From the NCBI GenBank assembly GCA_020724905.1, contig DYGB01000001.1, positions 65,866-129,865 on the forward strand: a stretch of DNA of 64,000 nt, written 5' to 3'. Positions 1-64,000 of this stretch are shown in pieces (positions within the stretch are counted from its first letter, which is position 1; each line of letters starts with the position of its first letter). The notes under the pieces are model-generated. The model had not been told where the DNA came from and made no database searches. It saw nothing but the letters and a program-made list of their open reading frames with translations. A program made the position numbers and the translations under genes. Origin of the DNA: Candidatus Paceibacter sp. GTDB taxonomy: Bacteria; Patescibacteriota; Minisyncoccia; UBA6257; JAGOQP01.

Positions 1-109
1 AATATACACCTTATATATCCCTACCCAGAGTAGTGGAAGAAAAAATCCCACCGCTGCCCCAAGAAGAGTATAGATGATAATTCGAATCATATACCCTAAG
101 TATATACTA

Positions 110-1126
110 TTATAATCCTAAATACACACTCCGATAGTAGGTATGTTCATCTAACGTATCACTAAAGACTGTCTCCCCAGTATCAGGACGAGAAAGGTAG
201 TACCAATACGATGTTGAGCGAGGAGAAAGGGCCGCTCTCACAGACGAGAGTGATGGAGACGCAATAGGAGTAGGAGGGAATCCTTTTCGAGTATAAGTAT
301 TATACGGTGTGTCTTCTTGAAACATAGACCTTACGGGAGTGCAAGAGTACCCACCACATGCTCCATACAGTACAGAGGCATCAATCTGAAGTGCCATTCC
401 TACCGCATATCGCTTATATATAATACCAGCAACAATCTCTTTATCTTTCTGGGTCACGACCTCTTTTTCAAGAAGTGAGGCAACGATAAGGGCTTCATAG
501 ATCTCATCAAAGGAATGCCCTTCAAAAAGATCCTCATACACTTCCCAAAAATGCCCCACAAGAATACGAGCAACCACCTCAGCACCTCTTCCAGTATAGA
601 AACGATAGGTATCAGGAACAATAAACCCCTCAAGAGTCTCAAAAGGGACATTTTCTTCTAATCCAAACACGCTCCCTGGATCCAGGGAAACTAACGATCC
701 TTTTTCAATAATCCCCTCAGAGGCAAGGAGTTCATCAATCATCACAAGACTCATTCCTGGCAAGATAGTAACGTTCTTTTCTTGTGGAGGAGAAGTAATA
801 AGAGAAAGAATGTCTTGTATGCGTGTACTGGCAAGTTGATATGTTCCAGGATGCAGTGAACTATATCCTCCAGACAGAAGCCCATACCCAATAAATGAGA
901 CACGTGACTTAATAACATCCTCCTCATAGAGTCTTTTAGCAACAGAAAAAATATCATCCCCTTCTTTCACTTCAAAGCTATGTATCTGAAATGATGTATG
1001 AGAAGGATAGAGTAAAAATCCAGAAAAAAATGAAAGGAGAAGGACGATGCATCCCAACACACCTAATGCTCCATACCAACTCCATTGTCTCTTATCGATG
1101 CGCATACATTGATTGAATAATTCCAA
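110..1126 (-). CDS. mltG: Endolytic murein transglycosylase MltG (YceG family)
   Basis: N-terminal TM anchor followed by a YceG-like domain. The C-terminal motif ...YNTYTRKGFPPTPIASPS... is the MltG catalytic signature. Overlaps the downstream SEDS gene by 35 nt. Confidence 0.85.
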   Translation of the reverse strand: MELFNQCMRIDKRQWSWYGALGVLGCIVLLLSFFSGFLLYPSHTSFQIHSFEVKEGDDIFSVAKRLYEEDVIKSRVSFIGYGLLSGGYSSLHPGTYQLASTRIQDILSLITSPPQEKNVTILPGMSLVMIDELLASEGIIEKGSLVSLDPGSVFGLEENVPFETLEGFIVPDTYRFYTGRGAEVVARILVGHFWEVYEDLFEGHSFDEIYEALIVASLLEKEVVTQKDKEIVAGIIYKRYAVGMALQIDASVLYGACGGYSCTPVRSMFQEDTPYNTYTRKGFPPTPIASPSLSSVRAALSPRSTSYWYYLSRPDTGETVFSDTLDEHTYYRSVYLGL

Positions 1127-2165
1127 TAAGAATAAAACTCATGATCATACTTGATCCTCCATAACTCACAAACGGAAGGGTAATCCCAATAACCGGGAGC
1201 AACCCAAGTGATGACCCTATGTTAATAACAATATGTATAAAAAATAGTATCCCTCCCCCTAAACACAAGAAAGTCCCCAAAGATGTAGAACTTTTCATTC
1301 CCATCTGAATCAGACGAGCAACAAGTAAAAGTAATCCAACAAGTACAATCCCCCCAAAGACAATTCCTCCTTCCTCAAGAATAGCAGAAAAAATAAAATC
1401 ATTGTGTGCTTCAGGTAAAAATCCAAGTTGCACCTGTGTTCCTTGTCCAAATCCCTTCCCTGTTATTCCCCCAGATCCAATAGCAATTTTTGATTGAATA
1501 ACATTGTATCCTGTCCCCAAAGGATCAACCGAAGGAGCAAACACAGAAAGAACTCGATCCTTTTGATAGTCCTGCAATGCTCCATGCCACATCCCCACAC
1601 CTGCAATAACACATATCCCTAACAGAAGTAAAAGATGGCGAAAAGGTATCTCCGAAAGAAGTACAAATCCAAGCCAAATAAGAATAAGGGTAATTGCAGA
1701 TCCTAAATCAGGCTGTAGTGCAATAAAGAAAGCAAACCCAGCAGAGAGTAAAAACGATCCAATTAACACTCCCCAATGAGCAATGCGCACATGTTGACGA
1801 GAGAAAAAAACACTTAATACGAGAACCAAAACAACTTTAGCAAGCTCAGCTGCTTGAAATTGAAATGACCCGATCATAATCCATGCACGGTTCCCTTTCA
1901 CCTCAGGAGCAAATAGAAGTGTCGCAAGAAGGAGTAAGATAACAAGCCCATACAACACCATAATAAACCCTCTATGAGATATAAATGAACGAATATCAAT
2001 AACACTAATAAGAAGAGCAGCAACTATTCCAATGCCAACCCACCACACTTGTCGTGCAAACGTATCAGAATCAATGCTCGCTAATATAAAAAGACTGCTC
2101 GCAACAAGCAGTGCTACAGCTCCCATAAGTCTCCAATCAATGGCTGTACGTAATTGGCGAAACAT
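1092..2165 (-). CDS. SEDS-family peptidoglycan glycosyltransferase (FtsW/RodA)
   Basis: About 10 TM helices. Conserved SEDS block GSGGITGKGFGQGTQVQLGFLPEAHNDFIFSAILEEGG. Adjacent to mltG. Confidence 0.85.
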   Translation of the reverse strand: MFRQLRTAIDWRLMGAVALLVASSLFILASIDSDTFARQVWWVGIGIVAALLISVIDIRSFISHRGFIMVLYGLVILLLLATLLFAPEVKGNRAWIMIGSFQFQAAELAKVVLVLVLSVFFSRQHVRIAHWGVLIGSFLLSAGFAFFIALQPDLGSAITLILIWLGFVLLSEIPFRHLLLLLGICVIAGVGMWHGALQDYQKDRVLSVFAPSVDPLGTGYNVIQSKIAIGSGGITGKGFGQGTQVQLGFLPEAHNDFIFSAILEEGGIVFGGIVLVGLLLLVARLIQMGMKSSTSLGTFLCLGGGILFFIHIVINIGSSLGLLPVIGITLPFVSYGGSSMIMSFILIGIIQSMYAHR

Positions 2166-2180
2166 ATAAAAGATATGGTA

Positions 2181-3272
2181 TCACAAAGCCCTTGAGGAGG
2201 ACAGACTCAATATTCCATTCGCTTCAAGCGGATAAGAATTTCCTTTCATGTGCCCAATATATCCTGCAACCCCAATCATTGCAGCATTATCCTGACAATA
2301 CGCAAAGGGAGGGAAAAGAATGGGAACAGTATCTTCAAATGTATCCTTCATATAAGTACGAAGAAATGAACTCGCACTTACTCCCCCACTCACTACAACA
2401 CTCTTTGCACTATATTCCTCAAAAGCTTTCTTTGTTTTTTCAACAAGAGGACGAAACGCAGCATACTGAAACGATGCAGCGGTATCATAACTAAGCTCAT
2501 CAGAAAGAGTTATTTGTTTCCCGGGAGAAAATGACTGAGCACTATCTCCAGAAACATTCCTCAGATGATAGAGTACTGCTGTTTTAAGCCCAGAATAACT
2601 GAACTCATAGTCCCCACTATGAAGAAGTGGTGAGGGGAATGGATAGGCATGCACATCTCCTCTCTGAGCATAACGCTCTATCTGAGGACCCCCAGGATAG
2701 GGAAGCCCTAGTAGACGAGCAACCTTGTCAAACGATTCTCCCACCGCATCATCTTTTGTTTCCCCAAGAAGTGTGTAGGTATACATATCAGAAAGAACAC
2801 CAAGTATAGTATGTCCCCCACTTACAAGAAGTGAAACCATAGGAAAGAGAGTATCAAGAGATGCTGGATCAAACAATTCATGAAACAAAAAACTATACAG
2901 ATGTCCCTCAAGATGATTCACTCCTACAAGAGGAATATCTGGATACAGTGTTTTGTGAATATCAGAAAAAAAGGTAATACCCTGCCACAATGCTGGTTCA
3001 AGACCAGGACCAACAGTTACTGCCATTATATCAGGGCAGATGCGTTCCTTTGCAAGATATGCAGACATCCTCTCCCATAAAAGTGGAAGATTCTTTTGAT
3101 GCTCACGTTTTGCAAGATTAGGAACAACACCTCCAAAGGAAGCATGTATCTCTACTTGGGAAGCTGTTTCATGAAACAACACATCGACAGAGAAATCTTC
3201 CCTAATATGAACGAGTGCAAGAGATGTCTCGTCACAACTTGTCTCACACGCTAGCACATACTTACGCTGCAT
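2181..3272 (-). CDS. tsaD: tRNA N6-adenosine threonylcarbamoyltransferase TsaD (Kae1/Gcp)
   Basis: The ...VLACETSCDETSLALV... motif, HLEGH metal-binding motif and glycine-rich SGGV motifs are present. The likely true start is the internal Met (MQRKYVLACETSCDET), because the longest ORF overlaps rny by 41 nt. Confidence 0.88.
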   Translation of the reverse strand: MQRKYVLACETSCDETSLALVHIREDFSVDVLFHETASQVEIHASFGGVVPNLAKREHQKNLPLLWERMSAYLAKERICPDIMAVTVGPGLEPALWQGITFFSDIHKTLYPDIPLVGVNHLEGHLYSFLFHELFDPASLDTLFPMVSLLVSGGHTILGVLSDMYTYTLLGETKDDAVGESFDKVARLLGLPYPGGPQIERYAQRGDVHAYPFPSPLLHSGDYEFSYSGLKTAVLYHLRNVSGDSAQSFSPGKQITLSDELSYDTAASFQYAAFRPLVEKTKKAFEEYSAKSVVVSGGVSASSFLRTYMKDTFEDTVPILFPPFAYCQDNAAMIGVAGYIGHMKGNSYPLEANGILSLSSSRAL

Positions 3273-4788
3273 ACTCAACGGATCGTGTCTCACGAATAAC
3301 AACCACTTTTATTTCTCCAGGATACTTCAATTCAGACTCAATACGTTTCGCAACATCTCGAGCTAACTGAAGTGCTCCAAAGTCATCAACTCGTTCAGGA
3401 GTAACAAAGACGCGGAGTTCACGCCCTGCAGAAATAGCATAGGCATTTGAAACTCCATCAAGCTGTGTTGCAATATTTTCTAAATCTTGAAGACGCTTAA
3501 GGTAGTTTTCAATGCTGTCACGACGTGCTCCAGGACGAGCAGCTGAAAGTGCATCAGCAGCAGCAACTACATATGATTCAACAGTAGCATAGGGATACTC
3601 ATCATGATGAGATTCCATTGCATGAATGACTGCATCACTAATGTTATATTTCTTTAGAATCTTTCTTCCAATATCAACATGACTTCCTTCAATTTCATGA
3701 TCAACAGCCTTTCCAATGTCATGAAGAAGTGCTCCTCGTTTTGCTACTTCAACATCAACACCAAGCTCAGCAGCAATCATTCCAGCAAAGTGAGTTACCT
3801 CAACAGAATGCTGTAACACGTTCTGTCCATAACTTGTTCTGAAATGAAGTCGCCCCAGTAATTGAATAATCTCCTTTGGAAAATCATAAATACCTACTTC
3901 ATAGGCAGCATTCTCAGCTGCATCAACCATGATCTTCTGTACCTCAGCACGAGCCTCTTCAACTTTCTCTTCAATTTTTGCTGGCTGGATACGTCCATCT
4001 TTAATTAATTTCTCAAGAGCTGTTTTGGCAACCTGTCTTCGTACTGGATCAAATGATGAGATAACAATACTATCAGGAGTTTCATCAACAACGAGCTCAA
4101 CACCGGTAATACGCTCAAGGGTACGGATGTTTCGTCCCTCTTTTCCAATAATCTTTCCTTTAAAGTCTTCGTTAGGAATATCAACGGTTGTTGTTGTAAG
4201 CTCTGATGCTGATGAACGACTATATCGTTGCAACACCGTACTCATAATCTCAATAGTCCTCTTCTCTATTTCTTCCTGTCTCTCATGCATCATCTTCTTC
4301 CCATACTCCAAGAGATCTTGGTTAAATTTCTTCTCAACATCTTTAAGAAGAAGTGCTTTTGCTTCCTCTACATTCATTCCTGCAACTCGCTCAAGCTCCT
4401 GAGATGTTTTTTCTTTGATTGACTCAATGTGCTTTTTAATCTCATCAATCTTTTTAAGATCAGATTCAACACCTTTTTCTTTTTCTCTAAGTTCCTGATC
4501 TTTCTTCTCAATCGTCTCTTCTTTACGTAAAATTCTTTCTTCAGCTTTATCGAGCTGATGTTTTCGTTCACGTTCTTCCTTTTTAATCTCTTCTAAAATA
4601 CCCGCAGATTTCTCCTGGGCCTCAAGAATGAGTTCCTTTGCCTTTGTTTTCGCTTCTTCTATCTGCCTGCGAATGCGCTCCTCAATAGAAGCGGCTCGCT
4701 TTGAAACAAGGGCTTGGCGGATGATATATCCGATCGCAAAGCCCACAACAAATAACAACGCAAAATACATATAGTTCGTGTAATCCAT
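3262..4788 (-). CDS. rny: Ribonuclease Y
   Basis: N-terminal TM helix and a long coiled-coil (E/K-rich). KH domain (IIGKEGRNIRTLERITGVELVVDE) and HD domain (GALLHDIGKAVDHE...HH). This is the canonical RNase Y architecture. Confidence 0.9.
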   Translation of the reverse strand: MDYTNYMYFALLFVVGFAIGYIIRQALVSKRAASIEERIRRQIEEAKTKAKELILEAQEKSAGILEEIKKEERERKHQLDKAEERILRKEETIEKKDQELREKEKGVESDLKKIDEIKKHIESIKEKTSQELERVAGMNVEEAKALLLKDVEKKFNQDLLEYGKKMMHERQEEIEKRTIEIMSTVLQRYSRSSASELTTTTVDIPNEDFKGKIIGKEGRNIRTLERITGVELVVDETPDSIVISSFDPVRRQVAKTALEKLIKDGRIQPAKIEEKVEEARAEVQKIMVDAAENAAYEVGIYDFPKEIIQLLGRLHFRTSYGQNVLQHSVEVTHFAGMIAAELGVDVEVAKRGALLHDIGKAVDHEIEGSHVDIGRKILKKYNISDAVIHAMESHHDEYPYATVESYVVAAADALSAARPGARRDSIENYLKRLQDLENIATQLDGVSNAYAISAGRELRVFVTPERVDDFGALQLARDVAKRIESELKYPGEIKVVVIRETRSVEYAA

Positions 4789-5005
4789 ATATCAAAAGTA
4801 CCTCCAGTGCAATCCTGTGGGACATAGGTATAAGGTCTATGATTCAAAAAATGAAATAAAACTATCATATACGTCCGAAAATACTATCGCCACCAGATAC
4901 TCTGAGGCACGTTACTTACTTCTAAACCTATATACATCATAGCCCTCAGATATCCCCTCGTCAAATACGTGTATCAAAAACAAAGGTATGGTACGATAGA
5001 AACGT

Positions 5006-6544
5006 ATGAAACCACGTGTTGTTCTATTAATTCTTGATGGATGGGGTATTGGAGAGAGAAATACCTCAAACCCTATTCATGTCATGCAGCCAAAGAATAT
5101 AGAATTCATCAAAAAGAACTTCCCTTCGGGATCACTCCAAGCATCAGGACTGGCAGTAGGGCTTCCCTGGAGAGAAGAAGGAAACAGTGAGGTAGGACAC
5201 CTCACTATGGGCATTGGACGAGTCGTCTATCAACACTTTCCTCGTATTAGTTTGAGTATTCAAGATGGATCGTTTCAAAAAAATGAAGCAATTCAGGGAG
5301 CCATCCAACACGCCCTCCAAAACAACACAACACTACACCTTGCAGGACTCATTAGTGATGGGAATGTTCATTCAGCACTCCCTCATCTACATGAACTCAT
5401 CGCACTTGCACAAAAAGCAGGCGTCTCATGGAAACTCCATGCATTTACCGATGGACGAGACACTGATCCAACAAGTGCATGGTCACTTCTCCAAACACTT
5501 CCTCTCCAACATATCGCTAGTATTTCTGGACGATTCTATGCTATGGACAGAGACAAGCACTGGGACCTTACCCAAAAAGCATATGATGCAATGACCGGGG
5601 AAGCCCCTATTATCTCTCACCATGATATCCAGAGTCATATAGAAAAGACATACGCAAAAAACCTCAATGATGAGTTTATAGTTCCTGTTGGTATTGATTC
5701 AGCTGACAATGCACTACACGATAACGATGCACTGTTCTTTTTCAACTTCAGAGAAGATCGTATGAGACAGCTTGGAGAACTTTTCCTCAAACCATCCCCG
5801 GAACATGGAAACATAAAATCATACACCAATCTCCATATTGCATCGATGACACAGATACGAGAAGATTTCACCATTCCTATCGCCTTCCCTCCTCAACAGA
5901 TAGATACAAGTCTTGGAAAGACTCTCTCAGAGAATGGAAAAATGCAACTCCGTATCGCTGAAACGCAAAAATATGCTCACGTAACATTTTTCTTTAATGG
6001 ACTCACTGACAAACCCTTTAAAAACGAATACCGCATCCTCATTCCCTCAAAAACAACTCCTCGACAAGATGAAGATCCCGCAATGCAAACCCCAGCCATT
6101 ACACAACGACTCATACAATCAATAGAAGAGGGACTCTTTGATTTTACCCTGGTAAATATCGCTTCTCCTGACATGATCGCACATACCGGAAACTACAATG
6201 CCTCAAAAGAAGCTGTCGCTCTTGTTGATGAATATGTTGGAAAAATTCTTGATGCAGTGCTTAGACATAACGTTACCCTCCTTATCACCGCAGACCATGG
6301 AAACATGGAACGACTTTTCGATCCCCTTACTGGAGAACCTGAAACAAAACACGATCCAAATCCTGTACCCCTCTATCTTATCCACTCATCACTTAAAAAA
6401 CCACGAGATGATGCATATATCCAGGAACGAGAACGCTACACAATAGGGATGCTCTCAGATATTGCTCCAACTATTCTTGATATTCTTTCCATCCCAAAAC
6501 CATCTCACATGACAGGTCAAAGCCTCCTTAAACAACTTCTCTAA
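5006..6544 (+). CDS. gpmI: 2,3-bisphosphoglycerate-independent phosphoglycerate mutase
   Basis: N-terminus MKPRVVLLILDGWGIGE and the C-terminal metalloenzyme block TADHGNME. At 512 aa it is typical of iPGM. Confidence 0.9.
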   Translation: MKPRVVLLILDGWGIGERNTSNPIHVMQPKNIEFIKKNFPSGSLQASGLAVGLPWREEGNSEVGHLTMGIGRVVYQHFPRISLSIQDGSFQKNEAIQGAIQHALQNNTTLHLAGLISDGNVHSALPHLHELIALAQKAGVSWKLHAFTDGRDTDPTSAWSLLQTLPLQHIASISGRFYAMDRDKHWDLTQKAYDAMTGEAPIISHHDIQSHIEKTYAKNLNDEFIVPVGIDSADNALHDNDALFFFNFREDRMRQLGELFLKPSPEHGNIKSYTNLHIASMTQIREDFTIPIAFPPQQIDTSLGKTLSENGKMQLRIAETQKYAHVTFFFNGLTDKPFKNEYRILIPSKTTPRQDEDPAMQTPAITQRLIQSIEEGLFDFTLVNIASPDMIAHTGNYNASKEAVALVDEYVGKILDAVLRHNVTLLITADHGNMERLFDPLTGEPETKHDPNPVPLYLIHSSLKKPRDDAYIQERERYTIGMLSDIAPTILDILSIPKPSHMTGQSLLKQLL

Positions 6545-9044
6545 AAGAAAGTGTGTTTTCTCCTTCAAGAAACATCTCAATACGCATTCCTTTACTAAGA
6601 CGCCCTGAAAGAAGTGCGTGAGAAAGAAACGATACAATATGTTTTTCAATAGCTCGTTTTAGTGGACGAGCTCCAAATGACGGATCAAATCCCTCCTGAG
6701 AGATGAAAGATACTAGTTCTTCAGAAAAACTCACTGCTACTCCATTACTCTCATGTACTCGCTTTGAAAGGGAAGTAAGTTGAAGACGAGCAATCTTACG
6801 AATATGCTCAAAGGATAACGGCTTAAAGGTAACAATGCGTGAAAAACGATTCACCAATTCTGGGCGAAGAACTTCAGACAGTTTCCCCTTTAATGCCTCA
6901 GCAATAGTATCAATATCTTTTCCTTCCTTAAGAGATTCTTGAATAAACACTGAATGAGCATTCGATGTTGCAATAATAATCGTATGAGAAAAATCAATCT
7001 TTCGCCCAAACACATCGGTTAACACCCCCTCATCAAGTACCTGTAAGAAAAGTTGCAGGATATCTTGGTGAGCTTTTTCAAACTCATCAAGAAGTACAAT
7101 GCTGTAAGGAGAGTGTGCAACAGATTCACTAAAGGCACCAACAATTTTCCCATCAGACGATCCAATAAATCTCTGGATACTTCCCTTCTCTTGATACTCA
7201 GACATATCAAACCGAACTAATAATTTTTCAGAACCAAAATACAAAGAAGCAAGAGATTTGGAAAGTTCTGTTTTCCCTACCCCTGTAGGGCCAACAAAAA
7301 GAAATGAAGCAATAGGACCCTTTCCTGAAGAAAGTCCACTACGATACGAACGAAGTGCCTCAGATACTGCTCCAACAGCTTCATCTTGATTGATGTATCG
7401 TTCATGAATACGTTCTTCTAAACGAAGTAGTTCAGAGGCTTCATGGGTAGATGCTTTTTGAATAGGAACGGATGAACGTTCTTCAACAAGCGCAATAACA
7501 TCAGATTCCTTTACCATACGTCTCTTCCTTTCTCGTTTCACCCGAGCAAATACCTCACGAAGTACTTCTTGTGCACTTGAAGGAAGTGGAGCTTGAGTTA
7601 TATAGCGAGCAGATAACTTGACAGCAGCACGTACTGCAGCAAATGTGATTCGAATTCCTAACTGTTTTTCTAAAATAACAGCATCATACACAAGTAATCG
7701 TGTCGCATCTTCTTCTCCAATCTGCTCAATAGGAATCCTCTCAAATAACTGAGAGAGACTCTTGTTCATATCAATATACTGAGAATAAAGATGTGGTGTT
7801 GTTGTTCCAATCACAGGGAAAAGACCATTACGAAGGAGTGGTGTTAATACATCAAATAACCGAACCCCTTCTCGTGTCTGTGTTTTTTCAAGAAGATGAA
7901 TATCAGGGATATAGAGAATAATATTTCCTGCACGAGAGATTTCTGAGACAATCATTTGAAGTGTTGTATAAATATCATCACTCCCCCCTGAAAGAATTCT
8001 CCCCAAAGACAAAGAAACGACACGTCGATCAAATAATTCCCCAGGAACAGCATCAGAAAGAATTTGAAATGCGAGATGATGTACAATTGCTTCTTTCCCT
8101 ACCCCCGCTTCCCCTACGAGCAATACATTCCGTTGTCCTGATTTTGAAAGCGCATCAAGGATCTGATGGTACTCAGTATCATGTCCAATGAGAAATCCTC
8201 CTCGTCCACTTCGTACAACATCGGTAATATCATCAGATACCCTATCAAGATAGGGAGTAGGACGTGATGTTAGAGTTCTGTTAACTCGATGGGCCTTAAT
8301 ACGAGACAGCGTCTTTGCAAATCCACCCGTCACCGCAGGAAGATGTCTTTGTGAAAGCGCAACACCAAATGAAATAGCAATAGAAACATCTTTCTGTGAC
8401 AAAGAGTACATATCAAAGATACGTGCAAGATGAGATGAAGGAGAAGAAACAATACCAGCGAATAATAAATCATCCCCAATAACATCTTTTTTGTGAATCA
8501 GTGCCTCTGCTCCTGCATACAAGGCAATATTCTTTAAAATCTCCATAACCTCAGCCTTCTCCTGTTCTCCATCACTATGTTCAAATGCCTCAGTAACATC
8601 TTTACGTAACTGAGAAACATCTAACTCTAATCGTTCACAAATCCATACGACAGAAGGCTTTTTCAATAATTCAGAAAACAGTGCGAGGTGAAGGTCTCCT
8701 TTTTGAAGTCGTGCTTTCTCAAATGCAGCAACGAGGATACGTAGTGATTTCTTATCAATACACAATCCAATGTTATTCCCCGGGACTCTTCCTAAAAATA
8801 AATCTCTTACCCGATAATGAGCTGAGGAAAGATGGAATATATGATCAAGGAGTATAAGAAATAGTAACCCTCCCCACCATCGAAGCGCCTCAACATCAGA
8901 GAGTAGTAGTGCAACGGTAAGACCAATACAAACAACAAAACAGATATAAAAAACAATTCGAGTAAACACCCTCTCTGTATGAGAAAGAGCAAATATTCGT
9001 CGATGAAATGTTACTTTTTCTAAAGGTATAAGTGAGTCTTTCAT
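6528..9044 (-). CDS. Clp/Hsp100-family AAA+ ATPase (ClpC/ClpB-like) with a membrane-anchored N-terminus and degenerate NBD1
   Basis: NBD2 has intact Walker A (FLFVGPTGVGKTELSKSLA) and Walker B (IVLLDEFEKAH). NBD1 has a non-canonical Walker A (GEAGVGKEAIV, Glu instead of Ser/Thr) and lacks the Walker B catalytic Glu (ILYIPDIHLL). Two Clp_N-like repeats follow two predicted N-terminal TM helices (IVFYICFVVCIGLTVALLL / GGLLFLILLDHIFHL). The middle domain is short. Confidence 0.8.
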   Translation of the reverse strand: MKDSLIPLEKVTFHRRIFALSHTERVFTRIVFYICFVVCIGLTVALLLSDVEALRWWGGLLFLILLDHIFHLSSAHYRVRDLFLGRVPGNNIGLCIDKKSLRILVAAFEKARLQKGDLHLALFSELLKKPSVVWICERLELDVSQLRKDVTEAFEHSDGEQEKAEVMEILKNIALYAGAEALIHKKDVIGDDLLFAGIVSSPSSHLARIFDMYSLSQKDVSIAISFGVALSQRHLPAVTGGFAKTLSRIKAHRVNRTLTSRPTPYLDRVSDDITDVVRSGRGGFLIGHDTEYHQILDALSKSGQRNVLLVGEAGVGKEAIVHHLAFQILSDAVPGELFDRRVVSLSLGRILSGGSDDIYTTLQMIVSEISRAGNIILYIPDIHLLEKTQTREGVRLFDVLTPLLRNGLFPVIGTTTPHLYSQYIDMNKSLSQLFERIPIEQIGEEDATRLLVYDAVILEKQLGIRITFAAVRAAVKLSARYITQAPLPSSAQEVLREVFARVKRERKRRMVKESDVIALVEERSSVPIQKASTHEASELLRLEERIHERYINQDEAVGAVSEALRSYRSGLSSGKGPIASFLFVGPTGVGKTELSKSLASLYFGSEKLLVRFDMSEYQEKGSIQRFIGSSDGKIVGAFSESVAHSPYSIVLLDEFEKAHQDILQLFLQVLDEGVLTDVFGRKIDFSHTIIIATSNAHSVFIQESLKEGKDIDTIAEALKGKLSEVLRPELVNRFSRIVTFKPLSFEHIRKIARLQLTSLSKRVHESNGVAVSFSEELVSFISQEGFDPSFGARPLKRAIEKHIVSFLSHALLSGRLSKGMRIEMFLEGENTLSFREVV

Positions 9045-9400
9045 AAGAATAAAGTTATCCCTTTATAGATACAGACAAGAGGAAGGGCAGCCCACATACC
9101 ATACGTACACACAAAGAATAGTGCAGCAAGAATATAATACAAACTCCCCCCTATAACACGAATAAGTCGAACAAAAAACCCAAGCAAGAAACCAACAACA
9201 TTACGTTCTTGATAGAGTGGTGAAAATAAAAAGAAAAGATTTGCACGAACAGCGAGCGTTCTTTCTCCACGAGAGAACACGTATAAAAATCCTGAGTACC
9301 AACGACGAGCACCTTCAACATACCAATGTCGAAAGAATTCAAATAGTCTATAGTATCCAGTTTTTAGTATATAAATACCAGCTCCAACCATTATATGCAT
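9041..9400 (-). CDS. Hypothetical small membrane protein, translationally coupled (ATGA overlap) to the Clp-family ATPase gene
   Basis: 119 aa with 3 predicted TM helices. Its stop overlaps the start of the downstream clp-like gene. No recognisable domain. Confidence 0.4.
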   Translation of the reverse strand: MHIMVGAGIYILKTGYYRLFEFFRHWYVEGARRWYSGFLYVFSRGERTLAVRANLFFLFSPLYQERNVVGFLLGFFVRLIRVIGGSLYYILAALFFVCTYGMWAALPLVCIYKGITLFL

Positions 9401-9423
9401 AGTATCAAAAAATATGTCTTTCT

Positions 9424-9460
9424 GCTACAAAAAACTCCCCTGTATATACAAGGGAGTTTC
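9424..9460 (-). terminator. Rho-independent terminator (hairpin AAACTCCC..GGGAGTTT, then a T-run on the minus strand)
   Basis: Inverted repeat read directly from the sequence. On the minus strand it is followed by TTTTTTG. Confidence 0.55.
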
Positions 9461-9481
9461 ATATGCACTGTCAGTGATGTG

Positions 9482-9679
9482 TTATGCTTGTGGCATTTCA
9501 CCTTCACTGTTTTGATCTGAATCCTCTGAGAATTCTTGCCCAGCCTCTGGCTGTGCTTGTTCCTCAGGAGCTGATTCCTCTGCAGGAACCTCAACTGAAG
9601 GATTCATTGTTTCTTGAGTCTGTGAGTCTTGCTCTTCAGACTGTGGTTGCTGTTGCATGTCGTTGTTTTGCATGTCCAT
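9482..9679 (-). CDS. Putative small acidic, low-complexity protein (65 aa, E/Q/D-rich)
   Basis: The ORF sits between two intrinsic terminators, with a plausible TTGAAA-N17-TATCCT promoter upstream on the minus strand. There is no obvious SD, and it could instead be an sRNA unit. Confidence 0.3.
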   Translation of the reverse strand: MDMQNNDMQQQPQSEEQDSQTQETMNPSVEVPAEESAPEEQAQPEAGQEFSEDSDQNSEGEMPQA

Positions 9680-9761
9680 AATAGATAGTTCGAGTTACTT
9701 GGGCTTACGACGATCGCCGCACACCACATGCAAGGATAGCACAGGTATTCCCTTATTTCAA

Positions 9762-9793
9762 GGAAAAAACCAGGCAACAAGCCTGGTTTTTCA
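9762..9793 (-). terminator. Rho-independent, bidirectional-capable terminator downstream of the giant surface-protein gene
   Basis: AAAAACCAGGC-AACAA-GCCTGGTTTTT. The perfect 9-bp GC-containing stem is flanked by A/T runs on both sides. Confidence 0.65.
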
Positions 9794-9814
9794 TGTATAA
9801 CATTGATACTAGCC

Positions 9815-12800
9815 TTAATTTCCTCCTGGATTGGTCTCACCACCACCAAGATTATATGCCCTGATAGTAACATTACATGAGATATTTCCAAAATCATCAC
9901 TCACCGTACCAACAGCAGTATAGGTACCACTTGTCCTATAATCATGTGTATGTTGAGCAACAGCATATGAAGGCCTTCCATCACCAGGGTTAATTGAATA
10001 ACTCTTTGTTCCGCTCCCCCCCGTAGCATTCAATGTGAACTGAGTCCAGAAAGGCACAATACCTTCTGTTTTTGATGCACTTAACGTACATGCGAGAGGT
10101 TCAATTGGAGCATTAACCGTAACAGGTACTGTAGCAGTAGCTCGTGCGCCTAGAGCATCAGTAACTCTTCCTATCGCAGTATATGAACCCTGTCCATAGG
10201 TATATTCATATGAAGCACTAGAACTGTCCCACCTACCATCTCCATTTGCATCAATCTCATAAGTGTATGGAACAGCTCCATGGTTTGTAACGGTGAGAGT
10301 AAGAGTTGATGTAAGTGGAGCATTTCCTGTAGAAGGAGTTACACTCAAGGAAGCTCCTATTGGATCTGGATCTGGTGGAGAAATATCAGAAACACTAAGT
10401 ACTGAGGAAGCATTCCCCGAAACACCTTCTCGTGATGCAGTCACCGTAAATGGATATGAATTGTTTTCAACACTTGTAGGAACTGAGAAAGTAATTGAGT
10501 GACATGATGCTCCTTCTGGAGCTGTCCCACCATCACAATTACTCCAACTCACATTGGTAAAGGAATGTGTTACTCCAGTAGTAAGTGGTTCTGGAGAAAG
10601 AGAGAAGTGTTCTGGAGAAAGTGCTCCTACACTTCCTGTACGTACTGCTGTGATGGGGAATGAAACAGTTGCAGTAGTTGATCCTCTTTTTATATTCTTT
10701 TGGGCAGGCATAGAAAGAGTGATGCTTCTTGATGGAACAACGACGGTGTCTTTAGTAAGAGTAATCATTGAAGAATCACTGTCGATGACATTTCCCCCAA
10801 TATCATTTACCGCAACACTGAATGTATCTTCAAGTCCATCCTCTGATCCTGGTGCATTTGAAGCAACGCTAACGGTAAGAGTAAATTGTTGTTCATTCTC
10901 ACCAACTCGAGCTCTTGTATTAAGAGCAAATGATCCCGTAACACCAGTAGGAAGGGAATCAACCGAAAGATCTGAAACAGTAAATCCATCTATATCGGCT
11001 GGACGTACAATGTTCACATTATATGTCGTTGAAACACTCCCTGATTTAGGAACTGTAACATTCCTATTATCAGGACTGAGGGTAAGTTCAACACTCTCGC
11101 CTGGTTCTGGATCATCCTCAAGAGACACTCTAAGTGAAGATGTCGTTGACTCTGAAGAACCATCATCTGTTGTTGCTGTAAATGTTATATCCTTTTCTCC
11201 TAGTTGTGTATTAGGACGAACATTAAGCGTTACCGTGAAGATGTCTGAGTTCACATTGTTTGTTGTATGTGTGATGACAGGAGAGCCTATATTTGCATGT
11301 TCAGTAACCACAGTAATATTGTCTTTGGTAAATGCGAAGGAAGGAGTCTTTGCAACGGTTACCTCGTATGAGACTGGAACAGTTCCGGTGGTTGGACGAA
11401 TAACTGTTTCTGATGCAGGAGATGAGGTAACGGTAAAGGTTCCTGGGGATGACACGTTAAGTGAAGATGTTGTCCATTTCGTTTCACTTCCTGTTGAAGC
11501 ATAGAACGTTATATCCTTTTCTCCTAGTTGTGTATTAGGACGAACATTAAGCGTTACCGTGAAGATGTCTGAGTTCACATTGTTTGTTGTATGTGTGATG
11601 ACAGGAGAGCCTATATTTGCATGTTCAGTAACCACAGTAATATTGTCTTTGGTAAATGCGAAGGAAGGAGTCTTTGCAACGGTTACCTCGTATGAGACTG
11701 GAACAGTTCCGGTGGTTGGACGAATAACTGTTTCTGATGCAGGAGATGAGGTAACAGTAAAGGTTCCTGGAGCTGGAGGTGCAGTAATAGTAAGTTTAGC
11801 TTGTCGTGATCGAGATTCAGCACCTGCATTAGCAGTAACAGTAATTAGATGCTCTCCAAGTTGTGCATGTGGGGCAACGGATAGAGTTACCTCAAAGATA
11901 TCAAGAGTAGACCCATTAAGACTATGGGTAACAGATTTCTTTGTAACACCTGTAGGGAGATTGGTAACTGCAATGCTAGAAGGAACAAAGTTAAATGAAG
12001 GATCTGATTTGCTCACAATAGCAGTGTATGAAACATCTTTTGTTCCACTAGTTGGACGTTCTACACTTTTTCCGTCTGGAAGACTAGGAATAAGGGTAAG
12101 GACAAACTGAGGATTAGGAACATCTTCCTCTATAACACTAAAGGATCCTGAATATGTTTGAGAAATACTCTGTCCAGAAGTTGAAGTAGCAGAAACTCCT
12201 ATATCAACGATAAAACCTCCTAACTCAGTTAGCTGTTGTGTATCTACATATACTGCGTATTCATCCTGTGTTGCAGTAGTACTAACACGACTCACCCGTG
12301 CTTCAGGAGATACTGTTGTAGCATCTCCTCCTTTTGCTGGATTTTGTTTTCTTATCTCTAAAATAGTAGCGTTTGTACTTGCTATATTCTGTTTTTCTAA
12401 GATGAGGGTATGTGTACGAACATTACTTTCAAGGCGCACAACTTCTGTATCTACATTAGAAACAGATCCAGAAAGAGAATATGGATCTTCTGCGGGAGCA
12501 GAAACCCCAAGATCAGCAATCGCCTCAGCAATAACTGTTCGAGGAGCATTTGGATGCGCAAACTGAGGAACATCATAAGTAGGAGCGTTAGGAAGTGTAC
12601 GAGTATAAAGATGTAGCTTATACTGACCACCTACCTGAGCTGCATTTGTTGGCGTTGCAGTAAAGAATGCGTTATTCCCATTTGAATACACATTTGAAAA
12701 TGTAATTTCTGTTCCTGTTACATTAACGCCATTTCTATACGCAACAGGTGCCCAATTCCAATTCTGTGTGGTATACACATTTCCACCATCTTGTCTTACA

Positions 12801-14122
12801 ACTTTAAATGTCGTTGCTTGTCCTTTTTGAACAACATCATTTTGCTTTCCATCAAACTGAACACAGTATGGACAGGTGTATGAAACGGAACCTCTTGCAA
12901 CTGCACCATCGTATGATGCTTCAAAATACACAGTATCAGGACTATATCCATCTGGCTGGAAAAAGACTCCAGGATCTGAAGCACTGCTCTCTCCAAGCCC
13001 ACTAAGAAGAGCAAACTTTCCAGTGAAAGGATTTACATGATTTGCGGTAAGTTTAAGAAGACTTAGGTTTTGAATATTGTATGCACCAGCATTTAAGATA
13101 GACAGTGATGGACCACCAGCAGCATGAAGATCTATTGGTTGCCATGTTCCTCCTTCTTGGAATACATCAATTGTGATTGTTTCACTTTTTGAAGCTTCTC
13201 CTCTTCCACTATCATAAATGGCGGTAAAGGTAATAGGATGCTTCCGTATTGGAGCATCTTTATAAATACGAAGTGTAAGATATGTTGTGCCAGAAAAGGT
13301 ACTCCCTAACGCACTTCCCCTGGTAAGAGAAACGTCTACTGGATTTGGAGTAACACGAACAAGATCAGTAGATCGTGTACTATTAGAAACAGCAGCAGTA
13401 TAGTACACATCACGATCACCAATGGCACTATTGTCATTAATATACAGATCAACTCTTACGGTAACATCTTTGTATTGATCGGTGGTAGGAGCTTTTATCT
13501 TAACGGTACGATTATTTGGAGCATATCCAACTTTCAAATTTACTGCCCCAATAGCATCATCAGAAGAATTACTCCACACCCACTCTCGAAGAAGGAAATC
13601 TCCCGCCTTTCCAAGGGTAACGCTTTTACTTTCTGGGTACAATGAGATACGAGTTTCTTGTTCTCCTAGATTCAAAAGTCCTGGTAATCTTGTTTGGAGT
13701 GTATTATTGGTATAGTACTCAACCTCTATAGGAAATGAGAGATATCCACCAAATGATCCTGGTATAATCTGAGCAACAACATCAAGTGATGCCTCAGTTC
13801 CATTTTCAAGAGATCCAGGGCCATCTTTAACAAGAGTGAGGGGCCCCTTGTTCTCAACCCCATTAACAAAGAACTTAACTCCTGAGCTACTCATAAGACC
13901 AGAAATAACAATCTGATCAGCGATTTCTGGGAAGAAGGCATAGACAGAGAGCTCAACATCTCCTCCACTTGAAGGCACAGCAATGTTTGCTCCCGATCCA
14001 GTAATATCCTCACCATTTATAGTTGCAAAAGAGGTTCCATCTGCTTGAGCAAACGATCCCCCAATCATAAACAATGATGCGACGATAGCACAAATTAAAA
14101 ATACCTTAGACAAATATCTCAT
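9815..14122 (-). CDS. Giant secreted cell-surface protein (1435 aa) with Ig-like/PKD repeat domains; adhesin-like
   Basis: N-terminal signal peptide (MRYLSKVFLICAIVASLFMIGGSFAQA). T/S/V-rich beta-strand repeats include two identical 108-aa repeats. Two C-terminal PKD-like domains (...YTYGQGSYTAIGRVTDALGARATATV... and ...HDYRTSGTYTAVGTVSDDFGNISCNVTI...). Confidence 0.8.
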   Translation of the reverse strand: MRYLSKVFLICAIVASLFMIGGSFAQADGTSFATINGEDITGSGANIAVPSSGGDVELSVYAFFPEIADQIVISGLMSSSGVKFFVNGVENKGPLTLVKDGPGSLENGTEASLDVVAQIIPGSFGGYLSFPIEVEYYTNNTLQTRLPGLLNLGEQETRISLYPESKSVTLGKAGDFLLREWVWSNSSDDAIGAVNLKVGYAPNNRTVKIKAPTTDQYKDVTVRVDLYINDNSAIGDRDVYYTAAVSNSTRSTDLVRVTPNPVDVSLTRGSALGSTFSGTTYLTLRIYKDAPIRKHPITFTAIYDSGRGEASKSETITIDVFQEGGTWQPIDLHAAGGPSLSILNAGAYNIQNLSLLKLTANHVNPFTGKFALLSGLGESSASDPGVFFQPDGYSPDTVYFEASYDGAVARGSVSYTCPYCVQFDGKQNDVVQKGQATTFKVVRQDGGNVYTTQNWNWAPVAYRNGVNVTGTEITFSNVYSNGNNAFFTATPTNAAQVGGQYKLHLYTRTLPNAPTYDVPQFAHPNAPRTVIAEAIADLGVSAPAEDPYSLSGSVSNVDTEVVRLESNVRTHTLILEKQNIASTNATILEIRKQNPAKGGDATTVSPEARVSRVSTTATQDEYAVYVDTQQLTELGGFIVDIGVSATSTSGQSISQTYSGSFSVIEEDVPNPQFVLTLIPSLPDGKSVERPTSGTKDVSYTAIVSKSDPSFNFVPSSIAVTNLPTGVTKKSVTHSLNGSTLDIFEVTLSVAPHAQLGEHLITVTANAGAESRSRQAKLTITAPPAPGTFTVTSSPASETVIRPTTGTVPVSYEVTVAKTPSFAFTKDNITVVTEHANIGSPVITHTTNNVNSDIFTVTLNVRPNTQLGEKDITFYASTGSETKWTTSSLNVSSPGTFTVTSSPASETVIRPTTGTVPVSYEVTVAKTPSFAFTKDNITVVTEHANIGSPVITHTTNNVNSDIFTVTLNVRPNTQLGEKDITFTATTDDGSSESTTSSLRVSLEDDPEPGESVELTLSPDNRNVTVPKSGSVSTTYNVNIVRPADIDGFTVSDLSVDSLPTGVTGSFALNTRARVGENEQQFTLTVSVASNAPGSEDGLEDTFSVAVNDIGGNVIDSDSSMITLTKDTVVVPSRSITLSMPAQKNIKRGSTTATVSFPITAVRTGSVGALSPEHFSLSPEPLTTGVTHSFTNVSWSNCDGGTAPEGASCHSITFSVPTSVENNSYPFTVTASREGVSGNASSVLSVSDISPPDPDPIGASLSVTPSTGNAPLTSTLTLTVTNHGAVPYTYEIDANGDGRWDSSSASYEYTYGQGSYTAIGRVTDALGARATATVPVTVNAPIEPLACTLSASKTEGIVPFWTQFTLNATGGSGTKSYSINPGDGRPSYAVAQHTHDYRTSGTYTAVGTVSDDFGNISCNVTIRAYNLGGGETNPGGN
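11184..11772. repeat. Near-perfect tandem duplication, 2 x 324 bp (about 1 mismatch over >260 bp), inside the giant surface-protein gene
   Basis: The string gttatatccttttctcctagttgtgtattaggacgaacattaagcgttaccgtgaagatgtctgagttcacat... recurs at 11184 and 11508. The protein-level repeat GTFTVTSSPASETVIRPTTGTVPVSYEVTVAKTPSFAFTKDNITVVTEHANIGSPVITHTTNNVNSDIFTVTLNVRPNTQLGEKDITF appears twice. Confidence 0.9.
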
Positions 14123-14195
14123 GTACGTTTTTATATATAATTACTATGCTTCTAGTATAGAGTATTTTATAGTATAAATCTAGAAACTATTTCCC

Positions 14196-14230
14196 TTTAT
14201 AAATAAAGCCCCTAAAACATCTAGGGGCCC
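14196..14230 (-). terminator. Rho-independent terminator downstream of the T9SS-CTD protein gene
   Basis: GCCCCTA-AAACAT-CTAGGGGC hairpin, followed on the minus strand by TTTATTTAT. Confidence 0.55.
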
Positions 14231-14233
14231 TTC

Positions 14234-15310
14234 CTATTTCAAAAAGAGCATCTTTTTTGAGATAGGTTTTTTATGGGGGGAGGTAAGAGTATACATATAG
14301 ACACCGCTAGGAAGATTACTTCCAGAAAAATCAACTTCAAGACGATGATTTCCAGCTCCATAGTATCCATCAGCAACTCTCATTACTCGCTCTCCAAGGA
14401 TAGAATAGATATCAACGCGTATATATCCACTCACTGGAAGAGAAAATGTAATATATGTCGATGGATTAAAAGGATTGGGATAGTTCTGATACAGAATATA
14501 CTCTGAAACGAGATTATCCTCTTCACGATACGAAGTAAGGGAAAAATCATCCAATACCAAAAATGTTGTGTCGTTCCCATGTTTATCGTAGTCAACAGCT
14601 ACAATCTTAGAGAACCACCATCCTAATTCTTGTGTGTAAGATTCAGTTGTTTCCATCGAAGACATCACGTTTATTGTGAGCCCTTCATAAACAAAACCCG
14701 TATCAACATTTTGGTTATACAGAGCCTCAGGCATCTTAATAACAAAGGTGACTGGAGTATGTACCGAATCCCAAGGAGTACTACTTCCAATACCAAGCAT
14801 ATACACACCACGATAATGAGTTTCTTCTCTGTACCAGATATTGAAATCAAACCACGGTGTAGGCGTTGTATCACTTTCAAAAAAATCAAGATTGGCAGAA
14901 ATCCAAAACTCTCGAGGAAGGGTAAATGTTTGAACATTCTTTCTAAAAAATGTATTCATCCAAAAGAGTGAATCTTCTGAAAATGGAATAGGAGTAGACT
15001 CTCCTTTGTGATAAAAAGTCTGACCCTCTTGTCCATATTTTTCAGAAAAATAAGATCCAATCTCACGATAGATACCATCGGATGCAAAGGGAGAAAATTC
15101 CCACCCATTTACTGATCCCACATAGGGAGAATCAGCAAGGGAATAGGTATAATTAGGTACTACTAGATTTGAATCGGCATACAATAGTGTTGTGCCCCTA
15201 TCAATATCAACTACTTTCATAGGACGTTCCACAACAATATACTCCTGAGCTATAGGAGCTCGAATAAACACCGTGAAGAGAAAAACAGAAATAATGATAA
15301 TCCGTTTCAT
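14234..15310 (-). CDS. Secreted protein with a C-terminal T9SS-type (Por secretion tail, type A) sorting domain
   Basis: Signal peptide (MKRIIIISVFLFTVFIRAPIAQE). The last ~85 aa are YQNYPNPFNPSTYITFSLPVSGYIRVDIYSILGERVMRVADGYYGAGNHRLEVDFSGSNLPSGVYMYTLTSPHKKPISKKMLFLK, which matches the Por_Secre_tail consensus closely. Confidence 0.75.
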   Translation of the reverse strand: MKRIIIISVFLFTVFIRAPIAQEYIVVERPMKVVDIDRGTTLLYADSNLVVPNYTYSLADSPYVGSVNGWEFSPFASDGIYREIGSYFSEKYGQEGQTFYHKGESTPIPFSEDSLFWMNTFFRKNVQTFTLPREFWISANLDFFESDTTPTPWFDFNIWYREETHYRGVYMLGIGSSTPWDSVHTPVTFVIKMPEALYNQNVDTGFVYEGLTINVMSSMETTESYTQELGWWFSKIVAVDYDKHGNDTTFLVLDDFSLTSYREEDNLVSEYILYQNYPNPFNPSTYITFSLPVSGYIRVDIYSILGERVMRVADGYYGAGNHRLEVDFSGSNLPSGVYMYTLTSPHKKPISKKMLFLK

Positions 15311-15468
15311 AACAAACCTCCTTTATGTATGTAAATGTTCTTTTTTGTTCTATTTATATTATACAATGAGTACAAAAAAGAGCAATGGTTATATTCTATA
15401 TTGACATAAAAAGAAAACATTGTATTATACACACATCACATTAATAATTTCATATCTGAGGAGGAGTT

Positions 15469-15972
15469 ATGTCGAAAAAATCCAAGCATCTCTTTACCAC
15501 AGCACAACTAGGATCACTTTTTGTATTTATCGCTCCTTTTGCGCTCTGTATACACATATTTGGTAACAGCCCACTTACAAAGGAACGCTTTGTGACAGCT
15601 GTTATCTGTGGAGGGATGTTCCTTACATTAGCGGTTATTATTGCAGTCACAAAACTAGTAAAAAACAAGGAGTTTGGATTTTACTGGTTTTTATCTTCTT
15701 CCCTCTCAATTATGGCAATTGAGCTATCGTTTGTAACATTACTGATAACAGGAAGCTTTGCTTCCACAACAATGATAAACAATCCGCTGACAGTTGCCAT
15801 ACTTGTCATGACAACTATTGTGGTGATTTTCCTTGTTATGATATCCTCTCATGTAATAGACAGTATTGAGGAATACTATGATATTCCAAAAAGAAGTACT
15901 GCATGGAGGAGTATATTCCAAATGATGTATATAACCGGTATAATCATCCTCTCATACTACGCACTCATATAA
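15469..15972 (+). CDS. Hypothetical polytopic membrane protein (167 aa, about 5 TM)
   Basis: Good SD (GAGGAGG) 6 nt upstream of the ATG. Hydrophobic helices throughout. No recognisable domain. Confidence 0.45.
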   Translation: MSKKSKHLFTTAQLGSLFVFIAPFALCIHIFGNSPLTKERFVTAVICGGMFLTLAVIIAVTKLVKNKEFGFYWFLSSSLSIMAIELSFVTLLITGSFASTTMINNPLTVAILVMTTIVVIFLVMISSHVIDSIEEYYDIPKRSTAWRSIFQMMYITGIIILSYYALI

Positions 15973-15973
15973 C

Positions 15974-16002
15974 AAAACCGACCCCTTGGGGTCGGTTCTT
16001 TT
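15974..16002. terminator. Bidirectional rho-independent terminator between convergent genes
   Basis: AACCGACCCC-TTGG-GGTCGGTT with CTTTT on the plus strand and TTTTGTT on the minus strand. Its 3-prime base (16001-16002) is shared with the trxB stop codon. Confidence 0.65.
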
Positions 16003-16936
16003 ACACATCTTCCATTTTCACCTTGTCGTATATGTTAAGAATAGCATTCACCCCATCCCCCATTGCGGTATTAATCTGATGATACAGTTCATCGGTAATG
16101 TCCCCTGCAGCCCAGATACGGGGATGTGATGTCTGAAATGTTTTTCGATCAACTTTAATTGTGTTCTTCTCGGTCAGATCAACAAGGTCAGAAACAAGAG
16201 AGGTATTGGGAATATACCCAATAGCAACAAATGCACCTGCAACAGGAAGTTCTCCTTCCTCCTCTGTTAGAGTATCTTTCCAGGTTACTCCAGAAAGAAA
16301 TGCTTCTCCCTCAAACGTCTTTACTTCACGGTTTAAATGAATATGAACATTTTCATGCTTCGCTATCCGTTCTTGGTATACTGCATCTGCTCGTAGTACC
16401 CCTGATCGTTGAAAAACATGAATGTTTTTAGCATAAGGAAGAAGATCGATAATAGCTTCAAACGCACTGTTTCCTCCTCCAATAACCACAACATCTTTGT
16501 CCTTCATGAGAGGAGCATCACAGATAGAGCAATAAAAGACTCCCTTTCCTTCAAATTCCCTCTCACCAGGAGTCTCAAGTCGTTTATACTGACTCCCCAA
16601 AGCAAGTAAAAGATACTTCGAACGATATTCTTTCCCTTGCCCATCAACAACTACCACACAGTTGTCCTCCTCAGATACACTCACTACCTCAACACCTGTC
16701 TCAACAGTGATGTGATCCTGAGCACGTAAATGATTTTGAAGTACTTCAGAAAATTCCATTCCTGAAAGTTTTTCAAAACCGATAAAATTTTCAATTGATC
16801 CAGAATTAAGAGATTGTCCTCCTATTTCTTTGGTGAGAAGAAGACTTGAGAGTCTTTTTCTCGATGCATAGATGCCTGCTGCAACACCAGCAGGACCTCC
16901 TCCCACGATAATAACATCGTACACGTTATTGTTCAT
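16001..16936 (-). CDS. trxB: Thioredoxin-disulfide reductase
   Basis: FAD motif VIIVGGGPAGVAAGIYASR. Redox-active CxxC (FYCSICDAP) followed by the NADPH GGGNSAFEA motif. The likely start is MNNNVYDV at 16936, since the longer 16001..17098 ORF overlaps the glutaredoxin gene. At about 311 aa it is typical for TrxB. Confidence 0.85.
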   Translation of the reverse strand: MNNNVYDVIIVGGGPAGVAAGIYASRKRLSSLLLTKEIGGQSLNSGSIENFIGFEKLSGMEFSEVLQNHLRAQDHITVETGVEVVSVSEEDNCVVVVDGQGKEYRSKYLLLALGSQYKRLETPGEREFEGKGVFYCSICDAPLMKDKDVVVIGGGNSAFEAIIDLLPYAKNIHVFQRSGVLRADAVYQERIAKHENVHIHLNREVKTFEGEAFLSGVTWKDTLTEEEGELPVAGAFVAIGYIPNTSLVSDLVDLTEKNTIKVDRKTFQTSHPRIWAAGDITDELYHQINTAMGDGVNAILNIYDKVKMEDV

Positions 16937-17189
16937 TGATGTCTGTTGGACTCTGTTCTTCAGTTTCTGCAAGCGCAGTATCAATTGCCCCTCTATCAAA
17001 CCCAACAATAATAGTTCCGTTAATATCAAGTACAGGAACACCCATTTGTCCTGATTTTTGGACCATTTCAGCTGCTGCTGCAGTATCCTCCTGAACATTT
17101 ACATCCTTAAAGGGAACGCCCTTTACGCCCAAGTACTCCTTTGCCATTTTGCAGTATGGGCACTGCGTTGTTGAATAAATAGTAATCAT
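16926..17189 (-). CDS. Glutaredoxin-like protein (NrdH/YruB-type)
   Basis: 87 aa with a CPYC active site near the N-terminus (MITIYSTTQCPYCKMAKEYL) and GVPVL in the thioredoxin fold. Confidence 0.75.
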   Translation of the reverse strand: MITIYSTTQCPYCKMAKEYLGVKGVPFKDVNVQEDTAAAAEMVQKSGQMGVPVLDINGTIIVGFDRGAIDTALAETEEQSPTDINEQ

Positions 17190-17219
17190 ATGACCACCAC
17201 CTTAACATACTTTAAAAGA

Positions 17220-17948
17220 CTATTGCAACTCTTGACTGCTTTCTCCAGAAAGCGCCTCTTCATATGAAGCAATATCAAATGCATTCACCTGAATACCATT
17301 TACAAAGACCGTTGGTGTAGAGACACGTCCATCCATCGCAGCTTCAGCATCAGCCATATGCTGTGCGATCATCTGATCTGCATCGGATGATGCATAACAT
17401 GCTTCAAATGCTTCAACGTCCCCTCCTTGCTCTGTAATAACTCCTTCAAAAAAACGATCAACTAAGTTTCCATTGTTCTCATTTCCACCAGCAGCAAGCT
17501 GTTCTGCTTCAGCAACAAATATTGCATCATGCATCTCCCAGAAGAGATTCTGCTCTGCAGCACAATATGATGCTTTAGCAGCATTATCTGATTCACGAGG
17601 AAGTGCATAGTTATCATAGGAATCAATGAAGGTAAGAATCTTTGTTACCTTGTGAGCGCGTCCAGTATCGATAAACTGTTCACGAACCTGTTGTTCTACA
17701 TTAGCAAAATAAGAAACACAAGCAGAACACTGAAAATCAATAAATTCAACGATACGCCCAGGAGCGTTTATATCTCCAAGAACTGCCTCTCCTCTATCCT
17801 CAAGACCACTTCGTCCATCATCTACTGGTCCTGTTGGTGTTGGACTGTCTTGCAAGACTGCAAATACGATGAGACCAATAGCAACAAGGGCACTGACCCC
17901 AATAATAATATAGTTTAGCGCTGATCCACGAGATTGTTTTATGTCCAT
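17220..17948 (-). CDS. DsbA-family thiol:disulfide oxidoreductase (thioredoxin-fold, membrane-anchored)
   Basis: N-terminal TM anchor, a CxxC motif (FIDFQCSACVSY) and a thioredoxin_4/DsbA-like length. Confidence 0.7.
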   Translation of the reverse strand: MDIKQSRGSALNYIIIGVSALVAIGLIVFAVLQDSPTPTGPVDDGRSGLEDRGEAVLGDINAPGRIVEFIDFQCSACVSYFANVEQQVREQFIDTGRAHKVTKILTFIDSYDNYALPRESDNAAKASYCAAEQNLFWEMHDAIFVAEAEQLAAGGNENNGNLVDRFFEGVITEQGGDVEAFEACYASSDADQMIAQHMADAEAAMDGRVSTPTVFVNGIQVNAFDIASYEEALSGESSQELQ

Positions 17949-17990
17949 ATGTATTTATAGTACACTTAGTAATAAGAATATTAGTATAAA

Positions 17991-19274
17991 ATGATTACCC
18001 GTATAAAACAACTTGTCGCATTACTGGGAGATCTCGCTCTTCTCTATGGAGCGCTATTTCTTACGCTTTTAATTCGCTATCAATCAATACAACATGTTGA
18101 TGCACACCTCATCCCTTTTTCGTGCATCTTTATCGTATGGATTATTCTCCTCTACGCATTTGGATTCTATGAGATAAAAAATCTTAAAAATACGATAGAG
18201 TTTGGCGTTCTGTTCTTACTAGCTATTGGAATAGGAATGATTAGCGCTATTGTGCTCTTCTACCTTATCCCTTCCTTTCATATCTCACCAAAAACAAATC
18301 TTGTCATCTTCTCTGGAGTCTTTATGGTGCTAGGGCTTTTGTGGAGATTTATATTTAATACAGCAACACGAGGATACACCCAAACAGTTCTAGTGATAGG
18401 GAATAGTTCTCACGGGCAAGAGATCCTCTCTTATATCACACACAACCCTCATATTGGGTATGTTCCCTTTCATATTACAGATCCTTCAGTAGAAAGAATT
18501 CAGGAGGCACTCCGAAACCATCCTGAGTATGTCGTCTATGACCCTCAACTCTTTGAACATGAGGGTCCTTTTTCTACACTCTCACAGCTCCTGGTAACAT
18601 CTCAGAGCACGTCATATCATACTCATGAATTCTATGAATTATTGTTAAAGAAAGTTCCTCTGACCAAAACATCCTACACCCCACCACAACGATCCTTCTA
18701 CCTTTCAATTCGTCCTCTTATAGAAAAGATTATTGCACTCATTCTTTGTATTATCCTTCTCCCTCTTCTACTTCTCATCTACCTCCTTGTTGTTCTTACC
18801 TCAAAAGGAGGAGGTATCTACTTACAAGAACGTATCGGAAAACATGAGAAACCATTTCTCATATACAAATTTAGAACCATGGTACATGATGCAGAAAAAC
18901 AAGGCCCTCAGTTTGCTACCCATCAAGATCCTCGTATCACCCTCATTGGACGCTTTCTTCGCTTTACCCACCTTGATGAACTCCCTCAGTTGATAAATGT
19001 GATAAAGGGAGATGTCTCATTTGTAGGGCCACGACCAGAACGTCCTCCCTTTGTATCAGAGCTTAAAAAACAAATTCCTCTCTACAGCATCAGACATACC
19101 ATACACCCAGGTATTACCGGATGGGCACAGGTACAGTATCGGTATGGGTCAAACAAAGAAGATGCAGAAGAAAAACTACGCTTTGACCTCTACTATGTAA
19201 AACATCAATCATTCTTTCTTGATCTTATTATTCTCACAAAGACAATAAAGATGGTATTTTTTAATTATAAATAG
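17991..19274 (+). CDS. Polyprenyl-phosphate glycosyl-1-phosphate transferase (bacterial sugar transferase, WbaP/WecA-like initiating enzyme)
   Basis: 4-5 N-terminal TM helices plus the C-terminal Bac_transf domain (KFRTMVHDAE...LDELPQLINVIKGDVSFVGPRPERP...GITGWAQV). Confidence 0.85.
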   Translation: MITRIKQLVALLGDLALLYGALFLTLLIRYQSIQHVDAHLIPFSCIFIVWIILLYAFGFYEIKNLKNTIEFGVLFLLAIGIGMISAIVLFYLIPSFHISPKTNLVIFSGVFMVLGLLWRFIFNTATRGYTQTVLVIGNSSHGQEILSYITHNPHIGYVPFHITDPSVERIQEALRNHPEYVVYDPQLFEHEGPFSTLSQLLVTSQSTSYHTHEFYELLLKKVPLTKTSYTPPQRSFYLSIRPLIEKIIALILCIILLPLLLLIYLLVVLTSKGGGIYLQERIGKHEKPFLIYKFRTMVHDAEKQGPQFATHQDPRITLIGRFLRFTHLDELPQLINVIKGDVSFVGPRPERPPFVSELKKQIPLYSIRHTIHPGITGWAQVQYRYGSNKEDAEEKLRFDLYYVKHQSFFLDLIILTKTIKMVFFNYK

Positions 19275-19346
19275 GTTAACTTAGGTAGTATGATTAACAT
19301 ACGTTAACCATTGACGTCTGGTTAACATAGATATATACTACATATA
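19275..19346 (+). promoter_or_regulatory. Sigma70-like promoter (TTGACG-N17-TATACT) embedded in GTTAAC palindromic repeats; putative operator of the HTH-Doc operon
   Basis: -35 at 19311-19316 and -10 at 19334-19339. GTTAAC occurs at 19275, 19303 and 19321, with a TTAAC half-site at 19294. The ATG at 19347 lies about 8 nt after the -10, so the transcript is leaderless or has a very short leader. Confidence 0.5.
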
Positions 19347-19619
19347 ATGGAAAATAACAAAGAGAAGGAATTCCTTTCAACAATAGAAGTAGCTCAATTA
19401 CTTGGCATCAGCAGAATTGCTGTTTTTAAGCGTATCAAAAAAGGAACCCTCCCTGCTCAAAAAATAGGAGAACAATATGTTATTGCAAAAAAAGATCTTA
19501 ACTTAGAAAAACTCCACAGCCCCCTCTCTCAGAAAAGAAAAGATGAATTAAAAAAAAGTATTTCACATATCTTAGAACGATATGAAGAGGCATTTAAACT
19601 TCTTGGGAAAACAGAGTAA
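19347..19619 (+). CDS. Excisionase/MerR-type helix-turn-helix DNA-binding protein; putative antitoxin of the Doc module
   Basis: STIEVAQLLGISRIAVFKRIKKGTLPAQKIG is an excisionase-family HTH. Its stop overlaps the doc start (TAATG). Confidence 0.7.
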   Translation: MENNKEKEFLSTIEVAQLLGISRIAVFKRIKKGTLPAQKIGEQYVIAKKDLNLEKLHSPLSQKRKDELKKSISHILERYEEAFKLLGKTE

Positions 19620-20044
19620 TGAAAAAAGTAGTATACCTCACAATCAAAGAGATTGAATTTTCTGCCTATGAACTTGCAGTACAACTCCTCACAGGGAGCG
19701 AACCGATACCACCGTTCTCAACTCGATATCCTGAAGTTCTCGAGCGATGCGTATATAGCCCACAACAAACATTTGATAAGAAGGATATGTATCCAACGCT
19801 GTATAAAAAAGCGTCAATTCTTTTTTATACACTTATCAAGAATCATCCTTTCAAAAACGGTAATAAACGAATAGCTCTTACATCACTCATTCTTTTTCTA
19901 GAAAAAAATGGATATACTATTACCATAGATTCAGTGCGCATTTACCGCTTCACTCTCTGGATAGCAGAAAGTGATGCAAGTTTAAAAAGTTCAGTACTAG
20001 AGATAATAGAAGAATTTATTAAAAAATACTCAACAAAACTATGA
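19619..20044 (+). CDS. doc: Doc (death-on-curing) toxin, Fic/Doc family kinase
   Basis: Fic/Doc motif HPFKNGNKRIAL (HxFx[D/N]GNKR) at the expected position. At 141 aa it is the typical Doc size. Confidence 0.8.
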   Translation: MKKVVYLTIKEIEFSAYELAVQLLTGSEPIPPFSTRYPEVLERCVYSPQQTFDKKDMYPTLYKKASILFYTLIKNHPFKNGNKRIALTSLILFLEKNGYTITIDSVRIYRFTLWIAESDASLKSSVLEIIEEFIKKYSTKL

Positions 20045-20961
20045 TTGAAATATATAAAAAAACACTACGAGATACAGAACTCAAAAAAAGAGAGTCATTT
20101 GATAAGGGGTCATGGGTGTTAGTGACAAATCCAGATGATGAAGAAATACAAGTACTCACCGAGGAGTTAGGCCTTGAGAGGGGACATATTCTTGATGCTC
20201 TGGATATTCATGAGTCTCCTCGTTTTGAAGCAGAAAAACATGGTCTTTACATCTTCCTTCGTTTCCCCTACACAGAAGCAGGGATGATTCATACCATGCC
20301 AGCTCTTTTTGTTATCACCGATGATATGCTTATTACTATTGTAAAAGATCAACGACTCCTCTTTGAAGACTTCCTCACAGAAAAGGCGCTTTTCTATACC
20401 ACCCAACGACAAAAAACAGCACTCTTTATGTTTCTTAAAATTAGTCTCCTATACAGACGTCATCTACAAAAGATAAATAAAGAACTTCGTTCAAAGAGAA
20501 ACAAGCTTGAAGAAATTAACGATAACGATATTAAACGATTCGTCCAATGGGAAGAAATATTAAATGACTTTATTACCTCAGTAGTACCTGCAAGTAATAT
20601 CTATCGAACTATTTTGAGTGGAAAATATATTACTTTCTTTAAAGAAGATGAGGATATCATTGAGGACTTGCTTCTCAGTAACGATGAGACCATCGATATC
20701 TGTAAAACAAATATCAAAACTATTGTAAACATTCGAGAAGCCTACTCTACCGTTGTTGCAAATAATCTTAACCGTACGGTAAAGTTCTTAACTGCAATAA
20801 CGATTATTCTGACCCTTCCAACGATGATCGCAAGTATCTATGGTATGAATATAGAATTACCTTTCCAAGGGCATCCCCTTGCCTTTCCTATGGTAATAGG
20901 AATTATCTTTCTTGTTGCTATCATTGCCCTTCTTTTGTTTCAAAAGAAAAAATGGCTCTAA
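20041..20961 (+). CDS. corA: CorA-family Mg2+/Co2+ transporter
   Basis: Two C-terminal TM helices flank the signature loop YGMNIELP (GMN motif). At 306 aa it is the typical CorA size. The start overlaps the doc stop (ATGA). Confidence 0.8.
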   Translation: MIEIYKKTLRDTELKKRESFDKGSWVLVTNPDDEEIQVLTEELGLERGHILDALDIHESPRFEAEKHGLYIFLRFPYTEAGMIHTMPALFVITDDMLITIVKDQRLLFEDFLTEKALFYTTQRQKTALFMFLKISLLYRRHLQKINKELRSKRNKLEEINDNDIKRFVQWEEILNDFITSVVPASNIYRTILSGKYITFFKEDEDIIEDLLLSNDETIDICKTNIKTIVNIREAYSTVVANNLNRTVKFLTAITIILTLPTMIASIYGMNIELPFQGHPLAFPMVIGIIFLVAIIALLLFQKKKWL

Positions 20962-20993
20962 AAAAAGACGACTATATACATAATAGTCGTCTG
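20961..20993 (-). terminator. Rho-independent terminator for the minus-strand gene 21029..21748 (also sits directly after the corA stop)
   Basis: AGACGACTAT-ATACATA-ATAGTCGTCT is a perfect 10-bp stem preceded by AAAAAA on the plus strand, which reads as a T-run on the minus strand. Confidence 0.55.
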
Positions 20994-21028
20994 TAGTAAA
21001 ACCAACCGAGGGCCAAGAGCAAAGGGAC

Positions 21029-21748
21029 CTAGTGCCGACCGCGGCACGAGGGAGACCCCCACCCGTCCCCGCCATCCTCGAAGTCGCTCCAGTAGAGCCC
21101 GGGCAACTCATCGCCATGCAGGCAGACATGGGGAACGCCACCCAGATAGCGGGATCCGGTACAGTCGAGATAGTGATCACTCAACACATTGGTATGAAGA
21201 GCAAGAGCAATACATTCCTCTACAACAAGGGGGAGACGATTATCTTTCTGCATTGCTTCTTCTGCTTTTCGAGGTGAATACCCACGGTATACCGTACCGT
21301 CTTCGACATCAAAAATGGCATATGGTTCTGAAGGAGTAGATACAATGTTGTTAATATCACCAACATCAAAATATGCACACCCCTTATTACCTTTGTACAC
21401 CAATGTTTTCATCTGGGCATCAAAACCCCATTGTTGTTTAGGAACAACAATAAGAAAAGGAATGTGATGATCAGGAATATCCATACCAATAGCTGTTCTG
21501 ATCGTTTCGTCTTTCTTTTTTACAATCTGATCAAGTACAGATTGTGGGCAATCAATATGTGAAAGCGTCTCAACCTGTTTGTCCCAGAGCGAAACATACA
21601 ATGCCTCTCGTTCACCCTTTCGTGTTTGTGCTTCTTTCTTTGCTTTTCGAAATACATCAGATACATCAGCAAGAGTACACTGTGTATGAAGATAAATACG
21701 TACAAGTACCTTCTTTAGCTCATCAACATATGTTTTAGGTAATGCCAT
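21029..21748 (-). CDS. Hypothetical protein (239 aa), unknown function, with a GC-rich 3-prime coding tail
   Basis: Long ORF with SD-like context. I recognise no domain. The last ~50 codons lie in a ~60% GC patch, unlike the rest of the window. Confidence 0.45.
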   Translation of the reverse strand: MALPKTYVDELKKVLVRIYLHTQCTLADVSDVFRKAKKEAQTRKGEREALYVSLWDKQVETLSHIDCPQSVLDQIVKKKDETIRTAIGMDIPDHHIPFLIVVPKQQWGFDAQMKTLVYKGNKGCAYFDVGDINNIVSTPSEPYAIFDVEDGTVYRGYSPRKAEEAMQKDNRLPLVVEECIALALHTNVLSDHYLDCTGSRYLGGVPHVCLHGDELPGLYWSDFEDGGDGWGSPSCRGRH

Positions 21749-21988
21749 GAGAAACCTCCTTTGGGTTAGTTACTATATAATTATTTATCAAACTTCTGCC
21801 AACAGAATACCATATAGATGTATATATGTCAATATAGTTGGGTAATGTGCAAAGACATATGGCACTTTCTAGTATCATTACGCATACCCTAAGAACGCTA
21901 TGTGTGTTTATATATTACCAATTAATCTTTACAGATACACCTCTTTGTTGTATCGTCTAGTTAGCTCATACACAACTAAGGAGGACAC

Positions 21989-22519
21989 ATGCAATTTTTA
22001 AAGGAGGAACTCATTGCTCTACTCAAGGATCTCTTTGCAGGGGTATTGGTAATAGCTATCGTTATTATCGTCTACACAGTCACCGCCATTCCCCTTGATT
22101 TCTTTTCTCACGTCTTTGTATTTGTTTCGGATAACTTCTTTATACAAACAGGGGTAGGAATTGGTATTACTATCCTGATAGGGATAGGAACACGAAAACT
22201 TCCTATGTTTAAGAAGTTTAAGTGGCTCGAAAGAGTTGTCCCAACAAAAGCATTGAAAAAACCTGAAATTCGTATTCCCACAAACGTACCAGGAGTATAT
22301 GATCTTCGCATAGAACTGCGAAGAACAGATACATTCATTGAAACCGGTATTGCATCAGGAAGTCTTATCTCCTATACAATACTGCAAGATAAGATTATCT
22401 ATACAGATAATCCTGAACTCATGGGGATTACTTATACAGGAAGAAACGCCGGGGACGTATTGCGTTCCATGGCAACGATAGGAATTGCAACAGGACAAAA
22501 AAATAAGGCCGACATATAG
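21989..22519 (+). CDS. Hypothetical membrane protein (2 N-terminal TM helices plus a soluble C-terminal domain)
   Basis: Strong SD (AAGGAGGA) 6 nt upstream of the ATG. 176 aa. Confidence 0.45.
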   Translation: MQFLKEELIALLKDLFAGVLVIAIVIIVYTVTAIPLDFFSHVFVFVSDNFFIQTGVGIGITILIGIGTRKLPMFKKFKWLERVVPTKALKKPEIRIPTNVPGVYDLRIELRRTDTFIETGIASGSLISYTILQDKIIYTDNPELMGITYTGRNAGDVLRSMATIGIATGQKNKADI

Positions 22520-22535
22520 TCGGCCCTTTTATTTA
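22505..22535. terminator. Bidirectional rho-independent terminator between convergent genes
   Basis: GGCCGAC-ATATA-GTCGGCC followed by CTTTTATTT on the plus strand and TTATTTTTT on the minus strand. Confidence 0.6.
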
Positions 22536-24071
22536 TAACAATTGATACTGATCAGAAGCGGTACGTCTTTTACGAGAAGTTTGTTTTCGTTTCTCTACAG
22601 GCATACCAAGAGACGCCCTCATTGTCTCAACTCCTCTCCGAGAAGCATGAAACATACTCATATCAAGCGGATGATCCAAGATAATATAATCAATAGCACC
22701 ATATCCAACACGTCCAGTACGACCTCCTCTTTGGATACGAGAAATTTCAGTTAAGGGCATTGAGTAGTTGATGATATACCCAACTTCAGGAACAGAGACT
22801 CCTTCCTCAATTACAGAAGTTGCGATGAGAACATCAATGTCTCTGTGAGCAAGTTGCCCCAAAAGAAAATGTTGTTGCTTCACACTGGTAGCACCAGTAA
22901 TAACTTCAACACGTTTCCCTTCGGCAGTAGCGATGTCCTTAAGTCTGTACCCAGTCACTTTATTATTCACAAATACAATTCCTACAATTCCTGCAACATA
23001 CCCTTTTCTCATTAGGTAAGCAAATCGCTCTACCTTTGGATGTGTGGATTCATCACAGTTCCGTATATAAGAAATAACATGAGCTACAGTAGCATGGTTT
23101 TTGAGAAACATGCCTGATTTTGACCTATCAGCAGCTAACGTTCCATCCCAATATGACAATACTGATGTATATGTTTCAGTAAGGGCTGTTTTGAGAATGT
23201 GGGTAAGTTTTTGATACAGGGCAATGTAGTACTGAGCTTTGTAGTATACATACTTCCCCATCTTCTTTGCTGTCTTTTGAAGTATTGTGATTTCTTTATA
23301 TGTCAGATATCCAGAAGAACGGAAGCATGAACGAAATCCAAGATTCCCCAGACTCACTAAAACTCCACCCATGACAGAAAGAAGTTGTTTTTCGATATAG
23401 AGAAGTTCTTTGCTCAGAGGAACAGTATAGGGATAAGAAAAACGTTTCTTTTCTTGTTCAGGATTAGGAACAACAAGAAGATTATCGATATGAGAACGCT
23501 TCTTGAGTTGCTCTATATCCTCTACCGTTTTCCCAGGAGATGCAGAAAGCCCTAAAAGAGGAATCTCGTGAAGTGATGCAAGATGTTCACAAAATACATA
23601 TGCATAGTTCCCCACACTCTTGTGAAATTCATCAATGATAATGAGATCAAAATCCATTGAAACCTTCCACCGATTATAATCAGCAAGAAATGTTTGTGGA
23701 GTACTAAAAGTGTAAAACGTTTCATTCCACTGACGTCTCTTCCACTCAGTATCTCCAAGAATAATCTGATAGGAGTACGTATCTGCCCCCATCGCTAAAA
23801 AGAGTTCTTTATGTTGAGAAGCAAGTACTTTTTCTGGGACAAGGAAAAGGACACGAGAAAATCGAGCAATTGAAACTAAGTGAGCAATAATCGTCTTTCC
23901 TGCTCCTGTTTCAGCGACAATTCCCACATTTCCCCCATGTAGGCCCTCAAGAACCTTGTAAGACCATTGATACCAAAATGGAAGGTATCGCTTCTGCGTA
24001 GAAGAAAATCCTCCATATGAAAGCCGAGACCACAGTGTCCTATAGACTGATGTGTTATCTAGGTAGTTCAT
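22533..24071 (-). CDS. Superfamily-2 DEAD/DEAH-box helicase (Hef/RIG-I-like two-RecA core), standalone
   Basis: Motif I AETGAGKT, motif II IIIDEFH, motif III LGLSASP and motif VI QRGGRTGR. 512 aa with no accessory nuclease domain. Confidence 0.8.
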   Translation of the reverse strand: MNYLDNTSVYRTLWSRLSYGGFSSTQKRYLPFWYQWSYKVLEGLHGGNVGIVAETGAGKTIIAHLVSIARFSRVLFLVPEKVLASQHKELFLAMGADTYSYQIILGDTEWKRRQWNETFYTFSTPQTFLADYNRWKVSMDFDLIIIDEFHKSVGNYAYVFCEHLASLHEIPLLGLSASPGKTVEDIEQLKKRSHIDNLLVVPNPEQEKKRFSYPYTVPLSKELLYIEKQLLSVMGGVLVSLGNLGFRSCFRSSGYLTYKEITILQKTAKKMGKYVYYKAQYYIALYQKLTHILKTALTETYTSVLSYWDGTLAADRSKSGMFLKNHATVAHVISYIRNCDESTHPKVERFAYLMRKGYVAGIVGIVFVNNKVTGYRLKDIATAEGKRVEVITGATSVKQQHFLLGQLAHRDIDVLIATSVIEEGVSVPEVGYIINYSMPLTEISRIQRGGRTGRVGYGAIDYIILDHPLDMSMFHASRRGVETMRASLGMPVEKRKQTSRKRRTASDQYQLL

Positions 24072-24208
24072 ACCTATACCTCATATATTGTTATCAAATT
24101 AACTATTTATGATAGTATCTATTTTTGTAAAAGAGGTCAATTGATTGACAGAGGTCATTATTTATAGTATTCTCTTTCCTAGTACTCAACAATTAAAAGG
24201 GAGTTGTT

Positions 24209-24682
24209 ATGAACTTAACATTGTTTGGAAGAAACTCATTTATATTTGCCGTTATGTTTTCCTGCATCGTTATTGCAGGTGGATTATTTCTACCTATGAA
24301 ACATATGCAGGCAGATATGAACTTCCTCACGATAGTAACAATTATTCTTTTTCTTTTTATTATCCCTATCGCATTCTGGAAATTGATGGTGGGACCAAAA
24401 GGAGAAGAGTTTATAATTATTAGTGGACTTTCGACTATCGCAGGGTATGGGATAGTCCAGTTCTTTTCTGCCACAGGAGATCTCTCTCTTGTATCAGGAG
24501 CCATGTGTGTTATTGCACTCATACTTCTTTTTTTAACATCAAGAGGTATTGCAGAACAGAAGGGACACTTCGAAAAAGAAGTTGAACACATCAAGAAATT
24601 CTTCTTCGGGCAGGAAGTTTTCATTATGCTGCTTCAAATAGTTGTTGCCGTTGTATTCCTCTATATATCAGGAGGTCTCTAA
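24209..24682 (+). CDS. Hypothetical 4-TM membrane protein
   Basis: 157-aa hydrophobic ORF. Its stop overlaps the start of the next membrane-protein ORF. Confidence 0.4.
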   Translation: MNLTLFGRNSFIFAVMFSCIVIAGGLFLPMKHMQADMNFLTIVTIILFLFIIPIAFWKLMVGPKGEEFIIISGLSTIAGYGIVQFFSATGDLSLVSGAMCVIALILLFLTSRGIAEQKGHFEKEVEHIKKFFFGQEVFIMLLQIVVAVVFLYISGGL

Positions 24683-25152
24683 TGAAATACTTCGCACATG
24701 CATTCCTCCTCTGTGGATACACAGGAGTTTTTGCTCTCGGATCCATCTTAATCTTTCCCATGTTTGGAGGAGATGTGACAGAGTTTTCCATTCTTATGGG
24801 AGAGCTAGCCGGACTTACACTCTGGACCCTCTATCTGGTACGAGAAGCTGATATTGGAACTGAAAAACTTATTGTATATCCACTCATAACATCAGCATAT
24901 GCTGGACTCCTTGTCGCATATAGTTGGCTGCAGTATGGTAAAGCCGCCATGCTATATGAAAGTGCCGGATGGATACTTCTTGCAGGAGCAATCCTACGAC
25001 TCATCTCTATCTGGTGGGGTGGAAGAGATGATACATTTACTCCCCCAGCATTCGTTATTGTTGTATGGGTAATGATATCTGTTGGAGTTTCGACTCTAAC
25101 AGCATACATCCCCCACCTGCTCTATGATGCAGTGACGACACCATTACCATAA
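24682..25152 (+). CDS. Hypothetical 4-TM membrane protein
   Basis: 156-aa hydrophobic ORF translationally coupled to the upstream ORF. Confidence 0.4.
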   Translation: MKYFAHAFLLCGYTGVFALGSILIFPMFGGDVTEFSILMGELAGLTLWTLYLVREADIGTEKLIVYPLITSAYAGLLVAYSWLQYGKAAMLYESAGWILLAGAILRLISIWWGGRDDTFTPPAFVIVVWVMISVGVSTLTAYIPHLLYDAVTTPLP

Positions 25153-25312
25153 CTGTTCTTTGAAATCATGGGTGAGAGATATATCTGAACGACAATATTC
25201 TCATGCACAGCATGAAATGAGGGAGATAACTTCGGAAAGCTCTCCCTCCTAGGGAATACTGAACACTCTCACAGTGAGAATCTGTATACAATACAGTTTC
25301 TAAAAAGGACTC

Positions 25313-26782
25313 CTACACGGAGTCCTTATTTTTTTGAAATAATTTTCGAGCAATAATGCCAAGGCTCTCTTCCTTAAGAAGAACCAGAGAAGTAAAATAC
25401 ACAACCATACCCAGAACAAGAATGAGATAAATATTTACCCCAACAAATCGAAGCCCCACAAGCACAAGGGCCATGACTGTTGTTGCAATAACAATCTTTC
25501 CTATCTGATGAAATACTTTAAAATCAAGTTCTTTTTTAAGCTGAGCGAGGAGATAAAGAGCAACAATACAGAAATTAATAACTGTTGAAAGCGCTGCTCC
25601 CTCAATACCAAATACAGGAATCAAAAGAAGGTTAAAAAGAAGATTCCCTCCAATACCTAAAAATACATACCCTAGTAACTTCTTTTCTTTATTCATAGAA
25701 AAGAGAGTATTGGAGAACAATGCCATAAGAAAAAGAGGAAGATATGAAAAGTTAAGAATGCGGAATGCTTCAACAGCAGGTATATAACTACTACCATATA
25801 ACAGATCTATAATTTCCCAGGAGAGAATAGCGGCTCCAACAGTGATAGGAACAGCAATAAGAGTAGAAATAGAAAGCCCCTTCTCAACCAATGCTTTTAG
25901 CATTCCTCTGTCCTTATTAAAACGAGTCATAGAGGGGAAGAATGCAACTGCCAAAACACCAGGGAAAATAAATACAAATCCCCAGATTCGCTGAATAGCC
26001 CCATAATATCCTACATCAGCAAGAGTCCCAAACCACTTCACCATAACCGTATCCATATTCATTAATATCACCCACATAAGCCCCACCATTCCAACAGAAA
26101 AACTTGTCTTTAAGATATTTTTCAACAAACTAAATGAGAATAATTCTTTTACCCGAGTAAAATGTTTACGATAGGGAAGAAATGCTATTACCATCCCTAT
26201 TCCTGTCCCAATAACATATCCCCACGCAAGAGAAAGAGGGGTCGCTGAAATTAAAAGGGCTCCTATCCCTATTCCTGCAATAAGAACGTTAGTGATAATC
26301 TGTACACCAGATTCTATATGCATCTTGTCCCATATACGAGACAGAGCAGCAAAGAAATCTCTAAATCCATCAAATCCAAGCATAATAATCACCAGAGGAA
26401 GAAGGATGGCTACCTTCTCTTCAAATACATCTGTAAGAGAAATAATTCCCATACCAAAAGCAATCACAAGAAATATCATTCCTTTCCCAACAAGTGCTGT
26501 TGAGAAATATTTTTCTCTCACTGTTTCATCTTTTACAGATTCCCGAGTAACCGTTGCGGTAATACCAAAATCCATAAAAATAGTAAGAAGCGTTGCAAAA
26601 GAAAATGCATATGAAAACACTCCCCATTCTTCAACGCCCAAAACTCGAGCTGCATAGACAATAAGAACAGCTCGTATCACACGAGAAATAATATGACCAG
26701 AAAACAGCCAAAATGAATTTTTAGCAACTGTTTGCTGTGTAGATGAATTCTTAAAAAGAAAGTTTTTTACCCTCTCAGTCAT
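25313..26782 (-). CDS. Oligosaccharide/polysaccharide flippase (Wzx-like, MOP superfamily)
   Basis: 489 aa with about 12-14 TM helices and a Polysacc_synt-like N-terminal region. Sits next to glycosyltransferases. Confidence 0.75.
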   Translation of the reverse strand: MTERVKNFLFKNSSTQQTVAKNSFWLFSGHIISRVIRAVLIVYAARVLGVEEWGVFSYAFSFATLLTIFMDFGITATVTRESVKDETVREKYFSTALVGKGMIFLVIAFGMGIISLTDVFEEKVAILLPLVIIMLGFDGFRDFFAALSRIWDKMHIESGVQIITNVLIAGIGIGALLISATPLSLAWGYVIGTGIGMVIAFLPYRKHFTRVKELFSFSLLKNILKTSFSVGMVGLMWVILMNMDTVMVKWFGTLADVGYYGAIQRIWGFVFIFPGVLAVAFFPSMTRFNKDRGMLKALVEKGLSISTLIAVPITVGAAILSWEIIDLLYGSSYIPAVEAFRILNFSYLPLFLMALFSNTLFSMNKEKKLLGYVFLGIGGNLLFNLLLIPVFGIEGAALSTVINFCIVALYLLAQLKKELDFKVFHQIGKIVIATTVMALVLVGLRFVGVNIYLILVLGMVVYFTSLVLLKEESLGIIARKLFQKNKDSV

Positions 26783-26823
26783 AGTATGACTCTATCACCC
26801 CCTCTTCATTCAAGCAATATGAT

Positions 26824-27927
26824 TTATCTTTCTAGATATCTTTCAAGCTGAGAAAAGAATAATTCTTTTCTAAATCTTTTCTCTACCTCTATGAGAGCAT
26901 GCTCTGAATACTTCTGGTACATATCCCTATCTTCAAGAAGTGTCCTTATAGCATCAGAAAGGGCACCAGAGTCTTTTGGAGGGACGGTAAGTCCTGTTTT
27001 TCCATCTACACTTACCTCAGGAACTCCCGTAGGAAGAGCTGTGTTAATAACGGGCTTCCCACACGCAAGAGCTTCTATCTGCACAATACCAAATACTTCT
27101 GAGGATTCTGATGAAGGAAGTACAAATATGTCACAGGCATGATAGTAAGGAACAAGATCATCTACAGGATCGATAATATGAACTCGTTCTTCTAGGTTAT
27201 ACTTCCGTATTAATTCAGATAACTCATCTTTAAGGGGTCCATTCCCTATAATCAAAAGTTGCGCATTTACATCTTTCATCGCCTCAATGAGATATGAGAA
27301 TCCTTTGTAGTAAACAAGTCTCCCCACAGAAAGAAGGAGGGGTGTACCATATGTCTTAATAATAGCATTACTCTCCTCTTCTCTTGTAGAATCTTTCCTA
27401 AACGTATCTACATCAATTCCAAAATAAATAACTCTACACTTTTCTACAAACTGAGGAAGTATATATGAGGTCTGTAGTAACGTCTTATTTGAAACAAACA
27501 CATGTGTTGCTTTTTTTAACGTATAGCGAAGAAATGGATCAAATAACTTTCTTAGAAACTTCTGTTTTACAATATCAGAGTGATACCACACCACTACTTC
27601 TTTATCTCTTCCAAAAAGCCAGTATGCAATATAAGTAAGAGGAAAGGGGTGATGGATAAAGATAAGATCAGTTTCCTTTACTAGTTTTCTAAATAGAAAA
27701 AAGAAATCAATTGAAACAGGCATTCCTTTTACTATCCCCATGCTAGAAGCTCGATGGGTGACAACACCATCAACACCATCTTTCTTTCTTTTCCCCTGTG
27801 GCTGACAAACAAGATTAACAAGATCTATATCATCTTTTTTATTAAAATACATAGCTATATCACGAGCTATTGTTTCAATTCCTCCTATCCAAGGATAATA
27901 GAGTTTATTTATTTGAAGAATTTTCAT
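26824..27927 (-). CDS. Glycosyltransferase family 4 (GT-B, Glycos_transf_1)
   Basis: C-terminal signature EVFGIVQIEALACGKPVINTALPTGVPEVSVDGKTGLTV. Confidence 0.85.
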   Translation of the reverse strand: MKILQINKLYYPWIGGIETIARDIAMYFNKKDDIDLVNLVCQPQGKRKKDGVDGVVTHRASSMGIVKGMPVSIDFFFLFRKLVKETDLIFIHHPFPLTYIAYWLFGRDKEVVVWYHSDIVKQKFLRKLFDPFLRYTLKKATHVFVSNKTLLQTSYILPQFVEKCRVIYFGIDVDTFRKDSTREEESNAIIKTYGTPLLLSVGRLVYYKGFSYLIEAMKDVNAQLLIIGNGPLKDELSELIRKYNLEERVHIIDPVDDLVPYYHACDIFVLPSSESSEVFGIVQIEALACGKPVINTALPTGVPEVSVDGKTGLTVPPKDSGALSDAIRTLLEDRDMYQKYSEHALIEVEKRFRKELFFSQLERYLER

Positions 27928-29077
27928 GTATCTTCTTTATTATATCATCTACCGTATTACTCCTTATATCACAAATAATAACATGAGAAACGAGAGGAAT
28001 CATCGATTTAAAACGTACTAGTCCTCTTTTTGAATATGTTGGAAGATAAAAATTCTTGCAATCAATAAGACAATAGGTCTGTTTCTTTAGTATTATAGAA
28101 AGATGGGTGGGAAAAGATTCTATACCAATAACATACTGAGCATCTAGTAGTAGTCGTGCCAACTCTGGTATCGATAACTGCGTAAGAACAGAAACAGTAT
28201 TAATATCATGTGCAATCATGTTGAGCTTCTCCTCTTGATTCTTCACGCCAGCAAGATATACATGAATTCCACTCTTTGAAATTTCTTTTACTAGAGCTCT
28301 CCATTTATCTATACCCCATCCCCGATTGTTCCCAAATGTTGTAGGGGTAATGACAATATATGTGTCAACAATAGTGCCTACTGATTCAGCAATATTGAAA
28401 AAATGTGAACCCAACACTTCCTTTTTTATTCCCAAAGGAAGTAAAAGTTTATGTAAGTTTTTCCACTCTTCATTATATATATCATAGGGAACAGTTATAT
28501 CTGCCAAAAAATTTCTTTGGGACACATCAAAAGAAATTAAGACTTCAGGTTTAATAAGTTTCCATAAAATATTAGAACTTGGTGGTGAATGACGCGTATT
28601 AATAACAACATCATATTCATTATTTCTAAGAGTCTTTAATGTCCCAATATTTTCCTTAAAAATTTCCCACATTGATGTGTGTAGCTTTTTTCTCCCAGAA
28701 AGAAGCGCTCTAAGCAACAGGGAAATATCATAATACGTATATATACTACTCACACCTTTATTACCCTTTAGTACGGGGAGGGAAGATTCTTGAACAACAT
28801 AATCAATTACTGCATCTGGATATTTCTTTTTTATCGCAGTAATAAGAGTTGTTGATAATAGAACATCCCCTAATTGGTCTATCTTTACAATAAGAATCCT
28901 CTTGGGTTCTTGTTTTAAAGATTTCCCCTTCTCGAAAAGAAAAAATATAGAAAAGATAATATCAAGCAACACACTCACTAGATAATAAATGGCCTTCAAA
29001 AAACCCAGAAAACCACCTTTTAAATAAGATACCCAAAGTATAAACCAATTTTTAACTCTATTTTTGAGGTGCTCCAT
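27905..29077 (-). CDS. Glycosyltransferase family 9 (ADP-heptose:LPS heptosyltransferase-like) with an N-terminal TM helix
   Basis: ILIVKIDQLGDVLLSTTLITAIKKKYPDAVIDYVV matches the GT9 N-terminal signature KILVIR.SALGD....P....LK..YP.A.I. A hydrophobic segment precedes it. Confidence 0.65.
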   Translation of the reverse strand: MEHLKNRVKNWFILWVSYLKGGFLGFLKAIYYLVSVLLDIIFSIFFLFEKGKSLKQEPKRILIVKIDQLGDVLLSTTLITAIKKKYPDAVIDYVVQESSLPVLKGNKGVSSIYTYYDISLLLRALLSGRKKLHTSMWEIFKENIGTLKTLRNNEYDVVINTRHSPPSSNILWKLIKPEVLISFDVSQRNFLADITVPYDIYNEEWKNLHKLLLPLGIKKEVLGSHFFNIAESVGTIVDTYIVITPTTFGNNRGWGIDKWRALVKEISKSGIHVYLAGVKNQEEKLNMIAHDINTVSVLTQLSIPELARLLLDAQYVIGIESFPTHLSIILKKQTYCLIDCKNFYLPTYSKRGLVRFKSMIPLVSHVIICDIRSNTVDDIIKKIHENSSNK

Positions 29078-29907
29078 TATTTTACAAGTTTAAGTATTGC
29101 TTTATGTAAAAAAGATCTAGCTTTTGTTGGAATTATAGCTTTTAGAAAAATATAGAAAAGATGAGAACACCTAATAAGTAGAGCTCTTTTGTGCTTTAAA
29201 AATATTTTTCTATTTTTAAAAATAATATGAGCTTTACCTTTTAGTTGCTTAAGATACCTTCCTTTGGTTATTTGATTCTTGTGTTTGTAGTAGATAGTGA
29301 GAGGTTCATCGATATAACAACCCTTGAGATTCCAACCTCTTACACTCCATTCATCGTCCTCTAACCCAATTAAATCTCTATCTTCATCAAAAAGCCCAAC
29401 TGATAAAAATGAATCTCTTCTATACACATGTGAACTTGGCACACTTACCCCTACACCAGCAAGTTTCAAAAAACTAAGTTTATCTGAACTAATACCAGAA
29501 AATCGTTTTATTTCTTTTTCTCCTGTGTCCAAATATTGAATTTCATCTGCTGTATAACAAAAATCAAATTCTTTATGTTTTTCTAAAAGAGAGATTTGTT
29601 TTTCAAGTTTCTCAGGATGCCACCCATCATCAGAATCAAGAAATGCTATATAATCACTCGAAGAATTATTTATGGCCTTATTTCTAGCGGCTCCTATCCC
29701 TTTATTCTCTTGAAAGAAATATTTTATCCTTGAGTCTGACTTTGACAATTCTCCAATGACTTCTTTTGAAGAATCAGTAGATCCATCATCAGTAATTAAG
29801 AGTTCCCAATTTTTATAAGTCTGAGCTTGCACACTTTTAATACACCGGGTAATAAGATCAGACCTATTAAATGTAGGAATTATTATTGATACCAGTTTAT
29901 TTTTCAT
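29077..29907 (-). CDS. Glycosyltransferase family 2
   Basis: VSIIIPTFNRSDLITRCIKSVQAQTYKNWELLITDDGSTD, plus a DSDD (DxD) motif. Confidence 0.8.
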   Translation of the reverse strand: MKNKLVSIIIPTFNRSDLITRCIKSVQAQTYKNWELLITDDGSTDSSKEVIGELSKSDSRIKYFFQENKGIGAARNKAINNSSSDYIAFLDSDDGWHPEKLEKQISLLEKHKEFDFCYTADEIQYLDTGEKEIKRFSGISSDKLSFLKLAGVGVSVPSSHVYRRDSFLSVGLFDEDRDLIGLEDDEWSVRGWNLKGCYIDEPLTIYYKHKNQITKGRYLKQLKGKAHIIFKNRKIFLKHKRALLIRCSHLFYIFLKAIIPTKARSFLHKAILKLVK

Positions 29908-30869
29908 GATGCTTTCTCTAAAGGATTTCTACTAATAAACCTTCTCTTTATAAAAGAAACCATACGATAAATCCTTGATCCAAAAAACGAAAGAAGAAGT
30001 AAGAAAAATATATACAAATTAAACTTTCTTTTTAGGACATCAACATACACACGTCTTCCAATACTCATTTTACCAGCAAGACAATAATAATTCCCAAGAA
30101 TTCTTTTATTAAACAATAATAAAGATTCTTCAAACTCATTATATTTAGCAACGTGTTTTTCTATAAAGTATTCGAGTTCTTTTGCCTTCTTTAAAAAAGA
30201 AAGCTTTTTCCCAGCACTATCAGGCCGAGAATGCCAAAAAAATAGTGCTTCACGAATATAACCAAATGAAAAGCCAGTAAATAAAATTCTAAGATATAAA
30301 TCTCTGTCATCACTCCATTTCATGTTCTCATCGAATCCACCAACTACATTAAAAACATCTCTTTTGATAATTACACTAGAACAAGAATGAATAAAATTTC
30401 TTTTTAAAATATTTTTTTTAAAACAATCCTGCAAAGCCATTGAGTCTTGGTATATTCCAAGGGGTCTGTTGTTAGTAATCACAAAAAAGTTAGAAGCAAC
30501 AAAATCAAATCCCCCCTCCAACAAAAAATTTACCTGTCTTTCAATTTTGTTTGTAACCCATTCATCATCGTGATCTAAGAAAGCAATAAACTCACCCTTA
30601 GACTTTTTAATCCCGATATTTTTAGGATGAGCAGGGCCACCAGAATTTTTTAAAAAACGTATAACTGAGATTCTAGCATCAATTCTTTGAAAATTTTCTA
30701 TAATGCGAACCGTTCCGTCAGTCGATGCGTCATCCACAACAATTAACTCCCAATTTGGATATGTTTGTCTTCTAACAGAAGATATAGTTCGTTCTATAAA
30801 CTCTTCTGCATTATGAGTAGGGATAATAATAGAAACAGAAGGAGTGTTATTTTTTTTTAAGTTAAACAT
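29904..30869 (-). CDS. Glycosyltransferase family 2
   Basis: VSIIIPTHNAEEFIERTISSVRRQTYPNWELIVVDDASTDGT, plus a DHDD motif. Overlaps the downstream GT2 gene by 4 nt. Confidence 0.8.
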   Translation of the reverse strand: MFNLKKNNTPSVSIIIPTHNAEEFIERTISSVRRQTYPNWELIVVDDASTDGTVRIIENFQRIDARISVIRFLKNSGGPAHPKNIGIKKSKGEFIAFLDHDDEWVTNKIERQVNFLLEGGFDFVASNFFVITNNRPLGIYQDSMALQDCFKKNILKRNFIHSCSSVIIKRDVFNVVGGFDENMKWSDDRDLYLRILFTGFSFGYIREALFFWHSRPDSAGKKLSFLKKAKELEYFIEKHVAKYNEFEESLLLFNKRILGNYYCLAGKMSIGRRVYVDVLKRKFNLYIFFLLLLSFFGSRIYRMVSFIKRRFISRNPLEKAS

Positions 30870-30980
30870 AGATAATATTTAAAAAAACATAATTCTCAAC
30901 CCTATGCAGCCTAACCTAGATTGTATAGTAACACACACTTAACTCAAGATATAGATAAATTAGAACGTCTTTATCTTTTC

Positions 30981-32432
30981 TTAAGAATTATAAAATAGAC
31001 CCTTCTTGTTTTTCGTTTTTGCCAAAAAATAAAAATATCTCAAATTAAAAATGCAGAAATACAAACCAAAAATACTAAGATACATAAAAATTTTTGTTCC
31101 AGTAAATAAAAACAATCCTATTGACAAAAAGAGAACGAAAAATCTAAACATTGAGACGCTTTTTTTAAACCTTTTTTCATCAAAGTTCTTTGCTAAAAAT
31201 ATTTCCTTTTTTATACCATATTGGATAGCATCGGGAATCATGCTATACACAACATAAAACAGCGGCGCTATCAGAAAATTTACACTCAGAACGGAAATGG
31301 GGACAGCTATTTTTATAATTCTTAACAGTGAAAAAGTTACTATCTTCACTTTTGAGTTTTCTTTCATCACATTATGCAAGAAAAAAATAAAAAGCGTCAG
31401 GAGAGAAGAGAGGAAGAAGTATAAAGCGATCCCTTTCAATACCGAAACGATACTAACAATGAAAAGGAACATGCTGAATTTTATAAATGCAAACAAAGGC
31501 AATCTGTCGCAAAACTTTTTTGTAGTTCTCAGGGTTGGATTTTTTTCACGCGATATTGCGAAACAATCATTCATTGCATATCCTATTTCATAAATACTGT
31601 AAAATCCGACAATGGCAATAAAAAACAACATGATATTTAAAAAAGAAAAAGGTATTTCTATCATAAAAAAATTCACTGCTTGGGGGAAGATAAACATCGA
31701 TATCAAAAAATCCTTGAGTGACAGAGAAGATCTTCTTCTATATAAATCGTAAGAAAACGGAGAAAAAAAAGAGTGTGTGCGAAACTCCGGGTTAAAGCTT
31801 GTAACAAATGTGTTTATACCAAAACCATTCCACCACTCCTTCTGAAATTTTAAATCCCAGCTATAACTATAGATAACGGCATTTGCTTTACCAAATAATT
31901 TAAGAAGTTCAACATCGCTCTTATTATCAGAAAAGCAAAACGATTTATCAAAATCTATATTCTTTTTCCATTCTTTTTCCGCAAAGATTTCCTGCTTCTT
32001 TCCGAGTAAATCTTTTTTTAAAACACCAGTACATCGATTATTGATAAAATCAAGTTCCGACGATTTCCAATTGTCAAATCCAAGTTTACGAGCAAATACC
32101 TCGGCAGTGCAATCTATTGTTCCAGAAATAAGTAGAGTTTTATATCCTTTCTCCTGTAAAAGAATGGATTTTTCAACTATTTCATTGTTTAAATATTTTT
32201 TTGAATATTCAAAAAAATCCTCCGTTCCTTTTCTGAGATCTTCTCGAGAAAACCCCTCTAGAAGATTCAACGATTTTTTTCGAAAATCAAAAATAAATTT
32301 TAATTCCCGAAAAATAAGGAAAAATGCATATCTTATTTTTGAACGTCTCCACAAAAAATAACCTATAAAATCAAAGGTTGTATTTACATTTACTAAGGTA
32401 TCATCAAGGTCAAAAACAGCGATTTTTCTCAT
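30981..32432 (-). CDS. Fusion protein: N-terminal HAD-superfamily hydrolase plus a C-terminal polytopic membrane domain (divergent UbiA-prenyltransferase-like)
   Basis: HAD motif I at the N-terminus (IAVFDLDDTLVN). The C-terminal ~230 aa have 7-8 TM helices and a UbiA-like block (YAMNDCFAISREKNPTLRTTKK) in which the usual Asp residues are partly replaced. Confidence 0.5.
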   Translation of the reverse strand: MRKIAVFDLDDTLVNVNTTFDFIGYFLWRRSKIRYAFFLIFRELKFIFDFRKKSLNLLEGFSREDLRKGTEDFFEYSKKYLNNEIVEKSILLQEKGYKTLLISGTIDCTAEVFARKLGFDNWKSSELDFINNRCTGVLKKDLLGKKQEIFAEKEWKKNIDFDKSFCFSDNKSDVELLKLFGKANAVIYSYSWDLKFQKEWWNGFGINTFVTSFNPEFRTHSFFSPFSYDLYRRRSSLSLKDFLISMFIFPQAVNFFMIEIPFSFLNIMLFFIAIVGFYSIYEIGYAMNDCFAISREKNPTLRTTKKFCDRLPLFAFIKFSMFLFIVSIVSVLKGIALYFFLSSLLTLFIFFLHNVMKENSKVKIVTFSLLRIIKIAVPISVLSVNFLIAPLFYVVYSMIPDAIQYGIKKEIFLAKNFDEKRFKKSVSMFRFFVLFLSIGLFLFTGTKIFMYLSIFGLYFCIFNLRYFYFLAKTKNKKGLFYNS

Positions 32433-33352
32433 TTTTTAAAAACAAAATTTCCTCCGTATTCTTTAATATTTGATAGATCTCCTTCTATCTCATGGATATC
32501 TCCATTTTCATCAATATAATGTGATTTATATCCCATATTTCGAAGAAGTCCTACGGCCTTCATCGATATGTTTTTTCCCATATTACCACTCCATACCTCA
32601 AGAATTACAATAGGAGAATTGCTTCTTAGAAAAATTTCTCCTCCTTCAAGTACTGATTTCTCCCCACCCTCCACGTCTATTTTCAAAACCGAGGGGGTTA
32701 TGTTTTTAGATTTTATGTACGAATCCAATGTTATCGTATTAATATTATGTGATTCAGAATAATTCCAACTTTCCCATTCTTTCATATTAACTGTATCTTT
32801 ATTTAATGTGCTTATACCAGAGTTTTCTTTTGAAGTATACAGCTTTGATCTTCCTGTAAAACTTGAAATTGCTAAATTCTCAATAAATGTATTTTCTCTT
32901 TTCCCATTTTTGAGAAGAAAATAAAAAACCTTTGTGTTCGGCTCAAAAGAACATACCTTCTTGCAAATTTCTTGAGCGAGATATGTATAAAATCCATAAT
33001 TTGCCCCTATATCAAAAAATACGTCGTTTCCTTGAAGATTCTTAATAAGATACTTTACAAGTCGAAATTCCTCATCGTTTCCACTCGGAAATCCAAAAAC
33101 AAAAATTCTAAATGACTCCCAATCTAATACGGGAATTCTAATAAATTTTCCAAAGACAAGTTTTATATCTCTTTCTCTTCTCCCTAAAACACCAAGTTTA
33201 AAAAGAAGAGAATAAAAATATAGCTTAGGAAAAGAAAAAAGTCTTTTTATTTTCTTTTTAAAACCTGGTCCAGATATTTTTTCTAATCTCTTTTTATTTT
33301 CTTCTGTCTTTTTCAATAAAGACAAAAAGATAATTGTTTTAGGATTTGACAT
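32429..33352 (-). CDS. FkbM-family methyltransferase (Methyltransf_21)
   Basis: VFFDIGANYGFYT SAM-binding motif and a ...KIDVEGGE... block, typical of FkbM. Confidence 0.75.
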   Translation of the reverse strand: MSNPKTIIFLSLLKKTEENKKRLEKISGPGFKKKIKRLFSFPKLYFYSLLFKLGVLGRRERDIKLVFGKFIRIPVLDWESFRIFVFGFPSGNDEEFRLVKYLIKNLQGNDVFFDIGANYGFYTYLAQEICKKVCSFEPNTKVFYFLLKNGKRENTFIENLAISSFTGRSKLYTSKENSGISTLNKDTVNMKEWESWNYSESHNINTITLDSYIKSKNITPSVLKIDVEGGEKSVLEGGEIFLRSNSPIVILEVWSGNMGKNISMKAVGLLRNMGYKSHYIDENGDIHEIEGDLSNIKEYGGNFVFKK

Positions 33353-33848
33353 ATATAAATTATATCTTCTAATCTATTCCAATTTAAGAACATGTTTTTT
33401 TAATGATGGTCCGAGTCTAAAATTACCATTACTTTATCATTGTCACTTATTAGTTCTCTATATCTATAATTTCTTTTGGTGTAGATGAACCGGATAAACA
33501 TTTTATTCTTTTATGTCTTGGTTTATCTTTTCTACCTTTGATATCTATCGTTATTATCTTCCTATTATTTACTAAATCACATATAAAAGCATGGGGCACT
33601 TCTTTCGTGTATAGTCCCAAGTTTAGTCATTATATATTGTATGTGGTCTTATTTCAAAAATTTGTATACGTCCACCACTTTTTTGAGACTCCTTCCTGTA
33701 TTGAGAGGTGTCTGTATCATACACTGAAAGGGAGAGAGAAGACCTTTTGTTCCTTTCCATGTATTGAAACACATCATATATGAGCCCTACAAGACAGCCT
33801 CATGTATGTGAACTTATGTAATATTAAATACAAATTTAACAAAAAACC

Positions 33849-34637
33849 TCATAAATATATAACTCCTATACCCGCCCATCCTTGGCTATAATCATGTACT
33901 AATTCAACATTTCTATGTTCACCTTTAATTTCATCCCAGAAAGAATTAACTTCACAACCAGAATCTTTGGAATGAACACAAATATCATGAAATGCAATAA
34001 TTCCACCATTTTTTACAAGTCCGCTATATAGCTGGAAATCTTTCTTCACTCCTTCATAAGAATGATCCCCGTCTATGAAGAGAAAATCAATCTTTCTTTC
34101 TTTTAAAATGTCTTTAATCTGGTTTATCATACTACTAGAATGAGAATCCCCCCTTAAAAGAAAGAGACTCTGCTTCTTCTTTGTAAAAGATCTAAAAAAG
34201 GGAGATTTCACTTCTGAGTACCCTCCCCCAAAATCACCGCCTGGAAGATCTATACTTATCAAAGTTGCTTCATCTAAGCCAAGTTTAGAAAAACAAAAAA
34301 GCGTTCCTCCTCTAGCAGTTCCGATCTCAACTACCACCTTTGGTTTTTGTTCTTTATAGCGCACGAGTAAATCTAAAAATTCTGAGTCAACCTGCATAGG
34401 AGCAAAACTACTAAAAAAAGATTCTTTTATAAAATTAAATACATCAACCTCATTGGTGGAATTAAAGTTTGCTATTTTCCTTACTACATATCTCTTAAAC
34501 AAAAACAAATACAAATTAATAAGAAATATTTTTATTCTAAAAAACATTGCCTTGCCTATACGAAAAAGTAGATAAAAAAATCCTTCGCTTTCTAAAATTT
34601 TCTTAATTTTTCCTTTATTGTTTTTTAACAAATCCAT
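33849..34637 (-). CDS. Class I SAM-dependent methyltransferase (Methyltransf_24 / CmcI-TylF-like O-methyltransferase)
   Basis: VVEIGTARGGTLFCFSKLG...FIDGDHSYEGVKKDFQLY...GGIIAFHDI is the hallmark arrangement of this family. Confidence 0.75.
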   Translation of the reverse strand: MDLLKNNKGKIKKILESEGFFYLLFRIGKAMFFRIKIFLINLYLFLFKRYVVRKIANFNSTNEVDVFNFIKESFFSSFAPMQVDSEFLDLLVRYKEQKPKVVVEIGTARGGTLFCFSKLGLDEATLISIDLPGGDFGGGYSEVKSPFFRSFTKKKQSLFLLRGDSHSSSMINQIKDILKERKIDFLFIDGDHSYEGVKKDFQLYSGLVKNGGIIAFHDICVHSKDSGCEVNSFWDEIKGEHRNVELVHDYSQGWAGIGVIYL

Positions 34638-34713
34638 AATGGTTTCTTTAATAATCTAGTTAAGGTGATAAAAAATAAAACTACTTTCATATACAATTTA
34701 CTTATATATTATT

Positions 34714-36882
34714 TTATCCAACAAACTGAACATCCCTCCACTCTCCAGAATTAATATACTCCCTAATCATATCGAGCCCCTCTTTCCTATCAGGCCTAAT
34801 ATATTCTAACCAATCAGCAGCTTCTAAGGCCCGCTCTTTATTCCTTTCCTTATAATAATGCTCTAACAGTGTATACACAACAATATCAGACCCATTGTGG
34901 TTCTTTACCTGTGCTGGATTCAATTCCATGCCCTCCTTAACTTCTTCGAATGCTTTTTCAAACTCCCCTTGAGCAGCATGGAGCGTAGAAAGAACAAAGT
35001 GACCACTTGCAACTCGCTCTTCTAATCCTAGTGTATATTCCATAACTTCAAAAGCCTCATCATATCGATCCTGACGAGCAAGATTTAATGCAAGGGCATA
35101 TTGTACATCCTGTCTTTGAGGAGAAAGTTCAATTGCTTTACGAAATGCTTCTTCAGCATCACTATAATATTCAACAAGACCTCTCTTCCCTAACTCCTCA
35201 TATGCTTCCCCAATTTTCACATAATACCGAGGATTATACGGTTCAACCGACGTTACCTCTTTCATCTTCTCAATAGCTTGTAGTAAGAGCTGTTTTTCAC
35301 TTTCTTTACCTTCATAGATATCAATTGCATTTCCAATAAAGTGGGTGCGGATAACATTCTGAGCATAGGTATAAGGAGTAAAGTACTCCTTAACACCCTC
35401 AGAAAGCTCTGAGGCGCTCATTTCCCCACGAGTAAAGGATATATACCCTTTCACCTGAAAAAATGGAACAACAGTCCAGGCGATAAAGCTAAAGACAAGA
35501 AACAGCCCTACAACCCCCACTTTCCCAGTAACCATCCATGAAGGGATGTGATTGGAAAGTTTTTCTGTAAGGGTACATTCAAATCGTTTCTCGTGTAGTA
35601 AAGGAAGAGTAGCAAGGGCAATAAATGAGAAGAACGGAATATAGGTAACAACAGAATCAAATACAAATAAGTTCTGGATAAAATACGCAACACCAAAGAA
35701 TAAAAGAGAAGAAGAAATCATTGATACTTTCTGACGAATAATCTGCCACAGCGCAACAATCCACATTCCCATATACGCAAGAAATCCAAGGAGTCCCTGC
35801 ATGACAAGCACATCAAGTACCTTGTTGTGAGCCCTATCAAACCATGCTTGTTCATAGACAAAGTATTCAGGATTATAGTGCGCATTATACGCAATATGGT
35901 AGTTTTCCTGTCCCCATCCAAAAAGAAACGTGTCCCAGCCATTTTTTACAGGATTCATTGCATCAAGACTCACCCCAATAGCAATTAAACGAGTCTGCAC
36001 TGTTGCATTATCAAAGGTAATTTGAGAAAGACGATCAAGTCCAGGAATTGTTTTCCATACATCAGCATCTCTCATGGTGAAAAATAGTCCTCCCCCAAGG
36101 ACAAAAAGAATAAGAATTCCTCCTCCAATCTTTTTAAGATGTGGAGATACATGCTTCCCTTTTATATATACATAAAGAGCAACAACGAACAGTCCACCCA
36201 AAATACCAACCATAACTCCCCGAGTCTCAGTTACAATAATTCCAAATAAAGATATAAATATAACAAGGGTAGAGATAAGTTTCCAAAATGATTTTAACGC
36301 CTGAGGATACCCACTATCTTTCCGATACTCATGCATCACAAGTAAGCTTGAAAGGATCACAAAAAGAAACACAACAGCAAGATAAATAGCATTCCCAGTA
36401 TATGAAGATGGACGTTCTTGTCCTCCAAGAAACTGAACCATTTCATGGATAAAAAGAGCCACCCCTGAAAACATGGTTAACTGAAAAAAACGAATCCAAT
36501 GTTTCCATTCAAATAGCACAAGAGCTAGTACATAGAACCCAAAGAAATATAGTATCCCTAAAAAGCCTTCACCTCTTTCTAGATCTCCAAAAAATGCACG
36601 GTACATATCTGGAGCAAATAAAACACTTATACCAACAAAAAATAAAAAGAGGGATGTAAGTATGAATATTTTTTGAGAAAATAGAGTCTTTAGTCTCTCA
36701 ACTACTTCTTTTCTAAATACAGAAGATCGCATCATCGCTATCCCAAGAAGTAAAAAGACTGTGGAAACAACCCCCTGCACAAAAAGAACTTTCCCGCTTA
36801 CAAAAGGAAAGAATAATGACTTAGAAGTAATAAGAGGAACAAATGCCAAAAGCAATAAAAGGAATCGAGATATACTTTTCAT
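34714..36882 (-). CDS. O-antigen ligase-like (Wzy_C) polytopic membrane protein with C-terminal TPR repeats
   Basis: About 12 TM helices, including a Wzy_C-type loop (TETRGVMVGILGG). The C-terminal ~220 aa are soluble and TPR-like (YYVKIGEAYEELG..., AEEAFRKAIELSP...). Confidence 0.75.
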   Translation of the reverse strand: MKSISRFLLLLLAFVPLITSKSLFFPFVSGKVLFVQGVVSTVFLLLGIAMMRSSVFRKEVVERLKTLFSQKIFILTSLFLFFVGISVLFAPDMYRAFFGDLERGEGFLGILYFFGFYVLALVLFEWKHWIRFFQLTMFSGVALFIHEMVQFLGGQERPSSYTGNAIYLAVVFLFVILSSLLVMHEYRKDSGYPQALKSFWKLISTLVIFISLFGIIVTETRGVMVGILGGLFVVALYVYIKGKHVSPHLKKIGGGILILFVLGGGLFFTMRDADVWKTIPGLDRLSQITFDNATVQTRLIAIGVSLDAMNPVKNGWDTFLFGWGQENYHIAYNAHYNPEYFVYEQAWFDRAHNKVLDVLVMQGLLGFLAYMGMWIVALWQIIRQKVSMISSSLLFFGVAYFIQNLFVFDSVVTYIPFFSFIALATLPLLHEKRFECTLTEKLSNHIPSWMVTGKVGVVGLFLVFSFIAWTVVPFFQVKGYISFTRGEMSASELSEGVKEYFTPYTYAQNVIRTHFIGNAIDIYEGKESEKQLLLQAIEKMKEVTSVEPYNPRYYVKIGEAYEELGKRGLVEYYSDAEEAFRKAIELSPQRQDVQYALALNLARQDRYDEAFEVMEYTLGLEERVASGHFVLSTLHAAQGEFEKAFEEVKEGMELNPAQVKNHNGSDIVVYTLLEHYYKERNKERALEAADWLEYIRPDRKEGLDMIREYINSGEWRDVQFVG

Positions 36883-36969
36883 ATCTATCTATAATATCAG
36901 AAGAAATACACAAGGCAAACAAAAAGACCCCACGAGGGGGTCTTTTTGAGACTGATTAACGATCTACGC

Positions 36970-38826
36970 TTATTTATTTACGTATACGTCAGCTGTTTTG
37001 AATGTATCTGACATATATGTTGAGCTGTAGGTCATAGTAGCAGCATCTACGTCATCTGCATCATCCCAAACAACGCTTGCAAGATAGAAGTGGTAATAAG
37101 CTGCTGCTCCGATGCTTGCTTCACCAACGGCGAAGTTAACAGCGAAAGTAGCGGTTGAACCATCACTAATCTTATAAGAGTTTGTCAATGATGTTACACC
37201 TGAAGTTGGCTCCTGGTAAGAAACGCTTACGCCAGTTGTTGTAGCATATGAAGAGCTTGCAACAACGATAGAGAAACCACTTGTCTTAGGGATGTATACA
37301 TCACCTCCGTTAGCTGTTACTGAGATGTTGAATGAACCAGTCAATGTTCCTGATGCAACATCTGTTGCTCCTGTCCAGCTCACTGATTTGCTGTTAAGAG
37401 CAAAGCTAGGAGCTGCTGCAGAGATGTACATTACATCAGAAGAAGCTGAACCAGAAATTGAACTAGTTACTCCTCCTTCTGAGTTGTAAGAAACGATTGA
37501 TGATGTTGGTACAGAAGATACTGTTGATGTAGCAGCTGCTGCTGTTGCACCACTGTAGCTAACTTTCAAAGTAAGTGTCTTTGTTGTGTCTTTTGCAACA
37601 TGCAAGATATCTTCCATGTCACTAAAGGTAGCAACGTTTGAAGTTACTTCTGCTGATGCCAATAATGATGATCCATCATAAAGGTATGCAACTGTTTCTG
37701 TAGCCAATCCACCGAAGTTCATTACGATTTGGTCAACCTTTGCCATATCATCCTTTGTTTTAAGGTCAAGAGCAAAGATTGTTGCTTCTGTAACGTCACC
37801 CTGACTGTTTGCAACAATAGCTGTTGAAGCAGGTGAGTTTGCACTCTTTGAGATTGTCAAAGAAGCGGTATCAGCTAAGTCACTATTAATAGTGAATGCT
37901 CGGCTAATAGGGTTTGATGGTCCATACTGATTAATACCAGCTGCGTCCATTGCACGTACTCCATTTTCAGGAACAGTCAATGTTGTTGAAACAGCGTATG
38001 TTGATTCTACTGTTGAGTAGATATCAACTTTTACAGTAAGAACTTTTGTTGTGTCCTGAGGAACAACAAAGTTAAGACCTGTGAAGTAGATGTAGTAGTC
38101 ACTTCCTTCCTTGATAACTGAACTTGAGTTCAAGTCAACTTTCTGAAGAAGTGATGATCCATCATAAAGACCAAGAGCTGTCATTTGCTTTGTGTAAGCT
38201 GTGATAGCTGATCCAATCTTTACTTTCACACGTTCAACTTTAAGATCTGAGTTCTGGGCTTTAACTTTAATACCCATTACTGCAGCATCACTGTCACCTT
38301 CATATACCTTTGTTCCTGCTGCTGGTGATGGGTTCAATTCAACTGTCATGATACCTTCATCTCCAGAAAGAGCTGGTGTTGGGGTAGCTGTAGGTGATGT
38401 TGTAGGTGATGTTGTTGGAGTTGGTGTTGTTGCAACCATAGCATTAAAGTGTGCTCGGGTTACTGGACCAAAGTATCCAACTGCTGGTGAAATACCAACT
38501 GAAGCTTGATAGCTTGCCAACGCTGCTTTAGTCAAAGGACCAAAGTATCCTGTTGGGTTTACTTTCAAGAATCCTTTTTCAAAAAGGAATTGTTGAAGAG
38601 CGCTAACATCTGCACCTTGTGAACCATCTGTGAGGTTGCTGTTGTAGGTGTATAATGCTGTGCTTCCTCCTGTACTTCCGCTATTTAGCTGTGTTTGCAA
38701 TGCTTGAATCTGTGAAAGAAGAGCAGCAATTTGTGCTTGCAATTCTTCTACAGTCTGAGCTTGTGCTGGAACTGCTGTTCCAACAACTGCAAGAGCTAAA
38801 GCGAATAATGCAACTTTTTTTAACAT
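36970..38826 (-). CDS. Secreted cell-surface (S-layer-like) protein with a peptidoglycan-binding domain, a Pro/Thr-rich linker and a large beta-rich domain
   Basis: Signal peptide (MLKKVALFALALAVVGTAVPAQA) and a coiled-coil. PG_binding_1 (DVSALQQFLFEKGFLKVNPTGYFGPLTKAALASYQASVGISPAVGYFGPVTRAHF). Linker TTPTPTTSPTTSPTATPTP. T/S/A-rich C-terminal part. Confidence 0.75.
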   Translation of the reverse strand: MLKKVALFALALAVVGTAVPAQAQTVEELQAQIAALLSQIQALQTQLNSGSTGGSTALYTYNSNLTDGSQGADVSALQQFLFEKGFLKVNPTGYFGPLTKAALASYQASVGISPAVGYFGPVTRAHFNAMVATTPTPTTSPTTSPTATPTPALSGDEGIMTVELNPSPAAGTKVYEGDSDAAVMGIKVKAQNSDLKVERVKVKIGSAITAYTKQMTALGLYDGSSLLQKVDLNSSSVIKEGSDYYIYFTGLNFVVPQDTTKVLTVKVDIYSTVESTYAVSTTLTVPENGVRAMDAAGINQYGPSNPISRAFTINSDLADTASLTISKSANSPASTAIVANSQGDVTEATIFALDLKTKDDMAKVDQIVMNFGGLATETVAYLYDGSSLLASAEVTSNVATFSDMEDILHVAKDTTKTLTLKVSYSGATAAAATSTVSSVPTSSIVSYNSEGGVTSSISGSASSDVMYISAAAPSFALNSKSVSWTGATDVASGTLTGSFNISVTANGGDVYIPKTSGFSIVVASSSYATTTGVSVSYQEPTSGVTSLTNSYKISDGSTATFAVNFAVGEASIGAAAYYHFYLASVVWDDADDVDAATMTYSSTYMSDTFKTADVYVNK

Positions 38827-39301
38827 ATCTGATTTTTTTGCTTTAGATTAATTAACTTTTATAAAACGAATAACAAAACTTTCTGTCCGTTACCCCCTCT
38901 TTATTACCGACCCGCTGCTTCATCGGTGAGGACGAATCAGCTTAGCGAATAAACGAAGTTCGTAACGCACATGTGAATTTAAAGGCCTCCCTCTGGAAGC
39001 CAGTGGGCATACCATCAATCCAATAAAGAAAAGATAGTATACCCACTGGATCCCAGAAAAAGAAAAACTCACTAGTGGTAGTGAGACAAAAAACAAACTG
39101 GTATTACAAAATACCAAAAACGTATGTTCCGCCTCACTCCCACAGGCTTTATGCCTATGGACAGAACGTATATTGTTATAACGTACTTATATAGTATAAG
39201 ACATTGTGCATATCGATGCAAACCAGTCTTCATATAGTACAACGAGATAGAACCAGAAGTGTTACAAAACCTCCCTTTTCACCATTACAAAAAGACTTCT
39301 A

Positions 39302-40171
39302 TTAGAGTGTTTGTTCAGATTTTTGGAAATCCTTCTGTTTAAGACGAATAAATGAATTGGGACCCCCACTTCCCAGTCGCTCAACAAGATTCTTCTCCAC
39401 AAGACTCTGAATATCATACCGTAATGTCCGATTACTAATGTCTGGCAATATATCTGAGATATCACTCATATGACACAACGATCTATCCTTCAAAAGAGAC
39501 AAAATAACCTGCTTTCTCTCTACCGATGAGATTTTGCCATATACAGGAGATTTGTTGCCAGACTTTGCCGGACTCTCATTGCCAGACTTTGCCGGACTTT
39601 TCTCCTCATATACTTTGTTTGCCAGACTTTTCTTTATACTATCGACATTGCCAGACTTTGCCGGACTCTTTAAAGAGTCTTTTTCAAGCCCTCTTGGAAT
39701 ATCATCATTGCCAGACTTTCCACTAAAGGAAACAAAGTCTCTCTCCTCTTTCTTCTCTTTATTCTTGCCAGACTCAGGTGAAGGAGGGAGTGCGGTAAAA
39801 AGAGTACTTAAATCAATTTCAACAGGTTCATTGCCATACCCCTCATGTTTCTTGCCAGACTCATGGATATGGTTCTTAAGATTCTGGGTTTCTCGAAGGA
39901 GTACTTTTGCATTCTCAGGGGCAATATCTCCAATACGATATCCAAGGGTAATACCCTGTTCAAGTAAGATAAGTGATTCTAATGATTGTTCTCTAAAAAA
40001 TAAAAGCGCCCGTTCTTCAAGAAGCGCCTTAAAAGACATTCGGTGAGAAACCTCTGCAACACGAAATGCTGCCCACACGACCTCAAATGATCGCTGGATA
40101 AAAAAATCATGTGAGGAGTGAATGTCGTTCATGTCCACTACAATACTATGCAAAAGAAAAAACGTCAACAC
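39302..40171 (-). CDS. Putative DNA-binding protein with a C-terminal winged-HTH (DeoR/HTH_11-like) and a central SPAKSGN oligopeptide repeat tract
   Basis: C-terminus ...ISNRTLRYDIQSLVEKNLVERLGSGGPNSFIRL. The repeats SPAKSGNVDS / SPAKSGNESPAKSGNKSP are encoded by the DNA repeat TTGCCAGACTTTGCCGGACT. Confidence 0.5.
   Translation of the reverse strand: MLTFFLLHSIVVDMNDIHSSHDFFIQRSFEVVWAAFRVAEVSHRMSFKALLEERALLFFREQSLESLILLEQGITLGYRIGDIAPENAKVLLRETQNLKNHIHESGKKHEGYGNEPVEIDLSTLFTALPPSPESGKNKEKKEERDFVSFSGKSGNDDIPRGLEKDSLKSPAKSGNVDSIKKSLANKVYEEKSPAKSGNESPAKSGNKSPVYGKISSVERKQVILSLLKDRSLCHMSDISDILPDISNRTLRYDIQSLVEKNLVERLGSGGPNSFIRLKQKDFQKSEQTL
39555..39870. repeat. Short degenerate direct repeats (TTGCCAGACT, seven copies; 20-mer TTGCCAGACTTTGCCGGACT three copies) within the coding sequence
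   Basis: Counted directly in the sequence between 39555 and 39861. Confidence 0.7.
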
Positions 40172-40429
40172 ACAAGTTATCCACAGAAAGAAATATCAAC
40201 GATGAAAATACTATTTATCATTATAATCCATATGACGGGTTATAACGGATTGTAACGATAAACAGGACTCACGCAATGAAAATGTAACACATATATATGT
40301 TTGATAAATTTTTACATAAAGATATACTAAGCATGTCTTCTGGTTTTTAACTAGAAGGGTATCACATCCAAGAAACACTCTCTGAGAAGAGGGTGTTTTA
40401 TTTTTATACCATTAAGAAAAAGATCGCTA

Positions 40430-40475
40430 TATAAAAAAGGGGGCCTTAGGTACGTAACCGTTCGGGCCCCTTTTC
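40430..40475 (-). terminator. Rho-independent terminator downstream of the 2-hydroxyacid dehydrogenase gene
   Basis: GGGGGCC...GGGCCCC GC-rich stem followed on the minus strand by TTTTTTATATAG. Confidence 0.5.
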
Positions 40476-40520
40476 GTCTTAATATTTATATAGTAACAGA
40501 TCAGTATATTTTTTCAAACA

Positions 40521-41534
40521 CTACTTCACCTCATCAACAAGTGTCCCCTTTTCAAAAAATGAAACAATGTTTGCAATATCTCCATCATAAATTCTCTGTT
40601 TTGCTTCACGAGTATTAAACGCAGTATGTGGAGTGATAACAACATTCTCCATATCCATTAATAGATGGTTGGCAACAACAGCACGAAGATCATGTCCTTC
40701 ATCTTTTCGAAGTAAAAATCCCATCTCATCTTTTACCACTCCTTCCTCTTCTAATACATCAAGACCAGCTCCTCCAAGATGTCCACTACTCAACACTTCA
40801 ACTAATCCAGTCGTTTCAACTAACGCACCTCGTGCGGTATTGATAAGTAACGCACCCTTCTTCATAGAAAAGAGTTTCTCTCTATCAAGTATATGATGCG
40901 TAGCATCAGTGTAGGGAAGATGAAGGGTCACTACATCAGATACAGAAAGTAATTCTTCAAGAGATACATATGAAATACCAACCTCCTTCCCATACACCTC
41001 ATCAGGAAATGCATCAAACGCAACAATACGCATATCAAATCCTTGAGCCATACGAATAACATGACGTCCAATACGTCCTGTTCCAATCACCCCAAGTGTT
41101 TTTCCTTTCAAATCAAACCCCTCAAGGCCTTCAAAAGAAAATTCACTTGTTTCCTTTATCCGATCAACAGCAGGAAACAATTTACGTGAAAGAGTAAGGA
41201 TAAGACCAAAGGCAAACTCAGCTACCGTATGTTCTCCATAGTGAGGAACATAGCCAACTCGTACTCCCTTTTCCTTGCAGGCCTCTATATCAATATGGTT
41301 AAACCCTGTAGAACGAGTCGTAATCAAAGAAAGCGAAGGAAAGGCATCTAGCACCTCCTGATCAACACTAGATCCAACAAAGATGGAAAGCCCATCATAT
41401 GAACGTGTATCAGGAAGGTGATCTTTATCTAAAGGTCCCTCATAGATATCAACGCTAAAGCCCTTCTCTTCAAGAGCTTTTTTCATATAGGATGATCCCC
41501 ATCCAATAGACTGAAACAATGCAATAGATTTCAT
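40521..41534 (-). CDS. D-isomer-specific 2-hydroxyacid dehydrogenase (D-lactate/phosphoglycerate dehydrogenase family)
   Basis: NAD-binding motif GKTLGVIGTGRIGRHV and catalytic-domain blocks. 337 aa. Confidence 0.85.
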   Translation of the reverse strand: MKSIALFQSIGWGSSYMKKALEEKGFSVDIYEGPLDKDHLPDTRSYDGLSIFVGSSVDQEVLDAFPSLSLITTRSTGFNHIDIEACKEKGVRVGYVPHYGEHTVAEFAFGLILTLSRKLFPAVDRIKETSEFSFEGLEGFDLKGKTLGVIGTGRIGRHVIRMAQGFDMRIVAFDAFPDEVYGKEVGISYVSLEELLSVSDVVTLHLPYTDATHHILDREKLFSMKKGALLINTARGALVETTGLVEVLSSGHLGGAGLDVLEEEGVVKDEMGFLLRKDEGHDLRAVVANHLLMDMENVVITPHTAFNTREAKQRIYDGDIANIVSFFEKGTLVDEVK

Positions 41535-42137
41535 CTATTTATCCATTTTTGTCTTAATAATGGTATCAATAATACCATATTTCACCGCCTCATCAGAAGA
41601 TAGATAAAAGTCTCTATCAGTATCATTTTCAATCTTTTGAAGTTTCTGACCAGTATGACGAGCTAATATCTCGTTAAGGCGCTTTTTAATCTTGATAATC
41701 TGTTTTGCGGTAATTTCAATTTCAGATGCCTGTCCTTCAGCTCCTCCCATAACCTGGTGAAGCATAATCTCAGAGTTAGGAAGTGCAAATCGCTTCTTTT
41801 TAGCACCAGCCCCGAGAAGAACAGCTCCCATAGAAGCAGCAATACCAACACAGATAGTAGAAACATCAGGTTTCACATGTTGCATCGTGTCATAGATAGC
41901 AAGACCAGCAGTCACTGACCCTCCAGGACTATTGATATAGATCTGAATATCTTTTTTAGAATCATCATGATCAAGTAACAGAAGCTGAGCAATAACGGTG
42001 TTTGCAACCTCGTCACTAATAACGCCTCCAATAAAGATAATACGCTCCTTTAATAACCGTGAGTAAATATCATACGCACGTTCTCCAAACTGGTTTTTGT
42101 CCACCACCATAGGAACTAAATTCATAGCACGTAACAA
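41535..42137 (-). CDS. clpP: ATP-dependent Clp protease proteolytic subunit
   Basis: ...[21 protein letters not shown]...[15 protein letters not shown]... is the classic ClpP Ser-His-Asp core. 200 aa. Confidence 0.9.
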
Positions 42138-42167
42138 TTACTTATATATAGTATAGCAGAAAAAGAA

Positions 42168-43505
42168 CTATTCTTTTTCTTCCTCCTCTTCAGAGGACTC
42201 TTCTTTTGTTTCTTCTTCCTCTACCACTTTTTCAGTTTCTTTGTCCTCTACTTTCTCTTCTTTGGAAGATTCCTCATCTGAAGATGATTCTCCTTGTGGA
42301 GATCGATCCGCAAGGATTTCTTCTCCTTCTTCATTGATAACAGATGCAGCTGCAGCATCAGCGGTATCAGCAATACCTTCTTCTTGTACCTGTTCAGGAT
42401 TTGCCTGAGAACGAATATCAATACGAGCACCAGTTAACTTTGCTGCTAATCGTACATTCTGTCCCCGCTTTCCAATCGCAAGACTCAACTGATCATCAGG
42501 AACAAGAACGCGAGCTTCCTTTTCTCCAATAAGTTCAACGGTAGTAACAGTAGCAGGAGAAAGAGATGCAGCGATATAGCTCTCAAGATCTTCAGACCAT
42601 TCAACGATATCAATCTTCTCAGCTCCAATCTCACTATTCACTGCCATCACACGAGCTCCTCGCTGTCCCACACATGATCCCACAGGATCAACACCATCTT
42701 CATCAGTATACACAGCCACTTTACTGCGACTTCCTGGTTCTCTGATAACTTCTTTTATCTCCACAACACCATCAGCAATCTCAGGAACTTCAAGTTCAAA
42801 GAGTTTGGTAATGAAATGTGGGTGTGAACGAGATAGAACAAGATTTGGACCCCGTCCTCCATCTTGTACACGGAGTAGATAAAACTTTAATCGCTCACCA
42901 ATACGATATCGTTCCCCTGGAATTGCTTCAGTATAGTGCATCATTCCAGAAGCACGTCCTAAATCAACAAACACATTTCCTCGCTCAACGCGTTGCACCA
43001 CTCCACTCACTAAATCACCAATTTTGTCTTCAAATTCAGATCGAATAGCATCTTTTTCTATCTCACGAAGCTTTTGAAGTACTACCTGCTTTGCAGTCTG
43101 AGCTGCAATACGCCCAAAATCAGCCTCAGGAGCAGGAAGCGGGAAGGAAATCTCATCACCAAGGGAAACGTCCTCCTTTTCCTTTTTTGCCTCCTCAAGG
43201 AGGATATGTCTATCAGGATTGTAGAGGGGAAGCTGTTCTTCATCATCAGCTACCTCAACTACCTCTTCTCCCTCTAGAGGAAATCGAACAGTAGTATCAT
43301 CTACTACTGTTTTTACCTGGGTAAAGACAACATCTCCTGTTTTCTCATTTAATACGGCACGAACAATTTCTCCTCGTTTCCCATACTCTTTCTTGTATGC
43401 AGAAGCTAAGGCTGCTTCAACAGCATCAAGCACATCTTGTCGATCAAGATCTTTCTCTGCTGCTAATTGTTCAATTGCTTTATGTAATGTTTTTATATCA
43501 AGCAT
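42168..43505 (-). CDS. nusA: Transcription termination/antitermination factor NusA, with an acidic E/S-rich C-terminal tail
   Basis: N-terminal domain, S1 domain and two KH domains (...AIGKRGQNVRLAAKLTGARIDI...). C-terminal tail EEEETKEESSEEEEEKE. Confidence 0.9.
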   Translation of the reverse strand: MLDIKTLHKAIEQLAAEKDLDRQDVLDAVEAALASAYKKEYGKRGEIVRAVLNEKTGDVVFTQVKTVVDDTTVRFPLEGEEVVEVADDEEQLPLYNPDRHILLEEAKKEKEDVSLGDEISFPLPAPEADFGRIAAQTAKQVVLQKLREIEKDAIRSEFEDKIGDLVSGVVQRVERGNVFVDLGRASGMMHYTEAIPGERYRIGERLKFYLLRVQDGGRGPNLVLSRSHPHFITKLFELEVPEIADGVVEIKEVIREPGSRSKVAVYTDEDGVDPVGSCVGQRGARVMAVNSEIGAEKIDIVEWSEDLESYIAASLSPATVTTVELIGEKEARVLVPDDQLSLAIGKRGQNVRLAAKLTGARIDIRSQANPEQVQEEGIADTADAAAASVINEEGEEILADRSPQGESSSDEESSKEEKVEDKETEKVVEEEETKEESSEEEEEKE

Positions 43506-43736
43506 AGTATATGTAATTAAAAAGAAATCCGCATACTAAAGGCGGATTACACTATACAAAAACAGTATCAAAGAAGAAAAGAAAAGTCAATAAGATTTTT
43601 AGTTTTATATGGACCATATATAAAATACCCTTTCTTCCTAATTGTAGTAGATAGTTTTCAAAATATATTCTACTTACTCAACAGAATGAAGAAGTAAAGT
43701 CGTTTCTTTCGTCAATGGAATGAACAAGTAAGAAAA

Positions 43737-43788
43737 TATCCTTAATCGTATCATTTTAGGTGTTTAATCGTATCATTATGATACGATT
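43737..43788. promoter_or_regulatory. Direct repeat TTAATCGTATCATT (x2) plus the 23-bp perfect palindrome AATCGTATCATTATGATACGATT in the divergent nusA / ATPase intergenic region; putative operator
   Basis: Read directly from the sequence. A second inverted repeat, TTACTTATTA-N10-TAATAAGTAA, lies at 43849-43878 next to a TTGACT -35-like hexamer at 43834. Confidence 0.35.
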
Positions 43789-43911
43789 AGGCATGTTATC
43801 CAGGTAGTAAGATTTTAAGCCATATAAATGTTCTTGACTTCATTTTTACTTATTAGTATCATGTGTAATAAGTAAAAACAGTCATTTTTACTTATTATAA
43901 TAAGAAATATC

Positions 43912-45162
43912 ATGAAAAAAGAAGCATTAGAGAAACAACGTCGAGAACTTGAGATGTTAAAAAAACATCCTCTCATTACACGAGACATAACTGATTCAGT
44001 AAAGAAACACATGTCATCAAACCTCATGAAGGTTATTTTGGGACCTCGAAGAGCAGGAAAATCAATCTTCTCACTTCTTTTGCTTCAAGATAGGCCGTTT
44101 GGGTATGTTAATTTTGATGACGAGAGACTACTAGAAAATTTTGATGCAGATCAATTACTCGCTGATATACAATCTATGTATGGGAAGACCCCCTACCTTT
44201 TTCTTGATGAAATACAAAATCTTCCACAGTGGGAACTTATCGTAAACCGGCTACAACGAATGGGGCACAATCTTGTACTTACCGGTTCAAATGCAAATCT
44301 TCTCAGCAAAGAGCTTGCAACACACCTCACGGGAAGACACATCCCAATAGAGTTACTCCCTTTTAATTTCAATGAATATCAACGAGCAAAGAAACTAGTT
44401 GACCCACAGAGCACCACAACAGAGCTATTAGAATCATACATGCAGTATGGAGGATATCCTGAAATTACACTACAAAGAGCCGAACCAAAAGAATACCTAG
44501 GAAATTTGTTTGATTCATTAATTCTCAAGGACGTTGTACTCCGACACAATATTAGAAAGGTAGATTCTATAAAACGTATTGGTGAGTATATGATACATAC
44601 CACATCACAGCGCTTTAGCTTTAATAGTGTTGCTCGTGCACTTAATGAAAAAAGTGATGTAACAGTAGGTAAATATATCTCTTATTTCTCAGACGCATAT
44701 ATAACGCTACCACTTAGCCAGTATTCCCATAGCCCTAAGAAAAGATCACGGGGAATACAAAAAGCATATGTAATAGATAATGGATTTATATTTTCTAAAA
44801 GTATCTCAGCATCACATGATCAAGGAGTTTACCTTGAAAACCTTGTGCTAACTGAGTTTCTTAAAAAGGGATATACTATAAACGAAACTATCTTCTATTA
44901 TCAAACGAGGAATAATAAGGAGGTCGACTTCGTTATAAAACAAGGGAATTTATTCTCTCTTTTCCAAGTTTCATATGATATAACAAATCCTGCCACAGAA
45001 AAGAGAGAGGTCCTTGCACTTCTTGAAGCCGCAGAGGAGCTAAAAACTAATGACTTAACCATCATTACAAGAAACACAGATAAAACTATACAAAAGAACG
45101 GAAAAGAAATTCGATGCATATCCCTTAAAACGTGGCTCTCCCAACTTCATACAACTGATTGA
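43912..45162 (+). CDS. AAA_14 / DUF4143-family ATPase (archaeal-type ATPase-like)
   Basis: Walker A GPRRAGKS and Walker B FLDEIQ, plus a C-terminal DUF4143-like region. 416 aa. Confidence 0.7.
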   Translation: MKKEALEKQRRELEMLKKHPLITRDITDSVKKHMSSNLMKVILGPRRAGKSIFSLLLLQDRPFGYVNFDDERLLENFDADQLLADIQSMYGKTPYLFLDEIQNLPQWELIVNRLQRMGHNLVLTGSNANLLSKELATHLTGRHIPIELLPFNFNEYQRAKKLVDPQSTTTELLESYMQYGGYPEITLQRAEPKEYLGNLFDSLILKDVVLRHNIRKVDSIKRIGEYMIHTTSQRFSFNSVARALNEKSDVTVGKYISYFSDAYITLPLSQYSHSPKKRSRGIQKAYVIDNGFIFSKSISASHDQGVYLENLVLTEFLKKGYTINETIFYYQTRNNKEVDFVIKQGNLFSLFQVSYDITNPATEKREVLALLEAAEELKTNDLTIITRNTDKTIQKNGKEIRCISLKTWLSQLHTTD

Positions 45163-45277
45163 TATAATATTCTATTTTCTGGTTGCACTACAAATAAAGC
45201 CTCACGCGCAACTAAACTCACTGTAAAACATAAGGTTTTCCATTGAGTCAAAGTAAAAAATCATCTACAATACATAT

Positions 45278-45643
45278 ATGAAAAGTATAGGAAGATTACT
45301 TATCTATCTGGTCGCAAATGCTATTGGAATAGGAATCGCAGCCTATTTTATTGAAGGGGTCAGTATTGATCCTACTATTGAGGCATACCTCAAAGCAGCA
45401 GCCCTCCTTACTATTGGAAACCTCCTAGTGCGTCCTATTCTAAAGATTGTCCTTGGGCCACTCATTATTATTACCCTCGGACTCGGAATTATTGTGGTAA
45501 ATGCACTCATCCTCTATGGAGTAGACTATATCAGTACCGATATCACCATCACTGGACTTTATCCGCTTGTCTATGCTACACTCATCCTCGCAGTGATAAA
45601 CGGAGTATTTTCATATTCCGCCAAAAAAACACAAAACCTTTAA
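45278..45643 (+). CDS. DUF360 / phage-holin-4_2 family small membrane protein
   Basis: 121 aa with 4 TM helices and the pattern ...VRPILKIVLGPLIIITLGLGIIVVNALILY..., typical of the YvlD/DUF360 family. Confidence 0.55.
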   Translation: MKSIGRLLIYLVANAIGIGIAAYFIEGVSIDPTIEAYLKAAALLTIGNLLVRPILKIVLGPLIIITLGLGIIVVNALILYGVDYISTDITITGLYPLVYATLILAVINGVFSYSAKKTQNL

Positions 45644-45646
45644 TTT

Positions 45647-45871
45647 ATGGATATTACATCGATTCTCTCTATCGCACAGCTTGTTATTGCGGTTCTCCTC
45701 ATCATCCTTGTTCTTCTTCAAGAACGTGGAGGAGGGGTAGGAGCAGCATTTGGAGGTGGTGATAGTGGATTCCAGACACAACGACGTGGTATGGAAAAGT
45801 GGACCTACAGTGCAACTATTGCAGGACTCATACTGTTTGCAGCGCTTTCGCTTGCATTGCTCCTGCTCTAA
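45647..45871 (+). CDS. secG: Preprotein translocase subunit SecG
   Basis: 74 aa with 2 TM helices around the conserved LLQERGGGVGAAFGGGDSGF glycine-rich loop. Confidence 0.8.
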   Translation: MDITSILSIAQLVIAVLLIILVLLQERGGGVGAAFGGGDSGFQTQRRGMEKWTYSATIAGLILFAALSLALLLL

Positions 45872-45879
45872 GCTTAATC

Positions 45880-47559
45880 ATGAAAAAAACGTTCTCCTAC
45901 ATTCAGAAGATGTTCTCTTCTTTTTCACGAAAAGAGATTATTCTCTTCCTTACCGCTGCCATCTTTTTTGTGGCATCAAGTGTGCTTCTTACCGTTGCGC
46001 TTGTTGATGAATACACAATACAAACCCCTGGAAGTGGTGGAGAGCTCAAAGAAGGAGTTGTAGGGCAGATTAGCCTGATTAACCCTATCCTTGCTCAAGA
46101 CAATACTCCTGATGGAGATATTACCGCTCTCGTATTTGCCAACATCCCTACCATTGCAGAAAGCATCAAATACTCAGATGACTTTAAAACATGGAATGTG
46201 AGAATAAAAGAAGGTGCACAGTGGCACAATGGAACAGCTATTACCAGTGATGATATTATCTTTACCATCCAGACGGTAAAAAATCCTCAAACATCATCCC
46301 CCCTCTTTGATGTATGGAAGAATATATCAGTTCAACGTATTAGTGAACGAGAGGTTGAATTTCAACTCCTTGATTCATACGCACTCTTTGAAAACATTCT
46401 TCGAGAACTACGACCAGTACCAAAACAGTTATTCGCTGATATTGCTCCTGCAAACATAAAACTCTCAGTGTATAACCTACGTCCTTTGGGAAGTGGACCT
46501 TATACATACAAAGAACTCACGAAGCGTGATGATGGCTTTATCAGCTCATATACACTCAGTGCAGCAGATACCTTCACCTATACAGAAAACTCTCCTCTTA
46601 TTAAAACCCTCACCTTTGTATTCTTCGAAAATGATTCACAACGTATCAATGCATTTAACAGTGGAGTAATTACCTCATTGGGAACATTTGATCCAGAGGT
46701 AATAGAAAGCATCTCTATTAAAAAGAATGTCTATGATATTGCAACACGACGATACTATGCACTCTTTTTCAATACCACCGCCTATGGCACACAGATATCA
46801 CAATCATTACGAGAAAACCTTATTCACAGTATAGACTCACAAGCTATTATCACAGACGTCTTTAACTCACATGCTGATTCTATCAGAGGACCACTTGATA
46901 GTATCATCCCTCCAAAAGAACAGAGTCCTTCTATTACTATCAATTTTGAAGAAAGTCTCTCTGAAGCAGGGTGGGAGAAAAGAGATGATACCTGGGGTCG
47001 TATGAATGGAGAAACCTGGGAAGAATTCTCTCCTACTATTACCGTTCCTGATACCCCACTTCTTACACGAACAGCACATCTTATCGCCTCACAATGGAAA
47101 CAGTATGGTATTGCTGCTCGTGTTGCTGTTGTCGACCCTCAGATTCTCTCAGATGATATCCTTCCTTCACGAAACTATGAAGTCCTCCTCTTTGGGAATA
47201 TTTTACTTAAAAACCCTGATCTATCATCATTCTGGCATTCAAATGAAATATTCCATCCAGGACAAAACTTCTCACTCCTCAAAGACAATACCCTCGATAC
47301 CCTTCTTGCTGAATTAAAACGATCCTATCCAGACACACAGGAATACACTGATCTTCTGAGTGGTATTAATGAGCAGATTCAATCTCATGCACCAGCTGCA
47401 TTCCTTCTTTCTCCTTACTATCTCTACATCACCTCTCCACAAATCCCTACCCCACTCTTCCCTCAAAAAATATCATTCACCCATGATCGATTTGAATACA
47501 TCACCTCATGGTATGTAAAAACAACACGAACCTTTAGTTCATCAAAAGATCTCCACTAG
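45880..47559 (+). CDS. Solute-binding protein family 5 (peptide/oligopeptide ABC-type substrate-binding protein), membrane-anchored; orphan
   Basis: Start chosen at MKKTFSY (45880), directly after secG. N-terminal TM anchor. The SBP_bac_5 region ...PILAQDNTPDGDITALVFANIPTIAES...DFKTWNVRIKEGAQWHNGTAITSDDIIFT... matches the family pattern. No permease or ATPase gene is adjacent. Confidence 0.7.
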   Translation: MKKTFSYIQKMFSSFSRKEIILFLTAAIFFVASSVLLTVALVDEYTIQTPGSGGELKEGVVGQISLINPILAQDNTPDGDITALVFANIPTIAESIKYSDDFKTWNVRIKEGAQWHNGTAITSDDIIFTIQTVKNPQTSSPLFDVWKNISVQRISEREVEFQLLDSYALFENILRELRPVPKQLFADIAPANIKLSVYNLRPLGSGPYTYKELTKRDDGFISSYTLSAADTFTYTENSPLIKTLTFVFFENDSQRINAFNSGVITSLGTFDPEVIESISIKKNVYDIATRRYYALFFNTTAYGTQISQSLRENLIHSIDSQAIITDVFNSHADSIRGPLDSIIPPKEQSPSITINFEESLSEAGWEKRDDTWGRMNGETWEEFSPTITVPDTPLLTRTAHLIASQWKQYGIAARVAVVDPQILSDDILPSRNYEVLLFGNILLKNPDLSSFWHSNEIFHPGQNFSLLKDNTLDTLLAELKRSYPDTQEYTDLLSGINEQIQSHAPAAFLLSPYYLYITSPQIPTPLFPQKISFTHDRFEYITSWYVKTTRTFSSSKDLH

Positions 47560-47645
47560 CTCGGGTGGTGAAACTGGTAGACACGCAGCGTTCAGAGCGC
47601 TGTAGGAATTATCCTGTGGGAGTTCAAATCTCCCCCCGAGCACAC
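47560..47645 (+). tRNA. tRNA-Leu (anticodon CAG), type II with a long variable arm
   Basis: Cloverleaf folded by hand. Acceptor GCTCGGG/CCCGAGC. D-arm GTG-AAACTGGTAGA-CAC. Anticodon stem CAGCG/CGCTG with loop TTCAGAG. Variable arm TAGGAATTATCCTGTG. T-arm GGGAG-TTCAAAT-CTCCC. Discriminator A. CCA is not encoded. Confidence 0.85.
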
Positions 47646-47673
47646 ATTACTTATATAACTAATTATCCTATTT

Positions 47674-49491
47674 ATGGAAACAAAAAAACAGACGCGCCGT
47701 CCAAAACGGCAACAAAGAAAGAAACCGACGTCAGATGCATCGTCTCGACGAATCGCAAAGCGCCCTGCAACACACACGGCAACATACAGGACTCTTAAAA
47801 AGAGCACGAAAGATATTGATGCAAAAAATCCTCCTCTTCGCTTTACCCCACTAGGGGGACTTGAGGAGATTGGGCAGAACATGTCCGTCTTTGAATACAA
47901 AGATGACATCTTCATCATTGATATGGGACTCTGGTTTGGAGAAGATGCTACCCCAGGAATTGACTACGTCATTCCAAACGTTGAAAGTCTTGTCCCAAAA
48001 AAGAAGAACATCAAAGGAATTATTATTACCCATGGTCACTACGACCACATTGGAGCAATTCCCCATCTTACCACCATCCTTGGAGGTGATATCCCTATCT
48101 ACGCCCCTGCACTTGCCAGAGAAATTATTAAAAAAAGACAAGAAGAATACAAAAATGCTCCAAAGCTTCAGATACATACGGTAAAAGATGGAGATACTAT
48201 ACGCATCTCTGATACCATCCACCTCAAGGTGCATGAAATCATCCATACTATTCCAGATTCTATCGCCCTTACCATCCATACCCCTGTAGGGACAATGGCA
48301 TACTGTACCGATCTTAAGATCGACTGGAAAAAAGATGGTACTCCAACAGGACTTGATGCCTATGAACGCATGGCAAAAGAAAAGATTCACACCCTCTTTC
48401 TTGAAAGTACTGCAGCAGAAAAACAAGGAACCTCTCTTCCAGAAGAAATAGCTCATGAGAATATAGAAATTCTTATGAAAGCAGCTGAGGGAAGGGTTAT
48501 TATCGGTCTGTTTGCTTCACTTCTTAACCGTGTTGCAGAAATCATTAAAATAGCAGAAAAGCTTGATAAGAAAGTTGCGCTCAGTGGCTTCTCATTAAAA
48601 ACAAACTTTAATATTGCCCAATCACTTGGATATATAAAGGTGAGAAAAGGAACAATCATTCCTCTTGAAGAGATTTCAAAATATAAAGATAATCAAATCC
48701 TTATCCTCAGCACCGGAGCTCAAGGAGAGCCTAACGCAAGTCTCATGAAAATAGCTCATGGAGAACACAGAACTGTTGAAATAAAAGCATCAGACACCAT
48801 TATCTTCTCCTCATCTATCATTCCAGGAAACGAACAAGCAATTCAAAACCTTAAAGATGACCTCACAAGACAAGGAGCACGTGTCATTCAATCACAACAC
48901 ATTGATGTACACTCAAGTGGACATGGGCCAGCAGGAGACCTTAAAAAAGTTATTGGTATTATACAACCACAATACTTTGTCCCTATCCATGGTATGTATT
49001 TCATGCGTGCTGCAAACGTTGAACTCGCAAAAGAAATGGGAGTACCAAAACAGAACAGCTTTCTCATTGATAACGGAAACATCCTTGATATGTATGCCGA
49101 TCATATTGATGTATCAGATGAAACCGTAGCATCACAATATGTCATGGTTGATGGACTCGGAGTTGGAGATGTTGAAGAGGTTGTTCTCCGAGACCGTCGT
49201 GCCCTTGCAGAAGAAGGTATGATTGTTGTTATCGCAACCATTGATAGACGTACAGGACGATTCCTCAAAAATCCAGATATCATCTCTCGAGGATTTATCT
49301 ACCTTAAAGAAAACAAAGGCCTTATCGAAGATATGAGAAAACGTGTAAAACTAGCGATTCAAAAAATCCCTCGTATCCAATCAGTAGAAACAGAGTACAT
49401 AAAAACACTTCTTCGAGAACAACTTGGACAGTTTATCTTTAATAAAACAAAGAGACGCCCTATGATTCTCCCTGTTATCATAGAAGTCTAG
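47674..49491 (+). CDS. rnj: Ribonuclease J (beta-CASP metallo-beta-lactamase RNase) with a ~50-aa Lys/Arg-rich N-terminal extension
   Basis: Conserved RNase J N-terminus LRFTPLGGLEEIGQNMSVFEY and an HGHYDHIG zinc motif, plus beta-CASP and C-terminal domains. It is preceded by METKKQTRRPKRQQRKKPTSDASSRRIAKRPATH.... Confidence 0.9.
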   Translation: METKKQTRRPKRQQRKKPTSDASSRRIAKRPATHTATYRTLKKSTKDIDAKNPPLRFTPLGGLEEIGQNMSVFEYKDDIFIIDMGLWFGEDATPGIDYVIPNVESLVPKKKNIKGIIITHGHYDHIGAIPHLTTILGGDIPIYAPALAREIIKKRQEEYKNAPKLQIHTVKDGDTIRISDTIHLKVHEIIHTIPDSIALTIHTPVGTMAYCTDLKIDWKKDGTPTGLDAYERMAKEKIHTLFLESTAAEKQGTSLPEEIAHENIEILMKAAEGRVIIGLFASLLNRVAEIIKIAEKLDKKVALSGFSLKTNFNIAQSLGYIKVRKGTIIPLEEISKYKDNQILILSTGAQGEPNASLMKIAHGEHRTVEIKASDTIIFSSSIIPGNEQAIQNLKDDLTRQGARVIQSQHIDVHSSGHGPAGDLKKVIGIIQPQYFVPIHGMYFMRAANVELAKEMGVPKQNSFLIDNGNILDMYADHIDVSDETVASQYVMVDGLGVGDVEEVVLRDRRALAEEGMIVVIATIDRRTGRFLKNPDIISRGFIYLKENKGLIEDMRKRVKLAIQKIPRIQSVETEYIKTLLREQLGQFIFNKTKRRPMILPVIIEV

Positions 49492-50615
49492 AAGAAAAGT
49501 GTCATATAGACGGTATAAACAATCGCCATACAAAGAACAAGAAAAATAATCACAAGAACGGATGGGTCCACATTTCCCAATACCGATACCTCTTGTGGTT
49601 TTTTCTTTCGCATCGCAATCCACATCAATACAATTGATGACCATTCGATAGCAAGAAACAAACCCCCTACAATACTCACTAACATAAGGAAATTATCAAA
49701 CCCCACAAACACAAATACGATAGGGACAAGTGAAACAATACCCCCAGCAACAAGACGAGGAAGCCCTACATCTTGTCGAAATGATCGAAACAGATCAGAT
49801 CCATTTGAAATAAATGAACTCCACAGAGCAAAAATCCCAAGCACTCCCATAATAATCTGGACATTCCATGGTAACTTCACCAGCCCACTCACTCCATCTT
49901 GAGTAATAACATCACTCATACTCACCACTCCAATAACAAATACGAAGTAAAGTGCAAGTGAGATAAATACACCACTGGAAACAGCCCACCGAATTTGTTT
50001 CTTCTCTCCTTTTAAAAATAACACTACATCAGGAATCACTGCACGACCCCCCAAAGAAAACAGAAATGCCCCAATAGGAAGAACAAACAAAAAGGGAGAG
50101 AAAGGAGAAAGAGACAAAGAAAATTCTTCAAGGTGAGAAAGACCAAATCCAAGAATCATCACAATCACAATCCCTATCCCCATCGTGGCAAAAAACTCTA
50201 ACTGTGCCTCATTTTTTATACGCAAAAAGATAGCCCAAAAAGAAAGTAACCAAAAAACCAATGCAAGAATCAAAAACGGTGTATCAGCAAAAAATAGTTT
50301 CAAAAAACTTACCGAAAGAACAATATAGGTAGTCAGCACAAACAGTGTCCCTAGCCCATTCACAAATAACAAACTAAAGAAACCTTTCTTTCCAAAGTAG
50401 TATCGAGCAAGGCCCATAATACGATGCTCACTATGATCATCTAACACAAGATCCGCATACATAAGGAATATACATACCGCAATAAGAGAAACTACAAGAC
50501 CAAATAACACTCCTCCTATAATACCTGCCTGAGAAAACACAAATGGAAGAGAAAAAATTCCCGCCCCAATAATGGTCCCTACCAATAATGATGTTGCTAA
50601 AATAAACTGTTTCAT
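49488..50615 (-). CDS. Polytopic membrane transporter-like protein (possibly amino-acid permease family)
   Basis: 375 aa with about 11 TM helices. The N-terminal motif LVGTIIGAGIFSLP resembles amino-acid/aromatic permeases. Overlaps the rnj stop by 4 nt. Confidence 0.45.
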   Translation of the reverse strand: MKQFILATSLLVGTIIGAGIFSLPFVFSQAGIIGGVLFGLVVSLIAVCIFLMYADLVLDDHSEHRIMGLARYYFGKKGFFSLLFVNGLGTLFVLTTYIVLSVSFLKLFFADTPFLILALVFWLLSFWAIFLRIKNEAQLEFFATMGIGIVIVMILGFGLSHLEEFSLSLSPFSPFLFVLPIGAFLFSLGGRAVIPDVVLFLKGEKKQIRWAVSSGVFISLALYFVFVIGVVSMSDVITQDGVSGLVKLPWNVQIIMGVLGIFALWSSFISNGSDLFRSFRQDVGLPRLVAGGIVSLVPIVFVFVGFDNFLMLVSIVGGLFLAIEWSSIVLMWIAMRKKKPQEVSVLGNVDPSVLVIIFLVLCMAIVYTVYMTLFF

Positions 50616-50618
50616 ATG

Positions 50619-51971
50619 CTACACATGATATGTCTTTCCTGCCTCTCCAACGACTGCATCAAGAGAGAGTTCTTCTGTGATTCGTGTGGCTAACGCCTCA
50701 CTCTGAGCTACCTCTCCCTGTACTACAACAACAAGGCGAGTCCGCTCCCCCAGTGCTTTGACCCACTCAAGAAGTAATGGTTGGTCAGCATGAGCAGAAT
50801 ACCCTGAGATAAAACGCCTCTGAGCAGCAACACGAATCTTTCGTCTCTGTAGGGTAATTTCCTCAATACCATCAAGAAGTGCTCGCCCAAGTGTTCCTGG
50901 AGACTGAAATCCAATAAAAAGAAGGATGGTATCAGGTTTGTCCAGATAAGTATGGTAATGAGAACGAATACGTCCACCATCAGACATACCAGCTCCTGCA
51001 ATAATAATTTTTGGACCCGTTACTCGCGCTATCTCTGATGACTCTTCAGCAGAACGAACAAGGGTAAGTTCAGAAAACCGAAACACCTCAGGATCAATCC
51101 TCAACATGTCTTTTACCTCAGGACTAAAGAATGCAGGATCGTGAACATATGTTTCATAGACAGCGGTAATACTAATAGCAAGTGGGCTATCAACAAACAC
51201 AGGGACAGAAGGAACCTCTTTTCTTTCAAAAAATCCATTTAATTCAAATAAAATATCTTGTGTTCTTTCAAATGCAAAGGAGGGAATAAGAAGTGTTCCT
51301 TTTCGATGAATCGTATCAAGTACCGCCTGTTTTAAAAGACTCCCTCGCACCTCAACACTTTCATGGATACGTCCTCCATACGCAGATTCAACAAATGCTC
51401 CATCAACATCAGATACATATTCAGTTTTCTTCAAAAGGACTGATGGTTGATTCCCCAGATCTCCAGAGAACGCAACTGCTTTCCCATCTCCACTGTCTTC
51501 TATGCGAAGAGACGCAGACCCCAATACATGTCCTGCATTATAAAATGAGACACGAAGTGATCCAACTAAAAGAGGATCATGGTATGAAACTCCTTTCCAC
51601 TGGGACAGTGCCTTTTTTACAGCATCTTCTCGATATAGTGCTTTTCCTCTCCCTTCTTTTTCTTCATAGGACATTACCTTTACCATATCTGAAAGAAGTA
51701 GTGCCCCAACATCTTTGCTCGGTTTAGTTGAGTAAATAGGTCCCTCAAATCCTCTTTCACATAACAGAGGAATCAGTCCACTATGATCAATATGTGCATG
51801 TGTCAAAAAAACAGCCTTAATATCTTTGGGGGTATAGGGAAATACTACCTCATCAACATCTCCTTCTTGAAAAAATCCACACTCAACAAGGTATAGATCT
51901 CCCGCACTATCCTTTAAAAGATACTGTGCACCCGTCACATGACCTCCTCCCCCAATACATGTAATATCCAT
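50619..51971 (-). CDS. MBL-fold metallo-hydrolase of the beta-CASP RNA-processing type (CPSF/RNase J-like nuclease)
   Basis: HAHIDHSGLIP (HxHxDH) and downstream beta-CASP-like blocks. 450 aa. Confidence 0.7.
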   Translation of the reverse strand: MDITCIGGGGHVTGAQYLLKDSAGDLYLVECGFFQEGDVDEVVFPYTPKDIKAVFLTHAHIDHSGLIPLLCERGFEGPIYSTKPSKDVGALLLSDMVKVMSYEEKEGRGKALYREDAVKKALSQWKGVSYHDPLLVGSLRVSFYNAGHVLGSASLRIEDSGDGKAVAFSGDLGNQPSVLLKKTEYVSDVDGAFVESAYGGRIHESVEVRGSLLKQAVLDTIHRKGTLLIPSFAFERTQDILFELNGFFERKEVPSVPVFVDSPLAISITAVYETYVHDPAFFSPEVKDMLRIDPEVFRFSELTLVRSAEESSEIARVTGPKIIIAGAGMSDGGRIRSHYHTYLDKPDTILLFIGFQSPGTLGRALLDGIEEITLQRRKIRVAAQRRFISGYSAHADQPLLLEWVKALGERTRLVVVVQGEVAQSEALATRITEELSLDAVVGEAGKTYHV

Positions 51972-51982
51972 AACAAAACAGA

Positions 51983-53176
51983 TTAGTTATTTTCTTCACA
52001 CACACGACTCAATACCTCAGCATCAGACCAGGGAATGACCTTCCCTCCAGCGACATGAATACTATTTTCTGATCCTTTCCCACTACATACAATACAGTCT
52101 CCCTCCTTGGCATATAATCGTGCTTTGATAATAGCAGCTTCTCTTTCTTCAATAATTTCTGCAGTATTTGCTTCTTTGTGATGGTTAGAAATCCCCTCAT
52201 AAACAGCTTCCATAATGGCACGAGGATCTTCATCATACGGGTCTTCATTGGTAACAATAATACGATCACAGTATTCACTTGCAGCTGCACCAAGATGTGG
52301 TCGCTTCCATTTGTCTCTTCCTCCACCCGCAGATCCAAGAACACAGATTAAAGATCCCTTCGTATCTGATGCAAGATGAGAAAGAACAGCGCGCAAAGAA
52401 TCTGGAGTATGTGCATAGTCAACCACTCCCCTCACAGGACTCTCACATACAACCTGCATACGCCCCTCAAGCCCCTTAAAGCTCGATACCGCCTCTTGTA
52501 TCGTCACGTCCTCAACTCCCTCATGAAGAGCGATACGACGAGCACAGGCAATATTTATCTGATTAAAGTCCCCTAAAAGAGAAGGAGGGGCCACAAGACC
52601 ATCCATCTGAGAAAATAGTATCACCTCATGCTTCCCCGCAGCATTCACAAAGGAATCAGCATGCGCATCATCAGCGCGTACAAAAAACGTTGCACTGGTA
52701 TGTGCTTGAGCATATGAAAAGAATGAAACCTTTGCTGCCATATATGCTTCAAATGATCCATGAGCCTCAATATGTTCTGGATGAATCCCTAAAAAAGCAA
52801 CATCATTCCAATCAATCCACTGATGTCGAAATTGAGCAACTCCCTGAGAAGTCACCTCAACAAGAGCAATGTCACATCCTTTCTTAATAGCTTTTCGTAA
52901 AAATCGTTGTAAAAAAAATCGTCCTGGCATAGAATTGCCTGTCATGTTTCGTTCTCGTTCTTTCCCCATCCAGACTGATGTTGAAGACACGAGAGCTGGT
53001 CTGTGCCCTGCATACTCAAAGATATGAAAGAGAAGGGCTAGTGTTGTTGATTTCCCCTTTGTTCCTGTAACACCAATGACACGAATACGATGAGATGGAA
53101 AACGATACAGTATCGCTCCTAGTAACGGAAGGAGTCGATGATATAACGATAGGAAAAATGATACAAACTTTCTCAT
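51983..53176 (-). CDS. Mur ligase family protein (MurE/MurF-like; central and C-terminal domains only)
   Basis: P-loop IGVTGTKGKSTT (Mur ligase middle domain). At 397 aa it is shorter than canonical MurE/MurF. Confidence 0.55.
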   Translation of the reverse strand: MRKFVSFFLSLYHRLLPLLGAILYRFPSHRIRVIGVTGTKGKSTTLALLFHIFEYAGHRPALVSSTSVWMGKERERNMTGNSMPGRFFLQRFLRKAIKKGCDIALVEVTSQGVAQFRHQWIDWNDVAFLGIHPEHIEAHGSFEAYMAAKVSFFSYAQAHTSATFFVRADDAHADSFVNAAGKHEVILFSQMDGLVAPPSLLGDFNQINIACARRIALHEGVEDVTIQEAVSSFKGLEGRMQVVCESPVRGVVDYAHTPDSLRAVLSHLASDTKGSLICVLGSAGGGRDKWKRPHLGAAASEYCDRIIVTNEDPYDEDPRAIMEAVYEGISNHHKEANTAEIIEEREAAIIKARLYAKEGDCIVCSGKGSENSIHVAGGKVIPWSDAEVLSRVCEENN

Positions 53177-53748
53177 AAGCGTTTTTCTTGTGCAAGTAGT
53201 TTTAATGCTTCCTTAACTCGTTTTTCAAATGATCCACTGTGTGTTATCTGTTTTGAACAAATATGTCGTACCTGAGTAGTATCATACCCCAGTCCAATTA
53301 ATACATCTTCAAGTTCCATCTGAGATGCTACCTGTGTATTTGAAGAAATCTCCTTGCCACGCAATTTCTCTGACAATTCAATAATGATCTTTGACGCAGT
53401 CTTGCTTCCTACCCCTGCACGTTTTGAAAGTCCCTGGGCATCACGAAGTAAAATAAGACCTGCAATATCATCAACAGACACACGGGAAAGAATTTTCATT
53501 GCCATTTTAGGACCAATACCAGGTACGGTCCGTAGTAAATCAAAAAGTGAGCGCTCCTGAAGTGTTTTAAATCCGAACAGTGAGGTAAAGTCAGCCCCAA
53601 CAACACAAAAAGCTTTTAGCTTTTTTCCTTCTTGAGCAGATGACAATAGTGAGGGAGTCCCAACAATATAAAACCCTATTCCTCCCGCCTCTATCACACA
53701 TCCATCACTATCAATATGAGACACAATACCTTCCAGGGAATAGATCAT
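53173..53748 (-). CDS. ruvA: Holliday junction branch-migration complex subunit RuvA
   Basis: MIYSLEGIV...IEAGGIGFYIV is the OB-fold start. Helix-hairpin-helix LFDLLRTVPGIGPKMAMKIL. The start is taken at the internal Met, as the longer ORF adds 14 hydrophobic residues. Confidence 0.85.
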   Translation of the reverse strand: MIYSLEGIVSHIDSDGCVIEAGGIGFYIVGTPSLLSSAQEGKKLKAFCVVGADFTSLFGFKTLQERSLFDLLRTVPGIGPKMAMKILSRVSVDDIAGLILLRDAQGLSKRAGVGSKTASKIIIELSEKLRGKEISSNTQVASQMELEDVLIGLGYDTTQVRHICSKQITHSGSFEKRVKEALKLLAQEKRL

Positions 53749-53798
53749 ATACACAGTATACGAGAAAAACGAGGTAAAAAAAAGAAGCATACATTAAA

Positions 53799-53827
53799 TT
53801 GACTTTCATACCTCTATTTGATATGCT
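53799..53827 (+). promoter_or_regulatory. Putative sigma70 promoter of rpsT (TTGACT-N17-TATGCT)
   Basis: The hexamers and their spacing were read from the sequence 12-40 nt upstream of the rpsT ATG. Confidence 0.35.
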
Positions 53828-53838
53828 GAGCCGGATAT

Positions 53839-54114
53839 ATGCCAAATACAACATCAGCAAAGAAAGCTCTCCGCCAAACTACAAAAAGGAGAGAACAGAA
53901 TAAACAACGAAAAACAGCATTAAAAAAGGCGGTAAAGACATTTCGCAAACTTGCATCTGAACAGAAAAAAGATGAAGCACAAAAAGCACTTGCCACTGTA
54001 TATAAGACTGCTGATAAAGTTGCGAAAACAAACGTTATCAAAAAAAATAGTGCTGCCCGAATAAAATCACGATCAGCACAAGTATTTAAAAAGTCTTTTA
54101 GTGCTGAGAAATAA
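53839..54114 (+). CDS. rpsT: 30S ribosomal protein S20
   Basis: MPNTTSAKKALRQTTKRREQNKQRK... is a basic 91-aa protein with the S20 signature. Confidence 0.9.
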   Translation: MPNTTSAKKALRQTTKRREQNKQRKTALKKAVKTFRKLASEQKKDEAQKALATVYKTADKVAKTNVIKKNSAARIKSRSAQVFKKSFSAEK

Positions 54115-54898
54115 CGTAAGAAAGGAACAGTAAATCAAGATCTTCTCCCTGTTTCATACGGGTATCGATAATAGAAAGTCGTTCAATGAGCGACTTTTTT
54201 GATGCGACAGCACTCATGTAATAAAAGAGTGCTTCTGTACCAATTCCTTGAAATAATAGCGCCTCAAATAGTGAAAGTCTTCCAGAAAGAGATCCTCCTA
54301 GAAGTGCGCGGGATCCTTCAAAAAGTGTCTTTTCTTCTTTGTGTTCAGGAAGCGCAAGAATATCAGAAGCACTCACTGAACGCCCTAAAAAAGAAAGACG
54401 ATCTATCTCATGAGAAAGAAGTGCAACATTATCTCCATAGAGTGAATGAAGAAGAACAAGTGCTTTTTTCTCAATCAAAAGACCCTTCTGTTTTGAACGC
54501 AAGGAAAGATACGAAATAAGATCACCTCCTTTCAGTGGTCCAAAATACTGTTTCTTCGTAATATAGGCACTAAGCTTCTTCTCATGCTTCTTGTACTCCT
54601 TTTCAGTCCATGAGCTTAACATGAGCGCAACACATTCCTTGTCCATTGATGCTCTTTGAATGAGTAGTACCATATCATCTATAGAAAATTCCTCTGCTTG
54701 TTTGATAAGAGCAAGTCGTTTTCCTCCAGAAAAAAGTGTCCGTGAAGAAAGAAAATCAATCGCCTCTGCCATAGCTCCCTCATCAGCTCCAGAAAATATC
54801 CCTATCTCTACCCCTCCTTTCTTTTGAACATCCCTTAAAAGAGCGTGTGACTGCTCTCTCTTTCTAAATGCCTCGGGACCATAGAAAAAATACACCAT
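54098..54898 (-). CDS. DNA polymerase III delta subunit-like protein (HolA-like)
   Basis: Starts ...YFFYGPEAF..., with helical-bundle pattern LL..L..N...L..EI.KL. At 266 aa it is short but consistent with reduced-genome HolA. Confidence 0.5.
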   Translation of the reverse strand: MVYFFYGPEAFRKREQSHALLRDVQKKGGVEIGIFSGADEGAMAEAIDFLSSRTLFSGGKRLALIKQAEEFSIDDMVLLIQRASMDKECVALMLSSWTEKEYKKHEKKLSAYITKKQYFGPLKGGDLISYLSLRSKQKGLLIEKKALVLLHSLYGDNVALLSHEIDRLSFLGRSVSASDILALPEHKEEKTLFEGSRALLGGSLSGRLSLFEALLFQGIGTEALFYYMSAVASKKSLIERLSIIDTRMKQGEDLDLLFLSYVISQH

Positions 54899-54900
54899 AA

Positions 54901-56373
54901 TTAATCACGTTTTGGAAATAAGACTCCCTGTGAAACAACGCTCACCCCCTTCTTTTGTATGCGGATACTCTTTTGAATACGCTCTGCAGTATCAGGAAGA
55001 AATGGCTCTAAAAAGACAGCAATACTCTGCAATAAGATAACTAAAGAAAAGAGTGTTTTTGTATTCTCAATATCAGGATTTTCTAAAGACCATGGTTTCT
55101 TCTCAGCAATATAGGTATTACCTAGCCCAATAAGATCCCATACAACACCAACAGCACTATTAAACCGGAATGACTCCATTGCTTCATCAAGATCCTCTCG
55201 AGCTGTCTTTATCTTCTGCTCTATAAACAAATCCATAAGGTGATAATCGTGAGGAAGTATTGCTTCTCGCTTTGAAAGCAACCCACATACACGCGCATAT
55301 AAATTTCCAAGTCCATGTGCTAAATCAGCATTGTATCGTTCTTCAAATCGATGTGCTGAAAAATCACCATCCTCAAACGGAGATACTTCACGAAGAAGGT
55401 AGTAGCGAAGAGGATCAATCCCATAGGCAGAAACAAGTGCGTCAGGATACAATACATTCCCAACAGATTTAGACATCTTCTCCCCTTCAGCAGTAATAAA
55501 CCCATGTACAAAGAGTTTTTTAGGGAGCTCAAGCCCTGCTGATAATAACATTGCAGGCCAAATAGCAGCATGGAATCGAAGCACATCTTTCCCCAGTACT
55601 TGTACATCAGCAGGCCACCACTTCTCAAATGTCTTCTTGTCCCTCCCATACCCAATAGCTGAAATATAGTTTGTGAGAGCATCAGCCCACACATACATTG
55701 TCTGCGTTTCATCCCCAGGAACAGGAATTCCCCAAGAAAGTTTCTCACGTGACCGAGAGAAACTGATATCATCAAGTCCCTGTTCAATAAATGAAAGAAT
55801 TTCTTTTTCACGAATAGCAGGAACAATATGAAGTTCTCTACTCTGAATCTTTTGTTTTAACTGTTTTGTATATGAAGAAAGTCGAAAGAAATAATTTTCT
55901 TCCTCAATGAGCTCTGGTTCTTTTTTATGAATAGGACAGTGGCCTTGCTCTAAATCTTTAGGACTCAAAAATGCTTCACACCCAGAACAATAGAGTCCTC
56001 GGTATACTTTCTTGTATATATCCCCACTCTCCATCATTCTCTTCCACAGAGCGATAGCTCCTGGATAATGTTTTTTCTTGTCAGTGGTACGAATAAACTC
56101 ATCAAAAGAGATATTAAGAACCTTTTTTAAATCTTTAAAGACCCGACTATTCTGCGTTGCAAACTGTAGAGGAGTAAGAGAATGCTGGGCAGCACTCCGT
56201 AATACCTTGGTTCCATGCTCATCAGTCCCGGTAAGGAATAAGACATCTTTCCCTTTAAGACGTTGATACCGTGCAATCGCATCAGATTGCACTGCTTCAA
56301 GACCAAATCCAATATGTGGAACACTATTCACATATGGAAGTGTTGTTGTGATATAAAATGATTCTTTCTTCAT
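54901..56373 (-). CDS. metG: Methionine--tRNA ligase
   Basis: Class I HIGH-region (TTTLPYVNSVPHIGFG), zinc knuckle (CSGCEAF...CPIHK) and KMSKS motif. 490 aa. Confidence 0.9.
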   Translation of the reverse strand: MKKESFYITTTLPYVNSVPHIGFGLEAVQSDAIARYQRLKGKDVLFLTGTDEHGTKVLRSAAQHSLTPLQFATQNSRVFKDLKKVLNISFDEFIRTTDKKKHYPGAIALWKRMMESGDIYKKVYRGLYCSGCEAFLSPKDLEQGHCPIHKKEPELIEEENYFFRLSSYTKQLKQKIQSRELHIVPAIREKEILSFIEQGLDDISFSRSREKLSWGIPVPGDETQTMYVWADALTNYISAIGYGRDKKTFEKWWPADVQVLGKDVLRFHAAIWPAMLLSAGLELPKKLFVHGFITAEGEKMSKSVGNVLYPDALVSAYGIDPLRYYLLREVSPFEDGDFSAHRFEERYNADLAHGLGNLYARVCGLLSKREAILPHDYHLMDLFIEQKIKTAREDLDEAMESFRFNSAVGVVWDLIGLGNTYIAEKKPWSLENPDIENTKTLFSLVILLQSIAVFLEPFLPDTAERIQKSIRIQKKGVSVVSQGVLFPKRD

Positions 56374-57392
56374 ACTTCAGTAGCGGGTTCGATAGGGGGA
56401 TCCTTTTTAAATGACCACCCATCGATAAGTTCTTGTATAATAATAGCTGCAGGAATAGCCAAGATTGCTCCAATAAATCCACCAACTTGAGATCCGGCCA
56501 AAATAGCAATCACAACAAGTACCGGATCAAATCCAACTGCTTTTCCAACAATAAGAGGGACTAAAAGATGATTTTCAATCTGTTGAATTGCAAAGAAGAT
56601 AAGTACTGCAATAAATGCAAGTGTCACTGACTGGGGGAGGATAACAATAAAACTGATAACGCCAACAGCGATAGGTCCAACATAGGGAATAATTTCAAAA
56701 AGCGCAGCAAGAAGAGCGAGTACAAGTGCGTATTCAACTCCTAAGATAACAAGCCCTACAAACGTAAGCGCCCCCACAAAGAAACTCACAATAATCTGAC
56801 TGGTAAACCATCGTCCAATCTTCCTTCTCATGCGATCAAAAAGTGCAATAACATCATTCTCTTTTTTAAGAGGAGTAAGAGAGCGTAAGAATCGCTCAAT
56901 AGACCCTTTACTGACCGTCATATAAAATGAGAGCACCACCGTGACAAACACGGAAAAAAGATTTCCTGCTACTGAGGAAAGAAATGAAAGCGTCCCAGAT
57001 CCTCCAGAAAAAAGTGTATTAATCCATCCACTTACCCCCTGATCAAGATCACTGACTAACTGTGAAAGCCCCAGGTCCTCAAGGAAGGGAAGCTCAATAT
57101 CGCTCAAGTGTCCAAAGAAATATTTTAACTGTATTAATACGACAGGTACGAGTGTGTATAGGACAAGTCCTATCACCGCAGCACCAAGAAGGAAAATAAT
57201 CAACACACTTAAAATACGAGGAATATTCTTACTCTCAAGATAGGTGACAGGAACATGAAGCGCAGAAGAAATAATGACAGCAAAAAAAACAATAACCAGA
57301 ACTTCTGATATATAAAAAAGAGTCACCGCCAAAAGAATCACGCCGATGATACGAAAAAGCGATATCCATGTAATATCAATACTCTGCCTCAT
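56370..57392 (-). CDS. AI-2E family transporter (PerM/UPF0118)
   Basis: 340 aa with 7-8 TM helices and a typical AI-2E length and hydropathy profile. Overlaps metG by 4 nt. Confidence 0.7.
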   Translation of the reverse strand: MRQSIDITWISLFRIIGVILLAVTLFYISEVLVIVFFAVIISSALHVPVTYLESKNIPRILSVLIIFLLGAAVIGLVLYTLVPVVLIQLKYFFGHLSDIELPFLEDLGLSQLVSDLDQGVSGWINTLFSGGSGTLSFLSSVAGNLFSVFVTVVLSFYMTVSKGSIERFLRSLTPLKKENDVIALFDRMRRKIGRWFTSQIIVSFFVGALTFVGLVILGVEYALVLALLAALFEIIPYVGPIAVGVISFIVILPQSVTLAFIAVLIFFAIQQIENHLLVPLIVGKAVGFDPVLVVIAILAGSQVGGFIGAILAIPAAIIIQELIDGWSFKKDPPIEPATEV

Positions 57393-57428
57393 ACAGGTAT
57401 CATACTACACCACAAAAAAATACGAAAG

Positions 57429-59144
57429 CTAGGAGAGAACCTTTTTAATAAATGAAACAAATAGTGGATGAGGGGAAAGAGGGCGAGAAGTGAGTTCTGG
57501 ATGAAACTGGGTTGCAACGAAAAATGGGTGCACCTTAGGAGGAAGCTCTATAATCTCAGCCAGTCTCCCTGAAGGAGAAAGCCCTGATATTACAAGTCCC
57601 TTTTGTTCCAAGAGATCAAGATATTCTGGATTAATCTCATATCGATGTCGATGCCTCTCAGAAATCACAAGATCATCTTTCTTGCTGTACTCACGTCTAT
57701 TAACAAAAGGAATATGAAACCTCTCAGCTGACCGATACGCCTGATATGCATGTGTTCCTTTCTTTACTACTGCAGGATATACTCCAAGTCTCATTGTTCC
57801 TCCATAACGTTCTTTTGAAACAACATCTTTCTGTTCAGGAAGTATATCAACAAAAGGATGGCTTGTATTCTCATTAACTTCTGTTGTATGTGCGTCTGAA
57901 AATGAAAGTACGTGTCGAGCAAACTCTACCACAGCAAGCTGCATTCCATAACAAAGCCCCAAAAATGGTATCTTCTTCTTTCGAACATACTCAATAGCGG
58001 CAATCTTTCCCTCAATAGAACGAGTACCAAATCCTCCTGGAACAATAATTCCATCATATCCAGAAAGAACAGAGAGATTTTTTCGTGCTTTCTCTTTTCC
58101 TACCTCAGTAGGATCAAAATCAGCAGCATTTAACCACTCTAACTTCACACGAGCCCCAAGATGAAATCCTGCATGTTTTAGTGCCTCAATAACAGATACA
58201 TATGAATCAGCAAGAACAAATGATCCTGAAGAAAAGTATTTTCCTACCACACCAACACGAACTTCTTTTTGAGCTTTTTGAGATTTCTTTACAAATTTCT
58301 CCCATACAGAAAAGGTGTCTTTTTTAACACGTAATCCAAGTTTTTTAAGAAGGAGTGAGTCCAGCCCAGCTTTTTTAAAGTTAATAGGGATTTCATAGAT
58401 ATTTGAAACATCGGGAGCAGCAATAATGCTCTCCTTTTCCATATTACAGTTAAATGCAATCTTTTCTTGTCTTTTTTTATCAAGAGAAAGTGCGCTTCGA
58501 GCAAGAATAATATCAGGCTGTAGTCCTCCTGAGTTTAGTGTACGAACGGCGTACTGTGTTGGTTTTGTTTTTAGCTCATTATCTTTATTAAGCAAAGGAA
58601 GATAACTTACCAACACGAGTGCAACATCTCCTCGTTTCTTTTGACGAAGCATGCGAGCAGCTTCTGAGAAAATAAATCCTTGATATTCTCCCACTGTCCC
58701 ACCAATTTCAATAACACCAATATCAGCATCTTCTACATCAAGCGCATGATTAATCTTTTTGATAATCGCAAGAGGAATGTGAGGAATCACCTCAACACAC
58801 TTCCCTTTGTATTTTAATGACCGCTCTTCTTCAATAACATCACGGTAGATGCTCCCGGTTGTCATGTAATTTTCCCCTGAAAGATCTCTATCTAAAAATC
58901 GTTCGTAGTTTCCCATATCCTGATCACACTCTGTTCCATCAGGAAGCACAAATACCTCTCCATGCTCTGTTGGATTCATGGTCCCAGCATCAACATTTAC
59001 ATAGGGATCAATTTTAAAAGCAGTGACCTTGTGGCCACTGTCCTTTAAAAGACGTGCTATTGATGATGCAGCAACACCCTTCCCGACACCAGACATGACA
59101 CCCCCCATAACAAAGATGTATTTTCGTATTCGTCGGGATTTCAT
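57429..59144 (-). CDS. pyrG: CTP synthase
   Basis: KYIFVMGGVMSGVGKGVAASS N-terminal synthase motif and the C-terminal glutamine amidotransferase motif (GLCYGMQLAVVEF). The start is chosen at MKSRRIRKYIF rather than the longest ORF. Confidence 0.9.
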   Translation of the reverse strand: MKSRRIRKYIFVMGGVMSGVGKGVAASSIARLLKDSGHKVTAFKIDPYVNVDAGTMNPTEHGEVFVLPDGTECDQDMGNYERFLDRDLSGENYMTTGSIYRDVIEEERSLKYKGKCVEVIPHIPLAIIKKINHALDVEDADIGVIEIGGTVGEYQGFIFSEAARMLRQKKRGDVALVLVSYLPLLNKDNELKTKPTQYAVRTLNSGGLQPDIILARSALSLDKKRQEKIAFNCNMEKESIIAAPDVSNIYEIPINFKKAGLDSLLLKKLGLRVKKDTFSVWEKFVKKSQKAQKEVRVGVVGKYFSSGSFVLADSYVSVIEALKHAGFHLGARVKLEWLNAADFDPTEVGKEKARKNLSVLSGYDGIIVPGGFGTRSIEGKIAAIEYVRKKKIPFLGLCYGMQLAVVEFARHVLSFSDAHTTEVNENTSHPFVDILPEQKDVVSKERYGGTMRLGVYPAVVKKGTHAYQAYRSAERFHIPFVNRREYSKKDDLVISERHRHRYEINPEYLDLLEQKGLVISGLSPSGRLAEIIELPPKVHPFFVATQFHPELTSRPLSPHPLFVSFIKKVLS

Positions 59145-59182
59145 TGCTCCCAATGTATCATGAGAAGTCAAAAAACTCAATA

Positions 59183-60463
59183 TTAGAGCTCATCAAGTAA
59201 TGAAGGTTCGTGTTGAGGGATATATGAACTGTCGGTAGGTAAAGAAAGAGTAAATATAGAGCCACGTTTAAGCTCAGAGATAACACTGATATCTCCCCCG
59301 TGACCTCGTACAATATTACGAGCAATATAGAGCCCAAGTCCCGTACCATCAGCAACGGCTCGCATTGCATTCTCTGCTCTGAAAAACTTTCCAAAGAGTT
59401 TATCTATTTGATCTTGAGGAATACCAATTCCAGTATCTTCAATAGATATGGTAACAAATCCTTCTTGACCCTCTCCGATACGAACAGTAATCTCTCCATT
59501 CTCAATATTATACTTAAGTGCATTGTCTAAAAGATTTAAAACAACCATTCGCATCTTTTCTTTATCGATAACAACAGATACGTCTTGCGCAGGACGATCA
59601 AAATACAATTTTATCCCACTCTCTTTTGCAAGTGGATAGACCTCTTTGAGTAGTTCATCAAGGTAGGATACGAGTGGTACTGTCTCAAATGAATATCCAA
59701 ACTTCCCTTCTTCTATCTTAGATACATCAAGTAAGCTATTAACGGTACGTAATGCATTTTCAATAGCTGCTTTTCCTGTATCAACAAGTTCTTTTTGAGA
59801 ATCAGTTAACGTCTCATCATGAAGTCCTTCAAGAGCCCAGTTGGTAGCGGTAAGAGGAGTACGAAGCTGATGAGCAGCAACACCAATAAATTCTGTTTTT
59901 GAACGAAGTAGTTCAGCTTCTCGTGTTTTATTTACAAACAATTTTACAAACGCTACCACCTTCCCCTCACCATCAATGACTCGCTGTGTTGTGACACGAA
60001 TATTAAGAGGAGGATCGGTAAAGATGACATCAGCAACAGAAGGATATTCCCCAGAAGCAGTTCTCCTAATAACTGCAGGAGCAAGGGTAAGGAATACACA
60101 CTGAATAAATCGTTGCATCTTTGTATCAGAAGCCTGTGAGGCATCAAGTTTCTTTGGCATATCAGATGAAGAAAGTCCAAACATATCTTCAAGTTCTTTG
60201 TTTGCCTTAAAGACACGGAATGATGAATCATATACAAGCACCCCCACAGGAGCATGTTCCAAGATAACCCTACTCAATGATTCTCCTATAGAAGACATCT
60301 CTCCAACACGTGAAGCAAACAGAGTTCTTTCAATAATAATACCAAGCGCTATAAGTGCTCCAAGAATAATACTAACAGCATTCCAAGGAGAAGGAATAAA
60401 AAAAGAAGCTCCAATAAGGAGAATTGATAAAATTCCTCCACTGTATGCAAATATGCTATTCAT
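59183..60463 (-). CDS. Sensor histidine kinase (2 TM helices, a PAS-like segment, a DHp H-box, and HATPase_c)
   Basis: H-box AAHQLRTPLTA, N-box LLDNALKYN, and G-boxes DTGIGIP / GTGLGL. No response-regulator gene is adjacent. Confidence 0.85.
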   Translation of the reverse strand: MNSIFAYSGGILSILLIGASFFIPSPWNAVSIILGALIALGIIIERTLFASRVGEMSSIGESLSRVILEHAPVGVLVYDSSFRVFKANKELEDMFGLSSSDMPKKLDASQASDTKMQRFIQCVFLTLAPAVIRRTASGEYPSVADVIFTDPPLNIRVTTQRVIDGEGKVVAFVKLFVNKTREAELLRSKTEFIGVAAHQLRTPLTATNWALEGLHDETLTDSQKELVDTGKAAIENALRTVNSLLDVSKIEEGKFGYSFETVPLVSYLDELLKEVYPLAKESGIKLYFDRPAQDVSVVIDKEKMRMVVLNLLDNALKYNIENGEITVRIGEGQEGFVTISIEDTGIGIPQDQIDKLFGKFFRAENAMRAVADGTGLGLYIARNIVRGHGGDISVISELKRGSIFTLSLPTDSSYIPQHEPSLLDEL

Positions 60464-61637
60464 GAGAAATATCTAGTCTATACAATTTACTATCAAGTCG
60501 ATTAATAAAGTAAAAGAAACCATTTCGTGTAACTGGACTGGTTATATCTAATGAAATATTTTTGCCTCCAAAAATAAGTTCTGAAGAAGAGTCTTGAAGA
60601 TTAAACATATATATTTCATCTTTTGTATATAAATTCCTCTGCATATAACTATCAGGTAATTGTATTCCAGAATCTTTGCTTAGAATATATGGGACTCCGC
60701 AAATCATAGAATTATCTCCATCAAAGACACACTTTGAAGAAATGGTTGAAAGGGATAGTGTTGATGGGCTGGCCGATCCATCAATATCAAATACATCTAT
60801 CCGTATAGTTAATGGATTTAAGCTAGAGAATCTTGCTAGATAGTTCTGATTATCAGTTAATACATCTAACCCCTTTCCAGAAAATAACTTCGTCATTCTA
60901 TGTGTAGAAGTGTTAAAAATCCATGCAGTACCATAGAAGTTGTAAGATGTGGACGGATAGAGTAAAAGAGATGTATTTTTAATCCATACAACATTCATAT
61001 CAGTAAACTTAAATTGAGCCTCTACCTGAACATCATCAATATCATCCACATCAAAAATAGAGACGGTATATATTCCTTCTGACCTATTAGAAAAAACAAT
61101 CGAGCTTTCATCTGGTGAAAAAGATGCTGACGAAAAAGAATATGGAATACTTGTCCAAGCCTCTTTTTCAGAATCAAATAAAAATATTCCGCTATCAAAC
61201 CAGACAAGTGCAAACGAACCAAGTTTACTAACAACAACTTTGTACGGATTTAACCTTGGAAGATTTTCAACCACAACTCCATCTTCCTGAGTATGTTTCA
61301 CTAAACTATTCTGAGAAATAAAGAAAATATTTTCTTCCTCGTTCTCACTGTATATCCAAAAATAATCAGCCTGTTTGTCAGACACAATACTAAGAACTCC
61401 CTGTTCTTGAGTAAAATCATCTTCTGTATCTACGTTAGAAAAGGGAACCGCTTTATATTCAGAATCGATATTGGAACCACCGCCCGAAACATCTCCTATC
61501 GGTGCCGTAGGAAAGCCAGTCTGAGTTGGTTGAGGAGATAAAATGACAGAAACATTCTGAAGGCCGAAATAAACCCCTACAGCAATAGCAAGAAGGATTA
61601 CGATAATGATAAATATTGTGAGAAATTTTTTATTCAT
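60456..61637 (-). CDS. Membrane-anchored extracytoplasmic protein, beta-propeller-like (TolB/PD40-like) fold suspected
   Basis: N-terminal TM helix (LTIFIIIVILLAIAVGVYF) followed by beta-strand-rich W/Y/F-x-S/D repeats. Overlaps the kinase gene by 8 nt. Confidence 0.45.
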   Translation of the reverse strand: MNKKFLTIFIIIVILLAIAVGVYFGLQNVSVILSPQPTQTGFPTAPIGDVSGGGSNIDSEYKAVPFSNVDTEDDFTQEQGVLSIVSDKQADYFWIYSENEEENIFFISQNSLVKHTQEDGVVVENLPRLNPYKVVVSKLGSFALVWFDSGIFLFDSEKEAWTSIPYSFSSASFSPDESSIVFSNRSEGIYTVSIFDVDDIDDVQVEAQFKFTDMNVVWIKNTSLLLYPSTSYNFYGTAWIFNTSTHRMTKLFSGKGLDVLTDNQNYLARFSSLNPLTIRIDVFDIDGSASPSTLSLSTISSKCVFDGDNSMICGVPYILSKDSGIQLPDSYMQRNLYTKDEIYMFNLQDSSSELIFGGKNISLDITSPVTRNGFFYFINRLDSKLYRLDISHE

Positions 61638-61640
61638 ATT

Positions 61641-62717
61641 CTAGAAATGCATATGAATGTGAAATCCACCAATCACCCTTCCATCAGAGGTAAACACATC
61701 GTTGACTGGAAACGCCTTACCTCCCTTATCAAAGAAAACACTTGGATTGCTCCCTCCTTGATTCCTAGCTTCATTGTAAAATGCATCTTTATACCACTGC
61801 CAAATAGCTTTCTTTTCTTCTCTTGTTAAGTTTGACGCGGTAGATACTGGAACAACATCAGCGGCTCTACCTAAATAGTGATACGATGATTCGGCATGAT
61901 TATCTCCTGTAAGACTCGTTATCCTAAAATTAGGAATTTTACTCTTTTCAAGGGAAAAAGAGGATCCTTCAAGATTAATAACAACAACTCCTTCTTCCTG
62001 AGATAGTTGTTTCTGTTTATTTTTTACATTTAGTAATGTGGCTAATATGCCTTCGGTCACATACACGGGTGTTCCTTCACAACTATATGAACCCTCTTCT
62101 GTCCCAGAAACAATATTAAGACCACCAGAAGTACACAAATTTTCGTCAGTCGTACATCCACGAGCGCACACAAAAGGAAGTTCGCCATTTTCCATGTCTC
62201 TAAGATTTGACTGTGGAGTCGCACCAGCGAAACATTGATCAGTTCCAGATAAATCAACTCCTGAGGCACGGAGTGACGTTGCTAACTGGATAGCATTCTC
62301 ATTTTTATTTTCCCATTCACAAGAAATCTCTGAAGAATTTGGTGGAGCTGCTCCCTCAGGTAACTCTTGTTGAGTAAGTGCAGGATTTCTCAACTCGACA
62401 AGATTTGGATTTATTGTATTAAGAATGAGAAACGCCCCAGCGAGAAGAACAAGCCCCCACACAGCACTCTTTATAATGTCCTTGGCGTCTCCTTGGGCTG
62501 ATACATTTCCAGCAGTAACAACATATTTAATACCACCAAAAACAATCATAATAACAGCAAGGGTTCCTGCTATTCCTAAGATGTACAGATAAAAATTGTT
62601 CACAAGGCTTGCAGGATCTCCTGATTGAGTAAACGAAGGAAGCTCTAAACGATACTCATCTGCAAAAGCATTTTTGATAGAGAAAAGTGATGCAACTAAT
62701 AAATAAAAAAGTGACAT
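61641..62717 (-). CDS. Fusion protein: N-terminal TrbC/VirB2-like pilin domain, a Cys-rich linker, and a C-terminal LAS-family (peptidase M15) peptidoglycan peptidase domain
   Basis: Signal peptide (MSLFYLLVASLFSIKNAFA). Two hydrophobic helices separated by a short polar loop (NFYLYILGIAGTLAVIMIVFGGIKYVVTAG-NVSAQGDAKDIIKS-AVWGLVLLAGAFLILNTI), matching the VirB2/TrbC pilin layout. C-terminal motifs SSYHYLGRAADVVP (SxHxxGxAxD) and terminal GGFHIHMHF (HxH) match Peptidase_M15_3. Confidence 0.65.
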   Translation of the reverse strand: MSLFYLLVASLFSIKNAFADEYRLELPSFTQSGDPASLVNNFYLYILGIAGTLAVIMIVFGGIKYVVTAGNVSAQGDAKDIIKSAVWGLVLLAGAFLILNTINPNLVELRNPALTQQELPEGAAPPNSSEISCEWENKNENAIQLATSLRASGVDLSGTDQCFAGATPQSNLRDMENGELPFVCARGCTTDENLCTSGGLNIVSGTEEGSYSCEGTPVYVTEGILATLLNVKNKQKQLSQEEGVVVINLEGSSFSLEKSKIPNFRITSLTGDNHAESSYHYLGRAADVVPVSTASNLTREEKKAIWQWYKDAFYNEARNQGGSNPSVFFDKGGKAFPVNDVFTSDGRVIGGFHIHMHF

Positions 62718-62719
62718 AA

Positions 62720-63421
62720 TTATTTTATTCTAAATTGCTCATAAAACGTAGCAGAGGAAAATAATCCCCCTTCTTGATTTACCGAAATTTCAATAGGGAA
62801 GATACGACCCCTTACCCCTTCTTCTGGAATAGAGACATTAAGGGTATATTTCGAATCAGCCTCCACCGGAACTTCTTTACCATTTACTTTCCATGACACC
62901 CTAAGTGCATTGGGATCAATGTTAAAGAAAAAAGGATACACAGAAAGAAAAAGCTTTTCACTAGGAAGTACATCAGGGACAAATTTATGATAGTCCACTA
63001 CAACACGAGGAGCAACAATAGGAATAGATTCATGGTGATTTATATTATAGGAACGACCCAGTTCAGAGTCATAGTAATCAACAATACTAACTCGTACAGA
63101 AAGAGTTTTGTCAGGATAATCTTTATTCCTAACACGAACACTCTGCAGTCCATTCTCTTTCTTAACAAAGTCATCGTTAATATACCATCGCACCTCTTTA
63201 TTAGAGATATCAATAAGACTTCCTTTTAATGCTCCATTTTGTTCAACAACTTCAAAAGAAATATCTATGTCACTATCATATGATGGAAACGCCTTCCCTT
63301 CATACCATGATGGTGTTATTGTCTGTGCCTGCCAAGAGAAAATGATTTCTGGTTCTTTCGCAAAAACAGAGCCAGAAGACATTAGAAATATAGAACCCAC
63401 CAGTAGTAGAAAAAACTTCAT
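62720..63421 (-). CDS. Hypothetical secreted protein (signal peptide; beta-rich)
   Basis: MKFFLLLVGSIFLMSSGSVFA is a cleavable signal peptide. No recognisable domain. Separated from the neighbouring gene by 3 nt. Confidence 0.45.
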   Translation of the reverse strand: MKFFLLLVGSIFLMSSGSVFAKEPEIIFSWQAQTITPSWYEGKAFPSYDSDIDISFEVVEQNGALKGSLIDISNKEVRWYINDDFVKKENGLQSVRVRNKDYPDKTLSVRVSIVDYYDSELGRSYNINHHESIPIVAPRVVVDYHKFVPDVLPSEKLFLSVYPFFFNIDPNALRVSWKVNGKEVPVEADSKYTLNVSIPEEGVRGRIFPIEISVNQEGGLFSSATFYEQFRIK

Positions 63422-63461
63422 TATATCTAGTATATCATCTCAAAAAAATAAGATAAACTGT

Positions 63462-63863
63462 CTATTTTCCATGAACTCCTCCCCTTGGGGTTATAGCATT
63501 AGCAAGACCCATATATTTTCCCCATTTTTCAGGATTATTAGTAGCTAAGATAGTGAGAATAATAACAATAGTCCTTGTTGGAGAGATATCTAAAAACGGT
63601 ATAAGCTCTATTCCATTTGCTATAGCATTCCTACTCACAACGCGTGGAGTTCCTTTAAGATACAGGTACAAAAGCGTCGGTAGTCCAATAAGAAAATCAA
63701 CCAAAAAACCAACGATTGCACCAACACCCGTTATATCAAGAATTTCGAGAGCATCTCCTATAAGATTGAATGAAATAAGAAAAAAACTCTCAACAAAACC
63801 AAACCTATGGTTATCTTGAATAACGGGAATATTGGATTCTATAGCCTTTTCTTCATTGTCCAT
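63462..63863 (-). CDS. Hypothetical small membrane protein (2-3 TM)
   Basis: 133 aa with hydrophobic segments (FFLISFNLIGDALEILDITGVGAIVGFLVDFLIGLPTLLYLYL). No recognisable domain. Confidence 0.4.
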   Translation of the reverse strand: MDNEEKAIESNIPVIQDNHRFGFVESFFLISFNLIGDALEILDITGVGAIVGFLVDFLIGLPTLLYLYLKGTPRVVSRNAIANGIELIPFLDISPTRTIVIILTILATNNPEKWGKYMGLANAITPRGGVHGK

Positions 63864-63866
63864 AGC

Positions 63867-64000
63867 GTATTATACCTGCTCACCATCCTTACGTAATAAA
63901 TCTCGAGGATTTGTAGTAATAATTTTGTCTTCAAAATAGGAAGCAACAACTTGCATAGCAACATGCTGAAGCCCAGCAAAGAAAAGTCCCTGTCCCACTC
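63867..64000 (-). CDS. C-terminal fragment of a minus-strand gene continuing beyond the window
   Basis: Open frame ending at a TAA at 63864-63866 (...GLFFAGLQHVAMQVVASYFEDKIITTNPRDLLRKDGEQV*). Its identity cannot be determined. Confidence 0.3.

Follow-up and report, generated by a model that had tools for sequence, protein, structure and literature searches.

The five minus-strand genes that run head-to-tail at positions 59183-63863 of the window (the whole 64,000-nucleotide stretch analysed here) represent, as we hold with moderate confidence, the junction of two units and not one module. The first four genes are the distal part of the already-known type IV secretion system (T4SS) cluster of the ultra-small Patescibacteria, which is chromosomal and resembles the monoderm MPF-FATA class. 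The second unit would start at the fifth gene, which encodes a histidine kinase whose orthogroup is Paceibacteria-wide and adjoins the T4SS cluster only in some lineages.

The T4SS cluster across the window edge

The window closes with 131 nt that code for the C-terminal end of a VirB4-like T4SS ATPase (63870..64000, minus strand; the 3' end, last 43 codons). This gene runs beyond the window, and the translation of its part inside matches L001:8720-8848 of the source contig exactly. Extension upstream was made with contig JGI Ga0246236_1000055 and its gene table. The full VirB4-like protein has 587 aa and matches P-loop_TraG (2.6e-30), AAA_10 and DUF87 of Pfam. Upstream of the window the contig carries TrsD/TraC-like, PrgI/VirB3-like and VirB6/TrbL-like genes (TrbL_3, PrgI, TraC-like and AAA_10/P-loop_TraG in the gene table; Pfam-confirmed), so that the suggestion of a preliminary description, that a secretion or pilus locus continues past the window edge, proved right when the contig was extended as it had proposed. 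The cluster reads 261 aa, 603 aa, VirB6/TrbL, 247 aa, PrgI/VirB3, TrsD/TraC-like and VirB4, followed by the 2-TM protein, the secreted protein, the pilin-LAS fusion and the TM-anchored propeller; it occupies 60456-64000 of the window and about 8.6 kb outside it. The order VirB4, small TM protein, secreted protein of about 235 aa, pilin-X and propeller recurs in GTDB and metagenome loci. The cluster agrees with the repertoire published for Patescibacteria, in which VirB4, TrsD, PrgI/VirB3, VirB6 and VirB2-like pilins occur and a relaxase is absent (PMC12102498; PMC10633639).

All five ORFs named in the preliminary description are real, and the characters it gave to the two small proteins and the propeller agree with our analysis. 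The first, a 133-aa protein (63863-63462, minus strand) whose gene starts 6 nt downstream of VirB4, has two hydrophobic segments by hydropathy and no Pfam or NCBIfam match. In close relatives a homologue of 110-187 aa lies directly after VirB4, and in loci L084-L086 unannotated genes of 173-216 aa fill the same slot. The second, of 233 aa (63421-62720, minus strand), begins with a signal-like hydrophobic segment (residues 1-22). Although it gave neither a family match nor a PDB sequence match, homologues at the same position were detected by tblastn in about 45 of 80 VirB4-centred GTDB loci, and this secreted protein is a conserved member of the T4SS cluster. The pilin-LAS fusion comes third. 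The fourth product, of 393 aa (61637-60456, minus strand), is composed of an N-terminal TM anchor (one helix), a disordered linker (about 28-75) and a 7-bladed beta-propeller, modelled with AF2 at pLDDT 78 and pTM 0.76. Its model has more than 1000 Foldseek matches in the PDB at E 0.001 or better (WD40, TolB, Tricorn and oligogalacturonate lyase propellers), and its homologues show weak PD40 and DPPIV_N matches. Together with the propeller, the 2-TM and secreted proteins may be extracytoplasmic accessory parts of the T4SS apparatus.

The propeller gene is the end of the T4SS cluster in most relatives: in about 30 related loci without the kinase it is the last gene, and convergent genes of the opposite strand come next. 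Spacing gives no comparable boundary within the window. Gaps of 8 nt or less had been reported throughout; this holds for three junctions (2 nt, 3 nt and an 8-nt overlap) but not for that between the 133- and 233-aa genes, which measures 40 nt. Past the kinase the same-strand run continues with pyrG (CTP synthase; 57429..59180, minus strand; Pfam CTP_synth_N 8.2e-100; context only), which starts 2 nt past the kinase stop with a TTG start or 11 nt past it in the JGI gene call, and then with an AI-2E transporter and MetRS. Because the run extends into these genes, the five are not singled out by tight packing.

The histidine kinase and its genomic contexts

The fifth product, of 426 aa (60463-59183, minus strand), is the PAS-containing sensor kinase that had been described, with Pfam matches to PAS_8, HisKA and HATPase_c. 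It is a class I kinase with two TM segments, an outer loop of about 6 residues, a PAS domain, a DHp domain (H-box AAHQLRTPLTA) and a CA domain; hydropathy and the ortholog alignment show no extracytoplasmic domain. The best NCBIfam model is PnpS (1.1e-54, below cut-off), followed by WalK and PhoR, and the best PDB match is the VicK-like 4i5s. As stated in the preliminary description, no response regulator was found in the 64 kb: phmmer searches with CheY, PhoB, NarL and Spo0F against all stop-to-stop ORFs of at least 80 aa gave a best E of 0.27, and there is no Response_reg in the Pfam gene tables spanning 81 kb of the contig. The kinase is therefore an orphan at locus level.

The kinase follows the T4SS tail in more than 20 loci, including those of 13 GTDB species and 7 further loci. 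Its gap to the propeller gene is mostly 9 nt or less in the 13 species-level genomes, and in the window the two genes overlap by 8 nt. The downstream genes vary while the kinase stays with the T4SS tail: AI-2E, MetRS and TatD follow in L084, PBP2 and GalT in L085. S20, RuvA and Mur ligase genes downstream have a synteny equal to that of the kinase. Orthologous kinases (41-45% identity) also lie beside a 5'-3' exonuclease gene and pyrG, S20, RuvA and Mur ligase genes without a T4SS, and in a sister clade the kinase stands in the same exonuclease/S20/RuvA flanks and is followed by two tandem receiver genes. In all 66 VirB4 loci in which tblastn detected no kinase, VirB4 was at most 80% identical to the query; several of these sequences end before the place where the kinase would lie. 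The kinases next to a T4SS do not form a single clade on the kinase tree (0 of 100 bootstraps), and the T4SS-adjacent kinase of L090 pairs with the exonuclease-adjacent one of L088 in 86 of 100. Therefore, the T4SS-kinase junction must have arisen repeatedly or been lost repeatedly, and selection for the linkage could lie behind this.

The preliminary description had proposed a module dedicated to envelope sensing or remodelling, with the kinase sensing what the extracytoplasmic proteins bind. This proposal fares poorly: the kinase is without an extracytoplasmic domain, and in a related clade the same slot holds a kinase plus two receiver genes. Nor do the five genes behave as one module, since related T4SS clusters mostly end at the propeller and the kinase orthogroup occurs in a T4SS-free block as well. 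In related genomes the four T4SS-tail genes keep their order, and the kinase orthogroup is also present in a housekeeping block. Most likely the kinase has a general regulatory role, signals to a partner that is unlinked or unknown, and is not a dedicated T4SS sensor. This PhoR/PnpS/WalK-like kinase could sense only inside the membrane or by way of its PAS domain in the cytoplasm. Its older and wider position would be 5'-3' exonuclease, histidine kinase, (two single-domain receivers), (pyrG), a gene of about 270 aa, S20, RuvA and Mur ligase. In the clade of the window the neighbouring receivers are lost, and the T4SS cluster would have come to lie directly upstream of the kinase, which is probably co-transcribed with the T4SS tail and pyrG while its function would be independent of the T4SS.

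A different possibility, to which we give rather little weight, is that the kinase belongs functionally to the T4SS tail and monitors the state of the apparatus or contact with a host. Its TM helices would then contact the propeller anchor or another membrane subunit, and its signal to an unlinked regulator would tune T4SS or envelope genes, much as in intramembrane-sensing kinases or in PhoR reading out the Pst transporter. In the PhoR-PhoU-Pst system the kinase senses through a partner membrane complex, and the PhoR/PnpS-like layout seen here is typical of kinases that do so. The 8-nt overlap with the propeller gene, the adjacency at short gaps in the 13 GTDB species and 7 further loci, its persistence although the downstream neighbours change, and the polyphyly of the T4SS context on the kinase tree all speak for such a role. 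However, most Paceibacteria T4SS clusters stop at the propeller without a kinase, orthologous kinases reside in the housekeeping block without a T4SS, pyrG is packed equally tightly (2 nt), which makes packing uninformative in this genome, the S20, RuvA and Mur ligase genes downstream are just as syntenic, and no nearby receiver would complete the pathway. As the kinase stands behind the T4SS tail in many loci and this context is not monophyletic, a looser functional link between an otherwise general regulator and the T4SS may exist.

The pilin-LAS fusion

The 358-aa fusion (62717-61641, minus strand) has a signal-like N-terminus and two TM helices, and it is the sole pilin-domain ORF in the window and 9 kb upstream. 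It had been described as a pilin-M15 fusion, of which the pilin part stands. The VirB2/TrbC-like hairpin (residues about 28-108; 62394..62636, minus strand) matches Pfam T4SS_pilin (E 4.9e-9) and TrbC (0.011), aligns weakly to the A. tumefaciens VirB2 chains 8exh and 8cue, and forms two long helices in the model (35-67 and 72-102). The M15 part stays below threshold, and the evidence points to a divergent LAS (Hedgehog/DD-peptidase) domain. This Cys-rich domain with a LAS-type zinc site forms the C-terminal part of the protein (residues about 130-358; 61644..62330, minus strand). Conserved in it are H274, S278, H280, Y281, G283, D287 and H353, as well as H355 (about 90%) and four invariant Cys. 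Its profile matches Sonic hedgehog N-domains (E 0.0017-0.01) and, more weakly, an M15C endopeptidase (0.11). No Pfam M15 model reached its cut-off in the window protein, its homologues or the scanned family; M15_4, M15_3 and HH_signal match the family below threshold, Peptidase_M15_4 in four of nine members. In the model, where pLDDT is mostly 70-96 per 10-residue block, the best BFVD fold match is a Hedgehog-like Microviridae protein (probability 0.93, E 0.06), and Foldseek against the PDB gave nothing significant (VanXYc, rank 5, E 1). The LAS-like family counts 464 representative clusters at E 0.001 or better; of 125 clusters scanned, 96 carry T4SS_pilin and 5 additionally SLT.

At the same locus position across relatives, 47 of 50 proteins (138-614 aa) contain T4SS_pilin, and the add-ons include the LAS motif (7 relatives and the window protein), SLT (2), SLT_3, Peptidase_M23 and PKD (1 each). 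This pattern suggests that the pilin is a carrier of wall-active domains in this slot. After cleavage of the signal peptide, the pilin hairpin would anchor the fusion in the membrane and so put the disulfide-rich C-terminal domain outside the cell, where it would cut or bind peptidoglycan stem peptides. The fusion, with a putative enzymatic role, would then fill the place of the VirB1/PrgK/TcpG hydrolases of other T4SSs, its target being either the bacterium's own wall, letting the apparatus through, or that of a host.

M15 and Hedgehog enzymes have an E/D-x-x-H general base at -3/-4 from HxH; the family does not conserve it, so that the domain may bind and not cleave. It could accordingly be a non-catalytic, zinc-stabilised module for binding peptidoglycan or glycan, and the fusion an anchor or adhesin of the apparatus and not a peptidase. 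Some Hedgehog-type domains have been argued to play such an adhesin-like binding role. The domain here keeps the metal triad and the extra His without the canonical acid, its top sequence matches are Hedgehog N-domains and not M15 enzymes, and structural matches to M15 enzymes are weak. Nevertheless, we consider a pure binding module unlikely. The missing acid is not decisive, as other LAS enzymes, such as M23 and the Streptomyces DD-peptidase, catalyse with a His of the HxH pair, and sister proteins in the slot bear bona fide hydrolase domains (SLT, M23, lysozyme-like).

It seems still less probable that the protein is a true pilin, polymerising or tip-located, so that a T4SS filament would bear a wall-degrading domain on its surface and breach or remodel the wall of a host bacterium in epibiotic attachment. 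The C-terminus of conjugative pilins is indeed surface-exposed, as F-pilin display work indicates, no VirB2-like gene besides the fusion was detected in the cluster or in 81 kb, its hairpin is well conserved, and its family is large and nearly always pilin-linked. VirB2-like pilins are, moreover, essential in the cultured relative S. epibionticum (PMC10633639; PMC12857230). Against this, a globular domain of about 250 residues per subunit would, to judge by the pilus structures published so far, fit poorly in the tight helical packing of known VirB2/TraA pili, pili are not known from Paceibacteria, the many unrelated add-ons on the same carrier are equally compatible with a generic membrane anchor, and the catalytic competence of the LAS domain is uncertain.

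Comparison with known systems

VirA/VirG, BvrS/BvrR and BatS/BatR control T4SS expression through kinases with cognate regulators, periplasmic or linker sensing domains and demonstrated control. The kinase of the window is likewise a membrane histidine kinase genetically near T4SS genes, but it is without a regulator or an outside domain. With PhoR/PnpS/WalK-VicK it shares two TM segments, a minimal outside loop, a cytoplasmic PAS domain, HisKA with an intact H-box and HATPase_c; it differs in that it scores far under the equivalog cut-offs (186 vs 400 bits), that no OmpR-type regulator adjoins it and that pst/phoU and wal genes are absent from its surroundings.

The wall hydrolases VirB1 (SLT), PrgK, TcpG and TrsG/CD419 of other T4SSs are extracytoplasmic and encoded within the T4SS cluster, like the putative wall-active domain of the fusion, and relatives carry SLT, lysozyme-like or M23 domains in the same slot. 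Unlike the SLT, CHAP and NlpC types, however, the fusion domain is of LAS/Hedgehog type with putative activity and is anchored by a VirB2-like pilin hairpin, not by a simple TM helix or signal peptide. In the Hh/DD-peptidase superfamily, which unites M15 (VanX, VanY, phage L-Ala-D-Glu peptidases) and the Sonic hedgehog N-domain (Roelink 2018, PMC6027127), the fusion pattern H-x3-S-x-H-Y-x-G-R-A-x-D ... H-x-H aligns with 'HHSEESLHYEGRAVD ... HIH' of Shh. In contrast to members of that superfamily, the domain scores below all curated cut-offs, includes an additional Cys-rich subdomain (about 100 residues) at its N-terminal end, does not conserve the canonical acidic general base and is almost always joined to a T4SS pilin.

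The component set of the Patescibacteria MPF-FATA-like T4SS (Quinonero-Coronel et al. 2025, PMC12102498; Wang et al. 2023, PMC10633639) is the same as here: VirB4, a separate TrsD/TraC-N-like protein, PrgI/VirB3, VirB6/TrbL and a VirB2-like pilin (PF18895), in a chromosomal cluster amid housekeeping genes and without relaxase or coupling protein. Neither PMC12102498 nor PMC10633639 mentions a histidine kinase or two-component system, and the 2-TM, 233-aa secreted and terminal propeller proteins are not among their named components. Unlike the published systems, the cluster here has a single pilin gene instead of an array, fused to a LAS-type domain, and the residual novelty of the region is this pilin-LAS fusion family.

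Gene run and the secretion cluster beyond the window

Five consecutive minus-strand ORFs are present in the ORF listing at 59183-63863. They encode proteins of 133 aa (63863-63462), 233 aa (63421-62720), 358 aa (62717-61641), 393 aa (61637-60456) and 426 aa (60463-59183). The preliminary description had given all gaps as 8 nt or less, which fails once: the first gap is 40 nt, the next two are 2 nt and 3 nt, and the last two genes overlap by 8 nt. The protein topologies that it had predicted are backed by hydropathy. Pfam domains were found in the 358-aa protein (T4SS_pilin) and in the 426-aa protein (PAS_8, HisKA and HATPase_c). The tight run goes on beyond this last gene, a histidine kinase gene. 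Its stop lies 2 nt (11 nt by the JGI gene call) from the start of pyrG, which is followed by genes for an AI-2E transporter and MetRS, all on the same strand. In such streamlined genomes, close packing by itself does not show that genes form a functional operon. Scanning 54-64 kb for promoters and terminators gave fewer promoter-like sites than in shuffles and no intergenic terminator, results that are uninformative either way for a CPR genome. After MetRS, at 54098-54898 (minus strand), lies a 266-aa gene with no Pfam match. It stands where the related T4SS locus L084 has a TatD_DNase gene (259 aa), is syntenic with the S20, RuvA and Mur ligase genes across the clade, and may be a divergent TatD-like nuclease.

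It had been proposed that the five genes could be the edge of a secretion or pilus locus, and that the contig should be extended and annotated. This extension was run and the proposal is right. The last 131 nt of the window (63870-64000, minus strand) encode the C-terminus of a 587-aa VirB4-like ATPase (P-loop_TraG, 2.6e-30; AAA_10; DUF87), and type IV secretion system (T4SS) genes of TrsD-like, PrgI/VirB3 and VirB6 type lie upstream on the contig. Moving upstream from VirB4, the gene products are a 219-aa TraC-N/TrsD-like protein, a 173-aa PrgI/VirB3-like protein, a 247-aa protein, a 774-aa TrbL/VirB6-like protein and two unannotated proteins of 603 aa and 261 aa, followed by ksgA. In the Pfam scan PrgI was matched at 8.2e-7, and TraC_F_IV (3.8e-5) and TrbL (2.4e-4) both stayed below the Pfam cut-offs; the precomputed gene table likewise lists TrbL_3, PrgI and a TraC-like gene beside virB4. 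No match to the 261-, 603- and 247-aa proteins was obtained in the Pfam/NCBIfam scans. The same TrsD/PrgI/VirB6-like gene set adjoins virB4 in three related loci (L084-L086), and an identical sequence of the 358-aa protein is encoded on JGI contig Ga0246236_1000055 (145 kb). The relatives of VirB4 in GTDB genomes (84% identity to a 'bacterium' MAG, 80% to a Candidatus Wolfebacteria MAG) place the organism among the Paceibacterota/Wolfebacteria-like Patescibacteria. VirB4 is split in the source contig locus (L001, 6423-8848, past the end of the window), with the 219-aa TraC-N/TrsD-like protein directly upstream of the 587-aa ATPase. Both in the pGO1 subclass and in Patescibacteria such a split has been described (PMC12102498).

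The locus proteins were used as tblastn queries against 80 VirB4-centred GTDB loci. In about 45 of the 80, VirB4 is followed in the same order by the secreted 233-aa protein, the pilin and the 393-aa protein, and this order reaches down to ~55-60% VirB4 identity. The 133-aa protein was recognisable in close relatives only. Judged by gene order, the four distal genes are conserved members of the T4SS cluster and not chance neighbours. Neither the 133-aa nor the 233-aa protein has a Pfam or NCBIfam match, and the 233-aa protein had none in the PDB sequence search. In the model of the 393-aa protein (pLDDT 78, pTM 0.76, ~28 strands) a disordered linker joins an N-terminal TM helix to a 7-bladed beta-propeller. 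Foldseek returned more than 1000 significant matches to WD40, TolB and Tricorn-type propellers; many 7-bladed propellers were matched at a probability of 1.00 (TMq up to 0.53), and the matches single out no specific subfamily. The protein is thus predicted from its model to have a multi-bladed propeller fold of TolB/PD40/WD40-like type. The propeller gene is the last cluster gene in ~30 loci, where the next genes are convergent and on the other strand, and this TM-anchored propeller sets the distal boundary of the T4SS cluster. Just downstream of it, a conserved convergent trio (~145, 240 and 108 aa) occupies the other strand in ~30 Paceibacteria T4SS loci (L016-L043 and others), and a plus-strand gene of ~455 aa comes after the trio.

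The pilin fusion and its C-terminal domain

The 358-aa protein carries T4SS_pilin (PF18895) at an E of 4.9e-9 (36.6 bits against a cut-off of 26.6), and its residues ~28-108 are a VirB2/TrbC-type helical hairpin. It is the sole pilin-domain ORF in the window and the 9 kb upstream, and VirB2 was the one match, a weak one, when the protein was compared with the PDB by phmmer. Residues ~130-358 are a confidently modelled Cys-rich domain, labelled M15 in the preliminary description. In 10 full-length homologues S268-L-T-G, H274, S278, H280, Y281, G283, D287, H353 and four Cys are conserved; S278, H280, G283, D287 and H353 are invariant in the C-terminal domain, and H355 is kept in ~90%. The LAS (Hedgehog/DD-peptidase) zinc-site pattern, namely an H-x6-D ... 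H triad, an S-x-H-x-x-G-x-A-x-D signature and a C-terminal H-x-H, is present in the fusion and was found in 110 of 145 representatives.

With a profile of the C-terminal domain alone, Sonic hedgehog N-domains were matched (E 0.0017-0.01), the alignment falling precisely on the zinc-site motif; an M15C L-Ala-D-Glu endopeptidase was matched at E 0.11. The per-sequence Pfam scans gave matches that were all sub-threshold (Peptidase_M15_4 in 4 of 9, M15_3 in 2 of 9 and HH_signal in 1 of 9). The window protein has no match to the M15 Pfam models at E <=0.1, its C-terminal domain alone reached E 0.12 with M15_4 (13.4 bits, below the cut-off of 25), and an M15 Pfam domain was found in none of 125 family representatives at E <=0.001. 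With the full-length fusion model, the Foldseek comparison with the PDB was not significant and dominated by long-helix noise (VanXYc, 4oak_A, at rank 5, E 1.0, TM 0.25), and the top match in BFVD was a Hedgehog-like Microviridae protein (E 0.06, probability 0.93, rmsd 5 A over 96 columns). The acidic general base that M15 and Hedgehog enzymes have 3-4 residues before H-x-H is not conserved, D/E being present in 11 of 118 sequences at -3 and 8 of 118 at -4; the window protein has Gly and Ile at these positions. Since the metal-site signature is present and no Pfam threshold is reached, the domain was filed under the LAS superfamily and not under M15. All of the evidence points in the same direction and none of it is at a curated threshold, and the earlier label M15 is softened to a putative LAS/Hedgehog-type zinc-site domain.

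A HMMER search of 1.84 billion representatives gave 464 clusters of the fusion family at E <=0.001. T4SS_pilin was detected in 96 of 125 scanned members, and SLT also in 5 of 125. At the same position in 50 loci, 47 proteins contain the pilin domain, their lengths vary from 138 to 614 aa, and the add-ons include SLT, SLT_3, Peptidase_M23 and PKD together with many uncharacterised Cys-rich regions. The most economical reading is that the pilin hairpin would carry, from the membrane, extracytoplasmic domains that act on the wall or bind it. The carried domain would then supply the VirB1-type function; a VirB1-type hydrolase was missing from most pilin-bearing clusters in a 2025 survey (PMC12102498). 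The pilin-like protein of Paceibacteria very often carries such a domain, of LAS/Hedgehog type in hundreds of sequence clusters and an SLT, M23 or lysozyme-like domain in others, which makes it a concrete candidate for the hydrolase not seen in most clusters and opens the passage of the apparatus across a wall to testing. Pilin/wall-domain fusions are not mentioned in the literature searched. A bolder reading is that the fusion functions within the pilus, as a subunit or at its tip, so that the T4SS would build an 'enzymatically armed' filament presenting wall-active domains to the host surface; we consider this improbable, and if it is true, epibionts would have a novel means of breaching their hosts.

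The histidine kinase at the cluster end

The 426-aa protein contains HisKA (1.2e-13) and HATPase_c (5e-29) in Pfam. Common to 14 orthologs are the motifs AAHQLRTPLTA, DNA(I/L)KYN, DTGIGI and G(T/N)GLGL, and a layout of two TM helices ~6 residues apart, a PAS-like domain, and an intact H-box and ATP-binding boxes; an extracytoplasmic sensor domain is absent from all 14 aligned sequences. With all tested motifs and domains present, the protein is predicted to be a HisKA class I two-component histidine kinase. Among curated NCBIfam families it comes nearest to PnpS, WalK and PhoR, with scores that fall well short of each equivalog cut-off (186 bits against 400 for PnpS, 148 against 334 for PhoR), and no pst, phoU or OmpR-type genes occur in the gene tables for 81 kb of contig. 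Its layout is that of PhoR/PnpS, and its scores put it outside these equivalogs.

The earlier observation that no response regulator is present in 64 kb was borne out by receiver searches of the window: four receiver sequences, compared by phmmer with all ORFs, reached no better than E 0.27. Response_reg is also absent from the Pfam tables for 81 kb of contig, and no cognate response regulator was found in any kinase-bearing locus of the orphan clade. The term 'orphan' holds at the level of the locus, but it describes a derived state, as relatives in the same slot have two receivers. This can be seen in the wider orthogroup (1095 proteins at E <=1e-40), the contexts of which were read from exact contigs in 6 cases and from a metagenome scan of 80 loci. 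In the first context (G1; the window, 13 GTDB species, L084-L086 and L089-L092) the kinase follows the T4SS tail and no receivers are present. In the second (G2; L087, L088, L093-L098 and L100-L103), also free of receivers, a 5'-3' exonuclease gene precedes the kinase, and (pyrG), a ~270-aa gene, S20, RuvA and Mur ligase follow; no T4SS lies within 10 kb. The third (G3; L120, L128, L131, L143, L160, L163 and others) has the flanks of the second plus two tandem single-domain receivers of 125-140 aa right after the kinase. DnaN lies 9 kb upstream in L088, in keeping with the published placement of Paceibacteria T4SS clusters near the origin.

In a neighbour-joining tree the kinases of the two receiver-less contexts form one clade (100/100 bootstraps) whose basal members are exonuclease-type, and the main T4SS-adjacent clade was recovered in 95/100. 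T4SS-adjacent kinases as a whole were monophyletic in 0/100 bootstraps, and T4SS-adjacent L090 and exonuclease-adjacent L088 were sisters in 86/100. It follows that the upstream neighbour of the kinase switched between the T4SS tail and the 5'-3' exonuclease more than once; together with the DnaN position in L088, this suggests a rearrangement hot spot. Insertion of a T4SS cluster between exonuclease and kinase was also considered and has no support, as no exonuclease homologue turned up either in the window or among the T4SS-centred loci.

Taken together, the kinase is the positional ortholog of the kinase-receiver-receiver unit in the housekeeping block. It lost its neighbouring receivers and, in some lineages, came to adjoin the end of the T4SS cluster; in the window's clade both neighbouring receivers are gone from the locus and all catalytic motifs of the kinase are kept. 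A functional link between kinase and T4SS is not the best-supported reading. It is favoured by the 8-nt overlap of the kinase and propeller genes, by the polyphyletic T4SS context on the kinase tree and by the fact that the kinase stays by the T4SS tail when downstream genes change. Synteny is not decisive as proof of such a module: S20, RuvA and Mur ligase, downstream in the G1 genomes, are as syntenic as the kinase. The comparison across related genomes suggested in the preliminary description gave a divided answer, in that the four envelope genes stay with VirB4 but the kinase is found also in a housekeeping block without T4SS. The dedicated sensing module proposed there is poorly supported, given the orthologs without T4SS and the lack of an extracytoplasmic sensor. 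A weaker companion to the armed-filament reading is that the receiver-less PhoR-like kinase, placed repeatedly at the cluster end, would read out the state of the apparatus. A kinase with all catalytic motifs and without neighbouring receivers raises the question of what it phosphorylates, a matter of narrower interest.

Other loci of the window and comparison with published systems

Another 358-aa protein, at 14234-15310 (minus strand), has the Pfam domain Por_Secre_tail, a T9SS-type C-terminal sorting signal; this Bacteroidota-style tail is unexpected for a monoderm Patescibacteria genome. Beside it is a 1435-aa ORF (1327 aa by the JGI call; 9815-14122, minus strand) with faint PKD_4 matches. 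At ~26000-34000 the GC content is 0.30-0.36, against ~0.40 elsewhere, and this stretch holds glycosyltransferases, a MurJ/Polysacc_synt flippase and a HAD protein, with methyltransferases at both edges and a Wzy_C polymerase just past it (34.7-36.9 kb). This resembles a surface-glycan island that may have been horizontally acquired. At 19619-20961 (plus strand) an HTH_17 protein comes before a Fic-domain protein (141 aa), with which it may form a toxin-antitoxin-like pair; a CorA transporter comes next, and the Fic and CorA genes overlap by 4 nt.

The T4SS is essential to the epibiotic growth of Southlakia epibionticum (PMC10633639; PMC12857230), the one genetically tractable relative. Published Patescibacteria T4SS are related to monoderm MPF-FATA systems and have VirB2-like pilins without a relaxase (PMC12102498), and the cluster at the window end has the same component set as described there. 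The cluster as such is the already-known Patescibacteria T4SS, to which the present analysis makes modest additions: a family of wall domains carried by the pilin, the propeller as terminal gene, and a receiver-less kinase.

Follow-up and report, generated by a model that had tools for sequence, protein, structure and literature searches.

The gene at positions 61641-62717 (minus strand) of the window, i.e., the whole 64,000-nucleotide stretch of Candidatus Paceibacter sp. DNA that was analysed, encodes a 358-residue protein which, as read from sequence and modelled structure, joins a T4SS pilin-like membrane hairpin to a zinc peptidase of the Hedgehog/DD-peptidase fold with predicted cell-wall activity. 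The best explanation, to which a probability of roughly 0.55 is assigned, is that this protein is a cell-wall peptidase dedicated to the T4SS and tethered by its pilin hairpin, and as such a functional analogue of VirB1 and PrgK. The protein would fill the pilin slot of the Paceibacteria-type T4SS and also bear the cell-wall peptidase of the system. Such a fusion represents the standard, lineage-wide pilin gene of the Patescibacteria T4SS in this group, which hints at the route of the machine through the wall. An earlier note on this DNA had regarded the fusion as unusual, which does not hold within this lineage, where 127 of the top 150 C-terminal domain family representatives carry the pilin module.

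The fusion gene and its T4SS locus

The ORF list contains a single frame, from ATG to stop (stop codon at 61641-61643), that fills exactly 61641-62717, which confirms the coordinates given previously and places the gene on the minus strand; the plus-strand translation of the same interval is stop-ridden. Since the identical 358-residue protein is called on four independent contigs from three samples, the fusion gene is considered real. In total, 44 homologues of the fusion protein were retrieved, of which approximately 11 are full-length.

The fusion gene is the third gene downstream of virB4, co-directional with its neighbours and separated from them by intergenic gaps of 2-3 nt. The 3' end of virB4, which encodes a 587-residue ATPase, occupies the last 131 nt of the window (63870-64000, minus strand), with the rest of the cluster lying past the window edge; locus L001 and the window share 12,360 nt at 100% identity, and the last ORF of the window corresponds to the VirB4 C-terminus. 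The search beyond the 64 kb boundary that the earlier note had advised proved productive: VirB4, VirB3-like PrgI, TraC-like and TrbL/VirB6-like genes are located directly upstream of the fusion gene (Pfam scores in the cluster: P-loop_TraG, 105.9 bits; AAA_10, 48.6 bits; PrgI, 29.9 bits). The gene is therefore encoded with the T4SS core genes VirB4, VirB3/PrgI and VirB6, as is expected of a PF18895 pilin. The order VirB6-PrgI-TraC-VirB4-x-x-pilin-x-kinase is conserved in approximately 12 Paceibacteria MAGs as a block of 11-13 genes, at identities down to 35%.

Between virB4 and the fusion gene are located the genes for a 133-residue membrane protein (g133; 63462-63863, minus strand), without a family match and syntenic in most related loci, and for a 233-residue secreted protein (g233; 62720-63421, minus strand), without a Pfam or NCBIfam family, whose stop codon lies 2 nt before the start of the fusion gene and which is found at this position in 12 related loci. 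The downstream neighbour g393 (60456-61637, minus strand) starts 3 nt after the fusion gene, is syntenic in all related loci and encodes a 393-residue protein with an N-terminal TM segment, for which only faint beta-propeller-like matches were obtained (TolB, Aladin and Tricorn_N, all sub-threshold). It is followed in every related locus by a PAS-HisKA-HATPase histidine kinase gene (59183-60463, minus strand; HATPase_c 101.4 bits, HisKA 51.3 bits), which closes the conserved block.

The rest of the window represents housekeeping chromosome. No coupling protein, relaxase or T4P genes are present among its ten largest ORFs, and Rfam and tRNA scans of the window returned one tRNA-Leu and no Rfam family. 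A Mur ligase gene in the locus and a gene for a MurJ-like flippase in the window indicate that the organism makes peptidoglycan.

This chromosomal setting would suit a housekeeping carboxy- or endopeptidase of peptidoglycan, anchored by two ordinary TM segments and situated beside the T4SS by coincidence and without a role in secretion. Such an explanation is nevertheless very improbable, as the position between virB4 and g393/kinase is kept in the same set of approximately 12 MAGs despite identities as low as 35%, the anchor scores above the T4SS_pilin cut-off and has diverged far less than the enzyme, the fusion itself is retained by the large majority of the best family representatives (the 127 of 150 given above), and at one related locus (L013) the slot holds a pilin without an enzyme.

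The N-terminal pilin-like hairpin

The protein starts with a predicted Sec signal peptide (residues 1-19, 62661-62717, minus strand), read from the sequence as MSLFYLLVASLFSIKNAFA|DE and with a putative AxA site (…KNAFA|DEY). This stretch is 10-42% identical among homologues, weak conservation being usual for signal peptides. It precedes the pilin-like two-helix hairpin (residues 27-112, 62382-62639, minus strand), defined by the PF18895 match and the AF2 helices (residues 35-67 and 72-102) and including a conserved post-helix motif, T-I-N-P-x-L-V-x-L-(K/R)-N-P. Kyte-Doolittle peaks are centred at approximately 47-63 and 89-98, with a polar, charged loop in between. The layout is that of VirB2/TrbC proteins, i.e., a signal peptide and then two hydrophobic helices with a polar loop, and was correctly described before except for the loop, which at ~15-18 residues is not very short. 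Following Sec export driven by the signal peptide, the two helices would insert as a hairpin with the loop in the cytoplasm, which would leave the C-terminus outside the membrane.

The hairpin matches the Pfam T4SS_pilin model PF18895 with 36.6 bits (gathering score, 26.6) over residues 38-101, corresponding to profile positions 8-70 of 71, and the same match is found, as a precomputed result, in every full-length homologue; based on this profile the N-terminal module is assigned to the Patescibacteria 'T4SS pilin' family. The more specific designation as a VirB2/TrbC-type pilin stands as regards the PF18895 match and the T4SS context, but not as regards TrbC/VirB2 PF04956 (16.4 bits against a gathering score of 27.9) or NCBIfam PRK13857 (17.3 bits against a cut-off of 103), both of which are sub-threshold. 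A single-sequence PDB search returned VirB2 only at E = 0.2-0.3, a 21-sequence hairpin profile searched against the PDB found no solved VirB2/TraA pilin and just generic TM helices, and Foldseek gave weak matches only, to archaeal conjugative pili (8dfu, TM 0.70, E = 6). Because PF04956 is sub-threshold and the profile finds no solved VirB2/TraA, the term 'VirB2-type' is supported by context and not by homology.

The fusion gene is the sole pilin-module ORF within the window and in each Paceibacteria-type locus, the sequence covered for this organism being ~74 kb of a 145-181 kb contig; tblastn and HMM searches of the window detected neither a further pilin module nor a further LAS domain. Furthermore, the hairpin is 55-90% identical among homologues whose C-terminal domains are only 24-58% identical.

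These two observations also bear on a different explanation, i.e., that the protein is an enzyme-bearing structural pilin, the hairpin of which polymerises via the T4SS to give a pilus or a short conduit, while peptidases on its surface or tip digest the wall of the host, allowing the epibiont to attach to or tap that host with the exchangeable C-terminal domain as a host-range cassette. As the fusion gene is the only pilin-module gene in the cluster, any pilus in this lineage must involve its product, and the unequal conservation of the two modules is in line with a polymer core of packed hairpins and an exposed domain that evolves fast; indeed, the extreme conservation of the hairpin and the sole pilin gene are no less compatible with a structural, polymerising role than with that of a mere tether. 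The single slot with differing appendages or none is likewise consistent with this possibility, and the flexible linker would permit external display. In solved conjugative pili the pilin termini point outward, and F-pilin tolerates C-terminal additions, both of which are counted in its favour, while reviews have speculated about a conduit to the host formed by the T4SS and pilus of the Patescibacteria. However, a domain of 250 residues per subunit is hard to fit into the VirB2/TraA helical packing, homology to solved pilins is not demonstrable with the hairpin profile against the PDB, and no T4SS pilus has been reported for any member of the Patescibacteria. A structural pilin is thus considered possible but rather unlikely, and tethering of a dedicated peptidase remains the preferred explanation.

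The hairpin is followed by a flexible linker (residues 113-132, 62322-62381, minus strand) of low pLDDT and low identity: AF2 assigns pLDDT values below 50 to residues 109-128, and the linker is 10-42% identical among homologues and P/T/S/G-rich in relatives. A strongly conserved motif right after helix 2, followed by a disordered segment, would fit a pilin precursor with cis-acting maturation, in which the C-terminal peptidase self-cleaves, trims or cyclises the pilin near TINPxLVxL(K/R)NP, resembling the C-terminal processing of TrbC by TraF. RP4 TrbC indeed illustrates that VirB2-type pilins may undergo C-terminal processing. Self-directed ('cannibalistic') peptidase activity has furthermore been described for Shh (PMC6027127). 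The TINP motif is, however, kept in a stand-alone, peptidase-less pilin of 145 residues (L013) and in SLT and lysozyme fusions unable to cut peptides, and is therefore not a site specific to the LAS enzyme; moreover, LAS enzymes cut D-amino-acid-containing or Gly-rich wall peptides and not ordinary protein linkers. Little probability is consequently left for self-processing.

The C-terminal LAS domain and its active site

The predicted extracytoplasmic region consists of a Cys-containing N-terminal subdomain (residues 133-215, 62073-62321, minus strand) and a LAS (Hedgehog/DD-peptidase) zinc-peptidase core (residues 216-358, 61644-62072, minus strand), the boundaries of both being approximate. 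All six Cys residues reported previously were found (positions 133, 162, 184, 188, 195 and 213); those at 162, 184, 188 and 195 are family-wide, and those at 133 and 213 are lineage-specific. The core harbours the sequence S-L-T-G-D-N-H274-A-E-S-S-Y-H280-Y-L-G-R-A-A-D287 (residues 268-287, 61857-61916, minus strand), which comprises the H-X6-D zinc motif and the upstream catalytic His; D330 (61728-61730, minus strand), the acidic residue at the position of the catalytic E177 of Shh according to column conservation and the Shh alignment; and H-I-H (residues 353-355, 61653-61661, minus strand), representing the H-X-H zinc/catalytic motif and located four residues from the C-terminus. The earlier note had recognized both LAS motifs, S278-Y-H280-Y-L-G283-R-A-A-D287 and H353-I-H355-M-H-F, which are indeed present, but had allotted them to some 80 residues, whereas the catalytic domain spans ~230 residues in two subdomains.

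Conservation was counted across 38 relatives that are merely 22-35% identical to the query. H280, G283, D287 and H353 are invariant (38/38), H274, S268 and Y281 are kept in 37, position 355 carries H in 36 relatives and D in two, and the D330 column contains E in 33, D in four and Q in one, so that the query carries Asp at the catalytic-acid position where the family usually has Glu. A Cys at position 329, found in 32 of the 38 members, is absent from the query; both departures weigh against the peptidase reading. On this alignment the putative active-site motifs are conserved far above chance expectation, and the presence of the set in 36-38 of 38 relatives is counted in favour of a peptidase.

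Hh/DD-peptidases have been defined by H-X6-D, H-X-H and E177 of Shh (PMC6027127), to which H280-X6-D287, H353-I-H355 and D330 correspond in the query. In a PDB search, the zinc block 268-287 aligns with Shh GHHSEESLHYEGRAVD and the family 'C-E' with Shh 'YYES', the alignment spanning H135, H141, D148 and E177 of Shh. Structure comparison likewise returned the LAS/Hedgehog-DD-peptidase fold, with Hedgehog N-domains as the closest solved relatives by both sequence and fold. The family adds a bacterial branch with a zinc-site block nearly identical to that of Sonic hedgehog.

The M15_3/VanY-like membership that had been proposed could not be upheld. The Pfam models applied to the C-terminal domain were PF08291 Peptidase_M15_3, PF02557 VanY, PF13539 Peptidase_M15_4 and PF01085 HH_signal; the full-length query gave no M15, VanY or HH_signal match at E <= 1, the C-terminal domain alone scored 13.3 bits against 25 with Peptidase_M15_4 (E = 0.13), and the best E-values over 11 homologues (M15_4, 0.0089; M15_3, 0.16; HH_signal, 0.021) are all sub-threshold. 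As no curated model of these kinds reaches its threshold, family-level substrate specificity is not transferable. The comparison set comprised the Hedgehog N-domain, 'bacHh' (Roelink 2018, PMC6027127) and the MEROPS M15/LAS enzymes VanX, VanY, Zn DD-peptidase, MepA and the phage T5, Ply500 and LysB4 endolysins; unlike these, the fusion domain is below every Pfam family threshold, possesses an extra Cys-rich N-terminal subdomain and a ~20-residue insertion between the acidic residue and H-X-H, bears its H-X-H at the very C-terminus and is attached to a pilin hairpin. It represents an unmodelled family with at least 486 representatives at 50% clustering, for which current annotation reads just 'pilin' or 'hypothetical'.

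Hedgehog domains function chiefly as ligands, and whether they are active peptidases is a matter of debate (PMC6027127). The kinship with such ligands might point to a non-catalytic wall-binding protein or adhesin, the LAS-fold zinc cleft of which would bind a peptide stem or host surface polymer and so anchor the T4SS or pilus to the wall. In tandem-domain homologues, furthermore, the second copy has lost H-X-H (RIHV, RIRV or RIYV at the C-terminus), indicating that binding-only versions of the LAS domain have evolved. The query family nevertheless keeps the full catalytic set, i.e., the general acid/base position and both extra histidines, at the frequencies given above, while known non-catalytic LAS domains such as Drosophila Hh have lost these active-site residues (PMC6027127). 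Copy 1 of every tandem protein examined also retains the H-X5-H-X6-D zinc block, and its match ends at an intact H-X-H/D in seven of ten and stops short of the motif in three. A purely binding function is on balance improbable.

In the preferred reading, that of a tethered peptidase, the disordered linker of ~20 residues would hold a disulfide-stabilised ectodomain of two subdomains, in which H280, D287 and H355 are the predicted Zn ligands and H274, D330 and H353 would aid catalysis. The peptidase would cut peptide stems or cross-links of peptidoglycan beside the VirB4/VirB6/VirB3-like machine and so open the wall for the apparatus, a task that is performed by VirB1 (SLT) or PrgK/TraG (SLT + CHAP) in other T4SSs. 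The highly conserved hairpin would keep the enzyme attached to the T4SS or pilus, or make it part of that structure.

Known systems and exchangeable appendages

Described PF18895 pilins include those of the essential array SEML1_0014-0019 of Ca. Southlakia epibionticum (Wang et al. 2023, PMC10633639; Quinonero-Coronel et al. 2025, PMC12102498). Like the Patescibacteria VirB2-like pilins, the fusion protein combines a signal peptide with a two-helix hairpin passing PF18895, and its gene lies in a chromosomal, relaxase-less cluster flanked by ksgA, close to virB4, prgI and virB6-like genes. Described pilins are, however, unfused proteins of ~100-185 residues that often occur in arrays of 2-11 paralogues, whereas the fusion is a single gene with a predicted enzyme ectodomain of 250 residues and no other pilin gene in its cluster; no description of a pilin-peptidase fusion was found in the literature searched.

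A partial counterpart is SEML1_0007 of Ca. S. epibionticum, an essential 1113-residue protein encoded beside VirB4, with a C-terminal Hedgehog/DD-peptidase domain (structure-based annotation, Table S2, PMC10633639); the adjoining SEML1_0006 has lysozyme and cysteine-protease domains (PMC10633639). The fusion protein shares with SEML1_0007 the fold at the extreme C-terminus and the location beside virB4 in a Patescibacteria T4SS, but SEML1_0007 has three times the size. An internal PF18895 hairpin also occurs in large members of the family (P0121, P0092 and P0115). Of these, P0121 was rejected as a stand-in for SEML1_0007, as no virB4 lies within 8 kb of its locus, and it adjoins an SLT_2 gene.

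Wall hydrolases encoded in T4SS operons are represented by VirB1 (SLT) in Gram-negative systems and by PrgK, TraG(pIP501) and TcpG (SLT + CHAP) in Gram-positive systems; they are membrane-anchored in the Gram-positive cases and are presumed to make a local opening in the wall for the machine. The fusion protein shares this operon location, but differs in chemistry, being a predicted zinc LAS peptidase of another fold instead of a glycosidase or cysteine amidase/peptidase, and in its anchor, a pilin-family hairpin instead of a plain N-terminal TM segment. No SLT, CHAP or NlpC/P60 domain was matched in the query (Pfam, NCBIfam), although close pilin homologues are fused to SLT (P0024, 39.9 bits) or SLT_3 (P0037, 33.5 bits), and the link to VirB1/PrgK is therefore one of functional analogy and not of membership. 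The ideas raised in the earlier note, i.e., a lytic-transglycosylase surrogate and an inter-cell attack factor, remain the two leading hypotheses for function, and the data are compatible with either.

In the one species tested, epibiotic growth requires the Patescibacteria T4SS, whose role has been described as completely unknown. According to a 2025 survey, most Patescibacteria with VirB2-like pilins have no recognisable VirB1, which raises the question of how the system copes without it and, furthermore, why VirB2-like pilins occur in a monoderm-type T4SS (PMC12102498). The fusion family bears on both puzzles, since in a large lineage a wall-hydrolase domain is part of the pilin-slot gene itself. 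It also offers testable reagents: a soluble ectodomain of ~230 residues whose model is of high confidence, a defined set of active-site residues and, as a control, a natural pilin that lacks the enzyme.

The appended domain is swapped between hydrolase classes, the cassettes in the pilin slot comprising Hedgehog-type LAS, tandem LAS, an HWD-type domain, SLT, a lysozyme-like domain or, as at L013, none; as the slot can hold a pilin without an enzyme, the constant element is the pilin and not the peptidase. It may be speculated that the Paceibacteria T4SS has a filament or conduit built from or capped by peptidase-bearing pilins, i.e., an enzymatic 'drilling' pilus whose C-terminal cassette sets which host walls can be breached, although this is more doubtful still than a structural pilin as such. 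The 'HWD/HWH' appendage (alignment A5) yielded no PDB or Pfam identification, and hhalign aligned it with the query domain at E = 4e-4 but only 34% probability. It displays an invariant H…D…E-x-x-H pattern, which is reminiscent of VanX/VanY.

The fusion protein and its family

The open reading frame at 61641-62717 was confirmed as a single ATG-to-stop frame of 358 residues; its strand, left unstated in the earlier note, is minus, the plus-strand frame being broken by many stops. Gene calls on four contigs, which come from three samples independent of one another, give the identical 358-aa protein, so the gene is real. A signal-peptide-like start (…KNAFA followed by DEY) precedes two long hydrophobic helices, both as described in that note, at residues 35-67 and 72-102 of the full-length AlphaFold model, with which the hydropathy peaks concur. 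The suggested TrbC/VirB2 relationship held in part: PF04956 fell short of its threshold (16.4 versus 27.9 bits), while residues 38-101 matched PF18895, T4SS_pilin, above the gathering score (36.6 versus 26.6 bits). NCBIfam VirB2 and the mycoplasma ICE pilin-like family gave weak matches only. With a single-sequence query the top PDB match was Agrobacterium VirB2, weakly (E = 0.2-0.3); a 21-sequence profile of the pilin module lost this match and retrieved generic membrane helices only, and Foldseek with the full-length model returned only weak likeness to archaeal conjugative pili. Homology to experimentally solved pilins was thus not demonstrable by PDB sequence and profile searches or Foldseek. 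Judged from its sequence, the hairpin genuinely belongs to the Patescibacteria ‘T4SS pilin’ family, the name ‘pilin’ resting on architecture and genomic context.

The C-terminal domain comprises approximately 230 residues rather than the ~80 first estimated, and contains both motifs originally quoted. All six cysteines reported are present (133, 162, 184, 188, 195 and 213), of which only four are conserved family-wide in a 38-sequence alignment. With the full-length protein neither Pfam nor NCBIfam gave a peptidase match, and the C-terminal regions of eleven homologues, scanned alone, gave sub-threshold matches only, all within one clan (Peptidase_M15_4 in 5/11, M15_3 in 2/11 and HH_signal in 1/11). 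In the PDB, the best matches to an 11-sequence profile were the N-domains of Sonic, Indian and Desert hedgehog (E about 1e-3); a 38-sequence profile, its members 22-35% identical to the query, reached E = 2.3e-6 for hedgehog, with phage M15C endolysins next (E about 0.1). The hedgehog alignment extends from the GxHSxxSxHYxGRAxD block as far as the acidic counterpart of Shh E177, and the AlphaFold model of residues 128-358 has a mean pLDDT of 93.4 and a pTM of 0.90. H280, D287 and H353 are conserved in all 38 sequences and H274 in 37; an acid occupies position 330 in 37 (33 Glu and 4 Asp, the query among the latter), and position 355 is His in 36 and Asp in two. These columns agree with the published Hh/DD-peptidase definition of H-X6-D, H-X-H and an E177 equivalent, residues that are lost in the non-catalytic Drosophila Hh (PMC6027127), and on this basis the domain is predicted to carry a zinc site of the LAS fold, maintained by strong purifying selection. 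That the protein is instead a binding-only adhesin is less likely, as the catalytic set is fully conserved. The proposed M15/LAS assignment is thereby sustained by the LAS-type zinc motifs and the Hedgehog profile match, and not by curated membership, since threshold scans place the domain outside every curated M15 or Hedgehog Pfam family; its own family has no Pfam model, and its members are publicly annotated as ‘pilin’ or ‘hypothetical’.

An exhaustive profile search over 1.84 billion cluster representatives returned 486 proteins with E <= 1e-3, of which 125 had E <= 1e-10. Among the 150 best matches, HxxGxAxD is kept in 147, together with the downstream Hx[HD] in 145, and 127 also possess the pilin module, most of the others being fragments; the fusion, initially considered unusual, is thus how this domain normally occurs and not a one-off. 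Two variants were observed. Tandem proteins of ~600 aa (P0048-P0060 and P0113, about 550-640 aa; also at loci L009, L010, L012 and L015) carry two C-terminal domains, the first with an intact H-X5-H-X6-D block in all ten examined, while the second has lost H-X-H (ending RIHV, RIRV or RIYV), with the first His replaced by Gln in several, and is probably degenerate and binding-only. In five large proteins of 695-1156 aa (P0121, P0092, P0115, P0109 and P0080) the PF18895 hairpin is internal, following a long N-terminal region and directly preceding the LAS domain; all but P0080 (25.3 versus 26.6 bits) pass the cut-off, and P0121 (locus L022, 8001-11471) has an SLT_2 gene and a Y1 transposase, rather than virB4, as neighbours.

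A T4SS cluster with a constant pilin and an interchangeable appendage

The window ends inside virB4 (63870-64000, minus strand, encoding the VirB4 C-terminus), and locus L001, taken from a JGI contig of 145 kb, matches the window at 100% identity along 12,360 nt. In transcription order, the combined cluster consists of ksgA (RrnaAD), g261, g603, a VirB6-like (TrbL) gene of 774 aa, g247, PrgI (VirB3-like; 29.9 bits, above GA), a TraC-like N-terminal ORF (L001 6423-7082; 219 aa), the VirB4 ATPase (L001 7085-8848; 587 aa; P-loop_TraG 105.9 bits, AAA_10 48.6 bits), the membrane protein g133, the secreted protein g233, the fusion gene, g393 (an N-terminal TM segment and faint TolB/Tricorn-like beta-propeller matches), a PAS-HisKA histidine kinase and, last, CTP synthase. 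The fusion gene is flanked by gaps of only 2-3 nt, and some dozen MAGs labelled Ca. Paceibacterota or Wolfebacteria share this gene order, with fusion proteins only 31-59% identical to the query. The division of VirB4 into two ORFs is kept in all related loci. The genes g133, g233, g393 and the kinase (59183-61637 and 62720-63863, minus strand) are conserved together with the T4SS core, in constant order, in ~12 Paceibacteria-type MAGs (L004-L018); the first three received no family assignment from Pfam or NCBIfam, and the presence of the kinase hints at signal-dependent regulation. Of the T4SS genes anticipated beyond the window edge, VirB4 and a VirB6-like gene are thus present, while neither a coupling protein nor a relaxase was found in the 10 kb upstream or in the window's ten largest ORFs, in agreement with published accounts of these systems (PMC12102498). 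No second ORF matching the pilin-module HMM occurs in the window or in these related loci; Saccharimonadia loci, by contrast, hold arrays of short pilins, matching their description in the literature (PMC12102498).

The slot between g233 and g393 is variously occupied by the hairpin with a LAS domain, single or tandem, by the hairpin alone (L013; 145 aa, its module 52-62% identical to the query N-terminus by tblastn), or by the hairpin with another domain ending HWD/HWH (L011 9896-10843, L014 9917-10789 and L016 104-1042). The last domain, of ~170 aa and also found in P0013, P0017-P0019 and P0025 with the same pilin module and slot, is invariant at two Cys and in a VanX/VanY-reminiscent pattern, H…D…E-x-x-H(W)(D/H). 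It gave no significant Pfam or PDB match; this residue pattern, and its weak alignment with the query C-domain in a profile-profile comparison (E = 4e-4, probability 34%), hint that it, too, is a LAS-type peptidase. Fusions to SLT (P0024; 39.9 bits versus GA 21.3) and to the lysozyme-like domain SLT_3 (P0037; 33.5 versus 27 bits) occur among other close homologues of the pilin. The motif T-I-N-P-x-L-V-x-L-(K/R)-N-P, just after helix 2, is retained in the enzyme-less pilin and the SLT fusions, which makes it less likely that the enzyme is a cis-acting pilin maturation domain.

Proposed role at the secretion system

Across one and the same set of protein pairs, identity is 55-90% in the hairpin and 24-58% in the C-domain, the extreme being P0005 (89.5% versus ~30%). 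Were it no more than a membrane anchor, the hairpin would not be the region under tightest constraint; to judge from these identities, it must make many specific contacts, to itself or to the T4SS. This conservation, together with the synteny, also renders less likely a housekeeping peptidase whose T4SS neighbourhood is coincidental.

We favour, with a probability of roughly 0.55, the reading that the fusion protein is a zinc peptidoglycan peptidase dedicated to the T4SS and held at the machine by its hairpin. Following signal peptide cleavage the N-terminus would lie outside, helix 1 would run inward across the membrane and helix 2 outward, and the linker and Cys-containing ectodomain would be extracytoplasmic, with which the four conserved Cys, probably forming two disulfides, are consistent. 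The peptidase would then take the role played by VirB1 or PrgK in other systems. This reading draws on the sister pilin fusions carrying glycosidase-type wall hydrolases, and on S. epibionticum, in which virB4 is adjoined by an essential protein with a Hedgehog/DD-peptidase domain and by a lysozyme/cysteine-protease protein (PMC10633639). Furthermore, according to a 2025 survey, most Patescibacteria with VirB2-like pilins have no recognisable VirB1 (PMC12102498), and peptidoglycan synthesis genes are present in the organism (locus and window). The main rival, in which the hairpin polymerises and the enzyme is displayed on a pilus attacking the host wall, fits the hairpin being the sole pilin of the cluster, the conserved core with its variable exterior and the cassette-like appendage; steric considerations and the fact that no pilus has been observed leave it rather improbable.

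The Patescibacteria T4SS with its VirB2-like pilins and pilin arrays (PMC12102498, PMC10633639), its essentiality and the peptidase and lysozyme genes next to virB4 (PMC10633639), and the LAS/Hh-DD-peptidase superfamily including bacterial members (PMC6027127) have been described previously, while no earlier account of the conserved pilin-peptidase fusion or the variable-appendage slot was found in the searchable literature. The role proposed here comes from computational analysis, and an expert scanning domain architectures could have foreseen the fusion. The finding offers a concrete, testable tie between wall penetration and the enigmatic pilin of an essential, uncharacterised secretion system.

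Other features of the window

A low-GC island at 28000-34000 (GC 0.30-0.32 versus ~0.40 elsewhere) lies in a run of minus-strand ORFs, beside polysaccharide genes encoding a Polysacc_synt/MurJ-like flippase (25313-26782) and an O-antigen-ligase-like (Wzy_C) protein bearing TPR repeats (34714-36882). A 618-aa protein (36970-38826, minus strand) with an N-terminal PG_binding_1 domain (34.8 bits), the rest without family match, is a further candidate cell-wall-active protein. The 1435-aa ORF at 9815-14122 (minus strand), whose sole match is a sub-threshold PKD at the C-terminus, is probably a giant surface protein, and within it the 2-kb block 10001-12000 shows the only positive GC skew of the window (+0.105).
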